Source of the DNA: Escherichia phage FEC19
Sequence record: MH816966
Reading direction: 5' to 3' (one strand)
DNA: 64,000 nt
In this document: piece after piece, positions 1 to 64,000 of the stretch
How positions within the stretch are numbered: position 1 is the stretch's first letter
How the letters are laid out: every line of letters starts with the position of its first letter
Position numbers and translations under genes: made by a program
Notes under the pieces: model-generated
What the model was told of the DNA's origin: nothing
The model's database searches: none
The model's input: the letters and a program-made list of their open reading frames with translations, nothing else

Positions 1-27
1 GCGAACGCGCCTGCAAGTGAAGAGTTT

Positions 28-369
28 TCATTTGACCTTCTCCAATTGGAATCTTGCTTCTGGAAAGCCTGCGACAAACATGTCACGGCCCTCGACATCA
101 CGCTTCACGAACCAACGCATTCCGCTGACTACCGTGAAGACAATTTGCCTTCCATCAATAATAAGTCCTTTTGCCTCATAAAGCAAATAAGTCTGACCGA
201 CTTTGAAGCTTAACATATCCTTGCTTGTGCTGGTGCACTTGAGCCGCCACTGGGTGAGATTTGATTCGCTTGCTTCGATGTCAACAACCTTACCGCGCAG
301 CGACGATGTGCGCTGAAGCTCTTGCATTTGCTCGTCGAACGTGAGTTCACGGCCTTCTTGCTCTTCCAT
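28..369 (-). CDS. hypothetical early protein (113 aa)
   Basis: Intact ORF in a co-directional tightly packed minus-strand array; no recognisable motif. Confidence 0.45.
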   Translation of the reverse strand: MEEQEGRELTFDEQMQELQRTSSLRGKVVDIEASESNLTQWRLKCTSTSKDMLSFKVGQTYLLYEAKGLIIDGRQIVFTVVSGMRWFVKRDVEGRDMFVAGFPEARFQLEKVK

Positions 370-869
370 TATTCCTCCACGACGCGATAAGCAATGATGT
401 CATAAACGCTTCCGTTGTGCTGCCACAGCCATCCTTCTGAATTGGATGAATAAGAAGACTTCTCTTCATTCCTCCACATCAACATGACCTTCTTACCAGG
501 CACCGGATTCTTGCCGCCAGCCCATTCAATCCAACCTTCATGAGATTCTTCGGGCTTCTTCAAGTGCTCATGCTTCTCACCGATGTGGGCGACAGGTTGA
601 CGGCTTCCGTAATAGAATGCCAACGCAACGTCGTAGGATGGATGGGTGTTGGATAAGCAAATGTCATCACACCAAAGCTCCATGGTGCGCGACTTAAGCG
701 TCATCATATTAGTATACCACTCGATGGTGTAGTGGTCGTTAAGGTTGCCGACAATATAGAAGTTGCGGCAAAAGTGCGCAGCGTCATCCGACTTCTCGCG
801 GCTATAGCTTCTGATTGCGCCTGCCTTTACAGCCATTTCCAATACTGCTTCGAGTTGTTCGATTTTCAT
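369..869 (-). CDS. hypothetical protein (166 aa)
   Basis: ORF abutting its neighbours (start overlaps next stop); His/Trp-rich, no confident family assignment. Confidence 0.45.
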   Translation of the reverse strand: MKIEQLEAVLEMAVKAGAIRSYSREKSDDAAHFCRNFYIVGNLNDHYTIEWYTNMMTLKSRTMELWCDDICLSNTHPSYDVALAFYYGSRQPVAHIGEKHEHLKKPEESHEGWIEWAGGKNPVPGKKVMLMWRNEEKSSYSSNSEGWLWQHNGSVYDIIAYRVVEE

Positions 870-1111
870 TTCTTTACTCCTAGTTCAATTTGATAGCCGA
901 TTGACAATTCATTTTCGCCGATGTTGAATGCATCAACGGGCTGCGACATCACCGCCTTTAAATATACCTTCTTGCGCCGCTTTGCCTTGTACAAACAACG
1001 GTCGCCGCTGCGGTTGTAGATGTTAAGCCAGGTGCGCTTACTGATCTTATAAGGCACATGCGGCTTGATGAATAATAAACGGGCCTTAAGATTGGATGTC
1101 ATAGTATTCAC
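866..1111 (-). CDS. hypothetical basic protein (81 aa)
   Basis: ORF overlapping the upstream gene by 4 nt (coupled); Lys/Arg-rich. Confidence 0.4.
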   Translation of the reverse strand: MNTMTSNLKARLLFIKPHVPYKISKRTWLNIYNRSGDRCLYKAKRRKKVYLKAVMSQPVDAFNIGENELSIGYQIELGVKK

Positions 1112-1410
1112 TTCCCTCCAAACGTTGCAACACGGATGTCGCGACGCGAAAAAGTCAGAACAGTGTCAAGGCTGCCAGCACAGGTTATGAATATATCGTC
1201 TGCAACAAGGTCATACCCGCCGACGCAAAGAATAAATGTGTCATCGCTATTCTTTAATAGCATGATTGCTGCAACACCGTCCTTTTTATTCTTAAAGAAG
1301 AATACTGGCTCACCGCCTTCTTGCGTCTCCTTGAACTCTTTAATTGCACCACAGTTCACGGCTTCTTGCAAAGCATTCAAAACCTTTTTCTTCATTGCTT
1401 CGTTACTCAT
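1108..1410 (-). CDS. hypothetical protein (100 aa)
   Basis: Start refined to ATG at 1410 (MSNEAMKKK) preceded by AAGGAG; the longer ORF-track start lacks an RBS. Confidence 0.5.
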   Translation of the reverse strand: MSNEAMKKKVLNALQEAVNCGAIKEFKETQEGGEPVFFFKNKKDGVAAIMLLKNSDDTFILCVGGYDLVADDIFITCAGSLDTVLTFSRRDIRVATFGGK

Positions 1411-1438
1411 AATCAATTCTCCTTTGCTTGATGAACTA

Positions 1439-1466
1439 AGTATAATACAGGCAAATAAAAAGGCAA
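1439..1466 (-). promoter_or_regulatory. sigma70-like promoter for 1108-1410
   Basis: Minus sense TTGCCT-16-TATACT; -35 lies inside the upstream terminator stem. Confidence 0.4.
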
Positions 1467-1485
1467 GCATTTAGCTCACCTTTTT
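1457..1485 (-). terminator. rho-independent terminator (copy 1 of a duplicated cassette)
   Basis: Minus-strand RNA 5'-AAAAA GGUGAGC UAAAU GCUUGCC UUUUU-3'; the stem uses G-U wobbles that pair only in the minus-sense transcript. Confidence 0.5.
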
Positions 1486-1488
1486 GAA

Positions 1489-1749
1489 TTAAATATTCTT
1501 CGCCTCTTCGTGGAGGCCGACCGACCTTAGTTTTCGTCGCAAGTAAGCTTTCTTTTCACTCTCCCGCCCGGCTGGAGTCACGCGCCAGCGTAATGTGTTC
1601 TCCAGATTCTTGCGTCGGTTGTGCTTGTCGAGTAGCTCTACCAGTGCCTTTGCGTCGTCGAGTGTTAATGCCACGGGCCGCGACCCATTAACGGCTTGTC
1701 GAAGCTTCCGCGCGGCAACGGCTAACTTAGTCATCGGACCTTTGTTCAC
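1489..1749 (-). CDS. hypothetical basic protein (86 aa)
   Basis: ORF followed directly by a hairpin terminator; Arg/Lys-rich, possible nucleic-acid binder. Confidence 0.45.
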   Translation of the reverse strand: MNKGPMTKLAVAARKLRQAVNGSRPVALTLDDAKALVELLDKHNRRKNLENTLRWRVTPAGRESEKKAYLRRKLRSVGLHEEAKNI

Positions 1750-2129
1750 GGCAACTCCTTATTCATAGGCGTGATAGACAACACCTTTACGTCTGTGATG
1801 TCACGGTTGTATTCGCGCTTGATTTGTAGAATCTGGGATTGGATGCGCGCGATAAAGTGCCACGTGATGCCTTCCTTAACGTTAATCCAGGCCGCAAGCT
1901 GAATTGAATCGATTTCACTTCTCAATGTCATCGGTCTGTAAGCAGCACTTTGTGCACCATAAGCAGGCTGTGTATCGTAAGCTGAATACTTGAATGACAC
2001 CAAGAACATTCTTTCTTCAAGCTGACTCTCGCTATTAGGATTCTTATCACAATTAGCCATGTGTCGCAAGAACTCTTCATGCGGAAGATGCATCACATCG
2101 TGACAATACGGACAACGTTTCATTCTCAT
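1746..2129 (-). CDS. small zinc-finger-like protein, paralog A
   Basis: N-terminus KRCPYCHDVMHLPHEEFLRHMANCDKNPNS parallels the neighbouring gene (C-P-x-C ... H ... C ... NPxNS); start chosen to avoid overlap with the upstream stop. Confidence 0.5.
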   Translation of the reverse strand: MRMKRCPYCHDVMHLPHEEFLRHMANCDKNPNSESQLEERMFLVSFKYSAYDTQPAYGAQSAAYRPMTLRSEIDSIQLAAWINVKEGITWHFIARIQSQILQIKREYNRDITDVKVLSITPMNKELP

Positions 2130-2130
2130 T

Positions 2131-2415
2131 TTACACCTCATGCAAGAAAGACAAAGATTTGATGCAGACTATTTCTTTTCCAGATACTTCCTTTATTGTA
2201 TCCAGCAGGCTTTCATACGCCTTTTTGGTGATCACCATTTCTTTCGTGGTAACGATTCCTGTTGCGCCTGAGCCGTCGTCTGCTTCCGCGTGATAATGAT
2301 AATAGTAACGCGTCGAATTTTCAGGATTAGCTTCACAAACGTTAACGTGATGTAAATATTCTTCAACAGGAAGTCGCATAGTTAACAAGCAATGTGGGCA
2401 GCGTTGCACCTTCAT
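2131..2415 (-). CDS. small zinc-finger-like protein, paralog B
   Basis: N-terminus QRCPHCLLTMRLPVEEYLHHVNVCEANPENS; tandem paralog of 1746-2129. Confidence 0.5.
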   Translation of the reverse strand: MKVQRCPHCLLTMRLPVEEYLHHVNVCEANPENSTRYYYHYHAEADDGSGATGIVTTKEMVITKKAYESLLDTIKEVSGKEIVCIKSLSFLHEV

Positions 2416-2648
2416 TTTGCATACTCCATAGCATATTGCTGCAGCTTAAACGCAGCCTTTTGTAATTGTTTGTGACGTTCAAATAACGTCTCACGCTTTT
2501 CAGCAGGGCAATCGGCGCGAAGCATTGTTATGGCAACGCTTGACATAGCATTCAATAAAAACTGAAAACGAGACACCATTCTCAGCTCATTACGCTTGTT
2601 GAAAGACAGCTTACCCAGCGCGGCATTCATAATTGCACCTCGACACAC
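2412..2648 (-). CDS. hypothetical protein (78 aa)
   Basis: ORF overlapping the upstream gene by 4 nt. Confidence 0.4.
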   Translation of the reverse strand: MCRGAIMNAALGKLSFNKRNELRMVSRFQFLLNAMSSVAITMLRADCPAEKRETLFERHKQLQKAAFKLQQYAMEYAK

Positions 2649-2944
2649 GATTCACTAGCCTTGAATCCCCAGCCTTCCAGACCGACTTCGCCGCAGTAAC
2701 GCGCCATTGCACGCTCATCCAAGAACCAACCGTGATATTGCTCTATGTACTTTGGTTTTTCTGAATAACAGTGAATGACTCCGTCGTCATCAATGGCCAC
2801 GTAACGCGTGCCAGGCGCGACTGGTACAACTACGTTTGGGTGGACGATTGGCCAAGGCTTGATGTGTACGGCTGTGTCTAACTTAACGTTTGGCACCCTT
2901 GAAAGGTCTTTGTAAGCGCCCTCGTCCATTCCTAAGTAAATCAT
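2627..2944 (-). CDS. hypothetical protein (105 aa)
   Basis: ATG at 2944 preceded by GAGGTGA; downstream of the duplicated promoter/terminator cassette. Confidence 0.5.
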   Translation of the reverse strand: MIYLGMDEGAYKDLSRVPNVKLDTAVHIKPWPIVHPNVVVPVAPGTRYVAIDDDGVIHCYSEKPKYIEQYHGWFLDERAMARYCGEVGLEGWGFKASESCVEVQL

Positions 2945-2976
2945 AATTCACCTCGCTTGTTAGTCTTGATGAAAAG

Positions 2977-3005
2977 AGTATAAGTATTGATAAAAGAAAA
3001 GGCAA
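2977..3005 (-). promoter_or_regulatory. sigma70-like promoter for 2627-2944
   Basis: Minus sense TTGCCT-17-TATACT; duplicate of the 1439-1466 arrangement. Confidence 0.4.
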
Positions 3006-3024
3006 GCATTTAGCTCACCTTTTT
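2996..3024 (-). terminator. rho-independent terminator (copy 2 of the duplicated cassette)
   Basis: Same 30-bp sequence AAAAGGCAAGCATTTAGCTCACCTTTTTGA as at 1459-1488. Confidence 0.5.
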
Positions 3025-3029
3025 GATAT

Positions 3030-3362
3030 TCATTTTACATAGTGGAGTAGGTCAATCTCTATCTCGTGCCTTGTCCTTGTTATCTTTGTATCACCCGTCC
3101 TGTGGGAGACTTGATGGAAGAAAGAGTCTTTGTGAGCGCATCGTTCAAACATCACGCTGGCAAATCTGCAGCCGCATATTGCATCAAGCTTTGCTCCGTT
3201 AGACAAAAGGTTGAATGTCAATACAGTGTTATCCATCCTTGCATTTTGCTTGATGCAGGACTTTAAGAAGGCGTAAGAATCGGCAAATGATTTGTGCCTT
3301 TTACAAATATCTTTAACCTTTTCACGCTCATGCGCGGCGAGTATCTGATCACGTGTCATCAC
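3030..3362 (-). CDS. hypothetical protein (110 aa)
   Basis: ORF in operon context, followed by the terminator at about 2996-3024. Confidence 0.45.
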   Translation of the reverse strand: MMTRDQILAAHEREKVKDICKRHKSFADSYAFLKSCIKQNARMDNTVLTFNLLSNGAKLDAICGCRFASVMFERCAHKDSFFHQVSHRTGDTKITRTRHEIEIDLLHYVK

Positions 3363-3598
3363 TGCACCTCTGTTATTCCGGTAATGCGAACGATTACGGT
3401 GTCATCTAAATTGAACTGCTGCCGCGCGACGCGCTTGATGTCGTCCTTAAGGTCCGCAATCAACTCCCTTGTTAACACTGTACGCTCTGAGACGTCATAT
3501 TGAACGTCAAAGGTATACTCGCCATAAAATACCGCGCCATTGGGAAGTTGTACGACATAGAATGCCATGTACATTGCATTGATATAATCTTCCATCAT
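3359..3598 (-). CDS. hypothetical protein (79 aa)
   Basis: Start refined to the internal ATG forming an ATGA overlap with the upstream stop. Confidence 0.4.
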   Translation of the reverse strand: MMEDYINAMYMAFYVVQLPNGAVFYGEYTFDVQYDVSERTVLTRELIADLKDDIKRVARQQFNLDDTVIVRITGITEVQ

Positions 3599-3942
3599 AC
3601 ATTCTCCACGGGTCGACGAATGAGTTTGCGTAATCCTTCGGGCCAGACCTTCTTGATGACGGCCTTTGCTGGGCTGGATGAAAGCTTCTTCAGCTTCAAT
3701 AGGACACATCCTTCATCATCGTTCGGTTGCACCTGGATAACGACTCGCGCTTGTCGGTCGATGACCATGACATCCCCAATGCGAATGTCTTTTACCAACA
3801 CGCCCATCTCCTTCGTGCCGGATACGCCATTGATGTGATCAAAACCTTTTCGCAGCGGTTTCATTATTTCTTCTCCTGCCATTTCTCTGACACGCTTCTT
3901 AATCTCTGCGCCAAACAACACTTCGTCTTTAACATGAGCCAT
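3595..3942 (-). CDS. hypothetical protein (115 aa)
   Basis: Start refined to MAHVKD to remove overlap with the upstream gene. Confidence 0.4.
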   Translation of the reverse strand: MAHVKDEVLFGAEIKKRVREMAGEEIMKPLRKGFDHINGVSGTKEMGVLVKDIRIGDVMVIDRQARVVIQVQPNDDEGCVLLKLKKLSSSPAKAVIKKVWPEGLRKLIRRPVENV

Positions 3943-4408
3943 GGTCGAGTACCTTATAGAATTTAGTGGTGAATCGCTCATCGCCATAGTAGCGATACTT
4001 GCCGCCGCCAGTGTTATCAAACCTTACCCATTGAATTAAAGTCTGGTCAGCGTCGTGCGACACGTAAATCACCCGGCCATTAACAGGAATTGCGCCCTCT
4101 TCCGCGTCCTTGCTTATGATTGAATCGCCGTTCTTGATGTCAAATATGTCAATCGGCTTAAGGCGCGGCTTTTTATCAACATAAGTTTGAATAGGAACTC
4201 TTACGCAACGTGATTGATGATGGACAAGTCTTTCAACATGCCTTTTGGTTGGCGGTAAAATCTCGAATGACTCAACGCCTGCAAACTCGCTGTCGATAAA
4301 TTTATTTATTTTCATCCTTAATGGAATTGGGACGTTACATTGACTTGTTGCTGCTAAAATAATTGCTGCTTCTGTTTTACTTAACATTAAAGGGCGATGA
4401 ATGATCAT
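3929..4408 (-). CDS. hypothetical protein (159 aa)
   Basis: Intact ORF in the co-directional early array; no recognisable motif. Confidence 0.45.
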   Translation of the reverse strand: MIIHRPLMLSKTEAAIILAATSQCNVPIPLRMKINKFIDSEFAGVESFEILPPTKRHVERLVHHQSRCVRVPIQTYVDKKPRLKPIDIFDIKNGDSIISKDAEEGAIPVNGRVIYVSHDADQTLIQWVRFDNTGGGKYRYYGDERFTTKFYKVLDHGSC

Positions 4409-4410
4409 AA

Positions 4411-4566
4411 TTAACCTCTGATTTGTGACACAAAACGTTTATAATGTTCTTTGGCTAAGACGCGTGCGCGCTCTTTCGTATGGCCGCTGGCTTCAAGTAC
4501 GCGACGAAGCTGCTTGATTGCGTCTGCTTTACTAACCTTGTTATCGTTAAACTGAAATTTATTCAT
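4411..4566 (-). CDS. small basic protein (51 aa)
   Basis: Not in the ORF track; exactly fills the gap between neighbours, with its ATG overlapping the upstream TGA (ATGA). Confidence 0.3.
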   Translation of the reverse strand: MNKFQFNDNKVSKADAIKQLRRVLEASGHTKERARVLAKEHYKRFVSQIRG

Positions 4567-4784
4567 GCTTCACAAGCCGCCTTAATTTGACGTGGAGTAA
4601 CGATGACTACTTCACCAACCAGTGACTTGTCATCTTCTTTTACCGTATCGATTCGAACGCGATAGTGATTGCGACCGCGTGAATCAGTAAGGTATTGATC
4701 CAGCTCAAGGATGGTGCCTGCGCGCATATTCTGTCCTGACATCCAACGGATACGGTCGCCAGCCTTAAGAGTTTTCTTTCTCAT
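4563..4784 (-). CDS. hypothetical protein (73 aa)
   Basis: Start refined to MRKKTLKAGD; the longer ORF-track N-terminus overlaps the upstream gene. Confidence 0.4.
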   Translation of the reverse strand: MRKKTLKAGDRIRWMSGQNMRAGTILELDQYLTDSRGRNHYRVRIDTVKEDDKSLVGEVVIVTPRQIKAACEA

Positions 4785-4791
4785 CTTCAAC

Positions 4792-5070
4792 TCACTTATA
4801 GTATTTAAACATAGCCGCGCAAAAATCCTGCATGGCATTCTTAATTTGCTTCTTGAACAACGGGTCATGCATCGTTTCAACATTCGTCTTAATCCGAACG
4901 TGACCGATAACATCAAACGCAGTTGCTGGCATCGGCTCATAGATTTCATGATCGTTCAAGATTATATCTAGTCTTGACTCAGAAATCACGGGATAATTCT
5001 TTCCAGCAGTAAACTGGTCATCAATCGATAACGTGCACTTGACAAAGAATACTTTGTATGTAGTAATCAT
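4792..5070 (-). CDS. hypothetical protein (92 aa)
   Basis: Intact ORF in the early array. Confidence 0.45.
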   Translation of the reverse strand: MITTYKVFFVKCTLSIDDQFTAGKNYPVISESRLDIILNDHEIYEPMPATAFDVIGHVRIKTNVETMHDPLFKKQIKNAMQDFCAAMFKYYK

Positions 5071-5276
5071 AGTGAGTCCTTCGGGCCGCAGTAGCGCCCG
5101 TCCAGGTAGCGGTCGTATTGGATTAAAGCGAATGTTTTCAACGAAAGGTTACGGCGCTTAAACAGGTGACCAGTTGATGGATTCTGCTCGTGCGCCGTTG
5201 GATAAAGGCGTGTCAGGTAGTGGATGAGGACTTGTAAAGCTCTACGTTGCTTTGTTATTCTCCCTTGTGTATTCAT
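5067..5276 (-). CDS. hypothetical basic protein (69 aa)
   Basis: ORF with 4-nt overlap downstream; weak RBS. Confidence 0.35.
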   Translation of the reverse strand: MNTQGRITKQRRALQVLIHYLTRLYPTAHEQNPSTGHLFKRRNLSLKTFALIQYDRYLDGRYCGPKDSL

Positions 5277-5466
5277 GGTTGAATCTACCCTCTGTCAATA
5301 TCCGGTCGTGGATTACTATACCAGTACAGCGCAGGCGGTTGGCATTGCTTCGCGCCTTTGCTGCTTGATGAGGATTGAACAAGCCAAACAAACTAGCCTT
5401 AAAGGCAAACTGGTAATATTTGATTAAAGTACTAAGTGCTAACTCAATCCTGTCTAAATTAATCAT
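5242..5466 (-). CDS. hypothetical protein (74 aa)
   Basis: ATG preceded by GAGGTGA; overlaps the next ORF by 35 nt, so one of the two may be spurious. Confidence 0.3.
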   Translation of the reverse strand: MINLDRIELALSTLIKYYQFAFKASLFGLFNPHQAAKARSNANRLRCTGIVIHDRILTEGRFNHEYTRENNKAT

Positions 5467-5505
5467 AATATCACCTCGTCAGAAAAGCAAATATTTTGAT
5501 GATAA

Positions 5506-6153
5506 TTATCCTGTGGCCTGCATATTGCGTACATACTTCTGCTCTAATGAATAGATGAAGTCGGCGACCGTCAATCCTTTTGTGTGCCACTCATACATTG
5601 TGTAGCCTGTATTCAGGAAATAGCCGCGCACCTTGTCCATTGCTTCAGCTTCCTCCATGGAAGCCATCAGCGCGGCGACGTTATCATAAGAAGGCACAAA
5701 TCCCTTCTTGCGTAGCGCATTGCGCAAATCTTTAGTTCTGAATCCAATCTTGCACAGGTCATCACGGCCCGTTGAAGATGCAACCTTCGGCAGTGCAAGG
5801 AACTCTTTGAGGAACATCGAGATGTTCAGGTCGCCTGCATCATCAAGCTTCTGGAGTCGGTTGCGACCGCGACCCTTGAATTCACTTGCACGAGGGTGAG
5901 CGCCAAAACAATGCGCCCCTTCCAATTTAGGGTCGATGATCATCAAATCTTTGCCTACGCGCAATTCAACGTAGTAAAGGTATGTCTCATCGACAAGCTT
6001 CGTGCGTTTACAGGTGATGGAGTCCTTATCGTACCCAAAACCACGCAACACGGTTGAAATCATCCGGTTCATTTCTTCTCCATGAACGTCACTCTCTTTG
6101 TTCAGTTCACCGAGATGTTGAAAGAATTTAGCGATGTTGATTGCTTTATTCAT
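5506..6153 (-). CDS. hypothetical protein (215 aa)
   Basis: ORF immediately downstream of and coupled to the primase-helicase gene. Confidence 0.5.
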   Translation of the reverse strand: MNKAINIAKFFQHLGELNKESDVHGEEMNRMISTVLRGFGYDKDSITCKRTKLVDETYLYYVELRVGKDLMIIDPKLEGAHCFGAHPRASEFKGRGRNRLQKLDDAGDLNISMFLKEFLALPKVASSTGRDDLCKIGFRTKDLRNALRKKGFVPSYDNVAALMASMEEAEAMDKVRGYFLNTGYTMYEWHTKGLTVADFIYSLEQKYVRNMQATG

Positions 6154-7823
6154 CAGAATTCATCCTTATCTCTTCCTAAAGAACGTTTGCGTTCAATAAC
6201 CTTCTTCAAGAATTCAATATCTTCAGGGTCAGACTCGTCGCGGATAAGATACGCTAAGATAGTCATCAAATCAGAAATGTATTCCCCTGCTTCATTCTTA
6301 ATCAGCGGCGTAAAGTAACCACGCTGGTTGCGATAGGTTGCAGGCTCAAATCCAAGCTTCGACATGTGCGGCGCAAGGGTACGTGAGAAAGGCGACTTGC
6401 CGCACTTAGCTCTGAATCCCATAGCGATTGCACCACTGGTGATGTGCCAGCGTCCGCTGTGATGTCGGTCATAAGGCGCGGTGATGACGACTTCAACAAG
6501 GTCGTTGTCGACCATCTCGTCACGGATAACGCCGCGAGCGCGTTCCATTTCGTTCTTGCTGAACTCAGTAAGCATACGAGATGTCTCACCGACAAAGGCG
6601 TTATAACCTGCTTCGCCGTGCTTCTCCATCCACGCAGCGCACTCAGCCATCAGCTGCCAAACGTCTTCTTTCAAAGTTGAAAGGTCAGCTTGGAAGTCTT
6701 TAGACCAGTTCGGTTGCCCGTCCTTGTCGGCGAGTTGGCCAACAAAGATAGGATACACACGACGGTTGCCTGTATCGTCACGTTGCATGCCTGCGTATTC
6801 GTTGCCGTCCATGATAGCAATCCACTGGCGTGGTTTAACCTGCGTGTCTTCAAATTTGAAGTCCAGGTCATCTTCCGTCTTAGTCAGGAATGCTTTCATG
6901 TTTTCGATGTCGGCCTTTTTAAAGCCTGTCATCTCACCAACGTTCGCGATAATTGAGCGACCCGTAATAGCTCGCAAGAACGGGTTGAAGTTCTGCGCGG
7001 CCAAGTTCAACGGAATCGGTGTTGCGTGGCGGTCGTTCATAATAGCTTCGCAAAGTAGCTTACTAAAATAACTCTTCCCTGCGTTCTGGCCGCCGATGAG
7101 CGCAATGGAGATTGGCGCTTGACAGCCAGGGTTGGTCAGGCGGTTATAGAGCGATAGCCAAAAATACACACCGATTTGTCGGTTTAACTCTGTATCGAAC
7201 GGTCGGAATAGCTCGATAAGGTATTTCTCGATGCGCGCAGTGCCGTCCCATTCAGGAAGCTTCTTGTAGAAGAAGTCCATCAGGTCGTCGCGCTGATAAC
7301 GCATGGCCCATTCCTTATAGGATTGAGCGACCTGACGTGAGTTTGGGTTGGACAGACCTGCTGCGTCGACAGCGGCAACTATCTCTGTGACTTCCAATGT
7401 ACGGTCGGTGAATGTTTCGCCGCGATGGTCGACTAAGCGTCCACGAAAAGTATCTTTGTGAGGGAATGGGACAATGCCGCTTCCCTTATCAAACAACGCG
7501 TCGAAAACCGCATAACGGTTCATGTCACTCGTCCGGTCCGCCTGAAGAACAAAATCATCTTTCGTCGGTTTGTAGTGAGGGAACTTGATTACCTGAAGTG
7601 AGGCGAGCAAACGTGCTCTTTCAACCAAGTCTTCTTCGCCGTAGCACTCCATGCGCTCTGCATCTTTCTCAACAGCCTTATGCTGGAGGCTGATTTTAGC
7701 TCTGGTGCCTTGCTGCTCTGCCGCTTGCATCTCTTCTGACACACCAGCGTCTTGAATTTCGTCAAAGATTGCACCAAATTCATCACCTGTATCCTCTGGA
7801 AGATTGTCATGTTCAATTGACAT
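6153..7823 (-). CDS. DNA primase/helicase-like P-loop NTPase (VirE/D5-like)
   Basis: 556 aa with Walker A IALIGGQNAGKSYFSKLL; AGGAGG RBS before the ATG. Confidence 0.65.
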   Translation of the reverse strand: MSIEHDNLPEDTGDEFGAIFDEIQDAGVSEEMQAAEQQGTRAKISLQHKAVEKDAERMECYGEEDLVERARLLASLQVIKFPHYKPTKDDFVLQADRTSDMNRYAVFDALFDKGSGIVPFPHKDTFRGRLVDHRGETFTDRTLEVTEIVAAVDAAGLSNPNSRQVAQSYKEWAMRYQRDDLMDFFYKKLPEWDGTARIEKYLIELFRPFDTELNRQIGVYFWLSLYNRLTNPGCQAPISIALIGGQNAGKSYFSKLLCEAIMNDRHATPIPLNLAAQNFNPFLRAITGRSIIANVGEMTGFKKADIENMKAFLTKTEDDLDFKFEDTQVKPRQWIAIMDGNEYAGMQRDDTGNRRVYPIFVGQLADKDGQPNWSKDFQADLSTLKEDVWQLMAECAAWMEKHGEAGYNAFVGETSRMLTEFSKNEMERARGVIRDEMVDNDLVEVVITAPYDRHHSGRWHITSGAIAMGFRAKCGKSPFSRTLAPHMSKLGFEPATYRNQRGYFTPLIKNEAGEYISDLMTILAYLIRDESDPEDIEFLKKVIERKRSLGRDKDEF

Positions 7824-7889
7824 TTAATCCTCCTGATACGGCTTTGTTATATTGTTGCATGGATATATCCTTTCAGGGTGCGGTAAATA

Positions 7890-7910
7890 AACGCCAGAAA
7901 TCTGGCGTTG
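7890..7910 (-). terminator. hairpin terminator downstream of 7960-8250
   Basis: Perfect inverted repeat ACGCCAG-AAAT-CTGGCGT with U-rich sequence following on the minus transcript. Confidence 0.5.
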
Positions 7911-7959
7911 TATATTAATATAGTAAAACTCAGTTTAAAGCAATATAACTGGTGAACTA

Positions 7960-8250
7960 TCAGCAAGGAAATTGGTCAGCGTATGCCTTTCTCAATTTGT
8001 TTACTGACTGAACAGAATGAAGGTATTGGCAATCGGTGAAGATGCGGCGCAAACAATCCATAGAAGACAGGTCATCGTTAGTAACCACCAGAATCTCTTC
8101 CGAAGGGCAACCAGCTTCTTTGGCAATCTCATTAAGATTTGAGCCATTAATTTCTTCAACACGTTTCACCTCATCGATACCGTAAACATCAACGGCAACT
8201 TCGATGTCGTCATCGCTGATATTCTCACCATAAAGAATTACAATATTCAT
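7960..8250 (-). CDS. hypothetical acidic protein (96 aa)
   Basis: ORF followed by a hairpin terminator. Confidence 0.45.
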   Translation of the reverse strand: MNIVILYGENISDDDIEVAVDVYGIDEVKRVEEINGSNLNEIAKEAGCPSEEILVVTNDDLSSMDCLRRIFTDCQYLHSVQSVNKLRKAYADQFPC

Positions 8251-8369
8251 TTACTCACCCCTGCCAAATAATGTGCCATATCCAATACATATAATAGCCC
8301 CAGGATGATAACAAGGGAAATGATTAATGTGTATTTCTTTACGGCTTTCATATGTATCTATACCTAAAT

Positions 8370-8633
8370 TTACTGTTGAGGATCACCGATGGAGTCTGTC
8401 GCATCCCATTCAACGCGTGCTGTACGTTCTGCTGGTGGACAACCTTCTCCGGCGTAAAGCTCCACCACACCTTCGTGAGAGCAGCACTGGCACTCTACAA
8501 GGTCGCCGTCCTCCCAGGCACCTTCTTCTGCATTGCGATGCTGCCGCACCTTGATCACATCGCTTGCACAGTTAGGACAAGTCGAAAGACTGCTTGTGAC
8601 GTTCCAAACGAACTCGTTGCGGAAAGCACCCAT
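8370..8633 (-). CDS. small zinc-ribbon protein
   Basis: CPNC ... CQCC cysteine pairs; start refined to the internal ATG abutting the upstream stop. Confidence 0.4.
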   Translation of the reverse strand: MGAFRNEFVWNVTSSLSTCPNCASDVIKVRQHRNAEEGAWEDGDLVECQCCSHEGVVELYAGEGCPPAERTARVEWDATDSIGDPQQ

Positions 8634-8634
8634 G

Positions 8635-8925
8635 CTACACCTCTTGATCTCGCTGTTGTTGAATCGCGGCTGCAGCTTCTTCAAAATTGACGGGCTCAAC
8701 GGTAAATGTCGCGCTGACAGTGAAGTTGTTAATCGTCAGCAAAGTATTGAAACGCTCTGCATTCAGATTCATCGCCACGTGCGTCGACACATTAAGGATT
8801 GCACCAACGACTTCTTCCACCGCATAGCCTTTAAACAGAGGAAGAATTTCATTGACAAGCTTCAGCTCGTTCTCCACGCGAAGTTTTTGTGCTTCTTCAG
8901 TGGTCATCATTTTTGGTTCGTTCAT
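8635..8925 (-). CDS. hypothetical protein (96 aa)
   Basis: Intact ORF in operon context. Confidence 0.45.
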   Translation of the reverse strand: MNEPKMMTTEEAQKLRVENELKLVNEILPLFKGYAVEEVVGAILNVSTHVAMNLNAERFNTLLTINNFTVSATFTVEPVNFEEAAAAIQQQRDQEV

Positions 8926-8930
8926 TTTTA

Positions 8931-9074
8931 TTCCTTAACAAATTCAGAGTAGTGTTTGGCCGCAGCCGATTGGTGGTGAGCCATGACACCTTCAAGGGTG
9001 GGAAGCTCTACGTGCTTAGGTTCTAACGAATTTAACAGACCTTCAAGCTCGATGTTCAATTCTTCGCTTTGCAT
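8931..9074 (-). CDS. small hypothetical protein (47 aa)
   Basis: Not in the ORF track; ATG preceded by GAGGTGA and the ORF fills the gap to the next gene. Confidence 0.3.
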
Positions 9075-9132
9075 AAATCACCTCTGCTTCAGTTCATAAA
9101 ATGATTATAGTTGCTAGAAAAATAAAAGCAAA

Positions 9133-10215
9133 CTATTTTATGCCACCTGCGCGACGATTTATCATATCAAGTTGATTCTCAATATAAGGCATGACTACTG
9201 CTTCAACAAAAGCGGTCCAGCCTTTCTTGCCTTCACCTTTCCGGTGACAGTCGTGAGCGCAACCGAAAACGAATTCATGTTCAGCGCCAGGGATTGGGCC
9301 TCGAAAATAAGCGCCGTATGGGTCGCCGTTGGTGTGCTCTTCACCCCAAGGACAGATGATGCGGCATTTACCTGACATGTTTTCAACCACATCGCCATCG
9401 GACCCTTCGCCCATCTTATTGCGCGCAAGGATTTGCTGGGCTATTTTATACCAAACAGCATCATATTTGTATTCGTCAACGTCGATTTGAATTTCACGCT
9501 TTTGCGGCATAACGACGTGGAAACCGAAGGCTTGGCAAATCTCTTCGATTGTGTAGCGCAAGGAATAGTCTGCATGGACAAGTCGGCAGCGGAACGGGTC
9601 GCCGTTCTCATCGACATATTTATAGGGGCCGTCGTGAGTCACACGCTTGTTGTTGATGCACCCAGGAACACGGCCCACGCGCGTCACGTCTTTAATCGTG
9701 TTGTCGCCGCCCTTCTTGAGTACCATGTTTACGAAAGACCCAAGGAATGCTTTGAACTGAATAAGATGGTCAATCGGTTCTTTAAAGAAGTACCACAGCT
9801 GATGGTTGTTCGGCGAAGTCTCGACGATGACGGTTGGTTTTAGGCGCTCGAAAAAGAATTCCAAATCTAAATCGCCCTTTGACCCTTTACCGTGCCCAAT
9901 GTCGTCGACCATCATCGCCATGCCATGACCAAAGGCCGATTCCGTGCGCCAGTATCGCATCTCGCCTGTCTTTGGGTTGGGAGACTTACGCATTGAACTT
10001 ATGCAGGCGTAACCGTTCTGATGTTGCATCAGCGGCTTGCCAAGCTTCCAAGGCTTAGGCCAGAAGCTGCTGTTAATCTTTTTGCCGCGCTCGTCAGTCT
10101 GCACTGTTGCTTCAGGCGCAAACACGGTCATGACGCGTTCATCTTCTGGAATGCCTCTTTGGAGTTCCGTCAAAAACTCTTCGATTATTTTTGCTTCTTC
10201 TCTTAAACTAGCCAT
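9133..10215 (-). CDS. putative primase-polymerase (prim-pol/AEP-like) with C-terminal zinc-binding region
   Basis: VDDIGHG (DxD-like), SPNNHQLWYFF and RVPGCINNK segments resemble prim-pol motifs; C-terminal CPWGEEH ... GCAHDCH cysteine/histidine cluster. Confidence 0.5.
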   Translation of the reverse strand: MASLREEAKIIEEFLTELQRGIPEDERVMTVFAPEATVQTDERGKKINSSFWPKPWKLGKPLMQHQNGYACISSMRKSPNPKTGEMRYWRTESAFGHGMAMMVDDIGHGKGSKGDLDLEFFFERLKPTVIVETSPNNHQLWYFFKEPIDHLIQFKAFLGSFVNMVLKKGGDNTIKDVTRVGRVPGCINNKRVTHDGPYKYVDENGDPFRCRLVHADYSLRYTIEEICQAFGFHVVMPQKREIQIDVDEYKYDAVWYKIAQQILARNKMGEGSDGDVVENMSGKCRIICPWGEEHTNGDPYGAYFRGPIPGAEHEFVFGCAHDCHRKGEGKKGWTAFVEAVVMPYIENQLDMINRRAGGIK

Positions 10216-10244
10216 CTTTCTTTCCTTCGGTGATCAATACCTGC

Positions 10245-10272
10245 AGTATAATATTGAGTGATACAAAGTCAA
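10245..10272 (-). promoter_or_regulatory. sigma70-like promoter for the prim-pol gene
   Basis: Minus sense TTGACT-16-TATACT in the divergent intergenic region. Confidence 0.45.
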
Positions 10273-10375
10273 CAATATTTACCATTTAGTTCACAATTTC
10301 GATTTACTTTGCTTTATACTATATCTGCAATTATACTATCAGAAAATATTTCCGCACTAACAAAGGTCGCCTGAA

Positions 10376-10702
10376 ATGAACGAAAAAGATACGAAGCAAC
10401 GCGAACGTGCAACACACGTCGGCATCGTTGAGTCCTTCCTTAATACAAGACTGAATTCAAGTCTTACAATTATGCGATTCCTGGGTCAACCAGACAGAAT
10501 CAAATTCATCTTTGCCGCAAATCCGGTATCGCTTTACATCCCTGTTGAATCCATGGCGTACCTGGTGCGCGACGAGCAAGGGTGGAAGATACCAAACACG
10601 ACTGTTTTCTTCAGCCACGTTGACGGTGAGATGTTTGAACGAAAAGAAGATTGCCATTTTATTCCAGTATATCTGGACCTTGAAAGCGTAGTGGAGTTAT
10701 AA
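10376..10702 (+). CDS. hypothetical protein (108 aa)
   Basis: First gene of the plus-strand block; stop overlaps the helicase ATG (TAATG). Confidence 0.45.
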   Translation: MNEKDTKQRERATHVGIVESFLNTRLNSSLTIMRFLGQPDRIKFIFAANPVSLYIPVESMAYLVRDEQGWKIPNTTVFFSHVDGEMFERKEDCHFIPVYLDLESVVEL

Positions 10703-11886
10703 TGAACATTCCAGAATTTAATAATGAGCCAGTGATTCAGTTCAACGCGCAACAGATTGATGCCATCGAAAAGGCCGTTGCATGGTACAAGCGATTGCAG
10801 GACGGTAAAACGACGAAGCGCGTGTTTTTCATCGCTGGCTATGCAGGAACAGGTAAAACCTCTATTGCGCGTGAGATTGTGCGCCGTTGTGTCGGTGAGT
10901 ACGGTGCCATTTATATTGCGCCGACCGGAAAGGCCGCCAGCCGATTGAAGCAGAAAGGGTGTCGTGGCGCGAAGACCCTTCACCAGTTCATCTATAACGT
11001 GCGCGGCGTAAATGACGACAATGAGCCAATATTTTCGAGAAAGTCAAAGCTGGACGAAAAGCCGCATCTTGTAGTCCTTGATGAAGCTTCAATGGTTGGC
11101 GAGTGGGATACAGAGCGCCTTCTTGATCACCGCATCCCTGTGCTGGCATTAGGCGACATTGGACAAGTCCCTCCAGTAAAAGCCGCCGCCTACTTTACTG
11201 AAGATGCCGTTGACGTCCTGTTAACCGAAATCATGCGGCAGGGGAAAGAGTCCAACATAATCCGCGCTTCCTTCTTCGTGCGACAGGGCAACCGACTTCC
11301 TCCGCGTGAATACGATGACGTAAAGGTGTTGGCTGAATCGCCGCGCGTTACCGCGCTGAAGAAATTCATGGGCGAAGATGATCAAATTATTTGTTCATAT
11401 AATAGCACTAAAGATAAATGGAATTCATTATTGCGACAAGTGAGCGGACGTATAACGCCAATGCCAGGAATCGGCGAGAAAGTTATTTGCACATTCAACC
11501 AACACGGGCCAGGATTCTGTAATGGCGAGCAAGGGATTGTTATTAGTTATGAGCCAGTGCCGGACTTTGAAAGGGATGAAGACGAGTCTAATGAAATCAT
11601 GTATGTCAATTTGCGCTCGCTTACCGATGGCAAGGATATAAAGGTTAAGATCAATCCTCTTTCCTTCTCTACTGATCAGGAAGTGCGCAAAGAGGCTCAA
11701 CGCGCTGTTGGAGGTATGGACTATGGCTATGTCATAACGGTGCACAAATCGCAAGGCAGCGAGTGGGACAATGTGTGCGTGCTGGAAGAAATCTTGCGCG
11801 GCGTTCCGTATGCCAAGATGATGTACACAGCCATCACCCGCGCTAAGAAGAATCTGACCGTGTACCGTGATTTGAAAGCGCGTTAA
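10702..11886 (+). CDS. SF1 RecD/Dda-like DNA helicase
   Basis: Walker A GYAGTGKTS, Walker B VVLDEASMV, VHKSQGSEWDNV and AITRAKKNL; GTGGAG RBS. Confidence 0.85.
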   Translation: MNIPEFNNEPVIQFNAQQIDAIEKAVAWYKRLQDGKTTKRVFFIAGYAGTGKTSIAREIVRRCVGEYGAIYIAPTGKAASRLKQKGCRGAKTLHQFIYNVRGVNDDNEPIFSRKSKLDEKPHLVVLDEASMVGEWDTERLLDHRIPVLALGDIGQVPPVKAAAYFTEDAVDVLLTEIMRQGKESNIIRASFFVRQGNRLPPREYDDVKVLAESPRVTALKKFMGEDDQIICSYNSTKDKWNSLLRQVSGRITPMPGIGEKVICTFNQHGPGFCNGEQGIVISYEPVPDFERDEDESNEIMYVNLRSLTDGKDIKVKINPLSFSTDQEVRKEAQRAVGGMDYGYVITVHKSQGSEWDNVCVLEEILRGVPYAKMMYTAITRAKKNLTVYRDLKAR

Positions 11887-12045
11887 TGTTGACGTAAATT
11901 TACGAAAAATAAAACTGAAAATCAGTTTAATTAAAGTGGCATCGCCGCCAGAGTTTTTAGTTGCTACTGGCGGCGACTGAAGGCATAATTAAGTTATCCC
12001 AAACGGGGAATATAAAATAAACTAATTTATTTAAGGACTGTGAAT

Positions 12046-12885
12046 ATGGCCGAAGCAATCAAAGTATTATCTAAAGAAGAAAAACAAGCAGCTGCAGCAG
12101 AACGTCGTCGCGTGGCTGAAGAAAAACGCCTGGCTAAAAAGAAAGAAGCCGAAGAAAAACGCCAGAAGCGTGAGCAGGAAAAACAAGCCAAGCGTGAAGA
12201 AGCTGCGCTGAAACGCAAGCAGGCTGCTGATGAGAAGGCTCAGAAGCGTGCTGAAGAAGCAGCGAAGAAAGCCAAAGAGCGTGCAGAAAAGGCTGCTGCT
12301 AAGAAAGCAGAGCGTGAAGCCGCTAAAGCAGCAAAAGAAATCGAAAAGGCAAAGGCTAAAGAAGAAGCCAAGCGCCTGAAAGCTGAACAAGCTGCTGCTA
12401 AGAAAGCAGAGCGTGATCAAGCCCGTGCTGCAGCGAAGGCCGAAAAAGAGAAGGCCAAAGAAGAAGCTAAAGCGAAACGCAAGGCAGAGCGTGAAGCTGC
12501 TAAGATTGCGGCTAAAGAAGCTGCAGAAAAGCAGAAAGAACAGCGTAAGAAAGAAGCTGAAGAACGTCGCAAAGCCATCGCAGAACGTAAGGCTGCTAAA
12601 AAGGCAAACGGTCAGCGTCGTGCAAAAGCAACCCACTTCATCTACACTGGCAATGGCCTGAGCCAGCCGCAAGAGCATTCCACCCGTGGACGCGTTCTGG
12701 CGGCGATCAAAGAAGGCGAAGTTGGCGTGGCGCAGTCTATCGATGAGCTGGGCGAAAAAGTTAAAGATCAACTGTTTGGCGCTTCCGTTCGCTCCTACCT
12801 GAGCAAGCTGGAAGAGATGGGCCACATCGAGTTTGTCGATGTTGAATCCAACGAAGATGCCGAAGACGGTGATCAAGCGGAATAA
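12046..12885 (+). CDS. Lys/Glu/Ala-rich low-complexity protein with globular C-terminal domain
   Basis: About 200 aa of KAKEEAK/AEEKR repeats then an ordinary-composition C-terminal domain; ATG at 12046 with AAGGA RBS preferred over the GTG at 12040. Confidence 0.6.
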   Translation: MAEAIKVLSKEEKQAAAAERRRVAEEKRLAKKKEAEEKRQKREQEKQAKREEAALKRKQAADEKAQKRAEEAAKKAKERAEKAAAKKAEREAAKAAKEIEKAKAKEEAKRLKAEQAAAKKAERDQARAAAKAEKEKAKEEAKAKRKAEREAAKIAAKEAAEKQKEQRKKEAEERRKAIAERKAAKKANGQRRAKATHFIYTGNGLSQPQEHSTRGRVLAAIKEGEVGVAQSIDELGEKVKDQLFGASVRSYLSKLEEMGHIEFVDVESNEDAEDGDQAE

Positions 12886-12912
12886 CCTTAGGACGGTTAT
12901 GCAGCGGTAATT

Positions 12913-12939
12913 GACCCACACTTGTTGTGGGTCTTTTTT
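12913..12939 (+). terminator. rho-independent terminator
   Basis: GACCCACA-CTTGT-TGTGGGTC followed by TTTTTT. Confidence 0.7.
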
Positions 12940-12964
12940 CATCTGTACTAAATAAAATGACTTG

Positions 12965-12993
12965 TTGCTGTAAAATAATTTAGCTATTATACT
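12965..12993 (+). promoter_or_regulatory. sigma70-like promoter
   Basis: TTGCTG-17-TATACT upstream of 13018. Confidence 0.45.
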
Positions 12994-13017
12994 TCTCATA
13001 TCACCCACAAAGGACAA

Positions 13018-14013
13018 ATGAACATGAAACAACCTGTAATGATTATCGGCGGCGGACTGGCAGGACTTATCACCGCGTGTCACTTCCCGAACTCTGTTGT
13101 GTACGAAGCAGGGGAACGAGCGCAACAGCACAAGGCGCTGCTACGCTTTCGCAGCGAAGAAGTAAGCCGTATTACCGGAATCCCTTTTAAGGCCGTGACA
13201 GTTGACAAGGCTGTGTATTTTCGCGGCAACTACTATCACGACCATTGCCCAATCAACCTTGCCAATATGTATTCCATGAAGGTCACCAATCAATTTGGCA
13301 GCCGTTCAATCATGAAGCTTAAGACTGCAACGCGTTATATTGCGCCTGATGACTTTTATGATCAGCTTGTCGACAAACTGGGTGACCGCATATTCTTTGA
13401 TACTCCGGTTGATACTCTTTGCGGCTATAGCGAGACGCCAATCATCAACACGTCGCCGCTGCCAGTAATGATGAAGCTTGCTGGGATTGATCAAAAGCTT
13501 GATTTCTCATTTGATAAAGCAAACATTCGCGTTTACCGCTTTAAGATTAAACGTAAGTGTGATTTGTATCAGACAATTTACTTCCCTGACTACTCCGTCA
13601 GAACTTACCGCGCATCAATTACTGGTGACACGCTTATCATTGAAACAATTCCTTTGGTCAGCGTGAGTGAAGCTGCAGTTGAAGCCGCTGGCGGCATCAC
13701 TCGTTACCGTGACATGAAGCTGCGCGCAGAAGTCGACGAAGTGTTGACAGCCTTTGGCCTCTCATGGAGTGACATTGCTCTTGAAGAAGTTGAAAAGGTC
13801 GACCAGAAATATGGCAAGATTGTCGACATTCCGAAAGACTTGCGACACGCCCTACTCCTGCAGCTGACTATGGATTTGAACGTGTTCAGTGTCGGTCGAT
13901 TTGCTACCTGGCGCAACATTTTGCTTGATGACGTTGCCCATGACCTTGTTGAAGTTGAAAAACTCATCAAAGCAAATAACTATCAAAAATTTGCTTATAT
14001 TGCTAATAAATAA
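13018..14013 (+). CDS. FAD/NAD(P)-binding Rossmann-fold oxidoreductase (possibly UDP-galactopyranose-mutase-like)
   Basis: N-terminal VMIIGGGLAGLITA (GxGxxG); C-terminal VGRFATWRNILLDDV resembles the conserved C-terminal motif of flavin mutase/amine-oxidase-like enzymes. Confidence 0.6.
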   Translation: MNMKQPVMIIGGGLAGLITACHFPNSVVYEAGERAQQHKALLRFRSEEVSRITGIPFKAVTVDKAVYFRGNYYHDHCPINLANMYSMKVTNQFGSRSIMKLKTATRYIAPDDFYDQLVDKLGDRIFFDTPVDTLCGYSETPIINTSPLPVMMKLAGIDQKLDFSFDKANIRVYRFKIKRKCDLYQTIYFPDYSVRTYRASITGDTLIIETIPLVSVSEAAVEAAGGITRYRDMKLRAEVDEVLTAFGLSWSDIALEEVEKVDQKYGKIVDIPKDLRHALLLQLTMDLNVFSVGRFATWRNILLDDVAHDLVEVEKLIKANNYQKFAYIANK

Positions 14014-14014
14014 T

Positions 14015-14043
14015 TTGCTTTCTGCTTCAATGGGCGTATACTT
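14015..14043 (+). promoter_or_regulatory. sigma70-like promoter with -10 inside a palindrome loop
   Basis: TTTGCT-17-TATACT; the -10 lies between 11-bp arms CTGCTTCAATG and CATTGAAGCAG. Confidence 0.45.
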
Positions 14044-14078
14044 TAATCATTGAAGCAGAACTCATAGAGGAAACGAAA

Positions 14079-14525
14079 ATGAAACGAATCACTGGAATCG
14101 CGCTTGCCGCTACTGCTATTCTCGGCACCATGTATATGGAAGCGACTGAAGCTGCCATCCGTACTTCCGATTCAATCGCTGTTTACGATTGCGAAGCGAT
14201 GGACGGCAAGACCTCAGCAACGACTGGTGCAAAGATTACCACTTACATCGGTGTGAACGAGCAAGAAGGTCTGAATATTCAGATTCAAGGATTCACAGGG
14301 AAAGGTACCAACCGTACTCCGTGGATGCAACGTTTCACTTTCGTCCAACCTCGTTCAACTGGCGACTTTATCAATCTGATTGGTGAAAACCGTTCTGGTG
14401 CAGAAATCTTTACATCAATGAGTTCTAATAATGAACCAAAGAAAAGTTTTCAGTTGCTTTATAACGCACAATTCGTTTATCATTGCACCTTCTCTGGTGA
14501 TCAGCAACTAGTGAATTACCGTTAA
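14079..14525 (+). CDS. secreted protein with signal peptide
   Basis: N-terminal MKRITGIALAATAILGTMYMEA hydrophobic signal-like segment; two Cys in the mature part. Confidence 0.5.
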   Translation: MKRITGIALAATAILGTMYMEATEAAIRTSDSIAVYDCEAMDGKTSATTGAKITTYIGVNEQEGLNIQIQGFTGKGTNRTPWMQRFTFVQPRSTGDFINLIGENRSGAEIFTSMSSNNEPKKSFQLLYNAQFVYHCTFSGDQQLVNYR

Positions 14526-14538
14526 TAGGATAATTAAA

Positions 14539-15369
14539 ATGAAAGTTGAATTAATTCGATACACCCAAGATGCACTTGACCTTTTGCTGGAAACAAAGAA
14601 CACGCGCATGACTGGTAAGCCTGTCTCTGAGATGACGGAATCAGAGAAGCAAGAGCATTGGCGCTACATGCTTGATACAATCAAGTCGCCTTTTGACTTT
14701 GTGGACTATATCTTTGACATCACCGATGTTTCAAAGAATATGACCCATCAGATGGTGCGCACACGCACAGGCGCATATCAAGAACGCACCAGCCGCGCTC
14801 AGGAGTCGTCTGCATTTGATGCGATTCGTCCGAAGGCATTCTCACACCAAAATCCAGAGTTGATTGATCAATGTGAAGCATTTGGGACTGATGAAGAGCA
14901 CCAGTCTTTACTTCAAAAGCAATACTTAGCAGAGAAGTGGGATGATGCGATGGCGACTATCGATGTTTTGTATCAAGAGCTTCGCGCGGCTGGCGCAGAG
15001 ATTCAAGATGCACGTGCCGTGTTGCCTTCTAATATGCAAACGCATATCATGGCAAAGTTCAACTTGCGCACGCTGCAACAGATGGCGTCAAACCGCTTGT
15101 GCACGCGCACTCAAGGCGAGTATCAAGAAGTATTCCGCGCGATGGTTGCTGAAGTCCTCAAGGTGCACCCGTGGGCAAATCCATTATTACAGCCGCAATG
15201 CATCGGTATGGGTAAATGCGCGTTTCCTCGTCATGGCAAAGCCCATTGCCCTTGGTATCGTGATTGGATGGATACCACGGCACAGCAAGAAGAGTTGCGC
15301 ATCCAGTTTTGGAGTGCGATGCCAATCACCAACAATCCAGTTGCTAAAGATGGAGTATCAAAAGGATGA
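14539..15369 (+). CDS. flavin-dependent thymidylate synthase (ThyX)-like protein, noncanonical motif
   Basis: VRTRTGAYQERTS aligns to the ThyX RHR-x7-S region and ARAVLPSNMQTHIMAKFNLRTLQQMASNR to the ThyX helix [29 protein letters not shown] (recalled from memory). Confidence 0.55.
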   Translation: MKVELIRYTQDALDLLLETKNTRMTGKPVSEMTESEKQEHWRYMLDTIKSPFDFVDYIFDITDVSKNMTHQMVRTRTGAYQERTSRAQESSAFDAIRPKAFSHQNPELIDQCEAFGTDEEHQSLLQKQYLAEKWDDAMATIDVLYQELRAAGAEIQDARAVLPSNMQTHIMAKFNLRTLQQMASNRLCTRTQGEYQEVFRAMVAEVLKVHPWANPLLQPQCIGMGKCAFPRHGKAHCPWYRDWMDTTAQQEELRIQFWSAMPITNNPVAKDGVSKG

Positions 15370-16238
15370 GCATTAAAAACAGCGAAATCTTAAACGTATT
15401 CGACCTTGACGGAACGCTGTTTGATGACCGTTGGCGCTTAGACCGCATCAAGGTGGCAGGTCCGTTGTCAGACTATGATGACTATCACAGCGGTATTGGT
15501 TATGATCAGTTCTATCCTCACATTGCATCAGCAGTAGAGTCGGCATCTCTTCGCGGTGAGGCGGTTGAATATTGGACTGCAAGGCCAGAAAAATACAGAC
15601 AAGTGACTTTTGAACGTCTGGATAATGTTTTTCCTTTTGATGAATTTACAATCAAGATGAGAGACTATGGCGACAAACGTCCATCAACTATTATGAAATC
15701 TGCATGGCTATCGCACGCATTGCGGCACGGCGATTATCGAATCATCAATGTATTCGACGACCGACAAGACGTACTCGCGCGGATGCAAGATGAAGCATTG
15801 TATTATAATTCCGTTGCTCAAAATAAAATCGCTTTTACATTTAATCTTTGCAAGGCAGGTGAAGTGGTGCAACAATTAGCAATTGATCCAAGCGCAACAG
15901 GGCAAGAAGAGACTAAGGCTGTGGAAGTTGAACAATCTCCGGCAACTGCCGCCGATATTCTTGATGCAATGGCAGCAACCTTCCGTGAGCGCAACGCTGT
16001 CTATGGTGATAACGCTGTGATGGTAGGTCAGGTTATGCAAGTGCTTTTCCCTAATGGCGTGACGTTGAAAACGCCGGAAGACTACCACATGTGGCATCTG
16101 TTCGAGCTTAAGATTGTCAAGCTTACACGCTTCGCAATCAGCGGCCTGAAGCACGAAGACTCTATACACGATGATGGTGTTTACAGCGCCATGTGTGAAC
16201 GTCTTGTTAACGCCCATAATATTAATTTCAATAAATAG
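15366..16238 (+). CDS. HAD-superfamily phosphatase fused to a C-terminal domain of unknown function
   Basis: HAD motif I FDLDGTLF plus downstream T, K and DD motifs; C-terminal about 120 aa with RERNAVYGDNAVMVGQVMQVLFPNG of unknown affiliation. Confidence 0.6.
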   Translation: MSIKNSEILNVFDLDGTLFDDRWRLDRIKVAGPLSDYDDYHSGIGYDQFYPHIASAVESASLRGEAVEYWTARPEKYRQVTFERLDNVFPFDEFTIKMRDYGDKRPSTIMKSAWLSHALRHGDYRIINVFDDRQDVLARMQDEALYYNSVAQNKIAFTFNLCKAGEVVQQLAIDPSATGQEETKAVEVEQSPATAADILDAMAATFRERNAVYGDNAVMVGQVMQVLFPNGVTLKTPEDYHMWHLFELKIVKLTRFAISGLKHEDSIHDDGVYSAMCERLVNAHNINFNK

Positions 16239-16268
16239 TTTACTTGTGCGTTTCGATGAGTTATATTT
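16239..16268 (+). promoter_or_regulatory. sigma70-like promoter with -10 inside a palindrome loop
   Basis: TTTACT-18-TATATT; the -10 lies between 12-bp arms CGTTTCGATGAG and CTCATCGAAACG. Confidence 0.45.
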
Positions 16269-16303
16269 ATCTCATCGAAACGAAGTCCAAAAAGGATAAA
16301 TAA

Positions 16304-16987
16304 ATGAAAAAAGTAATTGTTGTAACTGGCTGCAATTCCGGTCTTGGTAAATCCATTTTTGACACCCTTGGCGCTTACGGTCATGAAGTTGTCGGTATTG
16401 ATTTGGAGAACGGCTATGACATCCGTAACGCGAAACAGATGAAAGAGCTTCTCTCTCAATACGACGTAGAAGGCTTGATCAACTGCGCTGGCGTCAACTC
16501 CAACAACTGGTTCGAAGATGTTAACTACGAAGAGTTCAATCGCGTTATGCACACCAACGCCTTCTCTTTCGTCAACACGACTCAGGCCGCGCTGAAAAGT
16601 CTTATCGACAACAAAGGTTTTGTGATCAATATCGTTTCTAACGCTGCGCATATTCCTATGACGTCCAGCTTGTGTTATAATGCTTCCAAGGCTGCTGCGC
16701 TCATGATTAGCAAGCAGATGGCTCACGAGCTTACGCCTAAATACGGGATCACGGTATTCTCTATTAGTCCTAACAAGCTACGTGGTACTGGCATGTCCAA
16801 ACAAATTGAAGATGCTGTTTGCGCGACTCGCGGCTGGACTCCTGAGTATGCTGCTGAATACCAGAAAAAGGCGTTGATGAATGGATTGGAGACTGAGCCG
16901 CAAGTAATTGCTGACTTCATTCGCCATATCTTAATTACGGGCGCATGGCGCTTTATGTCTGGTACTGATATTCCATTTGGGAAATAA
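16304..16987 (+). CDS. short-chain dehydrogenase/reductase (SDR)
   Basis: Cofactor motif VTGCNSGLGKS (TGxxxGxG) and catalytic YNASKAA (YxxxK). Confidence 0.8.
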   Translation: MKKVIVVTGCNSGLGKSIFDTLGAYGHEVVGIDLENGYDIRNAKQMKELLSQYDVEGLINCAGVNSNNWFEDVNYEEFNRVMHTNAFSFVNTTQAALKSLIDNKGFVINIVSNAAHIPMTSSLCYNASKAAALMISKQMAHELTPKYGITVFSISPNKLRGTGMSKQIEDAVCATRGWTPEYAAEYQKKALMNGLETEPQVIADFIRHILITGAWRFMSGTDIPFGK

Positions 16988-16990
16988 ATC

Positions 16991-17161
16991 ATGACTATCA
17001 AAGTTGTTGTAGAAGTGATTGGCGACGTGGCAGAAGTGAAGATTGATCAAGAAGGCGTTGGATTTGAAGTAATAAGAATCGAAAACGCAAAGATTAACCA
17101 CGAGCGCGTCGGTTCAATTGAGACTTATTCCATAGAAGGCAACACAGTAATTAATCAATAA
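16991..17161 (+). CDS. small hypothetical protein (56 aa)
   Basis: Not in the ORF track; fills the SDR-to-VOC gap; weak RBS. Confidence 0.25.
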   Translation: MTIKVVVEVIGDVAEVKIDQEGVGFEVIRIENAKINHERVGSIETYSIEGNTVINQ

Positions 17162-17181
17162 TATTTAATTAAGGAAACAAA

Positions 17182-17733
17182 ATGCCACATTTTAAAATTG
17201 AACAAATCGCCCTGTCAATTCCAGATGCTCAGCGCGCACAGGATTTTCTGGCTAAAATCGGCCTGACAGAATGGTTCCATGATCATGTTGTTGCTACTGG
17301 TCGCGTATTTGAAGCTGATGACTTTAAAGGTCAGCGCGGCGATTGCACCAACGAAGCTGACTTGCGCTTCAACTATCAAGCTGGCAACGGCACCGATGGC
17401 GGCGCTGGTAAGCCTCTTGAACTTGAAATTCTTGACTACACGAAAGGCCGCAACTGGATTAACGAAAACATCGAATACATCGATGCACATGACAATCAGG
17501 TTAGCCATCTTGGTATGCACGTGACTGCCGCTGAACTTGCTGAATGGCGCAAGTTCTTTAAAGAAGAAGGCATTCAGGTTGCGCAGGAAGTTGTGACCGA
17601 CTCTCACACCAACCCAAACATTGCTGGTCAGCGTCGTTACAACTATGTGATCTTTGATACGCGTGAAATCATTGGTGTCGACCTTAAGTTCATCGTGCGG
17701 TTGAATCAAGACGGTACTCCGTACACTGTATAA
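17182..17733 (+). CDS. VOC/glyoxalase-fold protein (tentative)
   Basis: N-terminus HFKIEQIALSIPDAQRAQDFLAKIGLTEW has the glyoxalase/bleomycin-resistance-like pattern. Confidence 0.45.
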   Translation: MPHFKIEQIALSIPDAQRAQDFLAKIGLTEWFHDHVVATGRVFEADDFKGQRGDCTNEADLRFNYQAGNGTDGGAGKPLELEILDYTKGRNWINENIEYIDAHDNQVSHLGMHVTAAELAEWRKFFKEEGIQVAQEVVTDSHTNPNIAGQRRYNYVIFDTREIIGVDLKFIVRLNQDGTPYTV

Positions 17734-17749
17734 CGAATCGTGAATCTGT

Positions 17750-17775
17750 GGCCGTCCTAATGGGCGGCCTTTTTG
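17750..17775 (+). terminator. rho-independent terminator
   Basis: GGCCGTCC-TAAT-GGGCGGCC followed by TTTTTG. Confidence 0.65.
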
Positions 17776-17787
17776 TAGGAGGCCAAT

Positions 17788-18330
17788 GTGTTATTTCTCC
17801 CTTATGACTTCGAAACAACCGGATTAACCGTGCACCCGAAAGCGCCGCTTGGAATGCAGCCGCGCCCTATTGAATTTGCAGGCCTGTTGACGGATGGAAA
17901 AGAGATTCTTGAAACTTTCGAGTTCATAATTAATCCTGAAATTGTGATTGAAGAAATCATCACAAAGATTACCGGATTAACCAATGAAGACCTTGAGTGC
18001 AATCCACCCTTTATTCATTTCGTTCCGCAACTAAAAGACATCTTCAAGAAGACTGATGCCACTATCGCGCACAACCATGCGTTCGATAAGAACATCCTTG
18101 ATTATGCATTGCAGCGCGAAGGTCTTACACTTGGTGATGTTAATTTTCCAGAAATAAACATTTGTACAGTCGAGCAAACCTTGCCTATTTTTGGCCGAAG
18201 AGTTAAGCTTCAAGAGCTGTATGAATTATATTTCGGAAAATATGAACAGAAGCACCGTGCATTAGACGACGTAATATTACTGCACAAAGTCTGCCAACAA
18301 ATTGGCGTATATGACATCTGGAGTAAATAA
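17788..18330 (+). CDS. DnaQ-like 3'-5' proofreading exonuclease (DEDDh)
   Basis: Exo I LPYDFETTGL, Exo II HNHAFDKNIL, Exo III HRALDDV; GTG start after GGAGG. Confidence 0.85.
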   Translation: MLFLPYDFETTGLTVHPKAPLGMQPRPIEFAGLLTDGKEILETFEFIINPEIVIEEIITKITGLTNEDLECNPPFIHFVPQLKDIFKKTDATIAHNHAFDKNILDYALQREGLTLGDVNFPEINICTVEQTLPIFGRRVKLQELYELYFGKYEQKHRALDDVILLHKVCQQIGVYDIWSK

Positions 18331-21227
18331 TGTTTCCACAATTGAGAGTTCGCAGCGGTTACACGTTCAAAGAAGTATATGGACGGCATCCTGAAATTAT
18401 AGCACGGCTCAAAGAGTTGGGCTGCGAAGTCGCGGCATTAGTTGATAACAATACATGGGGTCACGTTCGCTGGGAAAAGGAATGCCAGAAAAATGATATT
18501 AAGCCTATGTTCGGCATGGAGATTCCAATCATCGACCCTGATGCGGACCCGAAAAAGGGATTCAAACCGAAGGCTTGGATATTGGCGCTTGACCTGAAAT
18601 CCTTTTACAATGCGACCACGCTTGCAACACAGCGCGGCGGATTGACCCGTGCAGAGTTCGGGGCGCTGGATGGCGTCGTTAAATTCTGTGGCGGTGCCGT
18701 GGAGCTGCTGCGGCCAGAGGACTACGATTATATAGACGTCAACCCATCATCGTTCCTTTTGGCCAAGCGCCAGGTATTGGCTCACCGCAGCAACGGAAGG
18801 CCGCTGGTTTTAACCGGATACAACCACATGCCTTCACCTGAGCACGTTGACTTTGCTTATGCTTGGGAAGTGCGCGACACGGTTAAGCCGCACTGCATCG
18901 TTGACGCGGAAGACTTGCGCAAACAGCTTAAAGGAATCCTGACCGAAGATGAGTTGAATCAAGCAACGGCCAATGCGGTTGATATTGCAAACGGAATCGT
19001 TGGGCTTGACCTGAAGCTGCGCAAGGCACCGATTATCCACCTTGCTGGTGACATGGTAAAGCTTGCTCGTGAGGGGATGGAGTACCGCCTCAAAGCAGGT
19101 CACATCAAAGAATGGACGCAGGAATATGAGGACCGATTCAACGAAGAGATTCACCAGATTCAGCTGAAAGATTTCGACTCATACTTTCTGGTGGTAGCGG
19201 ACCTTGTACGATTTGCAAAAACAAAAATGCTCGTCGGACCCGCTCGCGGCTCATCGGCTGGTTCACTGGTTTGTTATTGCCTCGGCATCACGGAAGTTGA
19301 CCCAATCCCGTATAAGCTGCTATTTGCCCGATTCATCGACGTAAGCCGCGCCGACCTCCCTGATATTGATATTGACTTTGAGGACACCAAACGCTATATG
19401 GTGTTTGATTACCTCAAAGAAAAATACGGCGAAATGAACGTTGCAAAGCTTGGAAACATCAACACGCTTAAGGCCAACTCAGTAATGGCTCAGGTTGGTA
19501 AGAAGTTCAACATTGGATATCACGAAACGGCCAACATTAAAAACGCATTGCTTGAATACTCATCCGGTGACGCCCGTTATGGTCACGGTCTGGAGGATAC
19601 CTTTGCAACAACGACCACGGGCCAAGAGTTCGTGGCGAAATATCCTGACGCCGCGCGATGCATGGGTGACCTTGAGATTCACCCTTCTCACACTGGCGTT
19701 CATGCAGCGGGAATCATTGTGTGTAATGACCCAATCTCTGATTACTGTACTGTAACGGCGGAAGGGATTGCGCAAATTGATAAGCCTGACAGCGAATACC
19801 TTAACCTTTTGAAGCTTGATGCGTTGGGCCTTCGTACCCTCGGCATCATTTCTGATACTGGCGTGATAGATGCTGAAACGCTGTACGGAATCAAGCTTGA
19901 TGATCAAAGCGTCCTTGACATCCTTAACGAAAACAAAATGTCAGGCATCTTCCAGTTTGAAGGTGACGCTGTACGCTCAGTAACCAACTTTGTGCACGTT
20001 GATAACTTTAACAAAATCGATAACCTGACAGCACTTGGTCGACCTGGCCCGTTGTCATCCGGTATGGCCCAAAAATACATCGAACGCGCGGCAGGACGTG
20101 CGCCGATTGAGTACGACGTGCCGCAGCTTGAGCCGTACTTAAAAGAGACTTACGGCGTGTTCCTTTACCAAGAGCAAATCATGGCCGTGGTTAAAGAGAT
20201 TGGTTCATTTGACTGGGCGAAAACATCAGCCGTGCGTAAGGCGATGTCAGGTCGTAAGGGTGAGGAATACTTTAACAAGCTTGGCGAAGACTTCGTTGCA
20301 GGCGCAATAAATAACGGCGTACCGGAAGCGGATGCAAGAAAGCTTTGGCAGGCGATGGCGACGTTCGGGTCATGGGGCTTTAACAAGTCACACTCCGTGT
20401 CATACGCGGTCGTAACCTACTGGACCTTGTGGCTTAAACGACACTACCCGTTGGAATTTGCCGCTGCTTGCTTACGCGCTGCTAAGGACGAAGACCAGAC
20501 GATTGCGATATTACGTGAACTTGCGAAGGAAGGCGTGGATTATGTGCCAATCGACCCTGATCACTCTTCAATGAACTGGACCATCGCTAACGGAAAGCTA
20601 ATCGGCGGCATCATGAACGCTAAAGGGTACGGAATGGTGAAGGCGATGAAGTACATCGAAGCACGTGAAGCCGGAACCTTAACGCAAAAGCAGAAGGATG
20701 CATTGGCCAATGCTGAAGTCAAATACGGCGACCTTACAGAGATGCACACCAAGTTCGGCTGGGCATATAATGACCCATATCTTATTGGCGTCACTTCCGG
20801 CGCTTCAATACGCCAGATGAAGGAAGTAGGCGATGATGAGCGTGCAATAGTAATCGGCAAACTGACCAAGAAAGTGCTGGCAGACGAGAACGAAGCAACA
20901 CGCATCCGTAAACGTCTTGAGCGCGGCATTTACACAAAGCACGGCAAACTTAAAAAGGGTCTTCAAGCTGATGGTCGCTACGCAGAGTTTGACCAGTATG
21001 GAAACAAGCTTGAAACTCAATTCATCGACCTTATGTGCAAGGACGATTCGACCGACTCGCCAATGCGCTTCAGGATTCGCCCAGAGAAGTTCCAGAAATA
21101 CGGGAAGTACATTGCAGAGAACGTCGGGAACGGTGCATTCTTCCTGATGAAAGGCCGCAAGCTTGAAGGTATTGATATGTTCATCGTCGACGTTATCAAA
21201 CAGGTGTATCCAGATGGCAACAAATAA
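18330..21227 (+). CDS. DNA polymerase III alpha (DnaE)-like replicative polymerase
   Basis: 965 aa; PHP-like N-terminus and SHSVSYAVVTYWTLWLKRHYPLEFAAA segment; coupled to the exonuclease gene by TAATG. Confidence 0.9.
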   Translation: MFPQLRVRSGYTFKEVYGRHPEIIARLKELGCEVAALVDNNTWGHVRWEKECQKNDIKPMFGMEIPIIDPDADPKKGFKPKAWILALDLKSFYNATTLATQRGGLTRAEFGALDGVVKFCGGAVELLRPEDYDYIDVNPSSFLLAKRQVLAHRSNGRPLVLTGYNHMPSPEHVDFAYAWEVRDTVKPHCIVDAEDLRKQLKGILTEDELNQATANAVDIANGIVGLDLKLRKAPIIHLAGDMVKLAREGMEYRLKAGHIKEWTQEYEDRFNEEIHQIQLKDFDSYFLVVADLVRFAKTKMLVGPARGSSAGSLVCYCLGITEVDPIPYKLLFARFIDVSRADLPDIDIDFEDTKRYMVFDYLKEKYGEMNVAKLGNINTLKANSVMAQVGKKFNIGYHETANIKNALLEYSSGDARYGHGLEDTFATTTTGQEFVAKYPDAARCMGDLEIHPSHTGVHAAGIIVCNDPISDYCTVTAEGIAQIDKPDSEYLNLLKLDALGLRTLGIISDTGVIDAETLYGIKLDDQSVLDILNENKMSGIFQFEGDAVRSVTNFVHVDNFNKIDNLTALGRPGPLSSGMAQKYIERAAGRAPIEYDVPQLEPYLKETYGVFLYQEQIMAVVKEIGSFDWAKTSAVRKAMSGRKGEEYFNKLGEDFVAGAINNGVPEADARKLWQAMATFGSWGFNKSHSVSYAVVTYWTLWLKRHYPLEFAAACLRAAKDEDQTIAILRELAKEGVDYVPIDPDHSSMNWTIANGKLIGGIMNAKGYGMVKAMKYIEAREAGTLTQKQKDALANAEVKYGDLTEMHTKFGWAYNDPYLIGVTSGASIRQMKEVGDDERAIVIGKLTKKVLADENEATRIRKRLERGIYTKHGKLKKGLQADGRYAEFDQYGNKLETQFIDLMCKDDSTDSPMRFRIRPEKFQKYGKYIAENVGNGAFFLMKGRKLEGIDMFIVDVIKQVYPDGNK

Positions 21228-21636
21228 CCGCGAGCAAAAATACATATTCGTTCCTTTGAAGAAGCATTCAGAATCAATATTGAAGCTTCAACGAATCGAA
21301 TCGATGACTGGTGATGGCGTGCCGGACGTAATCGGCACCAACCGGAAAGGTCGCGGCTTTTGGCTTGAAATGAAGTTCTTTGAATCGTGGCCTGCAAGGG
21401 CCACCACTGCACCTTTCAGAAATGCATTTGAGAAAGGTCAGTGCAGCTTTCTTTCTTCGTGGAATGATTGGAAATACCCATCATTTGTTTTGCTTAAAGT
21501 CGATTCTGAGAAGATGTTTTATTTAGTCCACCCTTCGATTGAATTAAAGCGTTATAATATTGCAGACGTTCAACGTGAGATAATCGTGAAGGGAACTATT
21601 CACCACATCATTAAGTATTTAGAGGAATTGTCATGA
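21214..21636 (+). CDS. VRR-NUC-like nuclease
   Basis: GVPDVIGTNRKGRGFWLEMKF; start refined to MATNNREQKY; sits immediately upstream of the SNF2 helicase. Confidence 0.55.
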   Translation: MATNNREQKYIFVPLKKHSESILKLQRIESMTGDGVPDVIGTNRKGRGFWLEMKFFESWPARATTAPFRNAFEKGQCSFLSSWNDWKYPSFVLLKVDSEKMFYLVHPSIELKRYNIADVQREIIVKGTIHHIIKYLEELS

Positions 21637-23156
21637 AAACACAAGGGATGCGCCACCAGCTTCTGGCGCTTGATAAAGCAGGCCGCAGAAAATACTTTGC
21701 CTATTTCATGGAACAGGGTCTTGGTAAAACTTGGACCGCTTTGGCAGAGTTTGAAAAGCACTTCACCGCTGGCGCGTTCGATGCCATGGTAGTCATCGCT
21801 CCAAACGGTGTCCACTCAAACTGGATTCGTCGTGAAGCGCCAGAGCACCTTTCCATCAAGTGGATTGGGCACTACTGGCGCGGCAACGATAAGATGAAAA
21901 CTAAAAAGGGCAAGGCGCTTTGGGAGAAGATGTTTGCTGATCACTACCCCGAAGGCGAAGTGCCTGCGCGCATCTTCTCATTCAACATCGATACTGTCAA
22001 CACACCAGTCGGTTATCAACACATCGAGTCGGTCTTGAAGAAGTACCGCTGCCTGATGATCATCGACGAATCAACGCGCATCAAGAATAACACAGCCAAA
22101 CGCTCCATCAAGGTTGTGGAATTGGGACGGCTGGCAAAGGCCCGTCGAATCCTTTCTGGCACGCCGTTGCCGCGCTCGCCTGCGGATATTTACATGCAAT
22201 ACCACTTCCTTGAAGCAGGATTGCTCGGCACCAAATCATTCCGTGCCTTTAACTCTGAATTTACAGTGCTGCTTGAAGCGCACGACCCAGAGATGCAAGC
22301 CATCCTCAAGAAAATCGGCGGCAATGGCTATGGGATTCCGCAAGTGCCGCGCAAAGACCAGTTTGGCCGACCGATGTACAAGAACCTTGACAAGCTTATC
22401 CGGCTGATGGAACCGCACTATTTTCGTGCAACAAAAGCAGAATACTTGCCTGACCTTCCAGAGAAGGTGTACAAGTTTATTGACTTCGAGTTGTCGCCTA
22501 AACAACGCGATGTTTACGATGAACTCAAGAATGAGTACAACTATTTGATGGAATACAAGGGCGAAGAAGAAAACGTCAAGTTTGAGATGATCGCGTCGCG
22601 CACTAAGATGAAGCAGGTGACATCCGGCTTTGTTAAGGTGTATGATGAGATGGTCTACATGGAAGACAACCCACGATTCACGGCCTTTAAGGATTATGTG
22701 GAAGGTGTGCTGGAAGATGACCCAGAGCGCAAATTCATCGTTTGGGCCATCTTTAAGGAAGAGATGAACCAGATTAAGGACTGGCTTGAGTCTGAAGGCG
22801 TGGTCACTGGTGTATACAATGGTGAAACGTCCAAAGAGCAGCGAGAGTTCTTAATTGATGACTTCCAGAAGAATACAGTCGAGAACGGCGGAACGCAAGT
22901 CTTGGTTTGCCACGCTGCAGCGGCAGGCATCGGCATCACTCTTACCGCCGCTGACTTGGCAATTTATTATTCTTGCAACTACGACAACGAGCTGCGCAAA
23001 CAATCCGAAGACCGAAATCACCGCATCGGCACCAAATCAAGCGTGTTGTATGTTGATTTTATTGGTGTTGATACCATCGACGAAGAAATTCAGCGTTCAC
23101 TCAGTATGAAGTCAATGCTTGCTGATCACATCCTCGACGGCAAAAAGATGAATTAA
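21633..23156 (+). CDS. SNF2-family helicase
   Basis: LMIIDESTRIKN (DExx box), ILSGTPL, and a C-terminal helicase domain; ATGA overlap with the upstream gene. Confidence 0.85.
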   Translation: MKTQGMRHQLLALDKAGRRKYFAYFMEQGLGKTWTALAEFEKHFTAGAFDAMVVIAPNGVHSNWIRREAPEHLSIKWIGHYWRGNDKMKTKKGKALWEKMFADHYPEGEVPARIFSFNIDTVNTPVGYQHIESVLKKYRCLMIIDESTRIKNNTAKRSIKVVELGRLAKARRILSGTPLPRSPADIYMQYHFLEAGLLGTKSFRAFNSEFTVLLEAHDPEMQAILKKIGGNGYGIPQVPRKDQFGRPMYKNLDKLIRLMEPHYFRATKAEYLPDLPEKVYKFIDFELSPKQRDVYDELKNEYNYLMEYKGEEENVKFEMIASRTKMKQVTSGFVKVYDEMVYMEDNPRFTAFKDYVEGVLEDDPERKFIVWAIFKEEMNQIKDWLESEGVVTGVYNGETSKEQREFLIDDFQKNTVENGGTQVLVCHAAAAGIGITLTAADLAIYYSCNYDNELRKQSEDRNHRIGTKSSVLYVDFIGVDTIDEEIQRSLSMKSMLADHILDGKKMN

Positions 23157-23169
23157 TATCAAAAATAAT

Positions 23170-23198
23170 TTGACTTGTCACGGAAGATGAGTCATAAT
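23170..23198 (+). promoter_or_regulatory. sigma70-like promoter
   Basis: TTGACT-17-CATAAT followed by the TCATCGAAACGAA leader motif also seen at 16271-16284. Confidence 0.5.
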
Positions 23199-23230
23199 TA
23201 CTTCATCGAAACGAAATAGAGGAATACAAA

Positions 23231-23494
23231 ATGGTACGCATCCTTGAACGTTACAAAAATGAAGCTACTGGCGCAATCGCGTTCAAACGTCTTTTGGTCA
23301 AAGAAATTGACGGTATGTTCCGCGTTGTAAAAGAGTTTGATTATGGCAACGGTGCTGGGGTGAATACCGTAATTATGCCTGGCATCAAGGCATATAAGAC
23401 TTTAAAAGGCGCTGAGAAGGCTTTGGCGGCTTGGAAACCTGAACGTTATCAAATGACCCGTGTTGAAGGGCTAATGCAAGAAGGTAAAATATGA
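23231..23494 (+). CDS. hypothetical protein (87 aa)
   Basis: ORF downstream of a TTGACT-17-CATAAT promoter. Confidence 0.45.
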   Translation: MVRILERYKNEATGAIAFKRLLVKEIDGMFRVVKEFDYGNGAGVNTVIMPGIKAYKTLKGAEKALAAWKPERYQMTRVEGLMQEGKI

Positions 23495-24048
23495 GCAATA
23501 TTAATTGGGAAGATGATTTGCCGCAGGTTGCTCCTGAGAGCATTCAGGAGCGTCTTGCGCGCTTAGTATCTGAATTGGCAGAGCGCCAAGAAGCTTTGAC
23601 AGAGCTTGAAGATGAAGCTGATATGCAAAAGCAGCGCATCAGTGAAATCAAAACTGTTCTGCTTCCTGGCGTTATGGATGAGCTTGGCGTGTCCGAAATC
23701 AAGCTTGAAGACAAGACCAAAATCAAGGTCGAGTCAAAAGTAAACGCTTCAATCAAGAAAGAAAATGAATTGAAGGTATTCGATTGGCTTGTCAACAATG
23801 GTTACGGCGGCTTGATCAAGTCCAGCGTCACGGCTGAGTTCGGTCGCGAAGAAATCGAGCAAGCGCAAGAGATTGTTGCCGCGCTGCGTGAAGATGGTGT
23901 TGAAGCCACGTTGAAACAAGGCGTTCATTCTGCTACACTGAAGTCGTTTGTAAAAGAACAGCTGGAAGCGGGCAATCCAGTTAGTGAAGATATTAGCGTT
24001 TTTGAATACAAAGAAGCTAAAATAACCTTGCCTAAAAGCAAAAAGTAA
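23491..24048 (+). CDS. hypothetical coiled-coil protein (185 aa)
   Basis: Acidic, heptad-like N-terminus; sits just upstream of the SSB-like gene. Confidence 0.45.
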   Translation: MSNINWEDDLPQVAPESIQERLARLVSELAERQEALTELEDEADMQKQRISEIKTVLLPGVMDELGVSEIKLEDKTKIKVESKVNASIKKENELKVFDWLVNNGYGGLIKSSVTAEFGREEIEQAQEIVAALREDGVEATLKQGVHSATLKSFVKEQLEAGNPVSEDISVFEYKEAKITLPKSKK

Positions 24049-24107
24049 TTTAACCTTTATCTTGAAATCAGGTTGCCACGAAACTTGATACTATAGGAAA
24101 ATATCAA

Positions 24108-24968
24108 ATGTCTAAGAAAGAAACCACCGAAGTTGCAGTGAAAAACACCCAGATGTCCGCTATGGCTGATTTTGTCGACATGACCGATTTTGGCGCTGGT
24201 TTTGAAGGTGCCGATGCCGATGCGTATGCCATTCCTTTTATCGTCGTACTGCAGAAGATGTCTCCTATGGTCGACGAAGATGATCCAAAACACGTTCCTG
24301 GCGCAAAGGCTGGCATGCTTTACAACACCGTTACTGGTGAGTTGTATGACGGCAAGAAAGGCGTGCAGATCATCCCTTGCGCATTCAAACGCACCTTCAT
24401 TCTTTGGGGCGGTCGCGAGTCCGACGATAAAGGCTTTAAAGGTGAATTCACCAAAGAGCACGTTGATGCAGAAGTCGCGGCAGGCCGCGCTGTTGAGATC
24501 AACGGTAAGGTATTCGTGCCGGACGAAAACGGCAAGGTGCACGAGAAGAAATCTCCTTACTACGCAGATACACGCAACCACTTCGTAATTCTGTTGAACG
24601 AAGAAACTGGTGAATTTGGTAGCGCAATGCTGTCTCTGACTTCTTCCATGATCAAGCCGTCTCGCATGCTGATGACCGCTCTGCAGCAGAAGAAAGTTCA
24701 GACTCCGCAGGGTCTGAAAACGCCGCCGACCTTTATGAACATCGTTCGCATGGGTACTGCATCCCAGTCCAAAGACGGCAACACCTGGTCTGTTCTGAAG
24801 TTTGAGCTGGAAGGTCTGGTGCAGGACAAAGGCCTGTACGAAGTCGCCAAGGCATTCCACAACGACGTAGTGGGCGGTAACGTTAACATCGACCGCAGCA
24901 AGCAGGAAGAAGCAAGCGGTGCCGCTGGTCCTGTCAATGAAACTCCTACCGACGCAGAAGAGTTTTAA
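24108..24968 (+). CDS. putative ssDNA-binding protein
   Basis: Acidic C-terminal tail ending in Phe (ETPTDAEEF), as in T7 gp2.5 and bacterial SSBs; AGGAAAA RBS. Confidence 0.45.
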   Translation: MSKKETTEVAVKNTQMSAMADFVDMTDFGAGFEGADADAYAIPFIVVLQKMSPMVDEDDPKHVPGAKAGMLYNTVTGELYDGKKGVQIIPCAFKRTFILWGGRESDDKGFKGEFTKEHVDAEVAAGRAVEINGKVFVPDENGKVHEKKSPYYADTRNHFVILLNEETGEFGSAMLSLTSSMIKPSRMLMTALQQKKVQTPQGLKTPPTFMNIVRMGTASQSKDGNTWSVLKFELEGLVQDKGLYEVAKAFHNDVVGGNVNIDRSKQEEASGAAGPVNETPTDAEEF

Positions 24969-24987
24969 TCGACAATCAAATCAACAA

Positions 24988-25013
24988 GGCTGCCGATTGG
25001 CGGCCTTTTATTT
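24988..25013 (+). terminator. rho-independent terminator
   Basis: GGCTGCC-GATT-GGCGGCC followed by TTTTATTT. Confidence 0.6.
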
Positions 25014-25025
25014 ATCTGGTGCATC

Positions 25026-25544
25026 ATGATAGAAAGAATTGTACCGCTCTTGAAGATTCTGGCCCTTGTTGGCGCGTTTGCCGCTGGATCATACGTTGAA
25101 GACCTGCAGCAAACCAACGCATCACTGGCCAAGGATAATCAATATCTGACATCGCTTAATGAGCGTAAGGACAAGATAAATGCACTCGAAGAGCAAATTG
25201 CATCTTTACAGGTTGAATCGGCATCGGCATATGAGAAAGGTCGCCAGGAAGCGCAACTGGTTGCTGATGACACTATTGCTCGTTACAAGTCTGGGAATAT
25301 CAAGTTGCGCGCGCAACTCAGCTGCTCCCGTGAGTTACTCAGGAGTATGCCCGACTCTGCGACCACTGGACGCCTCTCTATCCCAGAAGGAAACTGTGGA
25401 CTATCAGAAGAAGATGTCAGTTTTCTTGTTCAGTTCGCCGCAGAAACAAATCGATTAAAAGAGAAAGTTAATAGCTTGATTGATACTTATAATCAGGCTA
25501 AAATAAAAATCGATCAATTCAATGCATCAAAGGAAAATAAATGA
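25026..25544 (+). CDS. i-spanin (Rz-like)
   Basis: N-terminal TM helix IVPLLKILALVGAFAAGSYV followed by a long coiled coil; embedded lipoprotein ORF in the +1 frame. Confidence 0.6.
   Translation: MIERIVPLLKILALVGAFAAGSYVEDLQQTNASLAKDNQYLTSLNERKDKINALEEQIASLQVESASAYEKGRQEAQLVADDTIARYKSGNIKLRAQLSCSRELLRSMPDSATTGRLSIPEGNCGLSEEDVSFLVQFAAETNRLKEKVNSLIDTYNQAKIKIDQFNASKENK
25231..25458 (+). CDS. o-spanin (Rz1-like lipoprotein) embedded in the i-spanin gene
   Basis: MRKVARKRNWLLMTLLLVTSLGISSC signal with lipobox ISSC, then a Pro-rich mature part. Confidence 0.5.
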   Translation: MRKVARKRNWLLMTLLLVTSLGISSCARNSAAPVSYSGVCPTLRPLDASLSQKETVDYQKKMSVFLFSSPQKQID

Positions 25545-26164
25545 AACAGATTTATGCAAACATTCGCCAGTGGGCTTCTGACCGTAACATCATCCAAGGT
25601 TGCGACCTTAAGGACCAATACCCGAAGCTTATCAGCGAGTTCGGGGAGTTAACCGACCACGTTGATCAACTCCATGACCTTGTGTTCTTCGACCCTGAAA
25701 TTGGATATACAGAGCAAGCCATCTGTGACTTGCAGGCAGCAATTAAGGACGACATCGGCGATTGCCTTGTTGTGTTGACCATCCTGGCGGCGCAAAACGG
25801 TACTGAAATCGAAAACATTAATGGCGGCGGTTGTGCTGATAAAGGCGCTCACCCTCATTCATTCATCCTTCGCCTGGCAAAGACCCTTGGACGGCTTGGT
25901 GATGCTATTGCTAAGAATCAGACCATGGATATTGACGTCACCATCATGGCCGCAGTCGATTACCTTTCCGGCGTAGCTCATGATTATGGCCTTCGCTTAT
26001 CCGACTGTGCGCAAGCGGCCTACGAAGACATCAAGGACCGCAAAGGTGTCATGTACAACGGAACGTTCATCAAATCTACTGATCCAGCTTATGAGCACTC
26101 CTGCAAAATGGTAAAGAAGCTGGAACTTGAAGACCGTGTGATCAGAGAAGTTACAGGACAATAA
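25541..26164 (+). CDS. MazG-like nucleotide pyrophosphohydrolase (tentative)
   Basis: EFGELTDHV and DDIGDCLVVLTILAAQNG resemble the EExxE and EExxD motifs of all-alpha NTP pyrophosphohydrolases. Confidence 0.45.
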   Translation: MKQIYANIRQWASDRNIIQGCDLKDQYPKLISEFGELTDHVDQLHDLVFFDPEIGYTEQAICDLQAAIKDDIGDCLVVLTILAAQNGTEIENINGGGCADKGAHPHSFILRLAKTLGRLGDAIAKNQTMDIDVTIMAAVDYLSGVAHDYGLRLSDCAQAAYEDIKDRKGVMYNGTFIKSTDPAYEHSCKMVKKLELEDRVIREVTGQ

Positions 26165-26166
26165 TT

Positions 26167-27129
26167 ATGACAGCATTAAAACCAATGAAGGGTTGCCAAC
26201 GTAAGCAGATTATCGAGCGCGGCGAGGACGTGCCGCTGCCTTGCGGACTGTCATTCAAGGTCGATGGCATACGTGCAATGGCGTATGACAACTTGCCAAT
26301 GGGCACTTCCGGCATGCCGTTGCGCAACGTTCAAATCAAAAAAGAGTTCCTCTTTTTGGGTGAACTAATTCACGGACTTGATGGAGAGCTAATCGACGGC
26401 AATCCAAATGATAAGAACGTCATGCAACAGGCCTATACTGCATGCATGAATACTGATGCAATCACTAACTTTACATGGTGGGTGTTTGATGACTTCAGCG
26501 ACCCTGATCTGCCTTTTGAAAAGCGTTATGCAAACTATCGAGCTAGAGTTGCTGAGGTCAATCAGCATCTCATCAACCATGGTCGACGCCCATTCCTTCG
26601 CGCTCTCGAATATCGAAACATCGAAAATATGGAACAGTACGCGGCGATGCAAATCGAAGCAGACCAGCTTGGATATGAAGGCTTGTATGGCAAGTCTTGG
26701 ACGGGCAAATACAAGCATGGCCGCGCGACGCCGAAGTCACGTGATGTGTGGAAGGACAAGCCGTGGACGGATGAAGAAGGATTGATCATAGACTTCGTTG
26801 AGATGATGGAGAACAACAACGAAGCATTCATTGACGAATTGGGTCGCACCAAGCGTTCAAAAGAGGCTGAAGGTTTAGTTGCAAAAGGATACCTTGGCTC
26901 ATTCGTAGTCGTCAATCCGAAATATGTGGATGAGAAAGGTGAAATGATTCCTTTCCGCGTATCCGCTGGTTCAATGCCTATGGCAGAGAGAAAAATGCTT
27001 TGGGAGAATCGCGAGAACTATCGCGATAAATATCTAACGTATAAATTCTTTAACTTCGGCATTGTTGATGTGCCGCGCTCTGCTTTGTATAAATGCTTCC
27101 GTGATATTACCGATATGGAGTATTTTTAA
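26167..27129 (+). CDS. ATP-dependent DNA ligase
   Basis: Motif I KxDG (FKVDGIRAM) and a downstream EGLYGK segment. Confidence 0.8.
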   Translation: MTALKPMKGCQRKQIIERGEDVPLPCGLSFKVDGIRAMAYDNLPMGTSGMPLRNVQIKKEFLFLGELIHGLDGELIDGNPNDKNVMQQAYTACMNTDAITNFTWWVFDDFSDPDLPFEKRYANYRARVAEVNQHLINHGRRPFLRALEYRNIENMEQYAAMQIEADQLGYEGLYGKSWTGKYKHGRATPKSRDVWKDKPWTDEEGLIIDFVEMMENNNEAFIDELGRTKRSKEAEGLVAKGYLGSFVVVNPKYVDEKGEMIPFRVSAGSMPMAERKMLWENRENYRDKYLTYKFFNFGIVDVPRSALYKCFRDITDMEYF

Positions 27130-27203
27130 GACACTAGATAAATAATTGGTGCGGATAATCTATCGCGTTGTTTTATAGAATTTAATATACAGTGTATACA
27201 TAA

Positions 27204-27229
27204 AGCCGGAAATCTCCGGCTTTTCTTTT
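27204..27229 (+). terminator. rho-independent terminator
   Basis: AGCCGGA-AATC-TCCGGCT followed by TTTCTTTTATTT. Confidence 0.7.
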
Positions 27230-27246
27230 ATTTACCTTTCGCCTTA

Positions 27247-27274
27247 TTTACTTTCAAAACCTTCGGCCTATACT
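27247..27274 (+). promoter_or_regulatory. sigma70-like promoter
   Basis: TTTACT-16-TATACT upstream of 27306. Confidence 0.5.
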
Positions 27275-27305
27275 ATTAATATTCGTAATCAAAAGGTGAA
27301 TTATA

Positions 27306-27848
27306 ATGAAATCGAAAACTTTAAAGATTGTTTTGATCACCATCATGGCTATGCTGACAGTCTTGTTCTTCACCAAAAGTGCAGCGGCTGAAAGTATGTT
27401 TACGCCGCCAAATAGTAATGCCAAAGTGTTAACGAGATATTTTAACAACGGCCAATCGTTCGAATTTTGCTGGAACAAATATGATGTGATAAAGGAAAGG
27501 TTTGATAAGGAAAAGATGTGCGTAATGAATGATCGCGGTCGCCAAGTCGTTTCGTTTGTGTTCGGAATGTCAATTGCAAAAGTTGATGCCGCTGAAATCG
27601 TTGTCAGGTATAATACATTGGACAGCGGCCTTGTCGACAAGACATACCCTGTTGCAGTAGACAGCAGGACAGGCGGCGCACTCATACTCACTCCAGAAGA
27701 TAAATCAGATGTCGTTAACATGCTCATCAACAGCAAAGACGTAATCGTGTTTTATCATGTTGAAGGCGTATCAGACTACCAAATGGCCTACTATCCACTG
27801 CCCTTAAGAGATGCTTCAGGTAATGTTAAGACACAGGATGTGCGTTGA
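27306..27848 (+). CDS. secreted protein with signal peptide
   Basis: MKSKTLKIVLITIMAMLTVLFFTKSAAAE; own TTTACT-16-TATACT promoter and AAGGTGA RBS. Confidence 0.5.
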   Translation: MKSKTLKIVLITIMAMLTVLFFTKSAAAESMFTPPNSNAKVLTRYFNNGQSFEFCWNKYDVIKERFDKEKMCVMNDRGRQVVSFVFGMSIAKVDAAEIVVRYNTLDSGLVDKTYPVAVDSRTGGALILTPEDKSDVVNMLINSKDVIVFYHVEGVSDYQMAYYPLPLRDASGNVKTQDVR

Positions 27849-27862
27849 CATGGGTGGTAGTT

Positions 27863-28075
27863 ATGCAGAAAGATTTGGAAGAAAACAAAAGGCTGAAAAA
27901 GGCTTTGACGTCTCAAATCTTGTCCCTGTTGGTAAAGCTTATTGGGGAGTCAATTAGCAACAAGGTGGCACGGGCCGCGATTGTTGGCGTGATTGGCATG
28001 GCGGGGTATTACTTCGACTTGCCAGACATTGATACAAGTTCCGCGCCGCCAGTCCAGGTTGAAGCCGTGAAATAA
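27863..28075 (+). CDS. small membrane protein (70 aa)
   Basis: ATG at 27863 after GGTGG; one predicted TM helix (AAIVGVIGMAGYYF). Confidence 0.4.
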   Translation: MQKDLEENKRLKKALTSQILSLLVKLIGESISNKVARAAIVGVIGMAGYYFDLPDIDTSSAPPVQVEAVK

Positions 28076-28099
28076 ACAAAGGCCCATATGGGCCTTTTT
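28076..28099. terminator. bidirectional terminator between convergent plus and minus blocks
   Basis: Perfect palindrome GGCCCATATGGGCC flanked by an A-run upstream and TTTTT downstream. Confidence 0.7.
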
Positions 28100-28100
28100 C

Positions 28101-28745
28101 TTACATAACTGCTAGTGCATCCTTGTAACGCTTCCGTCGCAAATCCCCATGGTTAGCCGTATTCGGCGCGGCCCCGTTAATCCGCTTCACGGTCGAATCA
28201 AATGCACCCGCATCGGCAAGTGGAATGCAACCGCTGTTCTTGAAGAACCACGCTGCGCTGTCAGCGATGTATTTCGGCTCAGTCAAAATGTCAGGGTTAT
28301 TCAAGGCGTCATACCCTGATTGCTTTGAATACTCTGCATAGTTATCCTTTCCAGTCAGCTGAATGGCACCACGGCCACGGTACTTCCAACCGTCGCCAGA
28401 TGCTACCGAACCATTTCCCATTCGGTTTGCATATGTATTATTGGCGATTTCCATTGGTTTACGGGCAATCGACAACGCCAAGGAGTTTGGTGCGCCACCG
28501 AAACGACCGCTGACGCTGTAACGGCTAGGCCACGTGTTGGCAAGACCCTGTGCAGAGTAGTTGAGATTTTCCACAAATGTTCTCAAGCTGCCTGTCTCTA
28601 CTCCTACGTTTGCAAGGAATGCCGCGATGGCATTCTTGCTTTTGATTCCGTAGTGCTCACAAGCCTGCTTGAAAGGGTCCACCCATTTCTCTGCGACATC
28701 CATGCTGCATCCGGTCCCTTTAGATATTACGTTTGCATTAATCAT
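28101..28745 (-). CDS. endolysin, glycoside hydrolase family 19-like
   Basis: AAFLANVGVETG and RGRGAIQLTGKDNY segments typical of GH19 phage lysins; AAGGTGA RBS. Confidence 0.85.
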   Translation of the reverse strand: MINANVISKGTGCSMDVAEKWVDPFKQACEHYGIKSKNAIAAFLANVGVETGSLRTFVENLNYSAQGLANTWPSRYSVSGRFGGAPNSLALSIARKPMEIANNTYANRMGNGSVASGDGWKYRGRGAIQLTGKDNYAEYSKQSGYDALNNPDILTEPKYIADSAAWFFKNSGCIPLADAGAFDSTVKRINGAAPNTANHGDLRRKRYKDALAVM

Positions 28746-28753
28746 AAATCACC

Positions 28754-30541
28754 TTATGCGCTTCTGTACCAGCCGTTCAAGACGACATATCGCGGCAGAG
28801 TTGAAACAGCCGTTGGGACGGACTGCCCTGCATCGCCAGTGTTACCGACCACATCGTGAGTGTGAGCGGGGAGGGTATATCCATGGCTGTGATTGCCAGC
28901 GTAATTTATATTCAACCCATGAGTGTGTGACCCAGAAGATTGAATATTGTGAACGTGGTTGCCGTTAGTTGAGGTGTTGTATTTATAGTTGTCCCAGTCG
29001 CCGCCCTTTCGACTTCCGAAGTTGTTGTGCGTCCCATCATACACGCCATACCGCGCATCATTCGTATTTGCTTCACCCCAGCTACTGTCATGGTGGTGGT
29101 TGCCTGCTGAATCCATTCCGTGCACGTGAGCACCGTTTTGACTGGTATCGCCTGTGTGGTTATGGTTGCCTGCGTCTCCAGTGGTATTGGACCATGGACC
29201 ACTCTGTCGCGTAGTTATGTTCACGCTGTGATTGTGCAGAGGAAGCATGGCGGCGGTAAGAGTAACAGAGTCTGCACCTCCAGTGTCAAGACCGTTTCTT
29301 GCCGTGCCAGACGTCCTGATGACCATGTTATCAGGCAACCTGGTCCATACCTGACCGTAAGCGCCCAGTTTAGTATTTGGGTTAGTGCCATTAGTCAAGA
29401 ATCGAGTCTCACCGACTTCGAATACATCACCCATAGTTATCAACTTCGCGGCCAAAGCATCGAGTTGGCGCTTTGTGACAAACTGTTGCGGCTCACTAGC
29501 ATCGACACCGATTTGCGCCGCGCCGAATGCTTGAAGAAGACGCCAAACGGTGCCGTCATAAATAATAGTAAAAGGAAGAAGACCGACGATGGACCCTGCT
29601 GGCAGCTCGCCGCCGTCGAATCCAAGGACTGCAACTTTGTTTGCACCAATGGTCACGGTAACAGGTCCGGTGGTCGTTACATCATTGACAATTGTCAGGC
29701 GACTACCTGCTGACGGAGGCCATGAATAACCTGCTGGAACGGTAAGGATTATATCTTGTGCGCCTTTACCTGATGCAAGATTCGGCGTTCCAATTTGCAC
29801 GTCTTGAACAGTTGCATTTTGAATCCAAGCACTCCAAGCGCCAGACGTATAAGAGCGGGTGAAAACATATCCGTTCATTGACGTGTATTGTTGCAGGGCG
29901 AAAGTCTGCGCATTAACCTGCCAAGCGCAAACCTGGAGACGACCTGCAACCTTCGTCGCACCAACCGCGTTCGGGATGTTAGAGCAGAGAGCGGCGACTG
30001 CGTCAGATTGAATAACAATAGTTGTGGAAGTCGTGATATTATCAAAGTCCACAAAGTTTGAAATCAGTCCGCGAACAAAATACGGGTTTTGCGCATCGCC
30101 GCCAGCAGGCATAGGAATATATTTTCGCGCTTCGCTAGGCAGCGTCAATTCCTGCCAAGATTCCGTTTCGCCGTTAGCTGGGACTGCGCTGGTGTTGCCG
30201 TCAACCACGCTCTGGAAAATGCGCCATTCAGGCGCTGAAGGGGTGCCAGAGTTGCTTACAACGATGGCATTTTTCGGGTATCCATCTGGCTTCAAGTCAG
30301 ACGAGAAATACTGTTGAGCGCCGTGGTCCTGGATGAACATAAGGTTGTCGGTGATCAGATTCAGCAACCAGTTCATCGACTCACGTTCAACTGCTTTCGC
30401 GGCGACGTTTCCGGCTTCCAGCGCAAGTGCATAGTCAGGGGTGTAGCCGCGCTGGAAGTTCACATAACCGCTTGGACTTGCATCCGGCACCACGGATACA
30501 TCACCGCTTTGCGCGAAAGGTCTGTTAATAAGTGTTGGCAT
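28754..30541 (-). CDS. tail fibre protein with His-rich C-terminal repeats
   Basis: Start refined to MPTLINRPF; C-terminal HNHSV, NHNHTG, AHVHG, NHHHD, NHVHN, SHTHG, NHSHG, AHTHD repeats resemble metal-binding HxH motifs of long tail fibre tips. Confidence 0.7.
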   Translation of the reverse strand: MPTLINRPFAQSGDVSVVPDASPSGYVNFQRGYTPDYALALEAGNVAAKAVERESMNWLLNLITDNLMFIQDHGAQQYFSSDLKPDGYPKNAIVVSNSGTPSAPEWRIFQSVVDGNTSAVPANGETESWQELTLPSEARKYIPMPAGGDAQNPYFVRGLISNFVDFDNITTSTTIVIQSDAVAALCSNIPNAVGATKVAGRLQVCAWQVNAQTFALQQYTSMNGYVFTRSYTSGAWSAWIQNATVQDVQIGTPNLASGKGAQDIILTVPAGYSWPPSAGSRLTIVNDVTTTGPVTVTIGANKVAVLGFDGGELPAGSIVGLLPFTIIYDGTVWRLLQAFGAAQIGVDASEPQQFVTKRQLDALAAKLITMGDVFEVGETRFLTNGTNPNTKLGAYGQVWTRLPDNMVIRTSGTARNGLDTGGADSVTLTAAMLPLHNHSVNITTRQSGPWSNTTGDAGNHNHTGDTSQNGAHVHGMDSAGNHHHDSSWGEANTNDARYGVYDGTHNNFGSRKGGDWDNYKYNTSTNGNHVHNIQSSGSHTHGLNINYAGNHSHGYTLPAHTHDVVGNTGDAGQSVPTAVSTLPRYVVLNGWYRSA

Positions 30542-30551
30542 TGCCGTTCCT

Positions 30552-33290
30552 CTACACGATGTATTTAATTTTTGATAAAAGGGTTGATGCCCAATCACCA
30601 GTTAAGTCAGTTATGTTCATGCTTGAAACATAACCACCAGCAGCACTTCTCGGAAAGTTTACTGTTGCTACAACATCACCATTAGAAGCAATCAATTGAA
30701 TTCCAGTGGCAAGTGATCCTGGGTTTTTGATGTATATAGAAGTCGCAGTTTTCTTTGCGAAATCTTCGCTTGTTGAAATTGCAAGCGCATTCATCGTACT
30801 ACCAGACACAAGCATCAAGCTTAAAATATCAAGTTCAAGAGTCGTACCAACTTCGGTCGGCAAGTCTTTCCCTGATATCAAACCGATGCTGATGCCGCCT
30901 GTCGATCCATCCCAGGTAGAGCCTTCAACAATCTCAGCGGCAAGGTCAATTTCGATACGTTGCAAATCACCTGCGCCTATGTTGTAGAATTTAGGGATAT
31001 AGCCACCCATCCCATCCGGTACAGTTACAAAAAGTTTTTGACCGTTAACCGTGTTGTTTTTGACTATTGCGATAAACGACAAAGGGCCAGTCAGGGTGCC
31101 AGTGTATTTAGTAGCAAGTACAGCGCGTGCATAACCGGACGCTGGCACAGTCCCTATTGTAGCGGAAAGCTTGAATGATGGGAACTGGTTGGGCACACCG
31201 CTGATTGGCGTCGCTGTGACAGTGTTTACGCCATCCTCAATGATATTGCCAAAAGATGTACCGTCGTTTGGCTGTGTGTAGCGCCAATAGTTAGTGATTG
31301 CCGTGCGTGGTATTTCACGACCAAAGTCATCTCTTGATGCTTTTGAGATTGAATAGTCGTTGACAAGCGCGCCGTCGACGACCTGGTTCACACCTTTCAA
31401 AGATTCAAGCTGGCGTATCACACCGTTGAAGTTGTTCAGCGGCCACTCGTTAATGCCGCCAACTCTGATGATACCGTCAGTGTTAATCCACGCAACACCT
31501 TCCGTTTCAAATCCTACGCGCGTGTCTGTTATGTCGCTGACAGTCAAATCGATATCAGATAAGTCTGCGACTTCTTGGTAAAGCTGCCATCGTATTCCGG
31601 CATTTGCTGGCAAGAATCCTTCATTCCTGTCGCCAACTAGCGTCTTAAAGTTGTCAGACAGGTTGTTGGCGAAATAAGGTCCGATGACGTATTCCATGTA
31701 ATAGTCGGCGGTCGGAGGCGGCGGTACTCCATCCAGCCTGCTAACGTTCCATGAGCGTCTGATTCCATCAGTCTCTGCAATCAGCGTGGCGTTCCCTGGG
31801 TACGGGTAGCCGCCGATTGAGCCAGAGTATGCAAGTGATGAGCCAGGTTGCATGAATGACTCGCCAACTACACCGTTTCTTGTCGTCAGCGGTCCGTTTG
31901 CACAGGAGATGTTATTGAGCGTTCCCGCCGTTACAGACAGGATTGCTGTTCCGTCAGAAGGAGGGTTTTGCGTTCCATAAAAATAAGGCTCAGGCCCATT
32001 TGGATTCTGAACAGGGTCGCAGACGCAAATCGAGTATCCAAACAAAAGGGCATCAGACCCTTCAGGCAATTCACGAGTTTGAGTTGATCCAGCGGCAGTC
32101 GCCTTCAACTCTATTGAAAAGCTGGTACTTACTCCAGAAGCAGCGGTTGCCGTCTGCTCTACAATCCAGATTCGATACCAATCGCCGCCAATTGCTTTTA
32201 TGCCACCACGGTTTGATTCCCTTCTTACTCCATCGAATTTGCCTTTGATGAAATAGCTCAATGACGGGTCCAAGTTGAACTGGCCAGTGACGGGGTCAAA
32301 CAGCTTTCCATTACTCGATGCATCACTATTCTCTGTAACAGAAACAGAAGCGACGTTTTCAGAAAGCACCTTTATGTAGAAGCTATAGCAAACGTTGACG
32401 CCAGCCTGCGAAGGAAGCGAAATTGATTTGGCACTTGGATTATTGGCCAAAGAATACACAGGCTCACCGCTTGAAGCCGTCTTGATGACCCTTACTGCGT
32501 TGGCAAAATTCTCTATGGCCTCGCCTGGGTAATCGCCACACAACTGCCCATAGTAATCAGGCCCACCATACTGTCTGGTATCGCCGCCGACAAGCCCTGC
32601 GCCGGAACCATTTCCCCATGAGTACCAATCTGGGTGCGCCATCCGTGACACGGTGCCTGACACTCCGCTGATGGTCAGCCCGGCGTTGTTGCCATGGCTT
32701 AAAAGTATCTGCTTATAATCATGCTGAATCTCAGTTGACCCCTGCCAGTCGTACAGAAGGAATGAGCCATTGGTTGATTCAGACGAAGACACCGCGCCTT
32801 GAGTATTGTCGGTCACATATGCGTAGCGTGATGAAGAGTAATCCCAAGACTCTCCACGGTTGAAAATCCACTTAAGCATGCGGTTGATACTTTCGATGCG
32901 GCCATCACTTGTAAGCGTCAGATAACGAAGCTTAAGAAGTATGCGCGCTTCTTCGATATTCTTTACAACCTTCCCGCCAGCACCAAAGAAGTTGCCGCCG
33001 ATGTTGTCCGCACCTTCAAAGTTGTCGCGCGTCGGTCCAAACGCCCAGTTGTGCTCATAATTGCTTAAGTCCACAAAGTCTCTTGGTATGCAAAGAATGT
33101 CGCACCAAATATAAATTCCCATTGCATCACAAGTGTCAATGTTAAAAATGTTATTGTACCAGTCAGTCCAAAACTGATCTTGGTATCTTTCATACCAGTC
33201 ACTTTTCTTTTGCACCAAAGATGTAATGTTTGGTGCATTGTTCTGCATCCACTTAAGGTTTTGCAACAGGTTTGTGTCAAACTTTTGCAT
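30552..33290 (-). CDS. large tail fibre/baseplate-associated structural protein (912 aa)
   Basis: Gly/Ser/Thr/Asn-rich beta-type composition; between the baseplate J-like gene and the fibre gene. Confidence 0.55.
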   Translation of the reverse strand: MQKFDTNLLQNLKWMQNNAPNITSLVQKKSDWYERYQDQFWTDWYNNIFNIDTCDAMGIYIWCDILCIPRDFVDLSNYEHNWAFGPTRDNFEGADNIGGNFFGAGGKVVKNIEEARILLKLRYLTLTSDGRIESINRMLKWIFNRGESWDYSSSRYAYVTDNTQGAVSSSESTNGSFLLYDWQGSTEIQHDYKQILLSHGNNAGLTISGVSGTVSRMAHPDWYSWGNGSGAGLVGGDTRQYGGPDYYGQLCGDYPGEAIENFANAVRVIKTASSGEPVYSLANNPSAKSISLPSQAGVNVCYSFYIKVLSENVASVSVTENSDASSNGKLFDPVTGQFNLDPSLSYFIKGKFDGVRRESNRGGIKAIGGDWYRIWIVEQTATAASGVSTSFSIELKATAAGSTQTRELPEGSDALLFGYSICVCDPVQNPNGPEPYFYGTQNPPSDGTAILSVTAGTLNNISCANGPLTTRNGVVGESFMQPGSSLAYSGSIGGYPYPGNATLIAETDGIRRSWNVSRLDGVPPPPTADYYMEYVIGPYFANNLSDNFKTLVGDRNEGFLPANAGIRWQLYQEVADLSDIDLTVSDITDTRVGFETEGVAWINTDGIIRVGGINEWPLNNFNGVIRQLESLKGVNQVVDGALVNDYSISKASRDDFGREIPRTAITNYWRYTQPNDGTSFGNIIEDGVNTVTATPISGVPNQFPSFKLSATIGTVPASGYARAVLATKYTGTLTGPLSFIAIVKNNTVNGQKLFVTVPDGMGGYIPKFYNIGAGDLQRIEIDLAAEIVEGSTWDGSTGGISIGLISGKDLPTEVGTTLELDILSLMLVSGSTMNALAISTSEDFAKKTATSIYIKNPGSLATGIQLIASNGDVVATVNFPRSAAGGYVSSMNITDLTGDWASTLLSKIKYIV

Positions 33291-33296
33291 AGTTCC

Positions 33297-34568
33297 TCAC
33301 ACAAATTTAACGTTGATGAAGCCGCGCATAGTATTCGCCTTATCCCAAGGGTTGGCAATCCACTCGCTGCCGTAATCGGATGGATAATTTGGCGCTGCCT
33401 GTCCGCTTTTTACTGCTGCAATTTTGCAATCTTTAATGTACAGACCTGGATACTCGCAAGACACTGCTGAAGCAATCTCAAAAGAAGATTGAGATTGGCC
33501 CACTGCATATCCTTGCTCGCCGTTAAAATTTCCATTACCGTAATTCAACACAGCGGCAATAATGGATTCGGCATCGGCGGTTGCGGTGCCTCTTACAACA
33601 GTAATATCGACATACAAGTCATATATGACAGCAGTGTTGAACTTTACGAAATAAGACAGTTGCGATTCTTCGTCGACAACTTCTATTCCATCAGGCGAGT
33701 TGACTGGATCACCCTGGTTGGTAGCACCAAAGTCCCACGGCTGGCCGCCCATCTTTGCCTTGAAAATAGTCTCAGCAAAAACTTGCTTATCGAACGTTCC
33801 GCTTGCGCACACCCAGACACCGTTAGGCGTTGAAAAGGTGATGCCGCGCACCGTTCCAGGCAATCCCGTGTCGTTCTCCACGACCATCACCGATTCCACG
33901 CCGTCGACCGACATGGCGCGAGCGCGAATAGCACCAAGCGATGCAATTCCCTGCTGGTAAAGGCGCTTAACGCGAGCGGCCTTTAACGCTCCGTCGCCCA
34001 TGTATTGTGTTCCTGGCACGGTCGTCGTTTCCGACGTTGAATAAGTTCTTGACCATCCGATGACGTCATAACCTTGCACCACTGTGAACTCTTCATCAGG
34101 TGCAACAGTGAATGATCCATAGTCTTTTGACGCAAGAGTCATATTGCTTGTCTTGCCAGTCGAAGCGATTTGAACGTCTTCCAGCACATACCAGTATGTA
34201 CCATTTGAATCAGTAAGAAGACTTCCAGCAGGAATTTCCAGCAGCGGCGTTCCCTCTGCAGTCACACCTTTCAGCATCGTGCTTACGTTTTTTGTGCGCT
34301 CGATACCAAGAAACGCCGCGATTGCATCAAGATATACTCCATATGAGTAGTTAGGGTTGATGAGACTTCCCAATTCGGCATTGTTCTTCATCACTGAAGT
34401 TCTTGCCAACGTCTCTGTTGCGATTAGCGTGCCTTGCGGCGTCGAAGCATCAACATCAAGCCCGACCCCTAAAGACTCAATCCATTCACCTTGAACATCA
34501 GCCAATAAATCTGCCGTGTCAATGGTGATCACACCAGTACTTACTATGTAAGAATATTGTGCACTCAT
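33297..34568 (-). CDS. baseplate J-like protein
   Basis: 423 aa; position between spike-like and fibre genes, as in P2/Mu-type baseplates. Confidence 0.5.
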   Translation of the reverse strand: MSAQYSYIVSTGVITIDTADLLADVQGEWIESLGVGLDVDASTPQGTLIATETLARTSVMKNNAELGSLINPNYSYGVYLDAIAAFLGIERTKNVSTMLKGVTAEGTPLLEIPAGSLLTDSNGTYWYVLEDVQIASTGKTSNMTLASKDYGSFTVAPDEEFTVVQGYDVIGWSRTYSTSETTTVPGTQYMGDGALKAARVKRLYQQGIASLGAIRARAMSVDGVESVMVVENDTGLPGTVRGITFSTPNGVWVCASGTFDKQVFAETIFKAKMGGQPWDFGATNQGDPVNSPDGIEVVDEESQLSYFVKFNTAVIYDLYVDITVVRGTATADAESIIAAVLNYGNGNFNGEQGYAVGQSQSSFEIASAVSCEYPGLYIKDCKIAAVKSGQAAPNYPSDYGSEWIANPWDKANTMRGFINVKFV

Positions 34569-35293
34569 TCTATCATATTCCCAGTTCTGTTTCCAGGCCC
34601 GTTACCGATATGCCCGTGAGTGGATACATCAATGCCGCCGACCGTTGTGCCAGTCGGAAGCGTTGCCGTCGTTCCTTCTTTGCCTTCTATCCCACCATTG
34701 AATGTTGCTTTTCCATTTACTATCAATTGTTGATCGATAGTGGTTATCGGGGTCTTGACGTTTACTCCAGCAGACGCAGTTATGTTTATTGAGTCATCGC
34801 TTAGTGCAATTCTCACAGCGCCGCTGAGGGATTGAATTACCATTGACCCCGCATCCTCTCCGCTTATGGTGTATTTTCGGAATACATCCGGTATGAACAG
34901 TCCATCAGCGAAAGTTTTTACACGGCCATTGGTAGGCGCGGTCGGCTTCAATTCTTCAAGGAATGTCGACAACTCGCGGTCGCCAGCGAATATCCAGCCC
35001 AAGTCGCCTTCCTTCAAAGGGAAGTTGATCACGAATCCGCCGCCGCCGATTGCCAGTACCGGAATTGACACCAAAGGTTGACGCTCCACTGGCTTATCAT
35101 CAAGACTTACGAAATGAATAACAGGTTTTATGACTGCTAAATTTTTCTTGCGGTCATAAGATATTACTTGCGCAGGAATCATGCCATCAGTGGTATACTT
35201 GCCACGGTCCAGCATTCCCTGAAGCGCGGCAAACATACTTGATTTGTCAGTTTGGTTGGGGCTTGTAAGTTGGGTTAACTTTTCTGCCATCAT
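34565..35293 (-). CDS. baseplate spike/assembly protein (gpV-like)
   Basis: N-terminal OB-like segment then Gly-rich C-terminus ending GHIGNGPGNRTGNMIE; AAGGAG RBS. Confidence 0.5.
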   Translation of the reverse strand: MMAEKLTQLTSPNQTDKSSMFAALQGMLDRGKYTTDGMIPAQVISYDRKKNLAVIKPVIHFVSLDDKPVERQPLVSIPVLAIGGGGFVINFPLKEGDLGWIFAGDRELSTFLEELKPTAPTNGRVKTFADGLFIPDVFRKYTISGEDAGSMVIQSLSGAVRIALSDDSINITASAGVNVKTPITTIDQQLIVNGKATFNGGIEGKEGTTATLPTGTTVGGIDVSTHGHIGNGPGNRTGNMIE

Positions 35294-35350
35294 AGACTCC
35301 TTATATCTGATCAACAAATTATAATCTATAAGGAGTCTATAAGCAATATT

Positions 35351-35872
35351 TTAGCGATTTGACTTTGATTCTTTAATGGCAGCTTCGTTTGAGTAGGCTT
35401 CATTAAGTGATTTTGCTATTAAACCATCAAACATGGCAAATGCATCACGCAGTGAATAGTATTCTTCCAACTCCTTTAAAGATGCAAGGCCGTTATTTAT
35501 TAGACTTGCAACCATTGGCTCAAGATAATTAGGCTCTACTGTCGGTGCATCAGCCAAGAATCTATTTGGAATTTTGGTGCTTTTCCAATCGCTAAGGAAT
35601 CCAAAGTTGTGCTTTTTAACGGCTTCCATCAATACTTTCAACACAAGATTAGGCGGCAAGTGATTAGGAATACTTTTCACTTCCTCACTAATTACTTTTT
35701 CAGAATTAAGCCTTACTTTGGACCCGTCATATTTGATCACATAACATTCACTCAATAATTCAAGTGGAGTTAATATACTTATGTCATCCACCATTTCAAA
35801 TGCATCTATTGCGCTAAATTGATGAATTTCATAAGTCACGCCAAACAAGTCGATTATTTTATTCTTTCTCAT
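35351..35872 (-). CDS. hypothetical protein (173 aa)
   Basis: AT-rich gene inside the baseplate module, flanked by AT-rich spacers. Confidence 0.4.
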   Translation of the reverse strand: MRKNKIIDLFGVTYEIHQFSAIDAFEMVDDISILTPLELLSECYVIKYDGSKVRLNSEKVISEEVKSIPNHLPPNLVLKVLMEAVKKHNFGFLSDWKSTKIPNRFLADAPTVEPNYLEPMVASLINNGLASLKELEEYYSLRDAFAMFDGLIAKSLNEAYSNEAAIKESKSNR

Positions 35873-35874
35873 AT

Positions 35875-36747
35875 TTATGCCGATGGTGCAACGCCGCCCG
35901 TCACCGTAAATATATCATCACGACTCGCTAAATCATATTCAAGTTGCATGATGACAAATGTGGTGTCGTTCAAGCTTGGGTTTAAGACTGATTTGAATTT
36001 AACACCTTGTGCAAGCTTCAAATCTGCGTTATACATACAAGTGAAGTCTGCACCCCACTCGTTCCACATCGGTATTCCGACAAATTCCTCAATGACTGTA
36101 ATCTGGTCTGGATTTAGAATTTTGTCTTTATCCTTAACAATTAACGTATCGTCATCAATGTATGCCGCGATGGAGTTGCGTTGATAGTTCTGGATCTCAA
36201 GCAGCAGCGCAGCAGCAACATATGTCGTTCTTCCTGGATTCACAAGGCGCTGATTATTAATCGACGTGTCGCAAATAACAGTATCGATGTCCATTTGTTT
36301 TGCAGACCATTCCACGAACTCTTTGAAAGTCGGGTTGGATGGCGCAGCTTGAGTTATGAACTTCGTTCTGTTTATTTGGTTGGTGTAACAAGTGATTCTG
36401 ATGACTATATTCGGCGGCGGCGCTGTTATCTCAACTGTCGTCACCTGTCCCTTGTATACCAAGTTGCTGCTGATTACGTTTCCCTCTCTGTATCCAGCTT
36501 CAATAGTCACGTTGACGTAGTTCGCCGCCAGCTGACCTTGATCACGCAGACGTTTGTTGAATGCCGTGAAGTTGGAAAGCAGGTACTCTCTCAAGTACCC
36601 TGTTAATCCTGCGACTTCAATCGTGGCCTTATTCTGAACGGAAAGTGCTGCCTTTTTGATTCGGCATCTAAGCATCAATCCTTCATCAAGCACTTGGCTT
36701 GTGCCATCCGGCATAAATAAGGTGACTTTAAGGATTCTCTTTTTCAA
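35875..36747 (-). CDS. tail/baseplate hub protein (tentative)
   Basis: 290 aa immediately downstream of the tape-measure gene. Confidence 0.45.
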   Translation of the reverse strand: MKKRILKVTLFMPDGTSQVLDEGLMLRCRIKKAALSVQNKATIEVAGLTGYLREYLLSNFTAFNKRLRDQGQLAANYVNVTIEAGYREGNVISSNLVYKGQVTTVEITAPPPNIVIRITCYTNQINRTKFITQAAPSNPTFKEFVEWSAKQMDIDTVICDTSINNQRLVNPGRTTYVAAALLLEIQNYQRNSIAAYIDDDTLIVKDKDKILNPDQITVIEEFVGIPMWNEWGADFTCMYNADLKLAQGVKFKSVLNPSLNDTTFVIMQLEYDLASRDDIFTVTGGVAPSA

Positions 36748-36751
36748 ATTA

Positions 36752-38932
36752 TCACCACTTCAAAGGTGTAGCAGTAAGGTTGTTTATGTCGTTGATATCA
36801 TCTTGTTCAAGCACACGCTTAGTCTCAATCGCCGTGCTTCTTGGGTCTTGAGCGCCGTTGACGTTGATGACAACGTTTTTCTGACCCATAGTGATATCAC
36901 GCCCACCAGGTCGACTATTCGCGGAAAGGTCACTGCCGTATTTCTGGAATGCCTCAAGCTGAAATGCCGCAAGACGAGCATTCTTCATCGCTTCGGCCTG
37001 AATGTTCGGTCTTACACCTGGAGTTGAAGCCAGCTGCATGTTTTTAATATAATCCCTTTGCGTTCCAAGTTTAAGGTAAGTTTGAGCAAAGTCAATATCA
37101 CCTTTGTTTACTTGTCCTTGCATCAGCTGCTCAACTGGCACGTTGAGGTATCCTGCAATAGCTTCTTGCAGCTGTCTGTATTGCACCGTTTGGCGGGATT
37201 GTCCCTGTACTGGAGCGTAGCTGCCTTTTGGCGCTTCTACTCCGCTACCGCTAAGCACTGGAGTAACTGGTGCACCTTGCGGCGCTCCCGTGGCGTATTC
37301 TCCATTCGCCTGTCGTTCGAGAGCGGCCATTACCTTGCCAGGGTATGCACGGGTGTTCTTTCCCCATCCGCTGCGGTCATATCCGCCGTGATACATAGTC
37401 AGCGCAAGATTCCAATCGCCATTAGCAGCGGTGAAATATTCCTTGAGAAGTTGAGCGCCGCCCATAATGTTTTGTCTAGGGTCGTTGCCGTCTGTGATGC
37501 CAAGACCCTTGAAGTTGGAAGGCATTATTTGCATCAGTCCGGTCGCGCCTGCTCCGCTTACGGCATTAGGGTTGAATCCAGATTCGACTTCTGTGACGGC
37601 CTTCATCATCGCAACAGGTATTCCATAACGCTTGGAGGCTTCCTCATAGATTGAGTCGTAAGCGGTCGGATTGCCTGACCCCAAGTTATTGCCTACGGTC
37701 GCACCAGTACTTAGTGCTGGTGTTCCAGGTATGGCGGATTGGCCTGCGCTTCGTCCTATCTCACCAGCCCATGCAGCCCACGCTTGTCGCTCATCAATGA
37801 CTCCAGCAAAGGTTGAAACGGCGCTTGAAAACAGGTTTATATCGCGAGTGAAAAGTGCTTGCGCAGAACGTTGTTCAGCCGCGTTTTGCTCCTGGTTCCT
37901 CTGGCGTTTCACATCGCCGTCGGCCATCTGCGTGATCCATCTATCAACGGCACGCTCGTGACGCTCGTTAACAGCCGCTTGTTTATCAAACGGGTGTTTC
38001 AAGTCAGCGATGAAATTGTCGACAAATTCAGACCATCCATCAGACATTCTTTGGAACATCATCTGGAATCCTTCGACTGTATCGGCAGTCTTGCTGACAA
38101 GCGTCGAGAATGCCGGCATCACGTTCTCGCCGATTACCAGTTCAATGCGTCGCCAGTCTTCTTGAATTTGGCCCATGCTGTTTCGTATCGTTTCAAGTGC
38201 GGCCTGCTGTCTTTGCAGCTTCGCGGTTTCTTCGTCGCTTATACGGGTGCTTTCTTTGACTGATTGATTTCGCTCACGAAGCGCACGGACTTCATCAGCG
38301 GTAAAACCTGCCAGAGCACCAATAGCACGAGCGGTTTGCTCATTTACACTTCTCAGCTTTGTGCCAATTTCATCAAGCAGCTGGTTTGTGTCTTTTATGC
38401 CGCCGTTACTGTTGAAAGGACTGGTTCCCATCTTGTTAAGCAACAAGTTGTCCTTGTTCATAACATCTGGGTTGGTGTATGCGTTGAATGCGAGATTAGA
38501 AGCCTTGCTGATCAAATCCCTTGACCCTTGCGCACCAAGAACTCCGCCTGAACTCTCATTCAATTGTCGCTGTAATTGCTCCACGCCAATTGGTGAAAGT
38601 CCTGCTTCAAATCCCAGCTTCCTTTGCGCTTCGTATTCTTTTCGAACATCAACAATGGATTTGACGACGACAGCCAATCCTGCGACAACAGGAACGAGCG
38701 CGGCAAAGCGATAAGTAAGCCGCGCAAGGATTCCGTCAATAGACCCCAGTTCAGCTGTGAGAGGCTTCAGCTCACCAAACACATCTTTGAATGCTCCGGT
38801 GAAGTCTTTACCAGCGGCCTTTGCCTTTTTGTTTGTCTGATCAACCTTATCTTGCAATTGCTCAAGACGATTGATGGACTCTTTCAAGTCCACCGTATAT
38901 TGAAGAACAAATTTTTCTAATGAGTCAGACAC
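36752..38932 (-). CDS. tail tape measure protein with lytic transglycosylase (SLT) domain
   Basis: Long helical N-terminal region; SLT motif EVESGFNPNAVSGAGATGLMQIMP. Confidence 0.75.
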   Translation of the reverse strand: MSDSLEKFVLQYTVDLKESINRLEQLQDKVDQTNKKAKAAGKDFTGAFKDVFGELKPLTAELGSIDGILARLTYRFAALVPVVAGLAVVVKSIVDVRKEYEAQRKLGFEAGLSPIGVEQLQRQLNESSGGVLGAQGSRDLISKASNLAFNAYTNPDVMNKDNLLLNKMGTSPFNSNGGIKDTNQLLDEIGTKLRSVNEQTARAIGALAGFTADEVRALRERNQSVKESTRISDEETAKLQRQQAALETIRNSMGQIQEDWRRIELVIGENVMPAFSTLVSKTADTVEGFQMMFQRMSDGWSEFVDNFIADLKHPFDKQAAVNERHERAVDRWITQMADGDVKRQRNQEQNAAEQRSAQALFTRDINLFSSAVSTFAGVIDERQAWAAWAGEIGRSAGQSAIPGTPALSTGATVGNNLGSGNPTAYDSIYEEASKRYGIPVAMMKAVTEVESGFNPNAVSGAGATGLMQIMPSNFKGLGITDGNDPRQNIMGGAQLLKEYFTAANGDWNLALTMYHGGYDRSGWGKNTRAYPGKVMAALERQANGEYATGAPQGAPVTPVLSGSGVEAPKGSYAPVQGQSRQTVQYRQLQEAIAGYLNVPVEQLMQGQVNKGDIDFAQTYLKLGTQRDYIKNMQLASTPGVRPNIQAEAMKNARLAAFQLEAFQKYGSDLSANSRPGGRDITMGQKNVVINVNGAQDPRSTAIETKRVLEQDDINDINNLTATPLKW

Positions 38933-38935
38933 AGT

Positions 38936-39352
38936 TTACCCCTTGTTTGGAGTCTCGCCGCTGAGGAATGGCGCGATTAATCGCATCGATTCGCCAATAA
39001 ATGCTGCAGCCATTTCGCCGCCAGCTTGTTCCCAGTATCCTTCACGTTCAGCGTGAGTCTCTGGGTTGATTCCGTTTTCCATCAACACTGCTTCGAAAAC
39101 CAATTTCAAGTTTTCCCAGTCGCCAAGATGGTTGTCAATAAGTGCGCCAGTGCTCAGCGGAATTTCTTGCCCGACATCAAGTTCAACCTTTGCAAAGCTT
39201 AACACTTCCATTGTGTATTCTGAACGGAATGCAGGGTCTTTTGACATTGCAAATTCGATGAATCGGCGCTGTATGTTCCAACCTTCCATCGCAGTCATTT
39301 TGCTGATTTTAATTTCTACTTTACGACCAGTTTGTTTATTGGTGATCTTCAT
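38936..39352 (-). CDS. putative tail assembly chaperone
   Basis: Acidic 138-aa protein directly upstream of the tape-measure gene. Confidence 0.45.
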   Translation of the reverse strand: MKITNKQTGRKVEIKISKMTAMEGWNIQRRFIEFAMSKDPAFRSEYTMEVLSFAKVELDVGQEIPLSTGALIDNHLGDWENLKLVFEAVLMENGINPETHAEREGYWEQAGGEMAAAFIGESMRLIAPFLSGETPNKG

Positions 39353-39353
39353 T

Positions 39354-39914
39354 TTATATTCCTACTGTTGATTTTATTTTATTATATAACGAACTCACAG
39401 TTGTAGTCAAACTGACTGGCTCTTTAATAGCCACGCCATTTGACGATTCATCTGCGGACTGTTTAGGGTCAAAGCTTCCTTGAATACTAAATGACGTCTG
39501 TTCAAATGTTATTACAATTGAGACTCCATTCAGGTTTTCTTCTGACTGAGTTATTTCGACATCAGACATCGACATTTTGCTTGCAATTATGCTTCGAGAA
39601 GTTATTGAAAATGTGACTTCATCATTGTCGAATGTATTAATTATGTTTTCAATAGTCGATTGGTCGTTGCAAATTACGTTTAGCGCCATGTGCGCTGGCA
39701 TTATTACTTTTGCCGCCTGTAGATTGCTTACTGAGGATGTACTTGATACTTCCACCACCTGCATCGCCGTTCCAGCAATTGGAAATTGAGTAGTTTCTGC
39801 TGGTGATGTTATTTCTGCAGACACTGGAGAAAGCCTTGTCCAGACAGGAAGCCCTGTCGACTCATTCGTTATGGTCAGAGATTGACCAGAAAGCAGAATC
39901 GAAACAAAGTCCAT
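39354..39914 (-). CDS. tail-associated hypothetical protein
   Basis: ORF packed in the tail operon. Confidence 0.45.
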   Translation of the reverse strand: MDFVSILLSGQSLTITNESTGLPVWTRLSPVSAEITSPAETTQFPIAGTAMQVVEVSSTSSVSNLQAAKVIMPAHMALNVICNDQSTIENIINTFDNDEVTFSITSRSIIASKMSMSDVEITQSEENLNGVSIVITFEQTSFSIQGSFDPKQSADESSNGVAIKEPVSLTTTVSSLYNKIKSTVGI

Positions 39915-40447
39915 CAGAACATCCCCTTGATGCCATTCATCACCTTTGTTGCAACGCCAGTGACGCTGGCAGTAGTCTCTTTTATATAAGCGATGCCGCG
40001 CTCAATGACAGTGGAGTCGGCTGCTTGCGCTGTTTGAATAGACACATCCTGCTGTGTTAATATCTCGTGGAAGACCAGTTGTATGGGTTGTGAAGTTATA
40101 TTGTCAGCATCTTGGCTGAGATTGTTATTTTGCAGCACCATACGTTCAAATATTAGCCCACGAGAATTTATTGTGTATATAGTGGACCTATTTTGCAGCA
40201 TCTTTGCGATTGCTTCGGACGCGCTTTTTGTCTGTGCTATTACAGTCACAGTCAATATTCTAGGCATTTTGACCCTGCCATCGACAATATAGCTTCCATC
40301 CTCCCTTTGGTTCTTGAATATCTTTGCTTGGAGTCTTATTTTAACGTTAACAATCGCCCAACCAAGCGTTGACACTTCCCCAAGGTTGAAGCTTCTTATT
40401 GTGAAGCTTCTGTTGGAAAGACTATATGACAATAAATCGATAGCCAT
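39914..40447 (-). CDS. tail-associated hypothetical protein
   Basis: ORF coupled to both neighbours. Confidence 0.45.
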   Translation of the reverse strand: MAIDLLSYSLSNRSFTIRSFNLGEVSTLGWAIVNVKIRLQAKIFKNQREDGSYIVDGRVKMPRILTVTVIAQTKSASEAIAKMLQNRSTIYTINSRGLIFERMVLQNNNLSQDADNITSQPIQLVFHEILTQQDVSIQTAQAADSTVIERGIAYIKETTASVTGVATKVMNGIKGMF

Positions 40448-40944
40448 TAAATTGACCCCAATATACTCTGCACCACGCCTTTTGCAATTTGTGATGTGCT
40501 CTGTGCGCCGCCGTAGCTGGCAAACACGAATGTGTATCTGTTTGTCTTACGACGACCGGATTGCTCAATGGAGTCGCCAAGCGGACCGCTGATGATGGTC
40601 CCGTTCGAAAATGCTACTCTGCCGCCATCAGGATATGTAATAAGCATTGATGTGACATCCTGTATAGGAAGCCACTTGAATCCGCCTTTACGAGCGGAAA
40701 GCAAAAGCTTTAGATTTATGTCGTCTTCAGTGTTTGGGATCACTGCAATGGATACGCGAACGACGGCGGCCTTGTCATAAATACAAATGCCGCCGTCATA
40801 AGTAAGTTGATAGCCTACTGATTCAACTTCCTCAATAATTAGCGAATCCTGGTCATCAGACAAAGAACTGATATTCAGCCCAACAGGAAAAGATTGGAGA
40901 GCGACAATTCTAATGCTTGTGCCAAATCCACTAATATTGACCAT
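40447..40944 (-). CDS. tail tube-like protein, paralog 2
   Basis: N-terminus MVNISGFGTSIRIVA parallels MINVSGFGASIRLVA of 41895-42362. Confidence 0.55.
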   Translation of the reverse strand: MVNISGFGTSIRIVALQSFPVGLNISSLSDDQDSLIIEEVESVGYQLTYDGGICIYDKAAVVRVSIAVIPNTEDDINLKLLLSARKGGFKWLPIQDVTSMLITYPDGGRVAFSNGTIISGPLGDSIEQSGRRKTNRYTFVFASYGGAQSTSQIAKGVVQSILGSI

Positions 40945-40946
40945 GT

Positions 40947-41213
40947 TTACTCCGCAGATGCAGATTTAACTGCTGCAAGAATTTCATCCTTATAAGAAAG
41001 ACCTTTGATGTCAATCTCATGTTCCTTTGCATAAGCCTTCAATTCAGAGACGCTCATTGAATCAAAATCAACTTTCGATTCCACTGCCTTCTCTTCAACC
41101 TGTTCTTTCTTCTCCGCAACAGGGTTTGAAGTCTTTTTGAATAATTCCGATGCGTCTTCAAATTTTTCGCCAAATTTCATGACGCCATTAGCAAAATGAA
41201 TTACTTGTGCCAT
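40947..41213 (-). CDS. hypothetical acidic protein (88 aa)
   Basis: ORF in the tail operon. Confidence 0.4.
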   Translation of the reverse strand: MAQVIHFANGVMKFGEKFEDASELFKKTSNPVAEKKEQVEEKAVESKVDFDSMSVSELKAYAKEHEIDIKGLSYKDEILAAVKSASAE

Positions 41214-41569
41214 TATTGATTACTCACCTTTATACGTTCGCCATAAATAGTCACCACTTCAGCGGTGAATCCAAGAATACCGTTTTGGATGGTGACAGTC
41301 AATGAGTCGATTCCGGCAACGTCTGCTTTCTTCAGAATAGCATCTGCAATCGACTTTCTCGCACCGTCTTCATCAACGGGCGATTTGAAAACAGTGCCTA
41401 AATAATCGACTCCGTTTTCAACATCGTACAAGTCTTCACCAAGTCGCATTTGATGCGCTGCCTTGATAACTTGTACCATGGCCTTTTCTCCTGACAGAAT
41501 ATTCAAATTTCTTCCATCAGGCAGAAACAGGTCGTTGTTATCATTAACTTCAATCGTTAGAGTTGTCAA
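41213..41569 (-). CDS. hypothetical tail-module protein (118 aa)
   Basis: Coupled ORF. Confidence 0.4.
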   Translation of the reverse strand: MTTLTIEVNDNNDLFLPDGRNLNILSGEKAMVQVIKAAHQMRLGEDLYDVENGVDYLGTVFKSPVDEDGARKSIADAILKKADVAGIDSLTVTIQNGILGFTAEVVTIYGERIKVSNQ

Positions 41570-41895
41570 ATTGCAAACTCCGCTTCAGCAGTTTTCTGGA
41601 ATTCAGCCAACTCAGATTCTGACATGTAATATAAATTACAGCCGCCAGAGTTAAAATTCTCATAATCGGGTGTGCTGTCAAAAATAAAATTGCCGTACCC
41701 AATCATGAGATATTTATAAGGCACCATTGGTATACCACCAAAACAACGTACCCCCTGAATCAACAATTCGCCATTGCGGTAAACATCTGCGCACATGTGC
41801 TCAATTGCGGCGAATATGTGCAGCTGCCAATAAGCACCGTCAACGTTAAAGCTGATATTCTGGTTAGGTACGCTGTCAAGTGGTATTTGATACAT
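41566..41895 (-). CDS. hypothetical tail-module protein (109 aa)
   Basis: Coupled ORF. Confidence 0.4.
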   Translation of the reverse strand: MYQIPLDSVPNQNISFNVDGAYWQLHIFAAIEHMCADVYRNGELLIQGVRCFGGIPMVPYKYLMIGYGNFIFDSTPDYENFNSGGCNLYYMSESELAEFQKTAEAEFAI

Positions 41896-42362
41896 TATAA
41901 AATCTCTTGGTTGCTCACGCCAGTTTTGACTACGTTCTCAAACTTAAAGCGATATTGACGTGTTTTTACACGACCCTGAGACTGGATGCCAGGAATTACT
42001 GAGCCAGTCGTCAAAGTGCCCTTGTTCAGTGTAATGACCATGCCAGAAGGGTAGGTCAGAATAAGGGTGATCACGTCTTTCGCAGAGTTCTTTCGCTTGC
42101 CTACACGGTTAGCCGCTGCCAGAACATCTAAGTTCACATCGCTTTCAGAAGTAGGGATGATGTTGACGCCTACTTCAAGAGGGTTGGCACGGTTCCATAC
42201 TACCAGGTCACCGTTCAATCCCATTGCTGCTTCAGAGATTTGAAGATCAGGCGCGTCAATCGGATCAGCATCATCTGCGAAATCAGAAAGAGTTACACCA
42301 TTTGGAAAAGTGTTTGATGCCACTAAACGAATCGAAGCGCCAAAACCGGAAACGTTAATCAT
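41895..42362 (-). CDS. tail tube protein
   Basis: 155 aa immediately downstream of the sheath gene; paralog of 40447-40944. Confidence 0.6.
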   Translation of the reverse strand: MINVSGFGASIRLVASNTFPNGVTLSDFADDADPIDAPDLQISEAAMGLNGDLVVWNRANPLEVGVNIIPTSESDVNLDVLAAANRVGKRKNSAKDVITLILTYPSGMVITLNKGTLTTGSVIPGIQSQGRVKTRQYRFKFENVVKTGVSNQEIL

Positions 42363-42409
42363 TACAGATTCCTCTCAGAGAGATGGCCGCCAGTTACGGC
42401 GGCAATTAT

Positions 42410-43948
42410 TTAGATAAGAACGTCACGACCTTCAACGCGACGCACAGCATCATCTTTAGAGTAGATTAGCGTGTATGTTGCATAGTATTCGGTGCGCCCA
42501 TCGGAAGTGGTTTCAGTATCAAAATCTACAGTCAGCCAGTAACCGATAGTTTCAACCTGCCGCCAAGCAGTGTTGTCACCGGAAGTTTGCGTGATGTATT
42601 GTTTCTGAATCTCAGTCAGCGCCTTGCCAACAGAGATGGTGCCGTTCACTTTTGCGTTATCCACAGCAACCTGAATCATGGCTTGCACAGTCGCTTTCCC
42701 TTCTTCGTTAGCAGGGACGCGACCAAGATTCAAGAACATGCTGAACAGCTGAGATGTAATAGCAGACTTGAGCCACATTTCGTTGGCATAAGTGTTCATA
42801 TCAACTGCTGCTGTTGACCCGCCCATCAATACGCCGCGCTGGAAGAATGCCAAGGTTTGTCCGGCCTGCTGAGTAGCACCGATGTAGTTCGCACGGTTTT
42901 GATCAGCAGTATCTGCGCGAGAGTCAGTTGAAACAGTCACGTTGCGAGTATCAAACTGATAATACATGTAGTTTTGAGTCGCATTCACAGTATTATAGTT
43001 TGTTGCCGCGAGGATTTCAGCAGGTGCTTGGTCGATGTAATCGTTGGCAAGGTTAGTTGCGCGAATCATCATGCCAACGCCTGAGTACCCTTTCAGAGCG
43101 GTGTAGTATGACCCGATATTAGCGAACGAAGTCGAGAATAAATACATGTACATATTATTCTGCGAATGAGTCCACGCTGCCACAGCGGTAATCTCTTCCA
43201 GAGTTCGGTCTGCTCCAGCGAAAAGGAATGAGCCGAAGTTGTTGGAGATTTCCACAGATGCTGCGATTGCTTCTACCGGACTTGAAACGCCCTGGCCTGC
43301 AACGGTTACGGTGCCAGTGGTGGTCCAACCCAACGCTTGAGACGGGTCGGTCGGTTGGCCTGTGACGTTGATAGACAGGTTGCCTGCACCAGCGGTAGAC
43401 GGTGCTGCTTCCAGCGTGAACTGCTGAGTATTAGCATTCCAATACACTTCTGCATCAGCAAGTGCAGGCACCGATGTGCCACCTTCTGCTGCAAATTTAG
43501 TATTGATTGCCGTTTCCAGAAGTTCAGCAACATTTGCCAGACTTGTCGCTGCTGAAAGGTTAATTGCGTCAGTCAGGTAGTCTGTGCCATCGTAAGTGAT
43601 GCTTAAGATAGCGCCAGTGAATGCCTGAAACGTAGCAAGCACTTTAGGCTCAGTATCACCGATTACCATTGCTGGAATCGCAGTCGACACAATACGCGAG
43701 AAGCTGATCGAATCAGGCGAGTTAATTTGCTTGCTGATGAATCCAAAATATAATGCTGCGCGCTTATATTCTTCGGAAGAATAACCGAAATATGATCCAA
43801 CAGCATCAGCCGTTGAAAATTCTGCTACAATGCCAGGCGGCAGAACTGTATTAGAAGTCATGACGCGAAGAGACAGTTTGCGAACTGCAACAGCCGCGCC
43901 TGCTCCGACCCCTGATACAATTTTAATATAACGAGATTGACTGATCAC
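42410..43948 (-). CDS. tail sheath protein
   Basis: 512 aa Ala/Thr/Gly-rich structural protein just upstream of the tube gene. Confidence 0.6.
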   Translation of the reverse strand: MISQSRYIKIVSGVGAGAAVAVRKLSLRVMTSNTVLPPGIVAEFSTADAVGSYFGYSSEEYKRAALYFGFISKQINSPDSISFSRIVSTAIPAMVIGDTEPKVLATFQAFTGAILSITYDGTDYLTDAINLSAATSLANVAELLETAINTKFAAEGGTSVPALADAEVYWNANTQQFTLEAAPSTAGAGNLSINVTGQPTDPSQALGWTTTGTVTVAGQGVSSPVEAIAASVEISNNFGSFLFAGADRTLEEITAVAAWTHSQNNMYMYLFSTSFANIGSYYTALKGYSGVGMMIRATNLANDYIDQAPAEILAATNYNTVNATQNYMYYQFDTRNVTVSTDSRADTADQNRANYIGATQQAGQTLAFFQRGVLMGGSTAAVDMNTYANEMWLKSAITSQLFSMFLNLGRVPANEEGKATVQAMIQVAVDNAKVNGTISVGKALTEIQKQYITQTSGDNTAWRQVETIGYWLTVDFDTETTSDGRTEYYATYTLIYSKDDAVRRVEGRDVLI

Positions 43949-43960
43949 GTCGGTGTCCTC

Positions 43961-44446
43961 TTATTTAATGACTTGGCTGTTGACAGATTGCCACATAAGA
44001 CTGCTGTGGATTAAAGGCTTGTCGAATCCCTTCACACGTACAGTATATCTGGCGTTTCTTTGCCACGGTCCGTTTTTAATTGATTCGACAATCTTTGCTT
44101 CCATCGCAAGCCCAATTTGACCCAATGCCTGTCTAGCGTCTATTTTACCGGAAAAAATCTTTTTAGCAATTTTATTCTCTATTTCACTGCGCTCACTAAC
44201 GAATAATTCATAGGCATATCTCATGAATGGTCTGGGTGGCACTTCTACCCTGACTGGGCCTTGTCCAAAGTTCAAAACGGCTATGTGACCAAATTCGTTA
44301 AGCCGCGCGACTTCTGAAACCAACATTCCTTCTCCACCAGTTTCTGAAGGGTATCTGGTAGAATCAAACCATCCCGCCTCGACAGTAAGACCCTTCATAG
44401 ATTGAAGCGCCTTAATCTGTTTTTCTATCATTTTTGATTTTGTCAT
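43961..44446 (-). CDS. head-tail connector/tail completion protein (tentative)
   Basis: Start refined to MTKSKMIEKQ to remove overlap. Confidence 0.45.
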   Translation of the reverse strand: MTKSKMIEKQIKALQSMKGLTVEAGWFDSTRYPSETGGEGMLVSEVARLNEFGHIAVLNFGQGPVRVEVPPRPFMRYAYELFVSERSEIENKIAKKIFSGKIDARQALGQIGLAMEAKIVESIKNGPWQRNARYTVRVKGFDKPLIHSSLMWQSVNSQVIK

Positions 44447-44447
44447 A

Positions 44448-45029
44448 TTACACCGGAACGTCACCCAAATCATTATTAACAGCTCTTGCCACTGCAGGAG
44501 TATCAATTGAAATTGCGTTTCTGTGAAGTATTACCAAATCAAAAGAAGGGAATGATTCAAATTGCGACATATCATCATAAAACTTTTCATTATTATTCAT
44601 GTCGATTCGATATACTGAGGCCTGATGCTTTTTGAACCAATCTCTCAGATTAGCTTTATGAGTTATGAATCTTGCCAAATAAGTCAATACGTCATTAGCA
44701 GTAGGCTTTTCTGGGTCACCAGGGACTTCTGGAAATAAGCCACTAATTTGAAAACGTGTTGCGTATATCTGATCTTCAATATCTTTAAATTTGCCGTTTA
44801 CAAATTGAGACTCATCATTGACAAATTCACTTTTCCTCATGGACCATCCAAACGGAACTGAGAATAAAAGGTTAAACCAAATTTGGTCACCAGTCGGAAT
44901 GCCCTGTTGAGTCGGTTGATACTTTTTCTGGACCGGAACAGCAGAAAGGTCTGCACGACTATACGCCGCCAGACCTTCTTCAATTCGCGTTGCCAGCATG
45001 TCAATCAGGTCGACATCTGTCATATACAC
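44448..45029 (-). CDS. head-tail joining protein (tentative)
   Basis: ORF between capsid and sheath genes. Confidence 0.45.
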   Translation of the reverse strand: MYMTDVDLIDMLATRIEEGLAAYSRADLSAVPVQKKYQPTQQGIPTGDQIWFNLLFSVPFGWSMRKSEFVNDESQFVNGKFKDIEDQIYATRFQISGLFPEVPGDPEKPTANDVLTYLARFITHKANLRDWFKKHQASVYRIDMNNNEKFYDDMSQFESFPSFDLVILHRNAISIDTPAVARAVNNDLGDVPV

Positions 45030-45030
45030 C

Positions 45031-45417
45031 TCAAGTAGACACTGGAAAGCTTTGTTTTATTTCCACGGCAAGGCAAGTCGTCCAACCATCTTGGTCAAAC
45101 CATGTCGTTTCATCTTCCATTTTATACGTTTTCCCACCAAACACAAAATAGTCGCCGGAAGCGTCGCGGTCAAGGTCAACAATGTCTTTGTCTACCCAGA
45201 TTTTGACATAGTTCTTTTGAAGCTCCAATCCAAGCTCGACGTATTGATTTCGAAGAACAGCCTGCACCGAAGCAAGTAGCGTGATTGGTTCTTCATAAGT
45301 GGTAACGTAGTTGCGCATTTTATCAAGAGTGCGCCCCTTGTACATGTAATATTGAATCGGTTGGCGACCGATGACCTTTGTCGCAACTCGATATAAGTTT
45401 ACGCCAGGAATCCTCAC
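45031..45417 (-). CDS. head-tail adaptor (tentative)
   Basis: ORF in the connector region. Confidence 0.45.
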   Translation of the reverse strand: MRIPGVNLYRVATKVIGRQPIQYYMYKGRTLDKMRNYVTTYEEPITLLASVQAVLRNQYVELGLELQKNYVKIWVDKDIVDLDRDASGDYFVFGGKTYKMEDETTWFDQDGWTTCLAVEIKQSFPVST

Positions 45418-45878
45418 CAGAATACCCCACCAATTTTACGAAATCCTTCGCGCTCTGGAAGACCGCCAAACGACAAGCCGCCGACAGCCAGTGCTTGCAG
45501 AAGCGCCCAAAGCGCCATGCCATAAGGAGTACTTGAAAGCCAGTATTCCCAACCATCACTTGCAGGCGGCGCTACCTTATTCACGGTGATGTCACCGATT
45601 GTTGCACCAGTCACGAAGCCGCCTTGTTCAACTCCGTCACCAGAAGACACAGACACCTGTTGGTCTGTGGCTATGCATAAAAGATGAGCCGTCATATATT
45701 CCAATGCCAGCTCCAATTTACTGCCATTTAAAACACGACAAGGACTGTCTTGTGATTCAATAAATTCACATGCCATGTCATAGAAAACTTGAAGCGTTGT
45801 GTCAGGGAATTTTACCTGATCAGCAAACTGTGGAAATTTTATTCTGAACTTTTCGTAATCTAATGACATGGCATTCAC
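45414..45878 (-). CDS. head completion protein (tentative)
   Basis: ORF in the connector region. Confidence 0.45.
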   Translation of the reverse strand: MNAMSLDYEKFRIKFPQFADQVKFPDTTLQVFYDMACEFIESQDSPCRVLNGSKLELALEYMTAHLLCIATDQQVSVSSGDGVEQGGFVTGATIGDITVNKVAPPASDGWEYWLSSTPYGMALWALLQALAVGGLSFGGLPEREGFRKIGGVFW

Positions 45879-45883
45879 CTTAT

Positions 45884-46348
45884 TTAAACGCGGAACAAAT
45901 CATCTTCTTGTTCGCCGCTCAATTTAACCTTGATGCGCTTGTCAGCCGTCTCACGCGTCATAGGTGCGAACGGGTCATCTGACATGCCGCGCACTTCTTT
46001 AGCGACAGCTTTATGATTGCCAACGATGTCGTGGTTAACCACTTTAACCAGACCTTTTTCAAGGTGCTGCTTGAATACGTGATGATCTTTTAAATGTTCA
46101 AAATCAGCATCGCTTACAACGGTGACGATTCCTTCAGGAGTCCACAAAGGTGCACCATCAGCGCCTTTTGCCATTTCACCAAAGCCGGAAGTTGCCGAAG
46201 TAAGACCAGCACCGCCCTTGATCAGAATCTGTTTGCGAATATTTGGAAGAGCGCCTGAACCAGCTTTTGCATTCGGGTTTTCTTTCACTTCCGTATAGAA
46301 AGTGTAGTTGACTGACATAGACATAGTTGAAACGATGTATTTTGGCAT
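45884..46348 (-). CDS. hypothetical structural protein (154 aa)
   Basis: First gene after the capsid gene and its intergenic hairpin. Confidence 0.45.
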   Translation of the reverse strand: MPKYIVSTMSMSVNYTFYTEVKENPNAKAGSGALPNIRKQILIKGGAGLTSATSGFGEMAKGADGAPLWTPEGIVTVVSDADFEHLKDHHVFKQHLEKGLVKVVNHDIVGNHKAVAKEVRGMSDDPFAPMTRETADKRIKVKLSGEQEDDLFRV

Positions 46349-46408
46349 TTTGTAGTCCTATTTATATAAGCCTCAGATAAGCCCCTACAGCCCTTGAGGT
46401 CTATTGAT

Positions 46409-46438
46409 ATGGGGCGAAGCCTTTCGACCACGCCCCAT
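46409..46438. other. strong hairpin in the spacer after the major capsid gene
   Basis: ATGGGGCG ... CGCCCCAT, 8-bp perfect arms with a 14-nt loop. Confidence 0.35.
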
Positions 46439-46463
46439 GTGTTTTACTGTGTAATCACAGCAA

Positions 46464-47603
46464 TTAGATACCAGTCATACGGACGACTGCGAAAGGACGC
46501 TTGAGCAGAACGCCTGCTGTTGCGTTTGCGTAGTCTTCAACGTAGCTCTTAGCACGTTTCTCAACGCCCAGAGTCATGAACTTAGTCTGAACCAGCTGGC
46601 TGAATACGGAACCATCGTCGCTTGAACCATCAATTGAGGAATCGATGTGATCAGCGTACAGATATGCCACGTTCAGGAAAGTCGGGTCACTGCCAAGTGC
46701 GCCGTTGAGTTCCGGTGCAGATTTGATCTTCATCTTCGGATAAGTCTGGGTGATCCAGTCACGTACAGAAATACCGAAGTCGGTGGTGTTTGACAGCCAA
46801 TCAATAGAGTTGGTCGGCAGCGCCAGAGTCATATCAACCTTCTCTGGATCAATCTGGTCCTGAGAGTTGACACGGATTTGACGAACCATCAAACGGATGT
46901 CTGCAGTCACCTGTTGGAAGGTCGCAGTAGCCCAGCCGGAAGTGGTGTTTGAAGTCATCGCCGCTGGCAGGTTTGGATCATTCAGGAAGCCGAACGTGCG
47001 GTTGTTCCCGTTGTACCAGCCATAGAAGCCGATTGCGTTACGCATGATTTCCAGAGATACAGCAGCCTGCTGGCGCTTGGTCTCTGCGGAGTTCAGACGC
47101 ATCGCAGACGCGCGACCTTCTTCCAGCATGCCGACTGCCATGCCCATTTCACCACGAACGATGGAGCGGCGTTCAAAGTTTACGTTCCAGCTTGCCAGAG
47201 GAATAGAGGTGAAATCACCATATTCAACTGCGGTGCCAGCTGGTTCAACGATACCCTGAACGATTTCCGCATCTTCCCACTGACCAACGGTGTCAATACC
47301 AACCAGCTCATCGATTTTACGAGCGGCGGTCATGATTTTGACGAAGCCAGGCAGCCACTGTTGCAGGAATTGCAGCGGGGTCGGGATTGATGGCGTGGTC
47401 TGCGGCGCAGTAAACGCGGCGTCACCTACGCGGAAAGCGCCTGCACGGTTTAAGTGCTCAATCTGATCACGCACAATCGCGGAATCAAACACAATACCGA
47501 TACGAGCAAGCTGGGAAACAGCCGCGTCGGTTACGGATTGCATATCAAAAGGACGCACCTTGCTCGCTGGGAGGCGAGAGTGTGTTTGGCTAATGCGAGT
47601 CAT
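46464..47603 (-). CDS. major capsid protein
   Basis: 379 aa; downstream of scaffold-like and accessory genes and followed by a 115-bp spacer with a strong hairpin. Confidence 0.65.
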
Positions 47604-47617
47604 TATTCACCTGCCTA

Positions 47618-48235
47618 TTAACGAGTCAATTGTACAATGGTATAAGTGGAAGACTGGACGCTTGGGCCGGAAAGGGCAATAGTCGTCGGGTCAATCACAA
47701 TACCGCCTGGGATGGCAACCATGCCAGTTGGCAATGAGCCAGTATAGGCGATAATTGCACCAATAGGCAAGTTGTTCGGGTTGTTACCGCTGGAAATGCC
47801 TTTAGGTACATAAGCAAGCAGGTCGCCATAGTTAAGCGTCTGCGGACTGGTGCTTGGGTTGAATACTTCAACTACGAGGCCCGTGCACATATCATAGAAC
47901 TCGCCTTCGCTATATTGAGGCAGAACCATGCTGGCACCCAAAGGGCCAGTAGAGTTGCCATACAGCGCGTAACGCTTGCTATTGCCGAGGATGCCGTAGT
48001 AGTTAGTGCCGCCCAGCTCAACTTCAAAGTCCTGCGCGCCCAAAGTTTTGGTTTGACCAGTACCCATTAAGGATACGTCAGTCTTAAAACCGAACACACG
48101 GCTGATGGCGTTTACGTTTGCGCCTTCGTTAGCGTTGGCAATTCGGCCTGGCTTCCCACGCTGTGGGCCGTCGCGAACGATGTCGCCAGGAAAGCCAGTT
48201 GTATATTGACGGCCTACACTAGTTTGGAAAGTCAT
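47618..48235 (-). CDS. capsid-associated structural protein (possible decoration protein)
   Basis: Gly/Thr/Ser-rich protein between scaffold and capsid genes; start refined to ATG at 48235 (MTFQTSVGRQY). Confidence 0.5.
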   Translation of the reverse strand: MTFQTSVGRQYTTGFPGDIVRDGPQRGKPGRIANANEGANVNAISRVFGFKTDVSLMGTGQTKTLGAQDFEVELGGTNYYGILGNSKRYALYGNSTGPLGASMVLPQYSEGEFYDMCTGLVVEVFNPSTSPQTLNYGDLLAYVPKGISSGNNPNNLPIGAIIAYTGSLPTGMVAIPGGIVIDPTTIALSGPSVQSSTYTIVQLTR

Positions 48236-48237
48236 GT

Positions 48238-49656
48238 TTATTCCCCTTTCAACCAAGCTTCAAACGCTTCGTCAGTTGCTGCAGAATCCGCAGCGGCCTT
48301 TTGTTTTGCGACTACACGCTGTTTTTGACCGTGTTCAACGCCGCGCAGATAATTATCCACCACGTCAAACTCAGCACCATCAACGCACTTCAAGCCTAAC
48401 TTTTTAGCGCCATATTTCGCTACGGACTTGGAGTCCATAGTTGCATGATCAAAGGCACCAACAACTTTAGACAGGCGCTGGTAGAGGCTATTCTTACGAG
48501 CAGAATCAGCGTAGAAAGCAGCAACTGCTGAATCAGATGCCATTGAGTGTTCCCCTTTTGCTGGACCTGGCGACGCTTTCGCCGCTTTTGTCGGTTTGTC
48601 ATCTTTTTCGACCGAAGCCCCCTTTACGTTGCTGTTTTGCAGGCCGCTAACCACATCTTCAGCTTTGTCGCAAGGTGATACATCTTCAGCCTTGACTTCA
48701 ACTTCTTCGTCTTTGACTTCGGCTTCAACTTCTTCTTCATCACCTACCGCGCCACCTTTCAGTTTTGCAATAAGTGCTTCGATTTGGCTGATCAGTTGCG
48801 GAAGCTCGCCGCCAGCGTGAGATTCAGTTTCAACTTCAAACTTCTCTTCACCTTCTGGAGTCTCTTCAGCTTCTGCTTTGACTTCTGGATCAACCATCAC
48901 TTCTTCACGTTCTTCGGTTGAATCCTTCTCTTCTGCTTTCACTTCAACTTCGTCCTGATGAGCAGCTTCGGTGCTCTCTTCATTCAGAAATTGTTCGAGC
49001 GCAGGGATCAGTGACTTCAGCTGTTCAACAGCATTATCACGCGCTTTACCTTTTAACGGTTTTGGCATGTCTAAATCCTCGTTGGATGGTGTTACAGTCG
49101 TCAAACAAAGATGGTCAAAGCAACGACCATCCAGCACCCGTGCACCTGGTACTCGACCAACGTCCACGAGAGCAATGTGGTTGCCGCGAAGAGTTGTCTG
49201 TACCACTTCATACGGCTGCCCGTCAAACTCTCCAGACTGTATGATGAATTCACAGTCATAGCCCAAAGACAAGTCAACCTTTCCAGAATCGATGGCTTTC
49301 TTCAGACGACGGCTAAAAACTTTAAGGTCGCCGCGCATCCATGGCTTGTCATAATAAACATTGCCAGTTAGAACGCCATCAACGCCATACTCTTCGGGTG
49401 CTGTGTTATCCTCATCACCTTCGAATCCAGAAAGCATTTCGTGATTGTCGATGAAAGGGATATTTTTGAATGAATCTATCGCTTCGGGGTCTTTCACCGC
49501 TGACTCTGGGCGATAAACTTTTACGATGCGATTCGGATCACCATCAAGTCCAACCTGACCTGCAGAATAATCAAAAATGCCAAATGACGAAATGGGACAA
49601 CCCACAATCGTCAAGAATCCATTTTTGTCAATTTCGCGTGCCGTTTGCATTCGCAT
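48238..49656 (-). CDS. prohead protease/scaffolding-like protein
   Basis: Globular N-terminal about 180 aa followed by a long acidic Glu/Val/Lys-rich helical region (EEVEAEVKDEEVEVKAED). Confidence 0.55.
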   Translation of the reverse strand: MRMQTAREIDKNGFLTIVGCPISSFGIFDYSAGQVGLDGDPNRIVKVYRPESAVKDPEAIDSFKNIPFIDNHEMLSGFEGDEDNTAPEEYGVDGVLTGNVYYDKPWMRGDLKVFSRRLKKAIDSGKVDLSLGYDCEFIIQSGEFDGQPYEVVQTTLRGNHIALVDVGRVPGARVLDGRCFDHLCLTTVTPSNEDLDMPKPLKGKARDNAVEQLKSLIPALEQFLNEESTEAAHQDEVEVKAEEKDSTEEREEVMVDPEVKAEAEETPEGEEKFEVETESHAGGELPQLISQIEALIAKLKGGAVGDEEEVEAEVKDEEVEVKAEDVSPCDKAEDVVSGLQNSNVKGASVEKDDKPTKAAKASPGPAKGEHSMASDSAVAAFYADSARKNSLYQRLSKVVGAFDHATMDSKSVAKYGAKKLGLKCVDGAEFDVVDNYLRGVEHGQKQRVVAKQKAAADSAATDEAFEAWLKGE

Positions 49657-49744
49657 CCACCCTCAAATAAGTATTGTGTATTATATCTAATGAAAAAAAC
49701 TTAGGCAAACAATAATTATGGTTTGAATATGTATAACAACCGAT

Positions 49745-50030
49745 ATAGCCGCGCCTTAATTAGTGTGATACGGATGATACGGATAAAATGAGGCGTATTT
49801 TTATCCGTATCGGTGTATAAGCCGCGCTATCACTGGTGTGCTACGGATGATACGGATGATACGGATACTTTTCATATATAAGAGTTTATAAAAAAAATAA
49901 AATTAAATTAGATATATAATTTTAAATTAATTTATTTGAATTCCTATAAAGTATCGCGGCAACGCGTATCATCCGTATCATCCGTAAGATTCTTTTGAAA
50001 ACAACTACTTACTTGATACGGATGATACGT
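49745..50030. repeat. iteron-like 9-bp repeat array flanking an AT-rich core
   Basis: GATACGGAT units, direct at 49767-49784, 49843-49868 and 50015-50029 and inverted at 49803-49811 and 49967-49987, around an 80-bp core of over 80% A+T (49869-49950). Confidence 0.7.
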
Positions 50031-50073
50031 CATTATACGCGTAAAATCCTGCGGCAATCCATTGCCAGGCGAT

Positions 50074-50211
50074 TCAGTGAATATTAAAAAGCACTCCAGC
50101 AACTAAAACGCCAATCAGCATCGAGTCGTAAACAGCCCATTTCCAAGAAAGCAAAGAGTTGCAATTAATATTTCGCACTTTAACGTAACGTGACTGAATA
50201 ATCTTTTGCAT
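50074..50211 (-). CDS. small membrane protein (45 aa)
   Basis: Not in the ORF track; GAGGAAG RBS; C-terminal hydrophobic helix MLIGVLVAGVLFNI. Confidence 0.3.
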   Translation of the reverse strand: MQKIIQSRYVKVRNINCNSLLSWKWAVYDSMLIGVLVAGVLFNIH

Positions 50212-50221
50212 AACTTCCTCT

Positions 50222-51142
50222 TTAGTTCAACTTAATTGCGGTGATCTGTCCGTAAACGGTAGATGTCAATGCGTCTGTGCATTGATAGTTTAGATACACA
50301 TTGCCAGGCGCGGCAAGAGTAATTATCTTTGTTGGAATATTGCCGCCGAAACGACCTGCAGCCCGAATGCCAGCAGACATCGTGAATGCATCATCCGTAA
50401 TATCTGAATTACTTGTTGACAATTTTACTGTAATTCCGGTATTCGCTTGAACTCCTTCTGTTGCGACAGTCAACTGACTTGCTGTCACAAGCCATTTCCC
50501 TGCAGGCAGGTTTAATGTTGCCAGATTCACCAGAGTTGTCGGAGGATTGCTTACACTATTGCTTGTGTTTTGCACATTGCTTGCAGCAGCATTAAGAACT
50601 CCAGAACCATCAATTGATAGTGTCGTTCCTACTTTTACGCCACCCAAGGTTGATGCTGATGCAATCGGTAACGAGTATTGAGTAACACTAATTGTACCGT
50701 CACCTGCAACACTTATGCCACTTCCTATCTTGACACCGCCGAGAACAGAAGCCGTTGCCGCTGGTAACGTGTATTGGTTGCCGCTGGATTTGACTACCTT
50801 AACGGCGACAGCATTCTTGGACCCTCCAGACTCCATGCCTATAATCACCGCTTCTCCAAAAGCGATGGTGATTGTAGATGCAGTTAAACCAGTCTGCACG
50901 TCTGTTATGTTCATTTTGGGAACTGAAAGTGTCAGATTCGGCTTGCTGGTAGAATCGCCATCATTACCGATCATAAAGAATTGACCAACTGAATTGTATC
51001 CAGACGCCAATGGCGGACTCAATGGAACAATCAGGTTTTTATCGGATGTAAATTCTGAAACAATCGCCAAACCGTTAGCATATACAGCAGGCAATACTGG
51101 CGTTTGTCCAGATAGAGGAAACGTGCTGATTGGTATCGTCAT
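50222..51142 (-). CDS. fibre-repeat structural protein in the head module
   Basis: Internal repeats LPAATASVLGGVKIGSGISVAGDGTISV and LPIASASTLGGVKVGTTLSIDGSGVLN of the phage fibre-repeat type; start refined to MTIPISTFPL. Confidence 0.55.
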   Translation of the reverse strand: MTIPISTFPLSGQTPVLPAVYANGLAIVSEFTSDKNLIVPLSPPLASGYNSVGQFFMIGNDGDSTSKPNLTLSVPKMNITDVQTGLTASTITIAFGEAVIIGMESGGSKNAVAVKVVKSSGNQYTLPAATASVLGGVKIGSGISVAGDGTISVTQYSLPIASASTLGGVKVGTTLSIDGSGVLNAAASNVQNTSNSVSNPPTTLVNLATLNLPAGKWLVTASQLTVATEGVQANTGITVKLSTSNSDITDDAFTMSAGIRAAGRFGGNIPTKIITLAAPGNVYLNYQCTDALTSTVYGQITAIKLN

Positions 51143-51149
51143 AATGACC

Positions 51150-52001
51150 TCAAATGATTGGTATTTTTCTGCACTTGCAGTGTATTGCCCATCCAGGAGG
51201 ACCGATGTCACCCTTTTTGAACTTCAATTCGCCGCCAACTTCCCATAGGCGCTTGTCATCAAGTTTAAATCTCATTCCGTCGACGTGTTCATGAGAGATT
51301 CGCGGCTCCTTTCCTGCTCCTGAGTGCGCCCATTCAAATTCTTCAACTCCATTCTGGCGCATTCTTTCATCGCTCAGAACGCAATACAATTTGCTTGTCT
51401 GGTCTTTGGCGATTAAGTCGACTCTCTTTGCAGAGAAGTGTTTTACGTTTCGCAGCGCCGCCTGAATGCCTGACGTGCCTTGCTGGGCTGGGTCGGGCGA
51501 AGTCAGTGAAAGCATAACTGCTTCGTACACTCTGTTGTGAATATCCTCGCCAACCTTGGTCACTAGAGTCGTGTTGAACGTCTCGCTTGTTCTAAGAGTG
51601 TTCTCAACGAATTTGTTATATGTGGCCTTTGGCGCTTCTATGCCTGCGGACTTAAGGCTGGCGAATGTAGCAGAAGTGGCACCCTTTTCGACCGACTTGA
51701 TAAAATCAGCGGCAATCTTCGACCCAACACGCGCAAACGCCTTTGCCCATTTCAGCTGCAGACGTTTCATAAGAGTTTGGAATGTTGAATCAGCAGAGTC
51801 TTGCGCAAAGAACTTCTGCACCTGCTTCTTTTCAAGCCATTCTGAAATGCCTGCCTGATAGTCATCAATCATCGCATAGCAAAGACCTTTCATCTCACGA
51901 CGGTAGGCCATCGCAATAGCGTTTGATGGGATTATCGGACTGCCGCGCCCGATTCTATCGGGTGAGCGGCGTTCACGTTTTTTCGAAGCTTTAAAAGCCA
52001 T
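51150..52001 (-). CDS. minor head/head morphogenesis protein (Mu F-like)
   Basis: Position directly after the portal; start refined to MAFKASKKRERR, 1 nt after the portal stop. Confidence 0.6.
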   Translation of the reverse strand: MAFKASKKRERRSPDRIGRGSPIIPSNAIAMAYRREMKGLCYAMIDDYQAGISEWLEKKQVQKFFAQDSADSTFQTLMKRLQLKWAKAFARVGSKIAADFIKSVEKGATSATFASLKSAGIEAPKATYNKFVENTLRTSETFNTTLVTKVGEDIHNRVYEAVMLSLTSPDPAQQGTSGIQAALRNVKHFSAKRVDLIAKDQTSKLYCVLSDERMRQNGVEEFEWAHSGAGKEPRISHEHVDGMRFKLDDKRLWEVGGELKFKKGDIGPPGWAIHCKCRKIPII

Positions 52002-52002
52002 A

Positions 52003-54378
52003 TCAACCTTGCTTCGGTGAATTAGTAGGATTATTGAGTGCTCCGTATGCTTGAGAGCAATCACCCTTCAACCACTCTTTGAATGAGTTCACATCTAATT
52101 CGTGGATTGAGTCGAATCCGTTCCAACCGTTACCAAATGATGCCTGATAAGCTTCTTTTGCTTCTTCTGCTGAATCGAATCCAAGCATGCACTTGTGTTC
52201 ATCGAACTCGCCAGAGTAGTTATCGTTTTGGTTCACGATAAAGACCTTCGGCGACTTCAGATTTGTGCCAACAAAGCAGTCGACTTCATCGCCGTCCGCG
52301 CCCTTGGTGCCTTTGATGAATCCGTAGTGGTGCGGCATCTTGACTGCCCATTCACCGTCAAGGCTGTTTCCTCTACGGATGCTGTTGCGAGGATTCTCAA
52401 TCCCAAGAATCAGCCCATGCAACTTCATCTTAGGTAATGATGCTGCGTCCATCTTTCCAACGTTGTGTCGTAAGTTGACGACATTACCTTTGACGCTTGG
52501 AAGGGTAGACGGTTGCACCGACCGTGAATCTTTTTGAGGGTCAAAATCCACATCCTGACCTTCTTTCAGGTAGTAATCCGCAATACCCTCCAGACCTTCT
52601 TTCAACTGCGTTAGGACATCAACCTGATGGCTTGATTCATCGTCGGTATCGTCCATGTTGATTTCGACAGGCGCTCTGTCAGGGTTTTCCGCCAACTCAC
52701 CGCGCGCGGCACCTTCTGGCATAATGCCTGTTTCACTGTAGAACTGGCCGCCCATCTTAACGACATCAGCTTTCGCCTGTTCAATATCGGCCTTACCTTG
52801 TAGGACTTCACCAGCAGACTTGCCAAGCAATGCCATATTCTCTGGAGACATCCCTGGTGTTTCTTCTGCCGCATCTTCCGGCAGACGGTTGTAGCCGCTG
52901 TTTTTGTCGTCTTTGATGCGGTCGCGCTCTTCATCAGGAGAAATGACGCCAGCATCAATAAGAGTTTTGCCAGTGTTGGCTCGCTTATCATTGATTTCTG
53001 CAAGTTGAGTAGCAGTAAGTGAGCCAACTGGTTCCCATGCAACCTTAACATCGACATCCACCCCTTCTGATTTGAGAAGGATTTTGTAATGGCGGTCGAG
53101 AATTTTTGTCAGGTCATGCTGCTGGCACGTTTCCAACTCTTCGTGATAGCTGACCATCTCGAATTCACCAGTGGCGTTAAAGCCTTTTGGCGAAGTCCCA
53201 AGCAGTTTGGTCGACGGAACTTTTGCGATTGCGGCCACCAGCTGGTACTGGTTCATGATGATGCTGTCGAAGTCTGACAAGTTGATATCAAACTGGTCCA
53301 TCTCTTCTTTTTGGCCAAGCACTTTGACTGCATAGTTGTCGCGGTACTTGATCCACATCATCAGACGTTCTGCAAAAGACCGCTCATTGGCAATCGCCTT
53401 GTCAACGTCGGTCCGCAGCGTGGTTGTACGCTTGGACATCGCCAGCAATGGCGCTTCGTTAGCGGTACGTTCAGCGGCATAGATGCGTTCATAAATCTGC
53501 TGAGTCAGAGGAATGCCGCCGTAAATATAAGTTGGCTTGAGAATATCAGCTGGCTCATCATTGCGCAAGATGATGAGGTGACTTCGATGATAACGTTGTC
53601 CACTGATCACCCAGTATTCTGGATCATAGAAGTGCTGTGATGCAGGGTCGGCGGTGTTTTCAGACGTCAAAAATGGCATCATCCAATAAGGGTCGACCTG
53701 AATGATTCCCTTATAAGACCCCTTTGTCACACCATCAATGTTAAAAGGCTTGCTGTAATATTCTGGGTCATCGCTACGCACATCAAATATGATGACGCGG
53801 ATACCAAAAATATTTTTGAATCGTTCGGCTTCAACTAAGTGCTCTTTGATATTAAATTCTTTATCAATTTGCTTTAGGCGTTCGCTTGCCTGTACTGACA
53901 ATTCTGACTCAGAACTGGATTTGACTTCCCATCCTTTACGGACCGCATCGCGGCCTACCATGGAACAAGCCTTGTTCACCAGCCAGTGCTGCGCGATGAT
54001 GGCGCAAGCTTGATATCCGATAAATGATTGCGATAAGTACCAGTTTTGCAACTGAATAGGTACTGTGTATGGGTTGACTTGCCCTTCTGAACTGATGTTC
54101 TTTAAGGCATTATCCATAACTTTTTTGGATACTGTTGCGGAATCGACTGAGCGACCTTTTATGATTGCAACACCATCGCCATTAATATCAGGCTCATATA
54201 AAGGGAAGTCATCAACCGTTTTAAAGGTCGGTCGATTGCTTTCAGTCTTTTCCCAGCGTTGACCGCTGCCGCGCCTTTCAAGGCGTTCAAACGGTGCCAA
54301 TGGGTCGCCTGGCGGCATCTCCGCTGGTTCGGCTTCTGGTTGCGTCTTCTCCCAGAGTTTTATGCCAAGAATTTTCAT
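52003..54378 (-). CDS. portal protein with C-terminal inorganic pyrophosphatase-like domain
   Basis: Portal-like central region; last about 160 aa carry HHYGFIKGTKGADGDEVDCFVG and GFDSAEEAKEAYQASF, resembling family I pyrophosphatase; start at ATG 54378 (MKILGIK) with GGTGG RBS. Confidence 0.65.
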   Translation of the reverse strand: MKILGIKLWEKTQPEAEPAEMPPGDPLAPFERLERRGSGQRWEKTESNRPTFKTVDDFPLYEPDINGDGVAIIKGRSVDSATVSKKVMDNALKNISSEGQVNPYTVPIQLQNWYLSQSFIGYQACAIIAQHWLVNKACSMVGRDAVRKGWEVKSSSESELSVQASERLKQIDKEFNIKEHLVEAERFKNIFGIRVIIFDVRSDDPEYYSKPFNIDGVTKGSYKGIIQVDPYWMMPFLTSENTADPASQHFYDPEYWVISGQRYHRSHLIILRNDEPADILKPTYIYGGIPLTQQIYERIYAAERTANEAPLLAMSKRTTTLRTDVDKAIANERSFAERLMMWIKYRDNYAVKVLGQKEEMDQFDINLSDFDSIIMNQYQLVAAIAKVPSTKLLGTSPKGFNATGEFEMVSYHEELETCQQHDLTKILDRHYKILLKSEGVDVDVKVAWEPVGSLTATQLAEINDKRANTGKTLIDAGVISPDEERDRIKDDKNSGYNRLPEDAAEETPGMSPENMALLGKSAGEVLQGKADIEQAKADVVKMGGQFYSETGIMPEGAARGELAENPDRAPVEINMDDTDDESSHQVDVLTQLKEGLEGIADYYLKEGQDVDFDPQKDSRSVQPSTLPSVKGNVVNLRHNVGKMDAASLPKMKLHGLILGIENPRNSIRRGNSLDGEWAVKMPHHYGFIKGTKGADGDEVDCFVGTNLKSPKVFIVNQNDNYSGEFDEHKCMLGFDSAEEAKEAYQASFGNGWNGFDSIHELDVNSFKEWLKGDCSQAYGALNNPTNSPKQG

Positions 54379-54540
54379 TGTTAACGCCACCTGACAGTGA
54401 AAGGGAATCAATCTATATTATAAATATTCATGTGTTTGTAAGCAAATGATATGTATGGTGATCATAAATAGTTCATAAAATATTTTGCTTTTGTATCATT
54501 TTGAGTTATATTTTAGTTAACCAAACGAAAGGAGATTGAA

Positions 54541-54957
54541 ATGAGCACAACAATTGTATTTGTCGTCCTACACAACGGCGAAGTCGTTAACGTATGCGAA
54601 TATGAAGAACTGGCAAAGGCCACTGCTGCGCGATACGAAGGTGCTACTATTGACCCGTGGATTTTAGATGCGCGCAACGTCTTGCAGGCGACTTTGGATG
54701 AGTGGCTGTTGGGTCGCAAAGTCTATCCAGTAGACGACATCGACTCAATTCAAGGTGAAACAGTATATTTTGAAGATGAATGCGTTCGCGGCATCGGCAA
54801 ATTTATGGGATTGTGCCCATCTTCATCCAAAAATAAATTTTATCGTATTCAAGTTGAAGAAAACGATATGTTTGACAAAGTTACGCGCTCGATTGTTCCT
54901 GACGGCGGCACTCCAATCTTTATGGCAGAATCAGACATCAAGGGGATCATCAAATGA
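54541..54957 (+). CDS. hypothetical protein (138 aa)
   Basis: Strong AAGGAG RBS; opposite strand to the flanking portal and terminase genes. Confidence 0.5.
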   Translation: MSTTIVFVVLHNGEVVNVCEYEELAKATAARYEGATIDPWILDARNVLQATLDEWLLGRKVYPVDDIDSIQGETVYFEDECVRGIGKFMGLCPSSSKNKFYRIQVEENDMFDKVTRSIVPDGGTPIFMAESDIKGIIK

Positions 54958-55193
54958 GAACGTTAACCGAACTCGATGTTTTGAAAGACGTTGCAGCCGC
55001 GCTGGGCGTAGAATTATCCGAAAAGGCGACACTAGGTGCTTTGCGTCGGGATTTACTCGAAGCTGTTGACCGCAACGATTTTGACCGTAAGTGTATGCAA
55101 AAGAAGATTCGGCAGGCGGTGAGAGCGGGTAAGCGATTCCGTGCCAGGTCGTTTGCCGCAAGAAAGCTTGACCTTCAGCACGGAATGCTTTGA
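54954..55193 (+). CDS. hypothetical basic protein (79 aa)
   Basis: ATGA-coupled to the upstream gene; Arg/Lys-rich C-terminus. Confidence 0.45.
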   Translation: MRTLTELDVLKDVAAALGVELSEKATLGALRRDLLEAVDRNDFDRKCMQKKIRQAVRAGKRFRARSFAARKLDLQHGML

Positions 55194-55196
55194 TTG

Positions 55197-56657
55197 TTAA
55201 AGGTTAGAGAAGAAGCCGGATGCTGCAACGATTGGTTTCATCAATGCCATGATTGCTGCGTCCGCTTTGTTAGGTGATTTGACTCCACGCTTTGCCATAT
55301 CCTTTTTGGATTCAACTTTGAACTTGCCAAGAACAGACGTATCTTTGCGCGGCGCTGACATCTCAAAAAGAAACGTCTCAATCTCTTCAGTAGTCCAAGC
55401 TGGAATCCCAAGTTCCGGTATACCATCGGTGTCGATTGAAATCAATTCATCAGTCGGATATACGGCTTGCCCAGTTGCATATTCGTATGTCTTTCTGAAT
55501 CTCTCTGCAATTTCAGTCCACTTTTGCGCTTTTATGTTTGCGAAATGGTCTTTATTGAGTATTTCAACGTGTGGTAGCTCAAGAAAAACGTCATCAGGAT
55601 CATCAACAGACCCTTGCGCGTTGAACGCATTAAATTCGATTCTTGGAAATGATGGATTTTCATGTATTGCATACTCGTTTAGTTCATCAAACTTTGAACC
55701 AGCAAAAGCGCCGACACCGATGGCGTCATAAGTTATGGAAGCGCCGAATGTAAGCGCATCTTTCCAAACTCCGCTTGCCGATTTCAACAATTCATCTTCC
55801 AGGCCTTCCCACGTCTTGATGCCGCGCAATACGTTTCCTGTGACGAATGCAGTGGCGTTAAGGTCGTCGCCATCGTCCGCTACGTCAAAGCCTATACGGT
55901 TAGACCCTGACAAACTCCAGCCCAGCGTTGGGTGCTTGTGGAGATTAAGCGCGGCCTTAACGAATGCGCGGTTGATTACAGATTTGTCGCCGCCAGTCTT
56001 CGGCACGCCGCCATAAACGTGCTCTGCCTTTTTCGGGTCACGCTCGTACATGCCTGCAATAACGTCCAACATTGTTTGCGACAAGAATGGATTATCTTGC
56101 CAGTTTATCTTTTTAACAATTGCATTCTTCGGCGGTCGCATAACAAAGTTTTGATATACGAAATCGGCCTCTTCATCAGGGTTAAAGATGATCCATATTT
56201 CGGACCCTTCTTTACGTATTGTCGGCTCAATAATGTCCCACTGTTCTTCAGTAAGCGCGTGCGCTTCTTCCAGCCAAAGAACATCAACGCCTTCTGTTGA
56301 TTTGATTTCATCAACGTTACGTGCGATACCATAAAATAGAAATTCAGATTTAGTTCTTTTGTGTTCGATAGAGTTCTTTAATAAATTGAACTCATCTTTA
56401 AAATCAGAAATCTCTATTTTGTCTTTTAATAGTGTATATACAGATTCAGAAATCTTGTTCTGGAATTGTCGAACGCAAAGGAATTTTAATTTGAAGTTTG
56501 CCGCCAAATAAATAGCAAAACCAGCGGCATCGTGCGATTTGGAAGATGCACGACCGCCGTATATTACTTTGTATCGCGCTTTTGTCTTCCAGACTTCTTT
56601 TAAAGCAGGATTCAACTGGTACATGAATTTCCAATTATGTGTTAATATTTTATTCAT
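55197..56657 (-). CDS. terminase large subunit
   Basis: 486 aa; Walker A YGGRASSKSH near the N-terminus and a C-terminal nuclease-like half. Confidence 0.85.
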   Translation of the reverse strand: MNKILTHNWKFMYQLNPALKEVWKTKARYKVIYGGRASSKSHDAAGFAIYLAANFKLKFLCVRQFQNKISESVYTLLKDKIEISDFKDEFNLLKNSIEHKRTKSEFLFYGIARNVDEIKSTEGVDVLWLEEAHALTEEQWDIIEPTIRKEGSEIWIIFNPDEEADFVYQNFVMRPPKNAIVKKINWQDNPFLSQTMLDVIAGMYERDPKKAEHVYGGVPKTGGDKSVINRAFVKAALNLHKHPTLGWSLSGSNRIGFDVADDGDDLNATAFVTGNVLRGIKTWEGLEDELLKSASGVWKDALTFGASITYDAIGVGAFAGSKFDELNEYAIHENPSFPRIEFNAFNAQGSVDDPDDVFLELPHVEILNKDHFANIKAQKWTEIAERFRKTYEYATGQAVYPTDELISIDTDGIPELGIPAWTTEEIETFLFEMSAPRKDTSVLGKFKVESKKDMAKRGVKSPNKADAAIMALMKPIVAASGFFSNL

Positions 56658-56834
56658 ATTATAGTTTGCTTGTACAAGCTATATCAAGTAAAATTATGAT
56701 TCCAGCTTAGTAGTGGATAAAGGGTGATCTTTCGGCCAGATTTTTTCTGGCCATTTTTTTGATTAAAATTCACAAAAAGTTTGCCTTTCTGAAACTCTGC
56801 GTTATAATCATATTAACTCAAAACCGGAGGTAAT

Positions 56835-57050
56835 ATGAAACTCATCGACCGTGCCATCAAAGCCATAGATAACCATTCCACAGCTATTGCATTTGTAATG
56901 GGATTCTGTTTTACTGCTGCGTTTGGCGACGTTCACACATTCAAGTCTGTCATCTTGTGCTGGTCTATCTGGTCCCTCATTTCTCTGGTTTTGATTCTTC
57001 CGATGACGTGGCTTATCCTTACTTGTCTGGAATCTCAAGGTGAAGACTGA
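56835..57050 (+). CDS. small two-TM membrane protein (holin-like)
   Basis: GGAGG RBS; two hydrophobic helices and a charged C-terminus (LESQGED). Confidence 0.4.
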   Translation: MKLIDRAIKAIDNHSTAIAFVMGFCFTAAFGDVHTFKSVILCWSIWSLISLVLILPMTWLILTCLESQGED

Positions 57051-57271
57051 TGAGACTATCAATCAAAGAGCGGGCAAAACGTCCCAAAAGGAGTGAGCCA
57101 AAAGCGAAATATACATGCGTAGGCGGTCCATTCGACGGTCAAGCGATGTGGCTTTCAAAATCTAATCCATCGACGGTTGAGTTTAGCCTTCATGGAATGC
57201 GCGGCAGATACCTGCTAAACAGAGAAACAATCGGCAGCACATTTGTGGAGTGGAAAGAAAATGGCAAGTGA
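57050..57271 (+). CDS. hypothetical basic protein (73 aa)
   Basis: TGATG-coupled ORF. Confidence 0.4.
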   Translation: MRLSIKERAKRPKRSEPKAKYTCVGGPFDGQAMWLSKSNPSTVEFSLHGMRGRYLLNRETIGSTFVEWKENGK

Positions 57272-57494
57272 ATTAACTTTAAAAGTACCAAAAGAAGTGC
57301 TAGATAAGGCATATGCAGATTCTGTAAAAGAATTGGCCGTGGTGCTTGGGATTGAAAATGAATTTAACGTTCAATTGCAATTCCTTAAGGACACGCTTCA
57401 AATTAAAGAGAATAGAGAGGCTGGAAGCGGTGCGCCTTTAGCTCTGGCAATCCTCTATACAGGTCTGATTTTGCAATCTGGAGACGAACTGTGA
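57261..57494 (+). CDS. hypothetical protein (77 aa)
   Basis: Start refined to MASELTLK. Confidence 0.4.
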   Translation: MASELTLKVPKEVLDKAYADSVKELAVVLGIENEFNVQLQFLKDTLQIKENREAGSGAPLALAILYTGLILQSGDEL

Positions 57495-57652
57495 ATCGTT
57501 GGTGCAGTTGGAAGTTGAAACGTCTTGCCTGGGCCAATGCCGCCAATTCTGCTGGCCCAATCACCGCTGGCGTTGGGTCGGTATGGGATGGCGAAGGCCG
57601 TTGGGACTCGCTGTGTGGTACGCGCCTATTCTTTCGCGTAAAATAATTATCA

Positions 57653-57680
57653 CCCTTCCCACTTCGGGAAGGGAATTTAA
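57653..57680 (+). terminator. hairpin, possible terminator or attenuator
   Basis: CCCTTCCC-ACTTC-GGGAAGGG followed by AATTTAAA. Confidence 0.4.
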
Positions 57681-57690
57681 AGAGGTTATC

Positions 57691-58032
57691 ATGAACAACA
57701 CTTTATCACAACTGCTAATCTGGACTATCGCCGCTATCATCGGCACCGTCATTATGATGTCAAGCGCAAAGGCGCAAACTGATATTTGCGGCAGACTTAT
57801 TTCTGAGAATGGCGAGATTTATTATGGCAACTCAAAAGGCGATTATATATCACCTGAAGTTTGCGCTCAGAAGAAGGCGGAAATGCAAAAGCAGTATCAT
57901 GAAGATCAATCCATATCTCAGGCCGCGCTGATTGAATTAAGTATATCAGCCATCATCTTTCTGATCGTTTTTATGCTCATTATTAAACCAAATAATGACA
58001 GCAACCGTCATATTCCTCTCAAAAGAAATTAA
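57691..58032 (+). CDS. membrane protein with N- and C-terminal hydrophobic helices
   Basis: ATG at 57691 after AAAGAGG; the longer ORF-track N-terminus is rejected. Confidence 0.45.
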   Translation: MNNTLSQLLIWTIAAIIGTVIMMSSAKAQTDICGRLISENGEIYYGNSKGDYISPEVCAQKKAEMQKQYHEDQSISQAALIELSISAIIFLIVFMLIIKPNNDSNRHIPLKRN

Positions 58033-58070
58033 GGCTATAATACGGTTGTCGACAAAACGAGGACCGTAAA

Positions 58071-60407
58071 ATGCCAAGGCTAATATTCAAAAACAACTTT
58101 GAGGTCGCGCTTGCTCAGCCAACGACGACTTCAGACACCACAATTACAATCCGCTCAGGGTCGGGCTTTCCGACCTTGGCCGCAAACGAGCGTGTAGTGG
58201 CGACAATCGTCGACGCTGCAACAGGCCTCCAATTCGAAATCATCACAGTAACAGCCGTCGTTGGTGATGTCCTGACCGTTCAGCGTGCACAGGAAGGGAC
58301 TGCAGCGCGTGCATGGGCGGCTGGCGACATGCTTTCCATTCGAACAACTGCTGCGACTTTGACGGGTACTGTCCGAAACTTTGGCGTAATTCCTAATGGA
58401 GTAAACCTTAACGCGCTGAACGGAAGCTGGTTCGGGCAGTATTACCAACTGGCTGATTCTGGGGCATCAATATCACTCAACTATCCTGTCGCACAAGCGG
58501 GAATACTTGAAGTTTTACAAACGGGAGTTTCAACGAACGGATGTGTTCAGCGATACACACCTTACAACACTAACACTGTATACCAGAGGCTGTATAATGC
58601 CATCACATCAACTTGGTCTGATTGGGTTCAAGTTTATAATACGCAAAGCGTTATACCAGTCGCAAATGGCGGTACAGGACAAACGACCATCCAAGGGATG
58701 AAGTCTGCTTTTGGATTCGGAACGGTCGCTGATCAAAACATTGTTCCCACTTCAATGGGCGGTACGGGATCAGCAGACAATGCGCAGGCATGGCTTAACA
58801 TTCGTCCACAAGGGTCGACTCCGCTGGCTGGCGACCCTGTGAATGATTATGATGCCGCAACTAAGCGTTGGGTTGAGAACTTAGTAAATACTGGCACCGT
58901 TGGCCCAAGCATGAACGGTGTTATGAACTATGGCGTCGGTGACTTCCACTTACGCGACAGTCGTGCTTATATTCAACCATATGAAGTCGTTGCTGATGGG
59001 CAGTTGTTAAACCGCGCTGACTGGCCTGAACTTTGGGCGTATGCGCAAATGCTTTCTCCTATTGCTGATGCCGACTGGCTTGCTGACCCAGCGAAACGCG
59101 GCAAGTATTCACTTGGTAATGGCACAACGACATTCCGTGTACCAGACAGAAATGGTGTCCAGACCGGTTCCATACAAGCCTTATTTGGCAGGGGTGACGG
59201 CGGTAATTCATCGGCCAACGGAGTCGTTTCTGAGTCAGGTGCACCAAATATAACTTACTCCGCGCCGCACACAATGGTCACGTTGGCTTCTGCGCCAAGT
59301 CAGGTGGCGACTAATGGCGCTTTTCAGTCGATCACTTCTGGGGACTCTCCAGCAGCAGCAGGTTCTGGTTCAAGATTCATACAAACAAACTTTGACGCTT
59401 CTCGATCAAGCCCTGTATACGGAAGATCAGCAGCGGAAATCGTTCCGCGTAACTTTGTTGGCGTTTGGGTGATTCGTGCATCGGGTGGCTTTGTTGCCGC
59501 GAATACGACTTGGAGCGTTATTAATGGTGACGCAGTAAAACCTGCAACCGGAACGCTTGTCAGAGGCGGCAGTGTAAAATCTGAATATAAAATTGGCACC
59601 AACATTGCGTATCAAGCATTCTTGCAAGCATACGGTAAGATTGATGGATTAACGTCTGAACAAGGTGCTGTGATATCTAATGGGGTGCAAGAATGGAAGT
59701 TTGCGCAAGATGGCACATTTTATTTCCCTAACTCCATAAATCAAATTGGCACGGAAAGGACAGACGGGGCGCTGAATGTTAATGCATATCTCAGACCAAA
59801 AGACCTTGTTGCGCAACCGTTAAACTCAGTAGGCGTTGCAGCGTATGAAAGCAACGGCATGAGGATGATAAACTTCAACCAGTCAACACCTGGGTATGTA
59901 TCATATTTTTCAGGGGATTGGTATGCTGGCAGCTATACATTCGGAGGCGTTCGAGGCACTGGAACTGATTTGATGCACGCGCAAATATCCATAAACAATG
60001 GGCAAGGCGCTGCAGCAGATTTCAAATTCATGCCTGATGGTACTGCTACTGCAGGGAACTGGGTCAGCACGTCTGATGAGAGGGTCAAGACAAATATTCA
60101 AAGGATCTCCGACCCGTTAGGAAAGATGAGATTGATCAAGGGTGTGACTTGGGAGCGCCTTGATAAGTCAGAGAAACCGAATGGCATCGGATTTATAGCT
60201 CAAGATGTAGAAGGTGTATTTCCTGACGCAGTAAAAACTTTGAAATATTCAAACACGGAACTCAAGGATGGGACTGTTGTCGAAGATATCAAGTCAGTTG
60301 ACACTTACGGCGTTGCAGCGGCACTGCACCACGAGGCTATTCTCGCATTGATGGATCAAATAGATGAACTCAAGGCAGAGATAGCCGCGCTGAAAGCAGC
60401 GAAATAA
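58071..60407 (+). CDS. tail fibre/tailspike with C-terminal S74 intramolecular chaperone domain
   Basis: C-terminal SDERVKTNIQRISDPLGKMRLIKGVTWERL and coiled-coil tail, typical of self-cleaving chaperone domains of fibres and endosialidases. Confidence 0.8.
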   Translation: MPRLIFKNNFEVALAQPTTTSDTTITIRSGSGFPTLAANERVVATIVDAATGLQFEIITVTAVVGDVLTVQRAQEGTAARAWAAGDMLSIRTTAATLTGTVRNFGVIPNGVNLNALNGSWFGQYYQLADSGASISLNYPVAQAGILEVLQTGVSTNGCVQRYTPYNTNTVYQRLYNAITSTWSDWVQVYNTQSVIPVANGGTGQTTIQGMKSAFGFGTVADQNIVPTSMGGTGSADNAQAWLNIRPQGSTPLAGDPVNDYDAATKRWVENLVNTGTVGPSMNGVMNYGVGDFHLRDSRAYIQPYEVVADGQLLNRADWPELWAYAQMLSPIADADWLADPAKRGKYSLGNGTTTFRVPDRNGVQTGSIQALFGRGDGGNSSANGVVSESGAPNITYSAPHTMVTLASAPSQVATNGAFQSITSGDSPAAAGSGSRFIQTNFDASRSSPVYGRSAAEIVPRNFVGVWVIRASGGFVAANTTWSVINGDAVKPATGTLVRGGSVKSEYKIGTNIAYQAFLQAYGKIDGLTSEQGAVISNGVQEWKFAQDGTFYFPNSINQIGTERTDGALNVNAYLRPKDLVAQPLNSVGVAAYESNGMRMINFNQSTPGYVSYFSGDWYAGSYTFGGVRGTGTDLMHAQISINNGQGAAADFKFMPDGTATAGNWVSTSDERVKTNIQRISDPLGKMRLIKGVTWERLDKSEKPNGIGFIAQDVEGVFPDAVKTLKYSNTELKDGTVVEDIKSVDTYGVAAALHHEAILALMDQIDELKAEIAALKAAK

Positions 60408-60414
60408 TTCACTC

Positions 60415-60440
60415 AAGGCGCTGAAAAGCGCCTTTACTTT
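60415..60440 (+). terminator. rho-independent terminator after the fibre gene
   Basis: AAGGCGCT-GAAA-AGCGCCTT followed by TACTTTAT. Confidence 0.6.
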
Positions 60441-60460
60441 ATGCGCTATTAAGTTATACT
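60433..60460 (+). promoter_or_regulatory. sigma70-like promoter
   Basis: TTTACT-16-TATACT, overlapping the tail of the preceding terminator. Confidence 0.45.
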
Positions 60461-60488
60461 CATTATACGTTAACAAGTGAGGTGTATT

Positions 60489-60770
60489 GTGAAATTTGAA
60501 GATATTGATAAGGCTCATAAAGCAAAAGCGTTGCCTAAATATGTGATTTGCGGAATTGATCCTGAAGACAACCGCTTGGTTTTCTTGAAACAAGTTGATA
60601 GCAATGATTCTGGCGACGCAGTTAATTGGTGCATCCCTTTGTTTGAGACAGCAGAAGAAGCCCAGAAAGTATTGTCAGAAAGCAATCTGCCTAAACACTA
60701 CAACGTGATTTCACAAGATGACATGGCAAAATTAGTGTTTAATTTTATGGATATTGGGAGAAGGTTCTAA
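60489..60770 (+). CDS. hypothetical protein (93 aa)
   Basis: GTG start after GAGGTG; downstream of a TTTACT-16-TATACT promoter. Confidence 0.4.
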   Translation: MKFEDIDKAHKAKALPKYVICGIDPEDNRLVFLKQVDSNDSGDAVNWCIPLFETAEEAQKVLSESNLPKHYNVISQDDMAKLVFNFMDIGRRF

Positions 60771-60979
60771 TGGAAATTAAATTATTGTCCGATTTCGTAA
60801 AAAGTATTGAAGCCAAAGGCATGACAATCAAGGCTAAGAAAGGCGGCATTGTCTGCATTGACAAACAACAAAGCGATCAAGGCATATCACTTGATGACAT
60901 CAAAACTATGCAAAAGCTTAATAAGAAAGGCGACTTGCACAAGTTCTTGAAGGATATTGGAGCGGTGGACAATGGATAA
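60770..60979 (+). CDS. hypothetical protein (69 aa)
   Basis: Coupled ORF. Confidence 0.4.
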   Translation: MEIKLLSDFVKSIEAKGMTIKAKKGGIVCIDKQQSDQGISLDDIKTMQKLNKKGDLHKFLKDIGAVDNG

Positions 60980-61073
60980 AGAGTCACGACGCTTTGCATT
61001 TTGGGGCACGGTATGCATTGCCGCGCTGTTTGGTATCGCTTATGCAATTGCTTACGCTGCAGCGGCATAAATC

Positions 61074-61469
61074 ATGATCATCGATATTGAAAAGGCTCTC
61101 AAGCGCGAATTGACGCCAGGTGCGACTCCTGGCGAAGAAGCCTACTACCGACCGAAGGCGCAACGCACCAATGAGATTCCGGTCGTGAAGCGGACAGTGA
61201 ATAAGAACGGTCAGCGGTCGCGACCGCGCTCTATCCGGTCCGGTGAAAGGCTGAAAACGATTCGCCAGTGTCTACAACGACTCGAAATCATGGGTTGTCG
61301 CGCTTATATCGACCCTGATGGAAAGGTCATGGTGAGAATTGGCAATAGTACACAACTACAAGACGGATTGCCTTGCGGCGAATCCAGACCCATAGCAAAG
61401 ACCGACCGTGTGGCTACTGGCCGCGAGGTTGAGGAAAGTTGGTTGGGTGCTTTCTTATTAAAATATTGA
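61074..61469 (+). CDS. hypothetical basic protein (131 aa)
   Basis: ORF in the plus-strand late-right block. Confidence 0.4.
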   Translation: MIIDIEKALKRELTPGATPGEEAYYRPKAQRTNEIPVVKRTVNKNGQRSRPRSIRSGERLKTIRQCLQRLEIMGCRAYIDPDGKVMVRIGNSTQLQDGLPCGESRPIAKTDRVATGREVEESWLGAFLLKY

Positions 61470-61476
61470 GGTCGAC

Positions 61477-61671
61477 ATGAATAAAAATGAATCAGTAGCA
61501 TTCTTGCAATGGCTTGAAGGTGTGGTGGAGTATTACGCTCCAAAAGACCGTTTCATCTTTCAAGGTAAAAGCTTCAAGCGCAAAGGCCAAGCCGAGAAGG
61601 CAGCGCGCAAGTACTGGAAGGAAGTTTATTCAGAGTTCTTTCAGCACATCGGCACAGCTGGTATCGATTGA
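61477..61671 (+). CDS. hypothetical protein (64 aa)
   Basis: ORF in operon context. Confidence 0.4.
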   Translation: MNKNESVAFLQWLEGVVEYYAPKDRFIFQGKSFKRKGQAEKAARKYWKEVYSEFFQHIGTAGID

Positions 61672-61766
61672 TGAATCCAATCGTTACAATTAATAAACCG
61701 ATTTGAATGCCGCGCTATGCGGCTTTATTATAATTTAAGTTAATCACCCTCATGAAAGGTAATGAT

Positions 61767-62147
61767 ATGTCAAATAAGAATGATTCTATTCACAATACAT
61801 ATACTAAAGGCAGCGGAATGGCCTTTGGTGGCAGTATCAAAATTGACGCTCCATCTTGCGATTCTGATGGATTGGAAGTCGGCAACCGAGACTTAACATG
61901 GGTTTTACGTCGCCAATCCGATTTAGAAGAGAAGCTGGAAAATATTGAGCGTTCTCTTGAAAGTCTTCGCGACCAGCTTTTTGGTTGTCCTGAAGATGAT
62001 TCAAAACCTGGACCATATGCATCCAATCATGGTTTGATTGATAATATGCTTGCTATTACCGCTCGATCAATTGGTAAAACTGTGTCCATTGAATCATTGA
62101 TCAGTCAGATTGCGGATGGCTTTGGTGATGCCCATAAGAGTGAATAG
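61767..62147 (+). CDS. hypothetical protein (126 aa)
   Basis: Start refined to ATG at 61767 after AAAGGT; followed by a terminator. Confidence 0.4.
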   Translation: MSNKNDSIHNTYTKGSGMAFGGSIKIDAPSCDSDGLEVGNRDLTWVLRRQSDLEEKLENIERSLESLRDQLFGCPEDDSKPGPYASNHGLIDNMLAITARSIGKTVSIESLISQIADGFGDAHKSE

Positions 62148-62176
62148 TGGGTGTTGCTGATTTAACCGTGAATCGT

Positions 62177-62202
62177 GGGTCGCTGTGGCGGCCCTTTCTT
62201 TT
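62177..62202 (+). terminator. rho-independent terminator ending the plus-strand right block
   Basis: GGGTCGC-TGTG-GCGGCCC (one G-U pair) followed by TTTCTTTT. Confidence 0.6.
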
Positions 62203-62216
62203 GCCTGCCGCGCAGG

Positions 62217-62679
62217 AGTGTACTGCAAATTTACTGTGGGCACAAAATAGTACGGTACTGTCTAGGACTTTTTCTTTGAAAAGTTAGTGGACCAAATGTG
62301 TCGTATTTTGATTAGTGTACTGCAAATTTCATCAAGTACCAAAACGCACCAAAAGACCCATGCCCTAAAAACCACACGAACGCAATAATCAATCGCCGTT
62401 ACAGTTTCCAGCGTTACAATTAGAAAGCGAATGATTCGGCGCATAATAATATGAAGCATAATAGTTCGAAAGCGAATGATTGCGCGCAGAATAATATCGG
62501 TTGGGATTATTCTAGATGTCGGTAATTTCGCATGCGTACTATTTTCGGGCGAAGGGTCGGCATATTTCTCGTTTTAGTTCGGAACGAAGGGAAAGTTTTG
62601 CGCCTTTATAAAACAACGACTTGCGCGACCCGCCTTAACGTTCCGATATAGGTGTCTATATAAAACAACGACTTACGCG
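62217..62679. repeat. direct-repeat-rich noncoding region
   Basis: 16-bp AGTGTACTGCAAATTT at 62217 and 62314; about 30-bp GAAAGCGAATGATT...ATAATAT at 62424 and 62468; 22-bp TATAAAACAACGACTT(G/A)CGCGA at 62606 and 62658. Confidence 0.6.
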
Positions 62680-62802
62680 ATGTTCTCCATTTAACGTAAT
62701 ACCTGTTATGCGAACTAAGGCGCATCTCGATGAAGATTATGCGACGAAGAAGGGAAGGATAAAGGAGTTTTCGCGGAGAAGCGCATCGAGATAGGGGCGA
62801 AG

Positions 62803-62824
62803 AAAAGCCGCGACTAAGCGCGGC
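62803..62824 (-). terminator. rho-independent terminator ending the CpG-rich minus-strand gene set
   Basis: GCCGCG-ACTAAG-CGCGGC with a U-run following on the minus transcript. Confidence 0.55.
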
Positions 62825-62850
62825 CTATTAGTAACGGTGGGTGATTATAA

Positions 62851-63060
62851 TTAAAGGAATAATCCGGCGCGTTTAATTTGCCCAAGGACGTTATCGCGAC
62901 GGCGACGCATAACCGCGTATTTAACTTCTTCTTCGTATCCCCAGCCGCCGATGGATAACATCGAGTTCATATTATCGCATAATTCCTTAAGCTCGCGAAA
63001 CATATCGATTACGGCGGAGCGATGGGCGCGCGCGTTAAGAGAGTTATTCATATTAATCAT
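62851..63060 (-). CDS. hypothetical protein (69 aa), CpG-rich island
   Basis: ORF with codon composition distinct from the rest of the window; followed by a minus-strand terminator. Confidence 0.4.
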   Translation of the reverse strand: MINMNNSLNARAHRSAVIDMFRELKELCDNMNSMLSIGGWGYEEEVKYAVMRRRRDNVLGQIKRAGLFL

Positions 63061-63070
63061 TTTCTTCTCC

Positions 63071-63361
63071 TTAAAGGCTTACGATTTTAAAGAAAGTTAC
63101 TTCGCCGCCGAGTTGCGGTACAGCGATATATTCGCCGCCGATTTCGGTAATCGTATAAACGAAGCCGTTAATCGTTACGCGGTAGGATACGATGTCCTCG
63201 TCGCGATACTTGTAAAGGTCGAGGAAGTTGATCGGCTCATAAATAGCCTCGATAGTCGCGTCGACGTTAAAAAGATAGACGTGTTTAAGTTTTTCACCAA
63301 ATACATTGGAGTTTTCGGAAGTCTCGACGCGAGCGTCGCGGATAGCGGCTAAAGTAATCAT
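63071..63361 (-). CDS. hypothetical protein (96 aa), CpG-rich island
   Basis: ATG preceded by CTAGGAG RBS and the conserved promoter/leader cassette. Confidence 0.45.
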   Translation of the reverse strand: MITLAAIRDARVETSENSNVFGEKLKHVYLFNVDATIEAIYEPINFLDLYKYRDEDIVSYRVTINGFVYTITEIGGEYIAVPQLGGEVTFFKIVSL

Positions 63362-63429
63362 AATATTCTCCTAGTTAGTCGGGAGGGTAGCGACCTATTC
63401 GCTACCTCATCCCCTCTCGATATAAAACA

Positions 63430-63457
63430 TTATAGTCTTAGTGTACGAATAAGTAAA
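63430..63457 (-). promoter_or_regulatory. promoter of conserved right-end cassette (copy 1)
   Basis: Minus sense TTTACT-16-TATAAT with conserved flanks, upstream of 63071-63361. Confidence 0.5.
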
Positions 63458-63468
63458 GCACTTTTTCG

Positions 63469-63771
63469 TTATTTTGCGATAAAATATTTATAAGCCTTAT
63501 CGCCTTCTACGTCGATATACTCGACGATAATTAATTCTTCGCCGCGTGGCGTAACCGTCTCGATAAGGGTAACGGCTTCGTCGTCGGTCTTCGCGAAGCG
63601 GATTGCGCTACGTTCGGCATACTTAATATCGTCGAAGGATAATCCGACGAAGGCGACGGCGCGCGCTTTAATAATGCTCGTTTCGAGTTCCGCGTTAACG
63701 GCGGCGATAAGAGAGCGAACGGTTAAGCGGTCTTCGTCGTAAGTAAGGATAGAAGAGATTAAAGTGGTCAT
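63469..63771 (-). CDS. hypothetical protein (100 aa), CpG-rich island
   Basis: Start refined to ATG at 63771 after GGGAG; its own TTTACT-16-TATACT promoter. Confidence 0.45.
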   Translation of the reverse strand: MTTLISSILTYDEDRLTVRSLIAAVNAELETSIIKARAVAFVGLSFDDIKYAERSAIRFAKTDDEAVTLIETVTPRGEELIIVEYIDVEGDKAYKYFIAK

Positions 63772-63827
63772 AATAAAACTCCCGGTGCTAGTAGAAGGAA
63801 GGGCCATCGCCCGTCTCGATATGAACA

Positions 63828-63855
63828 AGTATACGCGAGTGTACGAAGAAGTAAA
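63828..63855 (-). promoter_or_regulatory. promoter of conserved right-end cassette (copy 3)
   Basis: Minus sense TTTACT-16-TATACT followed by the GTTCATATCGAGACGGG leader, upstream of 63469-63771. Confidence 0.45.
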
Positions 63856-63899
63856 GAAAAAAGATAAAATAATTTATCGCATTTTTATCGAAAAAGTGC

Positions 63900-63927
63900 T
63901 TTACTTTTTTCTACACTATATTATAAT
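63900..63927 (+). promoter_or_regulatory. promoter of conserved right-end cassette (copy 2)
   Basis: TTTACT-16-TATAAT driving a plus-strand gene whose ATG is at 63998 (truncated by the window end). Confidence 0.5.
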
Positions 63928-64000
63928 GTACTCATATCGGGACGGGATGAGTTAACGAATAGGTCGTTAACGCCTCTCCCCAACTAGGAGTTTATTATGG

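What the first reader, a model, noticed from the sequence alone, without database searches (positions are those of the whole stretch)
1439..3024. Duplicated terminator-plus-promoter cassette punctuating the early operon
An exact 30-bp element (AAAAGGCAAGCATTTAGCTCACCTTTTTGA) occurs at 1459-1488 and 2996-3025, each time immediately after a stop codon and upstream of a TTGCCT-16/17-TATACT promoter and the next gene. The hairpin pairs properly only in the minus-sense RNA, matching the operon direction. This implies modular insertion of early gene units.
Basis: seen in the sequence. Interest (0 to 1): 0.4.

Follow-up and report, generated by a model that had tools for sequence, protein, structure and literature searches.

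The report
Duplicated terminator-promoter cassette in a coliphage
Two identical short DNA elements in an E. coli phage (genus Wifcevirus) each look like a transcription stop signal fused to a restart signal; the type is already known from other phages, and relatives show that foreign genes have been inserted at these elements.

Summary
Nothing else in the window matches within 3 mismatches.

On the minus (coding) strand each copy sits 1-3 nt after a stop codon. It folds into an 11-12 bp hairpin with two G-U pairs (about -14.7 kcal/mol), followed by a U-tract. The -35-like hexamer TTGCCT lies inside the 3' arm. TATACT follows 16 or 17 nt later, then a second shared block TTCATCAAG, a Shine-Dalgarno site and ATG.

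The window is a Wifcevirus. All 27 Wifcevirus GenBank records found hold exactly two copies. In 20 genomes the stems, TATACT and TTCATCAAG are essentially invariant, while flanking genes differ by 13-19%. The WFC and WFH records already annotate both hairpins as putative terminators.

The best reading is a leaky intrinsic terminator overlapping a sigma-70-type promoter, closest in kind to the PeSL cassettes of T4-like phages.

The "modular insertion" idea is only partly right. The five-gene unit between the copies is fixed across the genus. However, some relatives carry foreign genes inserted at the cassettes and flanked by half-cassette direct repeats.

No transcript data exist. This is a new member of a known kind, of modest interest.

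The parts
2997..3026 (-). Upstream copy (U) of the exact 30-nt repeat. The hairpin proper is 3023-2997: 5' arm AAAAGGTGAGC, loop TAAAT, 3' arm GCTTGCCTTTT.
   Evidence: Invariant in 20 genomes.
3027..3035 (-). Conserved left edge of U (AAATGAATA), which includes the TGA stop (3032-3030) of the upstream gene 3030-3362.
   Evidence: AAATGAATATC is invariant even where a different gene precedes it. It is part of the 21-22 nt direct repeat that flanks an inserted gene in WFC, Bas100 and SP13 and, by its U-flank sequence and gene map, F13.
2990..3000 (-). U-tract of U (TTTTCTTTTAT), the expected RNA release zone.
3000..3005 (-). -35-like hexamer TTGCCT of the putative promoter P_U, inside the 3' arm of the hairpin.
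2977..2982 (-). -10-like hexamer TATACT of P_U, 17 nt after the -35.
   Evidence: Invariant in 20 genomes although the spacer varies.
2965..2973 (-). Shared block TTCATCAAG, 3 nt after the -10; the probable transcription start region of P_U.
   Evidence: Invariant in the 20 genomes compared; one metagenome contig, L152, has a single substitution.
2942..2954 (-). Shine-Dalgarno GAGGTG plus the ATG (2944-2942) of the first gene of the inter-cassette unit.
1489..2944 (-). Five-gene unit between the cassettes (105, 72, 94, 127 and 81 aa). All are ORFans; the 94-aa and 127-aa proteins share a CPxC...H..C N-terminus.
1458..1487 (-). Downstream copy (D) of the exact 30-nt repeat. The hairpin is 1484-1458, or 12 bp if 1485 and 1457 are counted. 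The TAA stop of the upstream gene is at 1491-1489.
   Evidence: Relatives carry three loop variants and one uncompensated stem variant.
1453..1461 (-). U-tract of D (TTTTTATTT).
1461..1466 (-). -35-like hexamer TTGCCT of the putative promoter P_D, inside the 3' arm of the hairpin.
1439..1444 (-). -10-like hexamer TATACT of P_D, 16 nt after the -35.
   Evidence: Invariant in 20 genomes.
1427..1435 (-). Shared block TTCATCAAG of D.
1408..1424 (-). Shine-Dalgarno AAGGAG (1424-1419) plus the ATG (1410-1408) of the first gene after D. This slot holds a different gene in different relatives.
10245..10272 (-). Best sigma-70-like site of the block (TTGACT-16-TATACT), in the divergent intergenic region. 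It is the presumed main promoter of the minus-strand block that U and D punctuate.
   Evidence: The block layout is taken from the WFC annotation.

Best explanation
Each copy is a compact regulatory cassette that stops and restarts transcription.

Proposed mechanism (inferred):
1. Host RNA polymerase transcribes the minus-strand block of small genes, which starts near 10272.
2. At each cassette the RNA forms an 11-12 bp hairpin with only four G-C pairs and two G-U pairs, followed by a U-tract. Part of the transcripts end there.
3. Termination is probably leaky. The stem is the weakest of the phage's predicted terminators. [quoted passage not shown]
4. The same DNA carries a sigma-70-type promoter. 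The -35 TTGCCT is inside the 3' arm, the U-tract forms the start of the spacer, and the -10 TATACT follows 16 or 17 nt later. Transcription would start in the conserved TTCATCAAG block, with a 20-25 nt leader holding a strong ribosome-binding site.
5. Transcription is therefore re-set for the next unit.

The two copies come from one duplication that predates the genus. Overlapping constraints (pairing, -35, U-tract) have frozen the sequence.

Secondary role: the 5' arm AAGGTGAG plus the loop ATG resembles a ribosome-binding site with a start codon. In relatives, foreign genes have been inserted using this and the neighbouring bases as short homology.

Shown: the anatomy, the copy number, the conservation pattern and the insertion footprints. 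Inferred: termination, initiation, leakiness and timing.
For: Anatomy:
- The repeat is exact and has two copies only.
- The hairpin is stable only in the coding-sense RNA.
- The hairpin plus U-tract passes the terminator scan.
- The depositors of WFC and WFH annotated both hairpins independently as putative terminators, at -10.10, the weakest of those listed. Their paper cites the ARNold terminator predictor.

Context:
- Genes of the block overlap by 1-4 nt, and U and D are two of the few gaps.
- The -10 TATACT is the same hexamer as in the block's best promoter candidate at 10250-10245. It recurs in other terminator-then-promoter junctions at about 60416-60460 and 27203-27280.

Conservation in 20 genomes:
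- Nucleotide diversity (pi) is 0 for the U stem and loop, both -10 hexamers and both TTCATCAAG blocks.
- It is 0.009 for the D stem and 0.02-0.09 for the spacers and the D loop.
- It is 0.13-0.19 for the flanking coding sequence.

Distribution: exactly two places in each of the 27 Wifcevirus records found.

Plausibility: the distant relative Pbunavirus 14-1 has 26 mapped sigma-70-like promoters and 14 terminators (PMC10914365).

Insertion footprints:
- A 64-aa gene in WFC, Bas100, SP13 and F13 sits between gene 1 and U. In WFC, Bas100 and SP13 it is flanked by AAATGAATATCAAAAAGGTGA on both sides.
- A three-gene insert in RCIP0319 is flanked by GGTGAG(G/C)TA(A/T)AT.
- The inserted genes have homologues in unrelated phages.
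Against: - There are no transcript 5' or 3' end data for any Wifcevirus.
- A 9-of-12 promoter match is not rarer than chance (21 found against 18.4 expected per 12 kb).
- The stem is weak: the core is -8.7 kcal/mol, with 4 G-C pairs.
- There is no covariation. The only stem substitution, G>T in SP13 and F13, is uncompensated and lowers stability to -8.0 kcal/mol, yet it persists.
- Other terminator-like hairpins inside operons of this phage sit directly before a gene with no promoter (17.76 kb and 25.0 kb). Read-through alone can therefore suffice, and the promoter halves may not be needed.
Confidence: 0.6

Rival explanations
1. Terminator, attenuator or 3'-end-stabilising hairpin only. The promoter-like hexamers are incidental, and the downstream genes are expressed by read-through from upstream promoters.
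For: - Promoter-like matches at 9 of 12 are as common as in shuffled sequence.
- The -35 is poor (TTGCCT, 4 of 6) and is dictated by the stem.
- Other internal terminators of this phage have no promoter behind them (17.76 kb and 25.0 kb).
Against: - TATACT and the following TTCATCAAG are invariant at both sites in 20 genomes, while the spacer before them and the 3 nt between them vary.
- The two paralogous cassettes kept exactly these blocks while the spacer diverged completely.
- The spacing is 16 or 17 nt, and the same -10 hexamer occurs in the block's best promoter.
Confidence: 0.2
2. PeSL-type recombination linkers. On this view the main significance of the cassettes is to supply short homology for shuffling gene modules between co-infecting phages. 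Small circles or unequal crossovers would be the intermediates, and the regulatory function would come along with them.
For: - All four cassette sides are polymorphic for gene content in at least one of 20 genomes.
- Inserted genes are flanked by direct repeats made of half a cassette, as a single crossover of a circle would leave.
- The inserted genes are foreign: 74% amino-acid identity to phage ST20, and 61% to a tgt/DpdA-like gene of Klebsiella and Escherichia siphoviruses.
- The PeSL precedent is documented in PMC2839356.
Against: - There are only two full copies per genome, and never a loss or gain of the unit between them in the 27 records found.
- The inserted genes bring no cassette of their own.
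- About half of the cassette-less gene junctions are polymorphic too, with 5-6 nt homologies. The contrast of 4 of 4 against about 6 of 12 is not significant.
- Variants of the D loop are not copied to U, so there is no ongoing exchange between the copies.
Confidence: 0.3
3. A sequence-specific recognition site. The inverted repeat overlapping the -35 would be an operator for a phage regulator, or the RNA hairpin a target for a phage antiterminator or processing factor. This would explain why two sites share one exact sequence.
For: - The loop is identical between U and D in most genomes although the adjacent spacers are unrelated.
- Both G-U pairs are retained in all 40 copies examined, although single changes would give stronger pairs (-17.6 kcal/mol).
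- The site overlaps the -35.
Against: - The loop of D evolves about as fast as the spacers, with three variants.
- The stem constraint is explained by pairing plus the -35.
- Only about 0.5 G-U-improving changes would be expected by chance, by my rough estimate from the spacer substitution density.
- As DNA the palindrome has two mismatches.
- There is no candidate binding protein: the neighbouring ORFs have no informative Pfam or PHROG hit.
- There is no Rfam match.
Confidence: 0.08
4. A functionally neutral relic of a recent local duplication.
For: The 30 nt are identical, and the flanking genes are unrelated.
Against: - Both copies are present in the whole genus.
- They are far more conserved than the neighbouring coding sequence (pi 0-0.009 against 0.13-0.19).
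- The spacer between the conserved blocks has diverged fully, so the duplication is old.
Confidence: 0.03

Closest known systems
PeSLs (promoter-early stem-loops) of T4-like phages RB49, phi1, PST and nt-1 (Arbiol et al. 2010, PMC2839356; Comeau et al. 2014, PMC4122927)
   Same: - Both are intergenic composites in the order stop codon, stem-loop terminator/attenuator, sigma-70-like promoter, Shine-Dalgarno site, ATG.
- One PeSL subclass has the stem-loop overlapping the -35, as here.
- Both lie in regions of small ORFan genes that vary between close relatives.
- In both, inserted ORFs are flanked by repeated cassette sequence.
   Different: - There are only two full identical copies here, plus at least two dissimilar composites, against dozens in T4-like phages.
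- The phage is unrelated: a Wifcevirus, distantly related to Pbunavirus.
- The stem is AAAAGGTGAGC/GCTTGCCTTTT, not the GGGG...CCCC type.
- The unit between the two copies is fixed in the genus.
- Mini-circles and promoter or terminator activity have not been tested.
Ordinary Rho-independent terminators annotated in the phage WFC and WFH GenBank records (MK373777, MK373776; Korf et al. 2019, PMC6563267)
   Same: These are the same two hairpins at the homologous positions, each annotated 'putative transcriptional terminator, -10.10'.
   Different: The records and the paper do not mention that the two are identical, that a promoter overlaps them, or that gene content changes at them.
Conserved intrinsic-terminator motif family of phage phiKZ (Putzeys et al. 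2024, PMC10914365)
   Same: One terminator hairpin sequence is reused at several sites of one phage genome.
   Different: phiKZ has 61 copies, mapped by transcript 3' ends, and they are not fused to a promoter. Here there are two copies and no mapping.
Morons of lambdoid phages (a gene with its own promoter and terminator, inserted between two genes), as discussed in PMC2839356
   Same: Both are transcriptionally autonomous units bounded by a promoter and a terminator within a phage operon. In both, foreign genes are added at the boundaries.
   Different: The unit between U and D is present in every relative, so it is not an accessory insertion. The genes actually inserted in relatives lack their own promoter and terminator.

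Membership tests
Rho-independent (intrinsic) terminator | A stable stem-loop in the transcribed-sense RNA | tested here: met
   An 11-12 bp stem with a 5-nt loop, -14.7 and -14.2 kcal/mol, z = -2.8 and -3.6. The antisense RNA is interrupted by a 2x2 loop. The G+C-rich core is only 7 bp, at -8.7 kcal/mol.
Rho-independent (intrinsic) terminator | A U-rich tract immediately 3' of the stem | tested here: met
   UUUUCUUUUAU at U and UUUUUAUUU at D.
Rho-independent (intrinsic) terminator | Transcript 3' ends at the U-tract, or measured termination | not testable with these tools
   I found no Wifcevirus transcriptome.
Rho-independent (intrinsic) terminator | Base pairing maintained by compensatory changes | tested here: inconclusive
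   The stems hardly vary in 40 copies. The single stem change (G>T in SP13 and F13) is uncompensated.
Sigma-70-type promoter | -35 and -10 hexamers with 16-18 nt spacing | tested here: met
   TTGCCT-17-TATACT and TTGCCT-16-TATACT, 9 of 12 matches. Matches of this quality are as frequent in shuffled sequence.
Sigma-70-type promoter | Position and orientation before a gene with a ribosome-binding site, and conservation of the hexamers | tested here: met
   The -10 ends 28-32 nt before the ATG. TATACT is invariant in 20 genomes at both sites while neighbouring bases vary.
Sigma-70-type promoter | A mapped transcription start or reporter activity | not testable with these tools
   No data exist.
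PeSL (T4-like phages) | An intergenic composite of a sigma-70-like promoter and a terminator stem-loop between a stop codon and the next SD-ATG | tested here: met
   Definition taken from PMC2839356.
PeSL (T4-like phages) | A multi-copy family spread through hyperplastic regions | tested here: not met
   There are exactly two full copies in the window and in each Wifcevirus record found. At least two further terminator-promoter junctions have unrelated hairpins.
PeSL (T4-like phages) | Indels between close relatives located at the cassettes, with cassette sequence at the junctions | tested here: met
   Half-cassette direct repeats flank a 64-aa gene (WFC, Bas100, SP13) and a three-gene insert (RCIP0319). 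The enrichment over other junctions is not significant.
PeSL (T4-like phages) | Recombination between cassettes that gives mini-circles | not testable with these tools
   This needs inverse PCR or deep sequencing. No U-D deletion or amplification variant appears in the 27 records found.
PeSL (T4-like phages) | The host genome is a T4-like myovirus | tested here: not met
   The window is a Wifcevirus, distantly related to Pbunavirus.
Moron | A unit with its own promoter and terminator that is present in some relatives and absent in others | tested here: not met
   Genes 5, 0 and 7 of the unit lie between U and D in all 20 mapped genomes, with gene 6 missing only in TH32 and gene 5 uncalled in EC150.

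The most novel reading that the evidence does not exclude
The cassette may act as an integrase-free gene-capture site. The 5' arm of the terminator hairpin (AAGGTGAG) together with the loop ATG mimics a ribosome-binding site plus start codon. Incoming foreign genes would then recombine there through their own SD-ATG microhomology. They would be translated at once and would sit inside an insulated transcription unit. This would extend PeSL-like modular shuffling to a phage lineage unrelated to T4 and give it a concrete sequence logic.
Probability: 0.2. Interest if true: 0.55.

Novelty: new member of a known kind. Interest (0 to 1): 0.3.

Why it matters
If the two halves work as predicted, the cassettes define the transcription units of the ORFan-rich block of Wifcevirus. 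These phages are under study for control of E. coli O157 and are reported to replicate unusually fast. The cassettes also give phage engineers two conserved, apparently tolerant insertion points that already carry a promoter, a terminator and a ribosome-binding site.

The half-cassette footprints add a second, unrelated phage lineage to the evidence that regulatory cassettes serve as junctions for gene shuffling.

None of this changes current understanding. Composite terminator-promoter elements are known, and the hairpins themselves are already annotated in public records.

Tried and rejected
- **Further copies.** There are none in the window within 3 mismatches. No phage record outside Wifcevirus holds a copy; the other hits are weak chance matches. 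Complete E. coli genomes hold none.
- **Metagenome scan of the stem with a free loop**. It returned Wifcevirus-like contigs, plus unrelated contigs that carry the same 10-bp stem with other loops. I read those as independent generic terminators or chance matches.
- **IMG/VR scan for TATACTNNNTTCATCAAG**. It gave mostly single chance hits and was uninformative.
- **Rfam.** No family matched at E <= 1 over 1-10500.
- **Concerted evolution between the copies.** Rejected, because D loop and stem variants are not mirrored in U of the same genome.
- **Deletion or amplification between the copies.** Not seen in any record.
- **A small ORF starting at the loop ATG.** In the window it runs to the next gene's start at U and is in frame with the next gene at D. 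Rejected as functional: 1-nt length differences and an early TGA in relatives change its end and its frame (sequences). Several GenBank records nevertheless annotate a CDS that starts in the D hairpin (Bas101, AV128, kaset) or runs through it (Ro157lw).
- **Homologous cassettes in the related Serratia phage MyoSmar.** There is no repeated terminator-promoter element in the equivalent block.
- **Function of the neighbouring proteins.** Pfam and PHROGs gave nothing informative.
- **My first search for the shared -10/+1 block.** It used the wrong gap (NNNN instead of NNN) and missed both sites. This was corrected.
Full report
**What the window is**

The first 6 kb match 27 phage records at 88-94% identity. 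All are Escherichia or Shigella myoviruses of the genus Wifcevirus, and the best match is vB_EcoM-Ro157lw.

In the annotated relative WFC, the homologous region is a 12.5-kb block of about 33 small genes, nearly all 'hypothetical'. All lie on one strand. The block starts at a divergent intergenic region next to the replication genes, contains a primase-like gene, and ends near the 3.7-kb terminal repeat (PMC6563267). In the window this block is on the minus strand, from about 10272 down to position 1. Genes in it mostly overlap by 1-4 nt, and only a handful of intergenic gaps exist.

**The observation**

The exact 30-mer is at 1458-1487 and 2997-3026. There is no other match with up to 3 mismatches, and 0 of 100 shuffles gave one.

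Read on the minus strand, each copy begins 1 nt (D, the downstream copy at 1487) or 3 nt (U, the upstream copy at 3026) after a stop codon. The RNA folds as AAAAGGUGAGC-UAAAU-GCUUGCCUUUU. That is 11-12 pairs, two of them G-U, at -14.7 and -14.2 kcal/mol (z = -2.8 and -3.6). It is followed by UUUUUAUUU (D) or UUUUCUUUUAU (U). The complementary RNA has C-A mismatches at the wobble positions and folds markedly worse (-9.2 to -11.2). The strand claim is therefore correct.

The hexamers TTGCCT and TATACT are spaced 16 nt (D) and 17 nt (U) apart.
- The -35 hexamer lies inside the 3' arm of the hairpin, and both wobble pairs involve its T and G.
- After a 13-14 nt spacer that is unrelated between the copies, the similarity resumes as TATACT-NNN-TTCATCAAG.

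The full cassette is therefore about 75 nt: stop codon, hairpin with -35, U-tract and spacer, -10, a conserved start region, then Shine-Dalgarno and ATG.

**Distribution**

A 38-nt query found exactly two places in each of the 27 Wifcevirus records found. Elsewhere in 50,697 phage records it found only weak chance-level matches. There was no match in complete E. coli genomes and no Rfam family.

The WFC and WFH GenBank records annotate both hairpins as 'putative transcriptional terminator, -10.10', the weakest of those they list. The accompanying paper cites the ARNold terminator predictor but does not discuss the hairpins. I found no paper on Wifcevirus transcription.

**Conservation**

I extracted both cassettes from 20 genomes.

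| Segment | Nucleotide diversity (pi) |
|---|---|
| U stem and loop | 0 |
| Both TATACT boxes | 0 |
| Both TTCATCAAG blocks | 0 |
| D stem | 0.009 |
| Spacers and D loop | 0.02-0.09 |
| Remaining leader | about 0.09-0.10 |
| Flanking coding sequence | 0.13-0.19 |

The cassettes are thus islands of constraint, and the constraint falls on the parts a terminator-promoter model needs.

The D copy shows three loop variants (A>G in Bas99, Bas100 and TH32; A>T in Bas101 and RCIP0319). It also shows one uncompensated stem change (G>T in SP13 and F13, which lowers stability to -8.0 kcal/mol). None of these is mirrored in U of the same genome, so the two copies are not being homogenised.

Stems almost never vary, so there is no covariation evidence for or against the structure. 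The argument for an RNA-level structure rests on the G-U asymmetry and the U-tract.

**Why the sequence is frozen**

The 3' arm holds the -35 hexamer. Pairing ties the 5' arm to it, and the A-tract and U-tract are tied to termination. Only the loop is free, and the loop is where D varies.

I estimated roughly 0.5 expected G-U-improving substitutions from the spacer substitution density. The retention of both wobble pairs is therefore not significant. No sequence-specific factor needs to be invoked, although one is not excluded.

**Context in this phage**

- The best promoter candidate of the block, TTGACT-16-TATACT at 10272-10245, uses the same -10 hexamer.
- At about 60416-60460 (+) a different hairpin (GGCGCU-GAAA-AGCGCC) is followed directly by TTTACT-16-TATACT and a leader. 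That leader shares TAACAAGnGAGGTGnATTnTG with U.
- At about 27203-27280 (+) a terminator is followed by TTTACT-16-TATACT.
- Other strong hairpin-plus-U-tract sites (17.76 kb and 25.0 kb) sit directly before the next gene with no promoter. Internal terminators in this phage must therefore be leaky.

The distant relative Pbunavirus 14-1 has 26 sigma-70-like promoters and 14 terminators mapped by ONT-cappable-seq (PMC10914365). Dense use of host-type signals is therefore established in the wider lineage.

**Most likely mechanism**

Each cassette is a leaky intrinsic terminator fused to a host-type promoter. It trims incoming transcription and restarts it for the next unit: five genes after U, and a variable set after D.

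Two features suggest leakiness. The first is the weak stem. The second is the stop codon lying only 1-3 nt from the element. From general knowledge of ribosome footprints, not tested here, a terminating ribosome should occlude the 5' arm. All functional steps are inferred; there are no transcript data.

**The 'modular insertion' claim**

Gene maps of 20 genomes show a fixed backbone...8-1-[U]-5-6-0-7-[D]-...-2-3-4... The unit between the cassettes is never absent. The spacing varies between about 1252 and 2700 nt, for three reasons:
- One of two paralogous zinc-finger-like genes is present or absent.
- A gene is inserted after P_U in EC150 and CWP003.
- Three genes are inserted before D in RCIP0319.

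All four cassette sides are polymorphic in at least one genome. The slot right after D is the most variable, holding 0-4 genes from a pool of about seven. About half of the cassette-less junctions are polymorphic as well, so enrichment at the cassettes is not statistically established.

The junction sequences are informative:
- In WFC, Bas100, SP13 and F13 a 64-aa gene sits between the usual upstream gene and U. In WFC, Bas100 and SP13 it is flanked on both sides by AAATGAATATCAAAAAGGTGA, the left edge of U plus most of the 5' arm. The left copy serves as the inserted gene's ribosome-binding site. F13 shares the same right junction and gene map; its left junction was not printed.
- In RCIP0319 the three-gene insert is flanked by GGTGAGGTAAAT (left, followed directly by an ATG) and GGTGAGCTATAT (right, in the full hairpin).
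- The 64-aa protein has homologues in phage ST20 (74%) and a Yersinia phage.
- The 275-aa protein of the RCIP0319 insert is 61% identical to a gene of Klebsiella and Escherichia siphoviruses. The homologous gene is annotated as queuine tRNA-ribosyltransferase in several other phages.
- Insertions after the promoters use the SD-ATG region as 12-18 nt homology.

Direct repeats of a half-cassette are what a single crossover of a small circle, or an unequal exchange, would leave. This is the model proposed for PeSLs (PMC2839356). It is wrong for the five-gene unit it was attached to.

**Comparison with known systems**

The closest known kind is the PeSL of T4-like phages: a composite of a sigma-70-like promoter and a terminator stem-loop in ORFan-rich plastic regions. 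It includes a subclass with the stem-loop over the -35, and it has a demonstrated role in indels. The present cassettes work like PeSLs on paper. They fail two membership criteria: they are not a multi-copy family, and the phage is not T4-like. The decisive criteria (measured activity, mini-circles) cannot be tested here.

They are not morons, because the bounded unit is universal in the genus. A repeated terminator sequence within one phage genome has a precedent in phiKZ.

**Verdict**

This is a real, non-random and strongly conserved pair of composite regulatory cassettes. The terminator half is already annotated in public records. The promoter overlap, the duplication and the insertion footprints are not discussed in anything I found. 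It is a new member of a known kind and of modest interest.

Noticed in passing
window 16255-16284, 23186-23215, 54500-54529 (+ strand); also 14020-14070 (+): A second family of repeated promoter-like elements. Each has an AT-rich stretch, then TTTACT or TTGACT, 17 nt, then TATATT or CATAAT, with an inverted repeat (GATGAG..CTCATC) straddling the -10. CGAAACGAA follows, about 25 nt before + strand genes. At about 14037 a TTGCTT-16-TATACT site has an 11-bp inverted repeat around the -10. These may be operators or another class of promoter-plus-stem-loop composite.
   Followed up: partly
window 60416-60490 (+) and 27203-27290 (+): Two further terminator-then-promoter junctions with unrelated hairpins and the same -10 hexamer TATACT. 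The 60.4-kb one has its -35 (TTTACT) abutting the stem, and its leader shares TAACAAGnGAGGTGnATTnTG with cassette U.
   Followed up: partly
window 2131-2415 and 1746-2129 (- strand): Two adjacent genes of the inter-cassette unit begin with a paralogous motif, (R/K)CPxC...M.LP.EE.L.H...C, that looks like a zinc finger. Many relatives have only one such gene, with breakpoints at about 2396 and 2135 inside the paralogous N-termini. That pattern suggests deletion or duplication by recombination between the paralogues.
   Followed up: partly
L014 (phage RCIP0319) 2067-3495: A three-gene insertion at the D hairpin. It includes a 275-aa protein 61% identical to a gene of Klebsiella and Escherichia siphoviruses; the homologue is annotated as queuine tRNA-ribosyltransferase (tgt/DpdA-like) in several other phages. 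This may be a DNA-modification, anti-restriction acquisition.
   Followed up: partly
L009 3521-3832, L019 3521-3883, L020 3521-3877, L006 3255-3554 (GenBank annotations of relatives): Three records (Bas101, AV128, kaset) start a CDS at the ATG in the D hairpin loop, and one (Ro157lw) runs a CDS through the D hairpin. The extension is not conserved in frame across relatives. A strong Shine-Dalgarno site precedes the internal ATG, so these are probably mis-annotations.
   Followed up: partly
window 17755-17790 (+) and 24995-25030 (+): Strong hairpin-plus-U-tract terminators (-17.4 and -15.9 kcal/mol) lie only a few nt before the next gene's ribosome-binding site, with no promoter between. The downstream replication genes must therefore depend on read-through.
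   Followed up: no
window 62410-62497, 62604-62680, 49747-49866, 12283-12614: Other direct-repeat families. There are tandem 43-45 nt and 25 nt repeats near the window end, close to the terminal-repeat region, GATACGGAT-type repeats near 49.8 kb, and a coding repeat (AAKKAERE-like) at 12.3-12.6 kb.
   Followed up: no
U cassette A-tract, window 3024-3020, in relatives: The A-run 5' of the U hairpin varies in length: 4 in Bas100, RCIP0319 and ECO71P1, 5 in most genomes, and 6 in Bas99. The rest of the cassette is invariant.
   Followed up: no

What the first reader, a model, noticed from the sequence alone, without database searches (positions are those of the whole stretch)
1746..2415. Tandem paralogous small zinc-finger-like early proteins
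Adjacent genes begin with near-identical Cys/His motifs (RCPYCH ... H ... H ... C ... NPNS versus RCPHC ... H ... H ... C ... NPENS) and then diverge completely. Duplicated, rapidly diverging zinc-binding early proteins are often host-factor binders or anti-defence proteins.
Basis: seen in the sequence. Interest (0 to 1): 0.4.

Follow-up and report, generated by a model that had tools for sequence, protein, structure and literature searches.

The report
Paired orphan zinc-finger phage genes
Two neighbouring small genes of an E. coli phage (genus Wifcevirus) encode related proteins that share a zinc-finger head on a small body; they are real, conserved genes found only in this phage group, and their function is still unknown, so the finding is genuine but fairly ordinary.

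Summary
On the minus strand, gene B (2131-2415, 94 aa) and gene A (1746-2129, 127 aa) open with the same module: CPxC-x13-H-x3-C followed by NP. They share 15 of 36 residues, with identical spacing (z = 14 against shuffles; hhalign probability 97%). The four ligand residues never vary across all alleles seen.

The window is Escherichia phage FEC19. A is in all 27 Wifcevirus records. B is in 11, scattered over mutually incongruent local trees, so it is an accessory cassette moved by recombination.

Both genes are under purifying selection (dN/dS 0.145 and 0.07). They are therefore not "rapidly diverging" among orthologues.

An exhaustive HMMER scan of 1.84 billion proteins found only these two families and one weak orphan hit. 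No Pfam, PDB or fold match gives a function.

My best guess, which is inference only: zinc-stabilised protein-binding adaptors made from a five-gene, probably early, operon. A nucleic-acid-binding role is the main rival. Early timing and any anti-defence role are untested.

The parts
2131..2415 (-). Gene B: 94-aa protein (stop 2131-2133, ATG 2413-2415). Accessory paralogue, present in 11 of 27 Wifcevirus records.
   Evidence: ORF. tblastn distribution. dN/dS 0.07 over 9 loci. Its ATG overlaps the stop of the upstream gene (ATGA).
2308..2415 (-). Finger module of B, residues 1-36: MKVQRCPHCLLTMRLPVEEYLHHVNVCEANPENSTR. Ligand motif C6..C27 lies at 2335-2400.
   Evidence: The AF2 model of B is poor in this stretch (pLDDT below 50, alignment of only 2 sequences).
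2134..2307 (-). Body of B, residues 37-94. Predicted strand 37-45, strand 50-57, helix 64-78, strand 82-91.
1746..2129 (-). Gene A: 127-aa protein (stop 1746-1748, conserved ATG 2127-2129). Present in every Wifcevirus record.
   Evidence: dN/dS 0.145 over 23 loci. The ATG at 2141 is not conserved in relatives.
2022..2129 (-). Finger module of A, residues 1-36: MRMKRCPYCHDVMHLPHEEFLRHMANCDKNPNSESQ. Ligand motif lies at 2049-2114.
   Evidence: AF2 gives strand 4-5, strand 12-13, helix 17-26 (pLDDT about 68-77).
1749..2021 (-). Body of A, residues 37-127. Predicted long hairpin (37-51 and 69-83) with a variable loop 52-68, then helix 90-106 and strand 111-122.
2134..2139 (-). GAGGTG Shine-Dalgarno-like sequence formed by the last two codons of B, 4 nt upstream of the ATG of A. 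One base separates B's stop from A's start, which suggests translational coupling.
   Evidence: Read directly from the sequence.
2997..3023 (-). Terminator-like hairpin, followed by a sigma-70-like promoter match (TTGCCT-N17-TATACT, 3005-2977), upstream of the five-gene unit.
   Evidence: A terminator is annotated at the equivalent place in phage WFC.
1458..1483 (-). Second exact copy of the same 26-nt terminator hairpin, downstream of the unit, followed by TTGCCT-N16-TATACT (1466-1439).
   Evidence: 2 exact copies in the window, 0 expected by chance.
2627..2944 (-). First gene of the unit: 105 aa, acidic, PHROG 1972 (unknown function).
2412..2630 (-). Second gene of the unit: 72 aa from the ATG used in relatives (78 aa from a GTG at 2648). 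Basic, pI 10.1.
1489..1749 (-). Last gene of the unit: 86 aa from GTG (81 aa from ATG). Very basic, pI 11. Its start overlaps A's stop.

Best explanation
A and B are real protein-coding genes. They are co-transcribed and probably translationally coupled, and they descend from an old tandem duplication inside the Wifcevirus lineage.

Each protein has two parts. The first is a single N-terminal Cys2-His-Cys finger of the beta-beta-alpha kind (CPxC-x13-H-x3-C), closed by a conserved N-P turn. The second is a small strand-strand-helix-strand body.

A is a core gene of the genus. B is a dispensable cassette that recombination moves in and out between the same flanking genes.

The most likely mechanism is inferred, not shown. 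The zinc site rigidifies a small docking surface and the body supplies a second surface, so the proteins act as adaptors that bind a host or phage protein during takeover of the cell. Under this reading they are not sequence-specific DNA-binding regulators.
For: Shown:
- Homology of the finger, with invariant ligands and spacing.
- Beta-beta-alpha prediction for A.
- Purifying selection on both genes.
- The family is confined to Wifcevirus after an exhaustive scan of 1.84 billion representatives and word-index searches.
- A is in 27/27 records and B in 11/27.
- B presence is scattered on incongruent local trees.
- In B-less phages, A sits directly after the same upstream gene.
- The unit is bounded by two copies of a terminator/promoter cassette.

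Bearing on mechanism (weak):
- The fingers are near neutral (pI about 6.8), B is acidic overall (pI 6.0) and A is neutral (pI 7.8).
- Glu18 at the start of the finger helix is at least 90% conserved, and position 19 is also Glu in most alleles.
- There is a single finger rather than an array.
- The only relaxed or indel-rich part of A is a surface hairpin loop.
- Wifceviruses resist all tested defence systems but one, with no known mechanism (PMC11990801).
Against: No partner, phenotype or expression data exist for either protein.

The models are only moderate (mean pLDDT 71 and 63), and the finger of B was not modelled.

Beta-beta-alpha fingers classically bind nucleic acids.

Bas98 (has B) and Bas99-101 (lack B) show no reported difference in defence sensitivity, so B at least is not needed for that resistance.
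Confidence: 0.45

Rival explanations
1. A and B are nucleic-acid-binding regulators. The beta-beta-alpha finger and the alpha/beta body would contact phage or host DNA or RNA, for example to control the early-to-middle switch or mRNA fate. They might act together with the two very basic proteins of the same operon.
Confidence: 0.3
2. This is module shuffling rather than whole-gene duplication. One mobile finger-coding segment was joined by recombination to two unrelated bodies, so only the first 36 codons are homologous.
For: Sequence similarity stops sharply at residue 36. A third, divergent finger allele sits on an otherwise conserved A body in contig L010: 67% nucleotide identity to the window's A finger and 53% to B. 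The one outside hit, P0033, has a similar finger on a different protein.
Confidence: 0.2
3. B is a selfish mobile cassette, such as a remnant of a homing-endonuclease-type element with a zinc-finger DNA-binding head, and has no role for the phage.
For: B has a patchy distribution unrelated to the local phylogeny. There is a weak match of A residues 5-63 to the N-terminus of PHROG 15137 'endonuclease', E = 0.009.
Against: B is 94 aa with no nuclease domain. It always occupies exactly the same slot, with overlapping start and stop codons. It is under the strongest purifying selection of the five genes, dN/dS 0.07. Homologous flanks alone explain gain and loss.
Confidence: 0.04
4. The resemblance is a chance CxxC/H/C coincidence, or the ORFs are not genes.
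For: None beyond the shortness of the motif.
Against: z = 14 against shuffles, with identical spacing and invariant ligands across alleles. dN/dS is far below 1 in both genes.
Confidence: 0.01

Closest known systems
Cys2-His-Cys beta-beta-alpha zinc fingers (Pfam zf-C2HC_2 PF13913, ZNF512_C2HC PF21276, zf-Di19 PF05605; the dual CCHC fingers of the CCHF virus Gn tail, PDB 2l7x)
   Same: Ligand order C-x2-C ... H-x3-C. The second half lies on a helix. A hydrophobic residue sits before the helix. AF2 predicts a beta-hairpin plus helix for A. There are weak profile matches: ZNF512_C2HC E = 0.0015, zf-Di19 E = 0.0042, 2l7x E = 0.067.
   Different: All matches are below the family thresholds. The Cys-to-His spacing is 13, whereas the aligned 2l7x finger is two residues shorter. 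The conserved N-P turn after the last Cys and the fusion to a small alpha/beta body are not features of those families. Those families are eukaryotic or from animal viruses.
Pfam DUF7501 (PF24333), an uncharacterised family; HVO_1252 of Haloferax volcanii is annotated as a DUF7501 domain protein (PMC12091111)
   Same: It is the only Pfam family hit by all 12 finger alleles, best E = 2e-5. The match covers the finger only (profile positions 11-34 of 58).
   Different: The window proteins score 14.5-18.2 bits against a cut-off of 27. DUF7501 has no known function, so nothing would be learned even if they were related.
Small zinc-finger regulators of phages, such as Ogr/Delta of P2/P4 (PF04606)
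   Same: They are small phage-encoded single zinc-site proteins that act by binding a host protein, RNA polymerase (my own knowledge). This is the kind of mechanism proposed here.
   Different: Ogr/Delta use four cysteines and have a different fold. Only 1 of 12 alleles gave a match, at E = 0.13. There is no evidence of relationship.
Small alpha/beta phage inhibitors of host proteins (T7 Gp2, PDB 2wnm/2lmc; phi29-type p56, PDB 2le2/8ail)

Membership tests
Beta-beta-alpha (classical-type) zinc finger, Cys2-His-Cys variant | Four ligands in the order C-x2-4-C-x~12-H-x3-5-(H/C), invariant among homologues | tested here: met
   C6-x2-C9-x13-H23-x3-C27 in both A and B. The four residues are invariant in 12 alleles while the positions between them vary.
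Beta-beta-alpha (classical-type) zinc finger, Cys2-His-Cys variant | Beta-hairpin carrying the two Cys, followed by a helix carrying His and Cys | tested here: inconclusive
   The A model gives strands 4-5 and 12-13 and helix 17-26, at pLDDT about 68-77. The B model has pLDDT below 50 here, from an alignment of only 2 sequences.
Beta-beta-alpha (classical-type) zinc finger, Cys2-His-Cys variant | Binds one Zn2+ ion | not testable with these tools
   Needs metal analysis of purified protein.
Pfam DUF7501 (PF24333) | Score at or above the gathering cut-off of 27 bits | tested here: not met
   14.5 bits for full-length A and 18.2 bits for its finger alone. All 12 alleles match weakly, best E = 2e-5.
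Pfam zf-C2HC_2 / ZNF512_C2HC / zf-Di19 | Significant profile match | tested here: not met
   Only 1-2 of 12 alleles match, with E = 0.0015 to 0.11.
Ogr/Delta phage late-gene activators (PF04606) | Cys4 zinc site and a profile match | tested here: not met
   The ligand set is CCHC, not CCCC. One allele matches at E = 0.13.
Rad18/UBZ4-type ubiquitin-binding finger (C-x2-C-x11-H-x3-C; pattern recalled from memory) | Spacing of 11 between Cys2 and His, and a profile match | tested here: not met
   The spacing here is 13. No such family was listed at E up to 10, although HMMER filters may drop very weak matches.
Phage early / host-takeover genes | Transcribed in the first minutes of infection by host RNA polymerase | not testable with these tools
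   The only support is sigma-70-like consensus matches next to terminator hairpins and the surrounding array of small ORFs. I found no transcriptome for any Wifcevirus.
Anti-defence proteins | Neutralises a bacterial immune system | not tested
   No anti-defence library is available. The literature gives only the genus-level phenotype.

The most novel reading that the evidence does not exclude
A and B could found a Wifcevirus-specific family of zinc-finger adaptors. The conserved finger would dock on one hub, such as RNA polymerase or a defence or restriction component. The divergent bodies would give different outputs. That could contribute to the unexplained insensitivity of these phages to nearly all tested E. 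coli defence systems, or to their reported very fast takeover of the host.
Probability: 0.15. Interest if true: 0.55.

Novelty: new member of a known kind. Interest (0 to 1): 0.25.

Why it matters
Wifceviruses are candidates for biocontrol of E. coli O157. They are reported to replicate unusually fast and to resist almost all tested defence systems without a known mechanism (PMC11990801). Nearly all of their small early-region genes are uncharacterised.

This analysis gives correct gene models for two of those genes. It shows that both genes are under selection, and that one is core to the genus while the other is accessory. Natural strains with and without B exist in the BASEL collection (Bas98 against Bas99-101), so deletion and pull-down experiments can start directly.

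Beyond that, this is one more orphan phage zinc-finger family, and nothing here points to a new principle.

Tried and rejected
- Full-length A and B against Pfam, PHROGs and NCBIfam gave nothing above threshold. The PHROG 15137 'endonuclease' match (E = 0.009) covers only the finger region, and I treat it as finger-to-finger noise.
- PDB sequence searches with A alone and with a finger profile gave nothing significant. The best hit was 2l7x, E = 0.067.
- tblastn against 50,697 phage records gave only Wifcevirus. The Vibrio phage hits (E = 9) lie antisense inside a large annotated gene and are spurious.
- Word-index searches with A, B and P0033, plus one exhaustive HMMER profile scan, found no relatives outside the genus. 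The only exception is the orphan metagenome protein P0033 (E = 2.8e-4), on a 3-kb contig with no informative neighbours.
- I tested whether the B-like finger allele on A in contig L010 arose by recent gene conversion from B. It did not: nucleotide identity to B is 53%.
- I tested whether the 78-aa neighbour at 3359-3595 is a finger-less paralogue. hhalign was not significant, E = 0.14 and 0.044.
- I looked for a link between B presence and host or clade. None is evident.

Full report
**What is at the coordinates**

The interval 1746-2415 holds two adjacent ORFs on the minus strand.
- B runs 2415 to 2131 and encodes 94 aa.
- A runs to 1746. Its ORF opens at an ATG at 2141, but every relative begins MRMKRCPYC, and the sequence upstream of that is not conserved. 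The real start is therefore 2129, which gives 127 aa.
- One base separates B's stop from A's start. The last two codons of B form GAGGTG, 4 nt before A's ATG.
- B's ATG overlaps the stop of the upstream gene, and A's stop overlaps the start of the downstream gene.

**Is the resemblance real?**

Yes.
- BLASTP aligns residues 1-36 of both proteins without gaps: 15 identities, 25 positives, E = 2e-10.
- The local score is 94 against 22.8 +/- 5.0 for shuffles. This is z = 14.2, with 0 of 3000 shuffles reaching it.
- hhalign of the two family alignments gives 97% probability over columns 1-35 only.
- Both proteins read C6-P-x-C9-x13-H23-x3-C27-x2-N30-P31.
- In a six-frame scan of the whole window, the motif with the shared flanking residues occurs only at these two places.
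- In 12 distinct alleles collected from relatives, the invariant columns are M1, C6, P7, C9, L15, H23, C27 and P31.
- Beyond residue 36 there is no detectable sequence similarity (z = 0.9).

**Where the window comes from**

The window is Escherichia phage FEC19, genus Wifcevirus.
- The database protein from FEC19 is 100% identical to A over the 91% of A that it covers.
- The BFVD self-hit is A0A386KM45 of FEC19.
- The region is 84-95% identical to 27 Wifcevirus records.

**Are they genes?**

I extracted the five genes of the unit from 23 Wifcevirus loci and computed Nei-Gojobori dN/dS.

| Gene or region | dN/dS |
|---|---|
| A (whole) | 0.145 |
| A finger | 0.09 |
| A strands and helix | about 0.10-0.12 |
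| A hairpin loop, residues 52-68 | 0.41 |
| B (9 loci) | 0.07 |
| Two upstream genes | 0.28 each |
| Downstream gene | 0.18 |

Both are therefore real genes under purifying selection, and are more constrained than their neighbours. 'Rapidly diverging' does not describe the orthologues.

The paralogues themselves are old. The finger-coding parts are 51% identical in nucleotides, with only 14 of 36 third codon positions matching.

**Distribution and evolution**

- A is found in all 27 Wifcevirus records. B is found in 11: Ro157lw, WFH, ECML-117, WFC, Bas98, TH35 and ECP_WGS_SA1, some of which appear in duplicate records.
- In B-less phages, A follows the upstream gene directly. It has the same upstream context that B has in two-gene phages.
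- Neighbour-joining trees of the upstream genes, of A and of the downstream gene disagree with one another, and B presence is scattered over all three. B therefore behaves as an accessory cassette exchanged by recombination through its homologous flanks.
- One metagenomic contig (L010) has B plus an A whose finger is a third allele. That allele is 67% identical in nucleotides to the window's A finger and 53% to B, and it sits on an otherwise conserved body. The finger segment is thus itself mosaic.
- The exhaustive HMMER scan of 1.84 billion cluster representatives, using an A+B profile, returned only the A family, the B family and one weak hit. That hit is P0033 (E = 2.8e-4; CPYCKDV..EEF..H...C.ENP, spacing 11). 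It is an orphan on a 3-kb contig without informative neighbours.
- The related Pbunavirus phages evidently lack the family.

**Structure**

- AlphaFold2 on a 31-sequence alignment of A gave mean pLDDT 71. It predicts strands 4-5 and 12-13 and helix 17-26, which is a beta-beta-alpha finger. These are followed by a long hairpin (37-51 and 69-83), helix 90-106 and strand 111-122.
- B had only two sequences in its alignment and gave mean pLDDT 63. Its finger is not modelled with confidence. Its body is predicted as strand 37-45, strand 50-57, helix 64-78 and strand 82-91, which is the same order as in A.
- The shared neighbours are generic two-layer alpha/beta domains: eL20/LX, NE1680 (2hfq), PurS and flavoprotein subdomains. 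None gives a functional lead.
- Foldseek against BFVD found only uncharacterised small phage proteins, at E of 0.013 or weaker.
- I conclude that the two proteins probably share their whole architecture. This favours whole-gene duplication over module shuffling. It rests on moderate-confidence models and an indirect comparison.

**What kind of finger**

- Scanning the 12 finger alleles against Pfam, all 12 hit DUF7501, with best E = 2e-5. The window proteins score 14.5-18.2 bits against a cut-off of 27.
- A few alleles touch ZNF512_C2HC, zf-Di19 and zf-C2HC_2.
- The best PDB sequence match of the finger profile is the CCHC finger of the CCHF virus Gn tail, 2l7x, at E = 0.067.
- The module therefore belongs to the general class of Cys2-His-Cys beta-beta-alpha fingers, but to no described family.

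**Context**

- The same 26-nt terminator hairpin occurs exactly twice in the window, at 2997-3022 and 1458-1483. Each copy is followed by a sigma-70-like promoter match and a ribosome-binding site. Terminators are annotated at the equivalent sites in phages WFC and WFH.
- Between these two copies lie five tightly packed genes:

| Gene product | Property |
|---|---|
| 105 aa | acidic |
| 72 aa | pI 10.1 |
| B | pI 6.0 |
| A | pI 7.8 |
| 81-86 aa | pI 11 |

- This looks like a host-polymerase-transcribed, and hence probably early, mini-operon. I found no transcriptome for any Wifcevirus.
- The BASEL study reports that Bas98-101 are insensitive to all tested defence systems except EcoP1_I, without a known protective mechanism. 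It reports no difference between Bas98 (has B) and Bas99-101 (lack B).

**Mechanism**

The following are shown:
- two selected, co-oriented, tightly coupled genes;
- a shared finger with invariant putative zinc ligands;
- a common predicted architecture;
- a core versus accessory distribution.

The rest is inferred. I favour zinc-stabilised protein-binding adaptors acting on a host or phage protein, for these reasons:
- each protein has a single finger;
- the finger is near neutral and begins its helix with conserved acidic residues;
- B is acidic overall;
- the only relaxed part of A is an exposed hairpin loop.

The main rival is nucleic-acid binding, which is the classical role of this finger class. 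The ribosomal and p6-like structural neighbours and the basic operon partners hint at it. The present evidence cannot separate the two.

**Verdict**

The family is an orphan one, made of a known kind of module, and its function is unknown. Interest is modest.

Noticed in passing
window 1458-1483 and 2997-3022 (minus strand): An exact 26-nt repeat, AAAGGTGAGCTAAATGCTTGCCTTTT, forms a terminator-like hairpin. Each copy is followed by a sigma-70-like promoter match (TTGCCT-N16/17-TATACT) and a ribosome-binding site. Read as protein, these cassettes create spurious ORF starts such as MLAFLFACIILSSSSKGE.
   Followed up: partly
window 1746-2415; L001 3347-4016 (Bas98): Public gene models are inconsistent. 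The FEC19 record starts A at internal Met13 (115 aa), which cuts off the CPYC pair. The Bas98 record extends A to 156 aa and omits B, calling a 34-aa ORF in another frame instead.
   Followed up: yes
window 3359-3595 (minus strand): A 78-aa ORF in the next operon appears, by eye, to have the same hairpin/helix/strand pattern without a finger. BFVD also returned a 78-aa ECML-117 protein (I7ATL4) as a weak structural match to A. hhalign was not significant (E = 0.14 and 0.044), and I did not confirm that I7ATL4 is this ORF's orthologue.
   Followed up: partly
L010 2501-2893 (Logan ERR2001076 contig): This A orthologue carries a third, divergent finger allele (MRTKRCPYCLKTMQLSVESFMDHVASCDKSPDFS) on a conserved body, next to a normal B. 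It shows that the finger-coding segment is exchanged independently of the body.
   Followed up: yes
window 1489-1749 and 2412-2630 (minus strand): The two operon partners are very basic (pI 11 and 10.1). The 86-aa protein has a faint Phage_ProQ_C_like match (E = 0.3). They are possible nucleic-acid binders co-expressed with A and B.
   Followed up: no
window 1489-2944 and the equivalent stretch in 22 related loci: Local gene trees for the upstream genes, A and the downstream gene are mutually incongruent. This indicates frequent recombination within about 1.5 kb of this region among Wifceviruses.
   Followed up: partly
window 2389-2407 (plus strand): A terminator-like hairpin lies antisense inside the start of gene B. 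The number of such matches in the region is close to that expected by chance, so it is probably meaningless.
   Followed up: no

What the first reader, a model, noticed from the sequence alone, without database searches (positions are those of the whole stretch)
6153..10215. Two separate primase-type genes in the early operon
A VirE/D5-like P-loop primase-helicase (6153-7823) and a prim-pol-like protein with a C-terminal zinc cluster (9133-10215) are both present, while the DnaE/DnaQ polymerase is in the opposite-strand module. The division of labour between the two primase-like proteins is unclear.
Basis: partly seen in the sequence, partly recalled or inferred. Interest (0 to 1): 0.35.

Follow-up and report, generated by a model that had tools for sequence, protein, structure and literature searches.

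The report
Phage primase plus helicase, not two primases
The two "primase-type" genes of this E. coli phage are one true primase and one ring helicase that work as a pair, an arrangement already known from related phages and staphylococcal islands, so the finding is ordinary.

Summary
The window is a Wifcevirus-type E. coli myophage, 98% identical to phage Ro157lw. Both ORFs exist at the stated coordinates, on the minus strand.

The 360-aa product (9133-10215) is a RepB'-type archaeo-eukaryotic primase.

The two genes are linked. In 48 of 48 testable related phage loci the helicase gene lies downstream of the primase gene on the same strand, and natural single-chain fusions of both exist. So the division of labour is primase plus helicase, as in SaPI Pri-Rep. 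The Pbunavirus orthologues were already read this way in 2025.

In passing I found a strongly conserved iteron and AT-rich element at 49740-50035. It is a candidate replication origin. I also found a near-universal C-terminal phenylalanine on the helicase.

The parts
9133..10215 (-). Primase gene (360 aa): RepB'-type AEP catalytic domain plus a C-terminal zinc module
9505..10140 (-). AEP catalytic domain (about res 26-237). Invariant residues: D104 D105 (motif I), E132-T-S-P-x-N-x-Q139 (motif II, with Gln), D171/D176 (motif III), R179/R182 (motif IV).
   Evidence: All are invariant in 44 homologues of 52-81% identity. The ETSPxNYQxW segment aligns to the same segment of RepB'. Gln in motif II is typical of RepB'/PolpTN2-like AEPs (PMC5862659).
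9241..9369 (-). Zinc module (res 283-325): C288-x5-H294 ... C319-x-H321-xx-[C/H]324
10245..10272 (-). Sigma-70-like promoter in front of the primase gene
   Evidence: TTGACT-16-TATACT, 10 of 12 matches. This is a consensus match only.
6153..7823 (-). Helicase gene (556 aa): VapE-family SF3 helicase, SaPI Rep1-like
6684..7259 (-). SF3 ATPase core (about res 189-380): Walker A G244-x-Q-xx-GKS251, E297 (Walker B region), N341 (motif C), R354 R355 (arginine finger region)
   Evidence: These residues are invariant in 50 homologues of 35-75% identity.
7260..7748 (-). Helicase N-terminal domain (about res 26-188): a long helix plus a small alpha/beta domain, with no primase motifs
6156..6683 (-). Helicase C-terminal domain (about res 381-540) plus a flexible tail ending in an invariant Phe (F556)
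   Evidence: 48 of 50 homologues end in Phe after a Gly/Asp/Glu-rich tail. This domain is the most variable part of the alignment. It occupies the position of Rep1's origin-binding winged-helix domain (PMC9371898); that correspondence is an inference.
7889..7909 (-). Hairpin (AACGCCAGA-TTT-TCTGGCGTT) between the small ORFs and the helicase gene
   Evidence: Read directly from the sequence. The WFH record annotates a terminator at the equivalent place. It did not meet the T-run criterion of the scan.
7960..9080 (-). Four to six small ORFs inserted between the primase and helicase genes. They include a 96-aa ORF (7960-8250) and a CxxC...CxxC protein (ORF 8370-8699; annotated from a later start in Bas100).
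   Evidence: None has a family assignment apart from phrog_4446, of unknown function. These ORFs are absent from Pbunavirus-type loci, where the two genes lie 57-450 bp apart.
10702..11886 (+). Dda-like SF1 helicase, divergently transcribed from the primase gene
   Evidence: Pfam AAA_30 and UvrD_C_2; phrog_325 'Dda-like helicase' 2.8e-100. It lies upstream of the primase gene, on the opposite strand, in nearly all related loci with enough upstream sequence.
17788..21227 (+). DnaQ-like 3'-5' exonuclease (17788-18330) and DnaE-like Pol III alpha (18330-21227)
   Evidence: Pfam RNase_T 3e-21; DNA_pol3_alpha 3e-63, finger domain 1e-37, PHP.
49740..50035 (.). Candidate replication origin: 9-bp iterons (GATACGGAT) in both orientations around an 83-bp core of 9.6% GC
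   Evidence: There are 7 exact copies, all within 257 bp, against 0.5 expected in the whole window. Perfect 22-nt inverted arms at 49842-63 and 49965-86 flank the AT core. The left part and AT-rich core are about 99% conserved across Wifcevirus clades, and Bas101 lacks exactly one 9-bp unit. Function is inferred, not shown.

Best explanation
The region encodes a two-gene primase-helicase module of a Wifcevirus/Pbunavirus-type phage replisome, not two primases.

The 360-aa protein is the phage's primase. It has a RepB'-type archaeo-eukaryotic primase domain that makes the first dinucleotide and a short primer on single-stranded template. It also has a C-terminal Cys/His zinc module, which probably plays the template-holding and initiation role that the helix-bundle domain plays in RepB' (inferred).

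The 556-aa protein is a hexameric SF3 helicase of the VapE/SaPI-Rep1 type. By analogy with Rep1, E1 and D5 it encircles the leading-strand template and moves 3'->5', driven by ATP hydrolysis at the Walker A / arginine-finger interface (inferred from homology). Its variable C-terminal domain probably recognises the origin, so that it loads itself (inferred). Its flexible tail, ending in an invariant Phe, probably docks a partner such as the DnaE-type polymerase or the primase (inferred).

The phage's DnaE/DnaQ pair, encoded on the other strand, extends the primers. An SF3 helicase is not expected to recruit host DnaG the way DnaB does, so a phage-encoded primase is needed.
For: Family and fold of the primase. 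Its catalytic and zinc residues are invariant in 44 homologues.

Functional linkage: in 48 of 48 related IMG/VR loci with enough downstream sequence, the helicase gene follows the primase gene on the same strand, 57 bp to 8.6 kb away. Natural fusions exist. P0241 (946 aa) carries the whole primase, including the zinc module, followed by a region 37% identical to helicase residues 26-439.

Literature: SaPIs encode a primase gene just upstream of rep, and SaPI5 fuses the two (PMC9371898). The fused architecture primase-PriCT/ZnBD-VirE-WH is common in mobile elements (PMC5862659). The Pbunavirus orthologues were read as a primase and a SaPI-like self-loading helicase (PMC12390725).
Confidence: 0.85

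Rival explanations
1. Two genuine primases, as the first reader and the GenBank/PHROG labels have it. On this view the 556-aa protein is a bifunctional primase-helicase, like vaccinia D5 or a VirE-type protein with an N-terminal AEP, and the 360-aa protein is a second, specialised primase or prim-pol.
For: phrog_4630 and several GenBank records call the 556-aa protein 'DNA primase'. Many VapE-domain proteins elsewhere are fused to primase domains (PMC5862659). About 160 structured residues N-terminal to the ATPase have no assigned function.
Confidence: 0.05
2. The 360-aa AEP acts only at the origin, like RepB' of RSF1010, which primes at ssiA/ssiB and supports leading-strand-only replication, or it acts as a repriming or translesion prim-pol. 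Lagging-strand priming would then be left to host DnaG.
Against: The accessory domain is a zinc module, not RepB's helix bundle. The gene is strictly coupled, and sometimes fused, to a replicative-type SF3 helicase. That is the arrangement of general replicative primase-helicases. The phage carries its own DnaE/DnaQ, so a polymerase role is not needed. An SF3 helicase is not expected to recruit DnaG the way DnaB does (established knowledge).
Confidence: 0.08
3. The two proteins are functionally unrelated neighbours. The VapE-like ATPase would serve another process, such as recombination, packaging or counter-defence.
For: The two genes are 1.3 kb apart, with small ORFs and a hairpin between them. 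The phage already has two other helicase-like proteins, Dda-like and SNF2-like.
Against: Order and strand are conserved in 48 of 48 testable loci across genera infecting Escherichia, Pantoea, Pseudomonas, Burkholderia, Xanthomonas, Erwinia and Serratia. Natural fusions exist. The closest structure is a replication initiator-helicase.
Confidence: 0.02

Closest known systems
SaPI1 Pri + Rep1 (staphylococcal pathogenicity island replication module; PDB 7pds; PMC9371898)
   Different: In SaPIs the two genes are adjacent and the iteron origin lies immediately downstream of rep. Here 1.3 kb of small ORFs separate them and no iterons lie nearby. The phage helicase is about 80-100 residues longer than Rep1 (556 aa against a 477-residue deposited chain). 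It has an extra acidic, disordered N-terminus and a long helix, and a C-terminal tail ending in Phe. I did not compare the SaPI primase with the 360-aa protein.
Pbunavirus replication genes (Pseudomonas phage Banzai gp075 primase and gp077 self-loading helicase; PMC12390725)
   Same: These appear to be the orthologous pair. Pseudomonas-phage proteins P0009 (64% identical primase) and P0154 (45% identical helicase) are close homologues. I did not compare the Banzai proteins themselves. Gene order is the same, the Dda-like helicase is divergent in both, and both use DnaE/DnaQ polymerase genes. The published interpretation is the one reached here.
   Different: In Pbunavirus-type loci the match to the helicase begins 350-450 bp after the end of the primase match. 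Wifceviruses have extra small ORFs between the two genes.
Fused primase-ZnBD/PriCT-VirE(VapE)-WH proteins of the PrimPol-PV1 supergroup (PrimQH and RepB' families; PMC5862659)
   Same: The same domains occur in the same order. The fusion P0241 (946 aa) contains both window proteins end to end. Motif II has Gln and motif IV has Arg.
   Different: Here the chain is split into two genes. I did not determine which of the published families (RepB' or PrimQH) the primase belongs to.
RSF1010 RepB' primase (PDB 3h20/3h25; PMC8567376)
   Different: RepB' has a helix-bundle (PriCT-1) accessory domain, whereas this protein has a Cys/His zinc module. RepB' works with a RecA-type helicase (RepA) and a separate initiator (RepC), and it primes only at ssiA/ssiB.
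T7 gp4 helicase-primase and SSB-type C-terminal tails (own knowledge, not tested here)
   Same: A replicative helicase with a flexible, often acidic or glycine-rich C-terminal tail ending in phenylalanine. In T7 gp4 and gp2.5 that Phe docks onto the DNA polymerase.
   Different: T7 gp4 is an SF4 (RecA-type) helicase fused to a Toprim primase. The resemblance is limited to the tail, and its partner here is unknown.

Membership tests
AEP superfamily, RepB'-type primase (Pfam PF16793) | Score above the curated family threshold | tested here: met
   126.4 bits against a cut-off of 24.3, res 40-237.
AEP superfamily, RepB'-type primase (Pfam PF16793) | AEP catalytic fold | tested here: met
AEP superfamily, RepB'-type primase (Pfam PF16793) | Catalytic acidic residues (motifs I and III), motif II with Gln as in RepB'/PolpTN2, and the motif IV Arg | tested here: met
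   D104, D105, S134, N137, Q139, D171, D176, R179 and R182 are invariant in 44 homologues. Motif II aligns to RepB' ETSPKNYQAW. Equivalence of D171 to D134 and of R182 to R145 is inferred from spacing.
AEP superfamily, RepB'-type primase (Pfam PF16793) | Helix-bundle (PriCT-1) accessory domain as in the prototype RepB' | tested here: not met
   The C-terminal 120 residues hit no Pfam family, including PriCT. They carry an invariant C-H-C-H(+C/H) set instead. This is a variant accessory domain, and ZnBDs are known in related AEP families (PMC5862659).
AEP superfamily, RepB'-type primase (Pfam PF16793) | De novo primer synthesis | not testable with these tools
   Needs a biochemical assay.
VapE-family SF3 helicase / SaPI Rep-type self-loading helicase | Score above the curated family threshold (PF05272) | tested here: met
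   100.1 bits against a cut-off of 25, res 189-407.
VapE-family SF3 helicase / SaPI Rep-type self-loading helicase | SF3 motifs: Walker A, Walker B acid, motif C Asn, arginine finger | tested here: met
   G244, Q246, G249, K250, S/T251, E297, N341, R354 and R355 are invariant in 50 homologues.
VapE-family SF3 helicase / SaPI Rep-type self-loading helicase | Fold shared with Rep1 beyond the ATPase core | tested here: met
VapE-family SF3 helicase / SaPI Rep-type self-loading helicase | Iteron origin immediately downstream of the helicase gene, bound by its C-terminal winged-helix domain | tested here: not met
   The next gene overlaps the helicase stop codon. No iteron arrays occur in 5400-10800. 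An iteron and AT-rich element does exist elsewhere, at 49740-50035, but its link to the helicase is untested.
VapE-family SF3 helicase / SaPI Rep-type self-loading helicase | ATP-dependent unwinding and origin melting | not testable with these tools
   Needs a biochemical assay.
Bifunctional primase-helicase (D5 / VirE-with-AEP / P4 alpha type), as a label for the 556-aa protein | A primase catalytic domain (AEP or Toprim) in the same polypeptide | tested here: not met

The most novel reading that the evidence does not exclude
The conserved iteron and AT-rich element at 49740-50035, upstream of the head maturation protease gene and 40 kb from the replication genes, may be the phage's replication origin. 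On this reading the variable C-terminal domain of the Rep1-like helicase recognises it. The helicase's invariant C-terminal Phe then tethers the DnaE-type polymerase or the AEP primase, giving a compact self-loading replisome. That might help explain the very fast growth reported for wifceviruses. I found no origin assigned for this phage group, apart from GC-skew guesses in the Banzai paper, in the papers I could search.
Probability: 0.3. Interest if true: 0.4.

Novelty: already known. Interest (0 to 1): 0.15.

Why it matters
The main value is as an annotation correction. The 556-aa VapE-family protein of wifceviruses, and PHROG 4630, should be called a replicative or initiator SF3 helicase rather than 'DNA primase'. 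The 96-aa Mansfield gp081 should not be called a primase at all. With that fixed, the phage has an ordinary one-primase, one-helicase replisome of a known type, and there is no two-primase puzzle. Two side observations give concrete handles for anyone studying replication of the Wifcevirus/Pbunavirus group, which includes therapeutic Pseudomonas phages: the candidate iteron origin and the C-terminal Phe on the helicase.

Tried and rejected
- NCBIfam gave nothing for either protein or their neighbours.
- Pfam on the three unassigned domains (primase C-terminus, helicase N-terminus, helicase C-terminus) gave nothing, even at E<=10.
- Sequence searches of the PDB with the primase, as a single sequence and as a profile, gave only marginal RepB' hits (E 0.04-0.4). 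The fold search was needed.
- I looked for iterons, tandem repeats or inverted repeats next to the helicase and primase genes, as in SaPI origins, and found only chance-level two-copy repeats.
- The Mansfield annotation of the 96-aa ORF (window 7960-8250) as 'DNA primase, HHpred 3H25_A' has no support from Pfam, PHROGs, NCBIfam or the PDB.
- GC skew is dominated by the direction of transcription and does not locate an origin.
- The Xanthomonas phage XcP1 syntenic gap showed no clear iterons.
- I could not run a domain-only structure search of the zinc module, or a complex prediction of primase with helicase.
Full report
What the window is. The region 5500-10300 is 98.4% identical to Escherichia phage vB_EcoM-Ro157lw and 93-98% identical to 26 other Wifcevirus-type myophages. 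These phages have genomes of 66-72 kb and are distant relatives of Pseudomonas Pbunavirus (PB1-like) phages (PMC11990801).

Check of the observation. Both ORFs exist at exactly the stated coordinates, on the minus strand: 6153-7823 (556 aa) and 9133-10215 (360 aa). They are the largest genes of a long leftward operon of mostly small ORFs. A sigma-70-like promoter (TTGACT-16-TATACT, 10272-10245) lies just upstream of the 360-aa gene. On the plus strand, starting divergently at 10376, lie several replication genes. These are a Dda-like SF1 helicase (10702-11886), a DnaQ-like exonuclease (17788-18330), a DnaE-like Pol III alpha (18330-21227) and an SNF2-type ATPase (21633-23156). Public records already annotate both ORFs, in several cases both as 'DNA primase'.

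The 360-aa protein is a primase. It matches Pfam RepB_primase (126 bits against a cut-off of 24.3, residues 40-237) and phrog_4861 over its full length. It has more than 180 homologues, nearly all 350-400 aa long, from phages of Pantoea, Pseudomonas, Erwinia, Burkholderia, Xanthomonas and Luteibacter and from metagenomic contigs of 65-74 kb.

7pds is Rep1 of SaPI1, a hexameric self-loading initiator-helicase. It has an N-terminal domain of unknown function, an SF3 ATPase and a C-terminal winged-helix domain that binds iterons (PMC9371898). Walker A (G244..GKS251), E297, N341 and R354-R355 are invariant in 50 homologues.

The two genes are a functional pair. I fetched 56 related loci from IMG/VR using the primase profile and located both genes by tblastn. 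In all 48 loci with enough downstream sequence, the helicase gene follows the primase gene on the same strand. The 8 loci without a helicase match end at most 3.8 kb after the primase gene. The distance between the two matches ranges from 57 bp to 8.6 kb, with a median of 716 bp. In Pbunavirus-type loci the helicase match begins a few hundred bases after the primase match ends, whereas wifceviruses have four to six small ORFs inserted (window 7960-9080). The Dda-like helicase lies upstream of the primase gene, on the opposite strand, throughout.

A profile search of 1.8 billion representative proteins found natural fusions. P0241 (946 aa) matches the entire primase profile at residues 21-373 (E 7e-131), including the Cys/His set. 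Its residues 416-834 are 37% identical to residues 26-439 of the window helicase (E 5e-79). Pfam sees RepB_primase plus VapE-like_dom in it. P0241 lies on a contig with a phage integrase and a Pbunavirus-type structural gene. Other relatives fuse the same primase and zinc module to DUF5906, DUF927 or RecA-type (AAA_25) helicase domains. The fused order primase-PriCT/ZnBD-VirE-WH was catalogued in 2018 (PMC5862659). SaPIs show both the split form (SaPI1 pri, rep) and the fused form (SaPI5 prirep).

How it most likely works. What is shown is family membership, folds, conserved catalytic residues, synteny and fusion. The rest is inferred. The SF3 helicase forms a hexamer, loads itself at an origin through its variable C-terminal domain, and translocates 3'->5' on the leading-strand template. 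The AEP primase, helped by its zinc module, makes primers on the displaced strand and at initiation. The phage DnaE/DnaQ pair extends them. An SF3 helicase is not expected to recruit host DnaG the way DnaB does, so a phage primase is required. Whether the primers are RNA or, as for RepB', DNA is unknown.

Comparison with what is known. [quoted passage not shown] The finding is therefore a known kind of module in a known phage, with an imprecise database label on one gene. The BASEL paper on wifceviruses never mentions a primase.

Side observation 1: a candidate origin. No iterons lie near the helicase gene. A tandem-repeat scan of the whole window picked out an intergenic region upstream of the head maturation protease gene. 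All seven exact copies of GATACGGAT in the 64-kb window lie within 49767-50023, against 0.5 expected. They are arranged as direct arrays on the left, then an 83-bp core of 9.6% GC, then inverted copies on the right. Perfect 22-nt inverted arms (49842-63 and 49965-86) lie 101 nt apart.

This is the layout of SaPI origins: iterons on each side of an AT-rich region, pointing in opposite directions. The left part and the AT-rich core are about 99% identical between Wifcevirus clades whose replication-gene region (window 5500-10300) is only about 93% identical, and the whole 450-bp stretch is about 96% identical. Bas101 lacks exactly one 9-bp unit. The syntenic non-coding gaps of Pantoea phage Kyle and Pseudomonas phage PB1 (about 515 and 550 bp) have their own short repeats around an AT-rich core. 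These are GGTTATT units in Kyle and GGTAATTTGG-type units in PB1. XcP1 shows no clear iterons.

The element could equally be a late-promoter control region, because it lies upstream of a structural operon. No paper I could search assigns an origin to this phage group beyond GC-skew guesses.

Side observation 2: the helicase tail. 48 of 50 helicase homologues end in Phe after a Gly/Asp/Glu-rich tail. Three fused relatives with DUF5906 helicase domains also end in Phe. From my own knowledge, this recalls the C-terminal Phe of T7 gp4, T7 gp2.5 and bacterial SSB, which docks partner proteins.

Verdict. There is one primase and one helicase, not two primases. Novelty is 'already known' and interest is low (0.15). 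The candidate origin and the tail motif are the only parts that might repay experiments.

Noticed in passing
window 49740-50035: Intergenic element upstream of the head maturation protease gene. It has seven exact 9-bp GATACGGAT units in both orientations around an 83-bp core of 9.6% GC, and perfect 22-nt inverted arms. Its left part and AT-rich core are more conserved between Wifcevirus clades (about 99%) than coding DNA, and Bas101 lacks exactly one unit. The layout is like a SaPI iteron origin. It could also be a late-promoter control region.
   Followed up: partly
L061 1850-2190 (Pantoea phage Kyle) and L063 4660-5010 (Pseudomonas phage PB1): The syntenic non-coding gaps of about 515 and 550 bp upstream of the head maturation protease gene carry genus-specific short repeats around an AT-rich centre: GGTTATT units in Kyle and GGTAATTTGG-type units in PB1. 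A GC-rich motif of the type CGCGGCA / TGCCGC(A/G) recurs in all three genera.
   Followed up: partly
window 6156-6203 (helicase residues 541-556): The helicase ends in a flexible tail with a terminal Phe. This is conserved in 48 of 50 homologues and in fused relatives with other helicase domains. It resembles the partner-docking tails of T7 gp4, T7 gp2.5 and SSB.
   Followed up: partly
window 7960-8250 (-): This 96-aa ORF is annotated 'DNA primase (HHpred 3H25_A)' in phage Mansfield (gp081).
   Followed up: yes
window 5506-6153 (-): The start codon of this 215-aa ORF overlaps the helicase stop codon by one base, which suggests translational coupling. It has no family match. It is conserved in wifceviruses and only weakly (27%) in Pantoea phage Kyle. 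It may be a helicase accessory protein.
   Followed up: no
window 8370-8699 (-): A small protein between the primase and helicase genes carries CPNC...CQCC, a zinc-ribbon-like pattern. It has a weak Pfam Zn_Ribbon_YjdM hit and matches phrog_4446, of unknown function. The listed ORF overlaps the 96-aa ORF 8635-8925, and Bas100 annotates a shorter start.
   Followed up: no
window 12000-12600 (+): Very strong AT skew (+0.5 to +0.66) inside the ORF 12040-12885, an A-rich coding strand with no Pfam match.
   Followed up: no
L060 2912-4018 and 8001-10841: The natural primase-helicase fusion P0241 lies on a metagenomic contig that also carries a phage integrase and an E217 gp32-like structural gene. 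This suggests a temperate or integrated relative of this otherwise lytic phage group.
   Followed up: no
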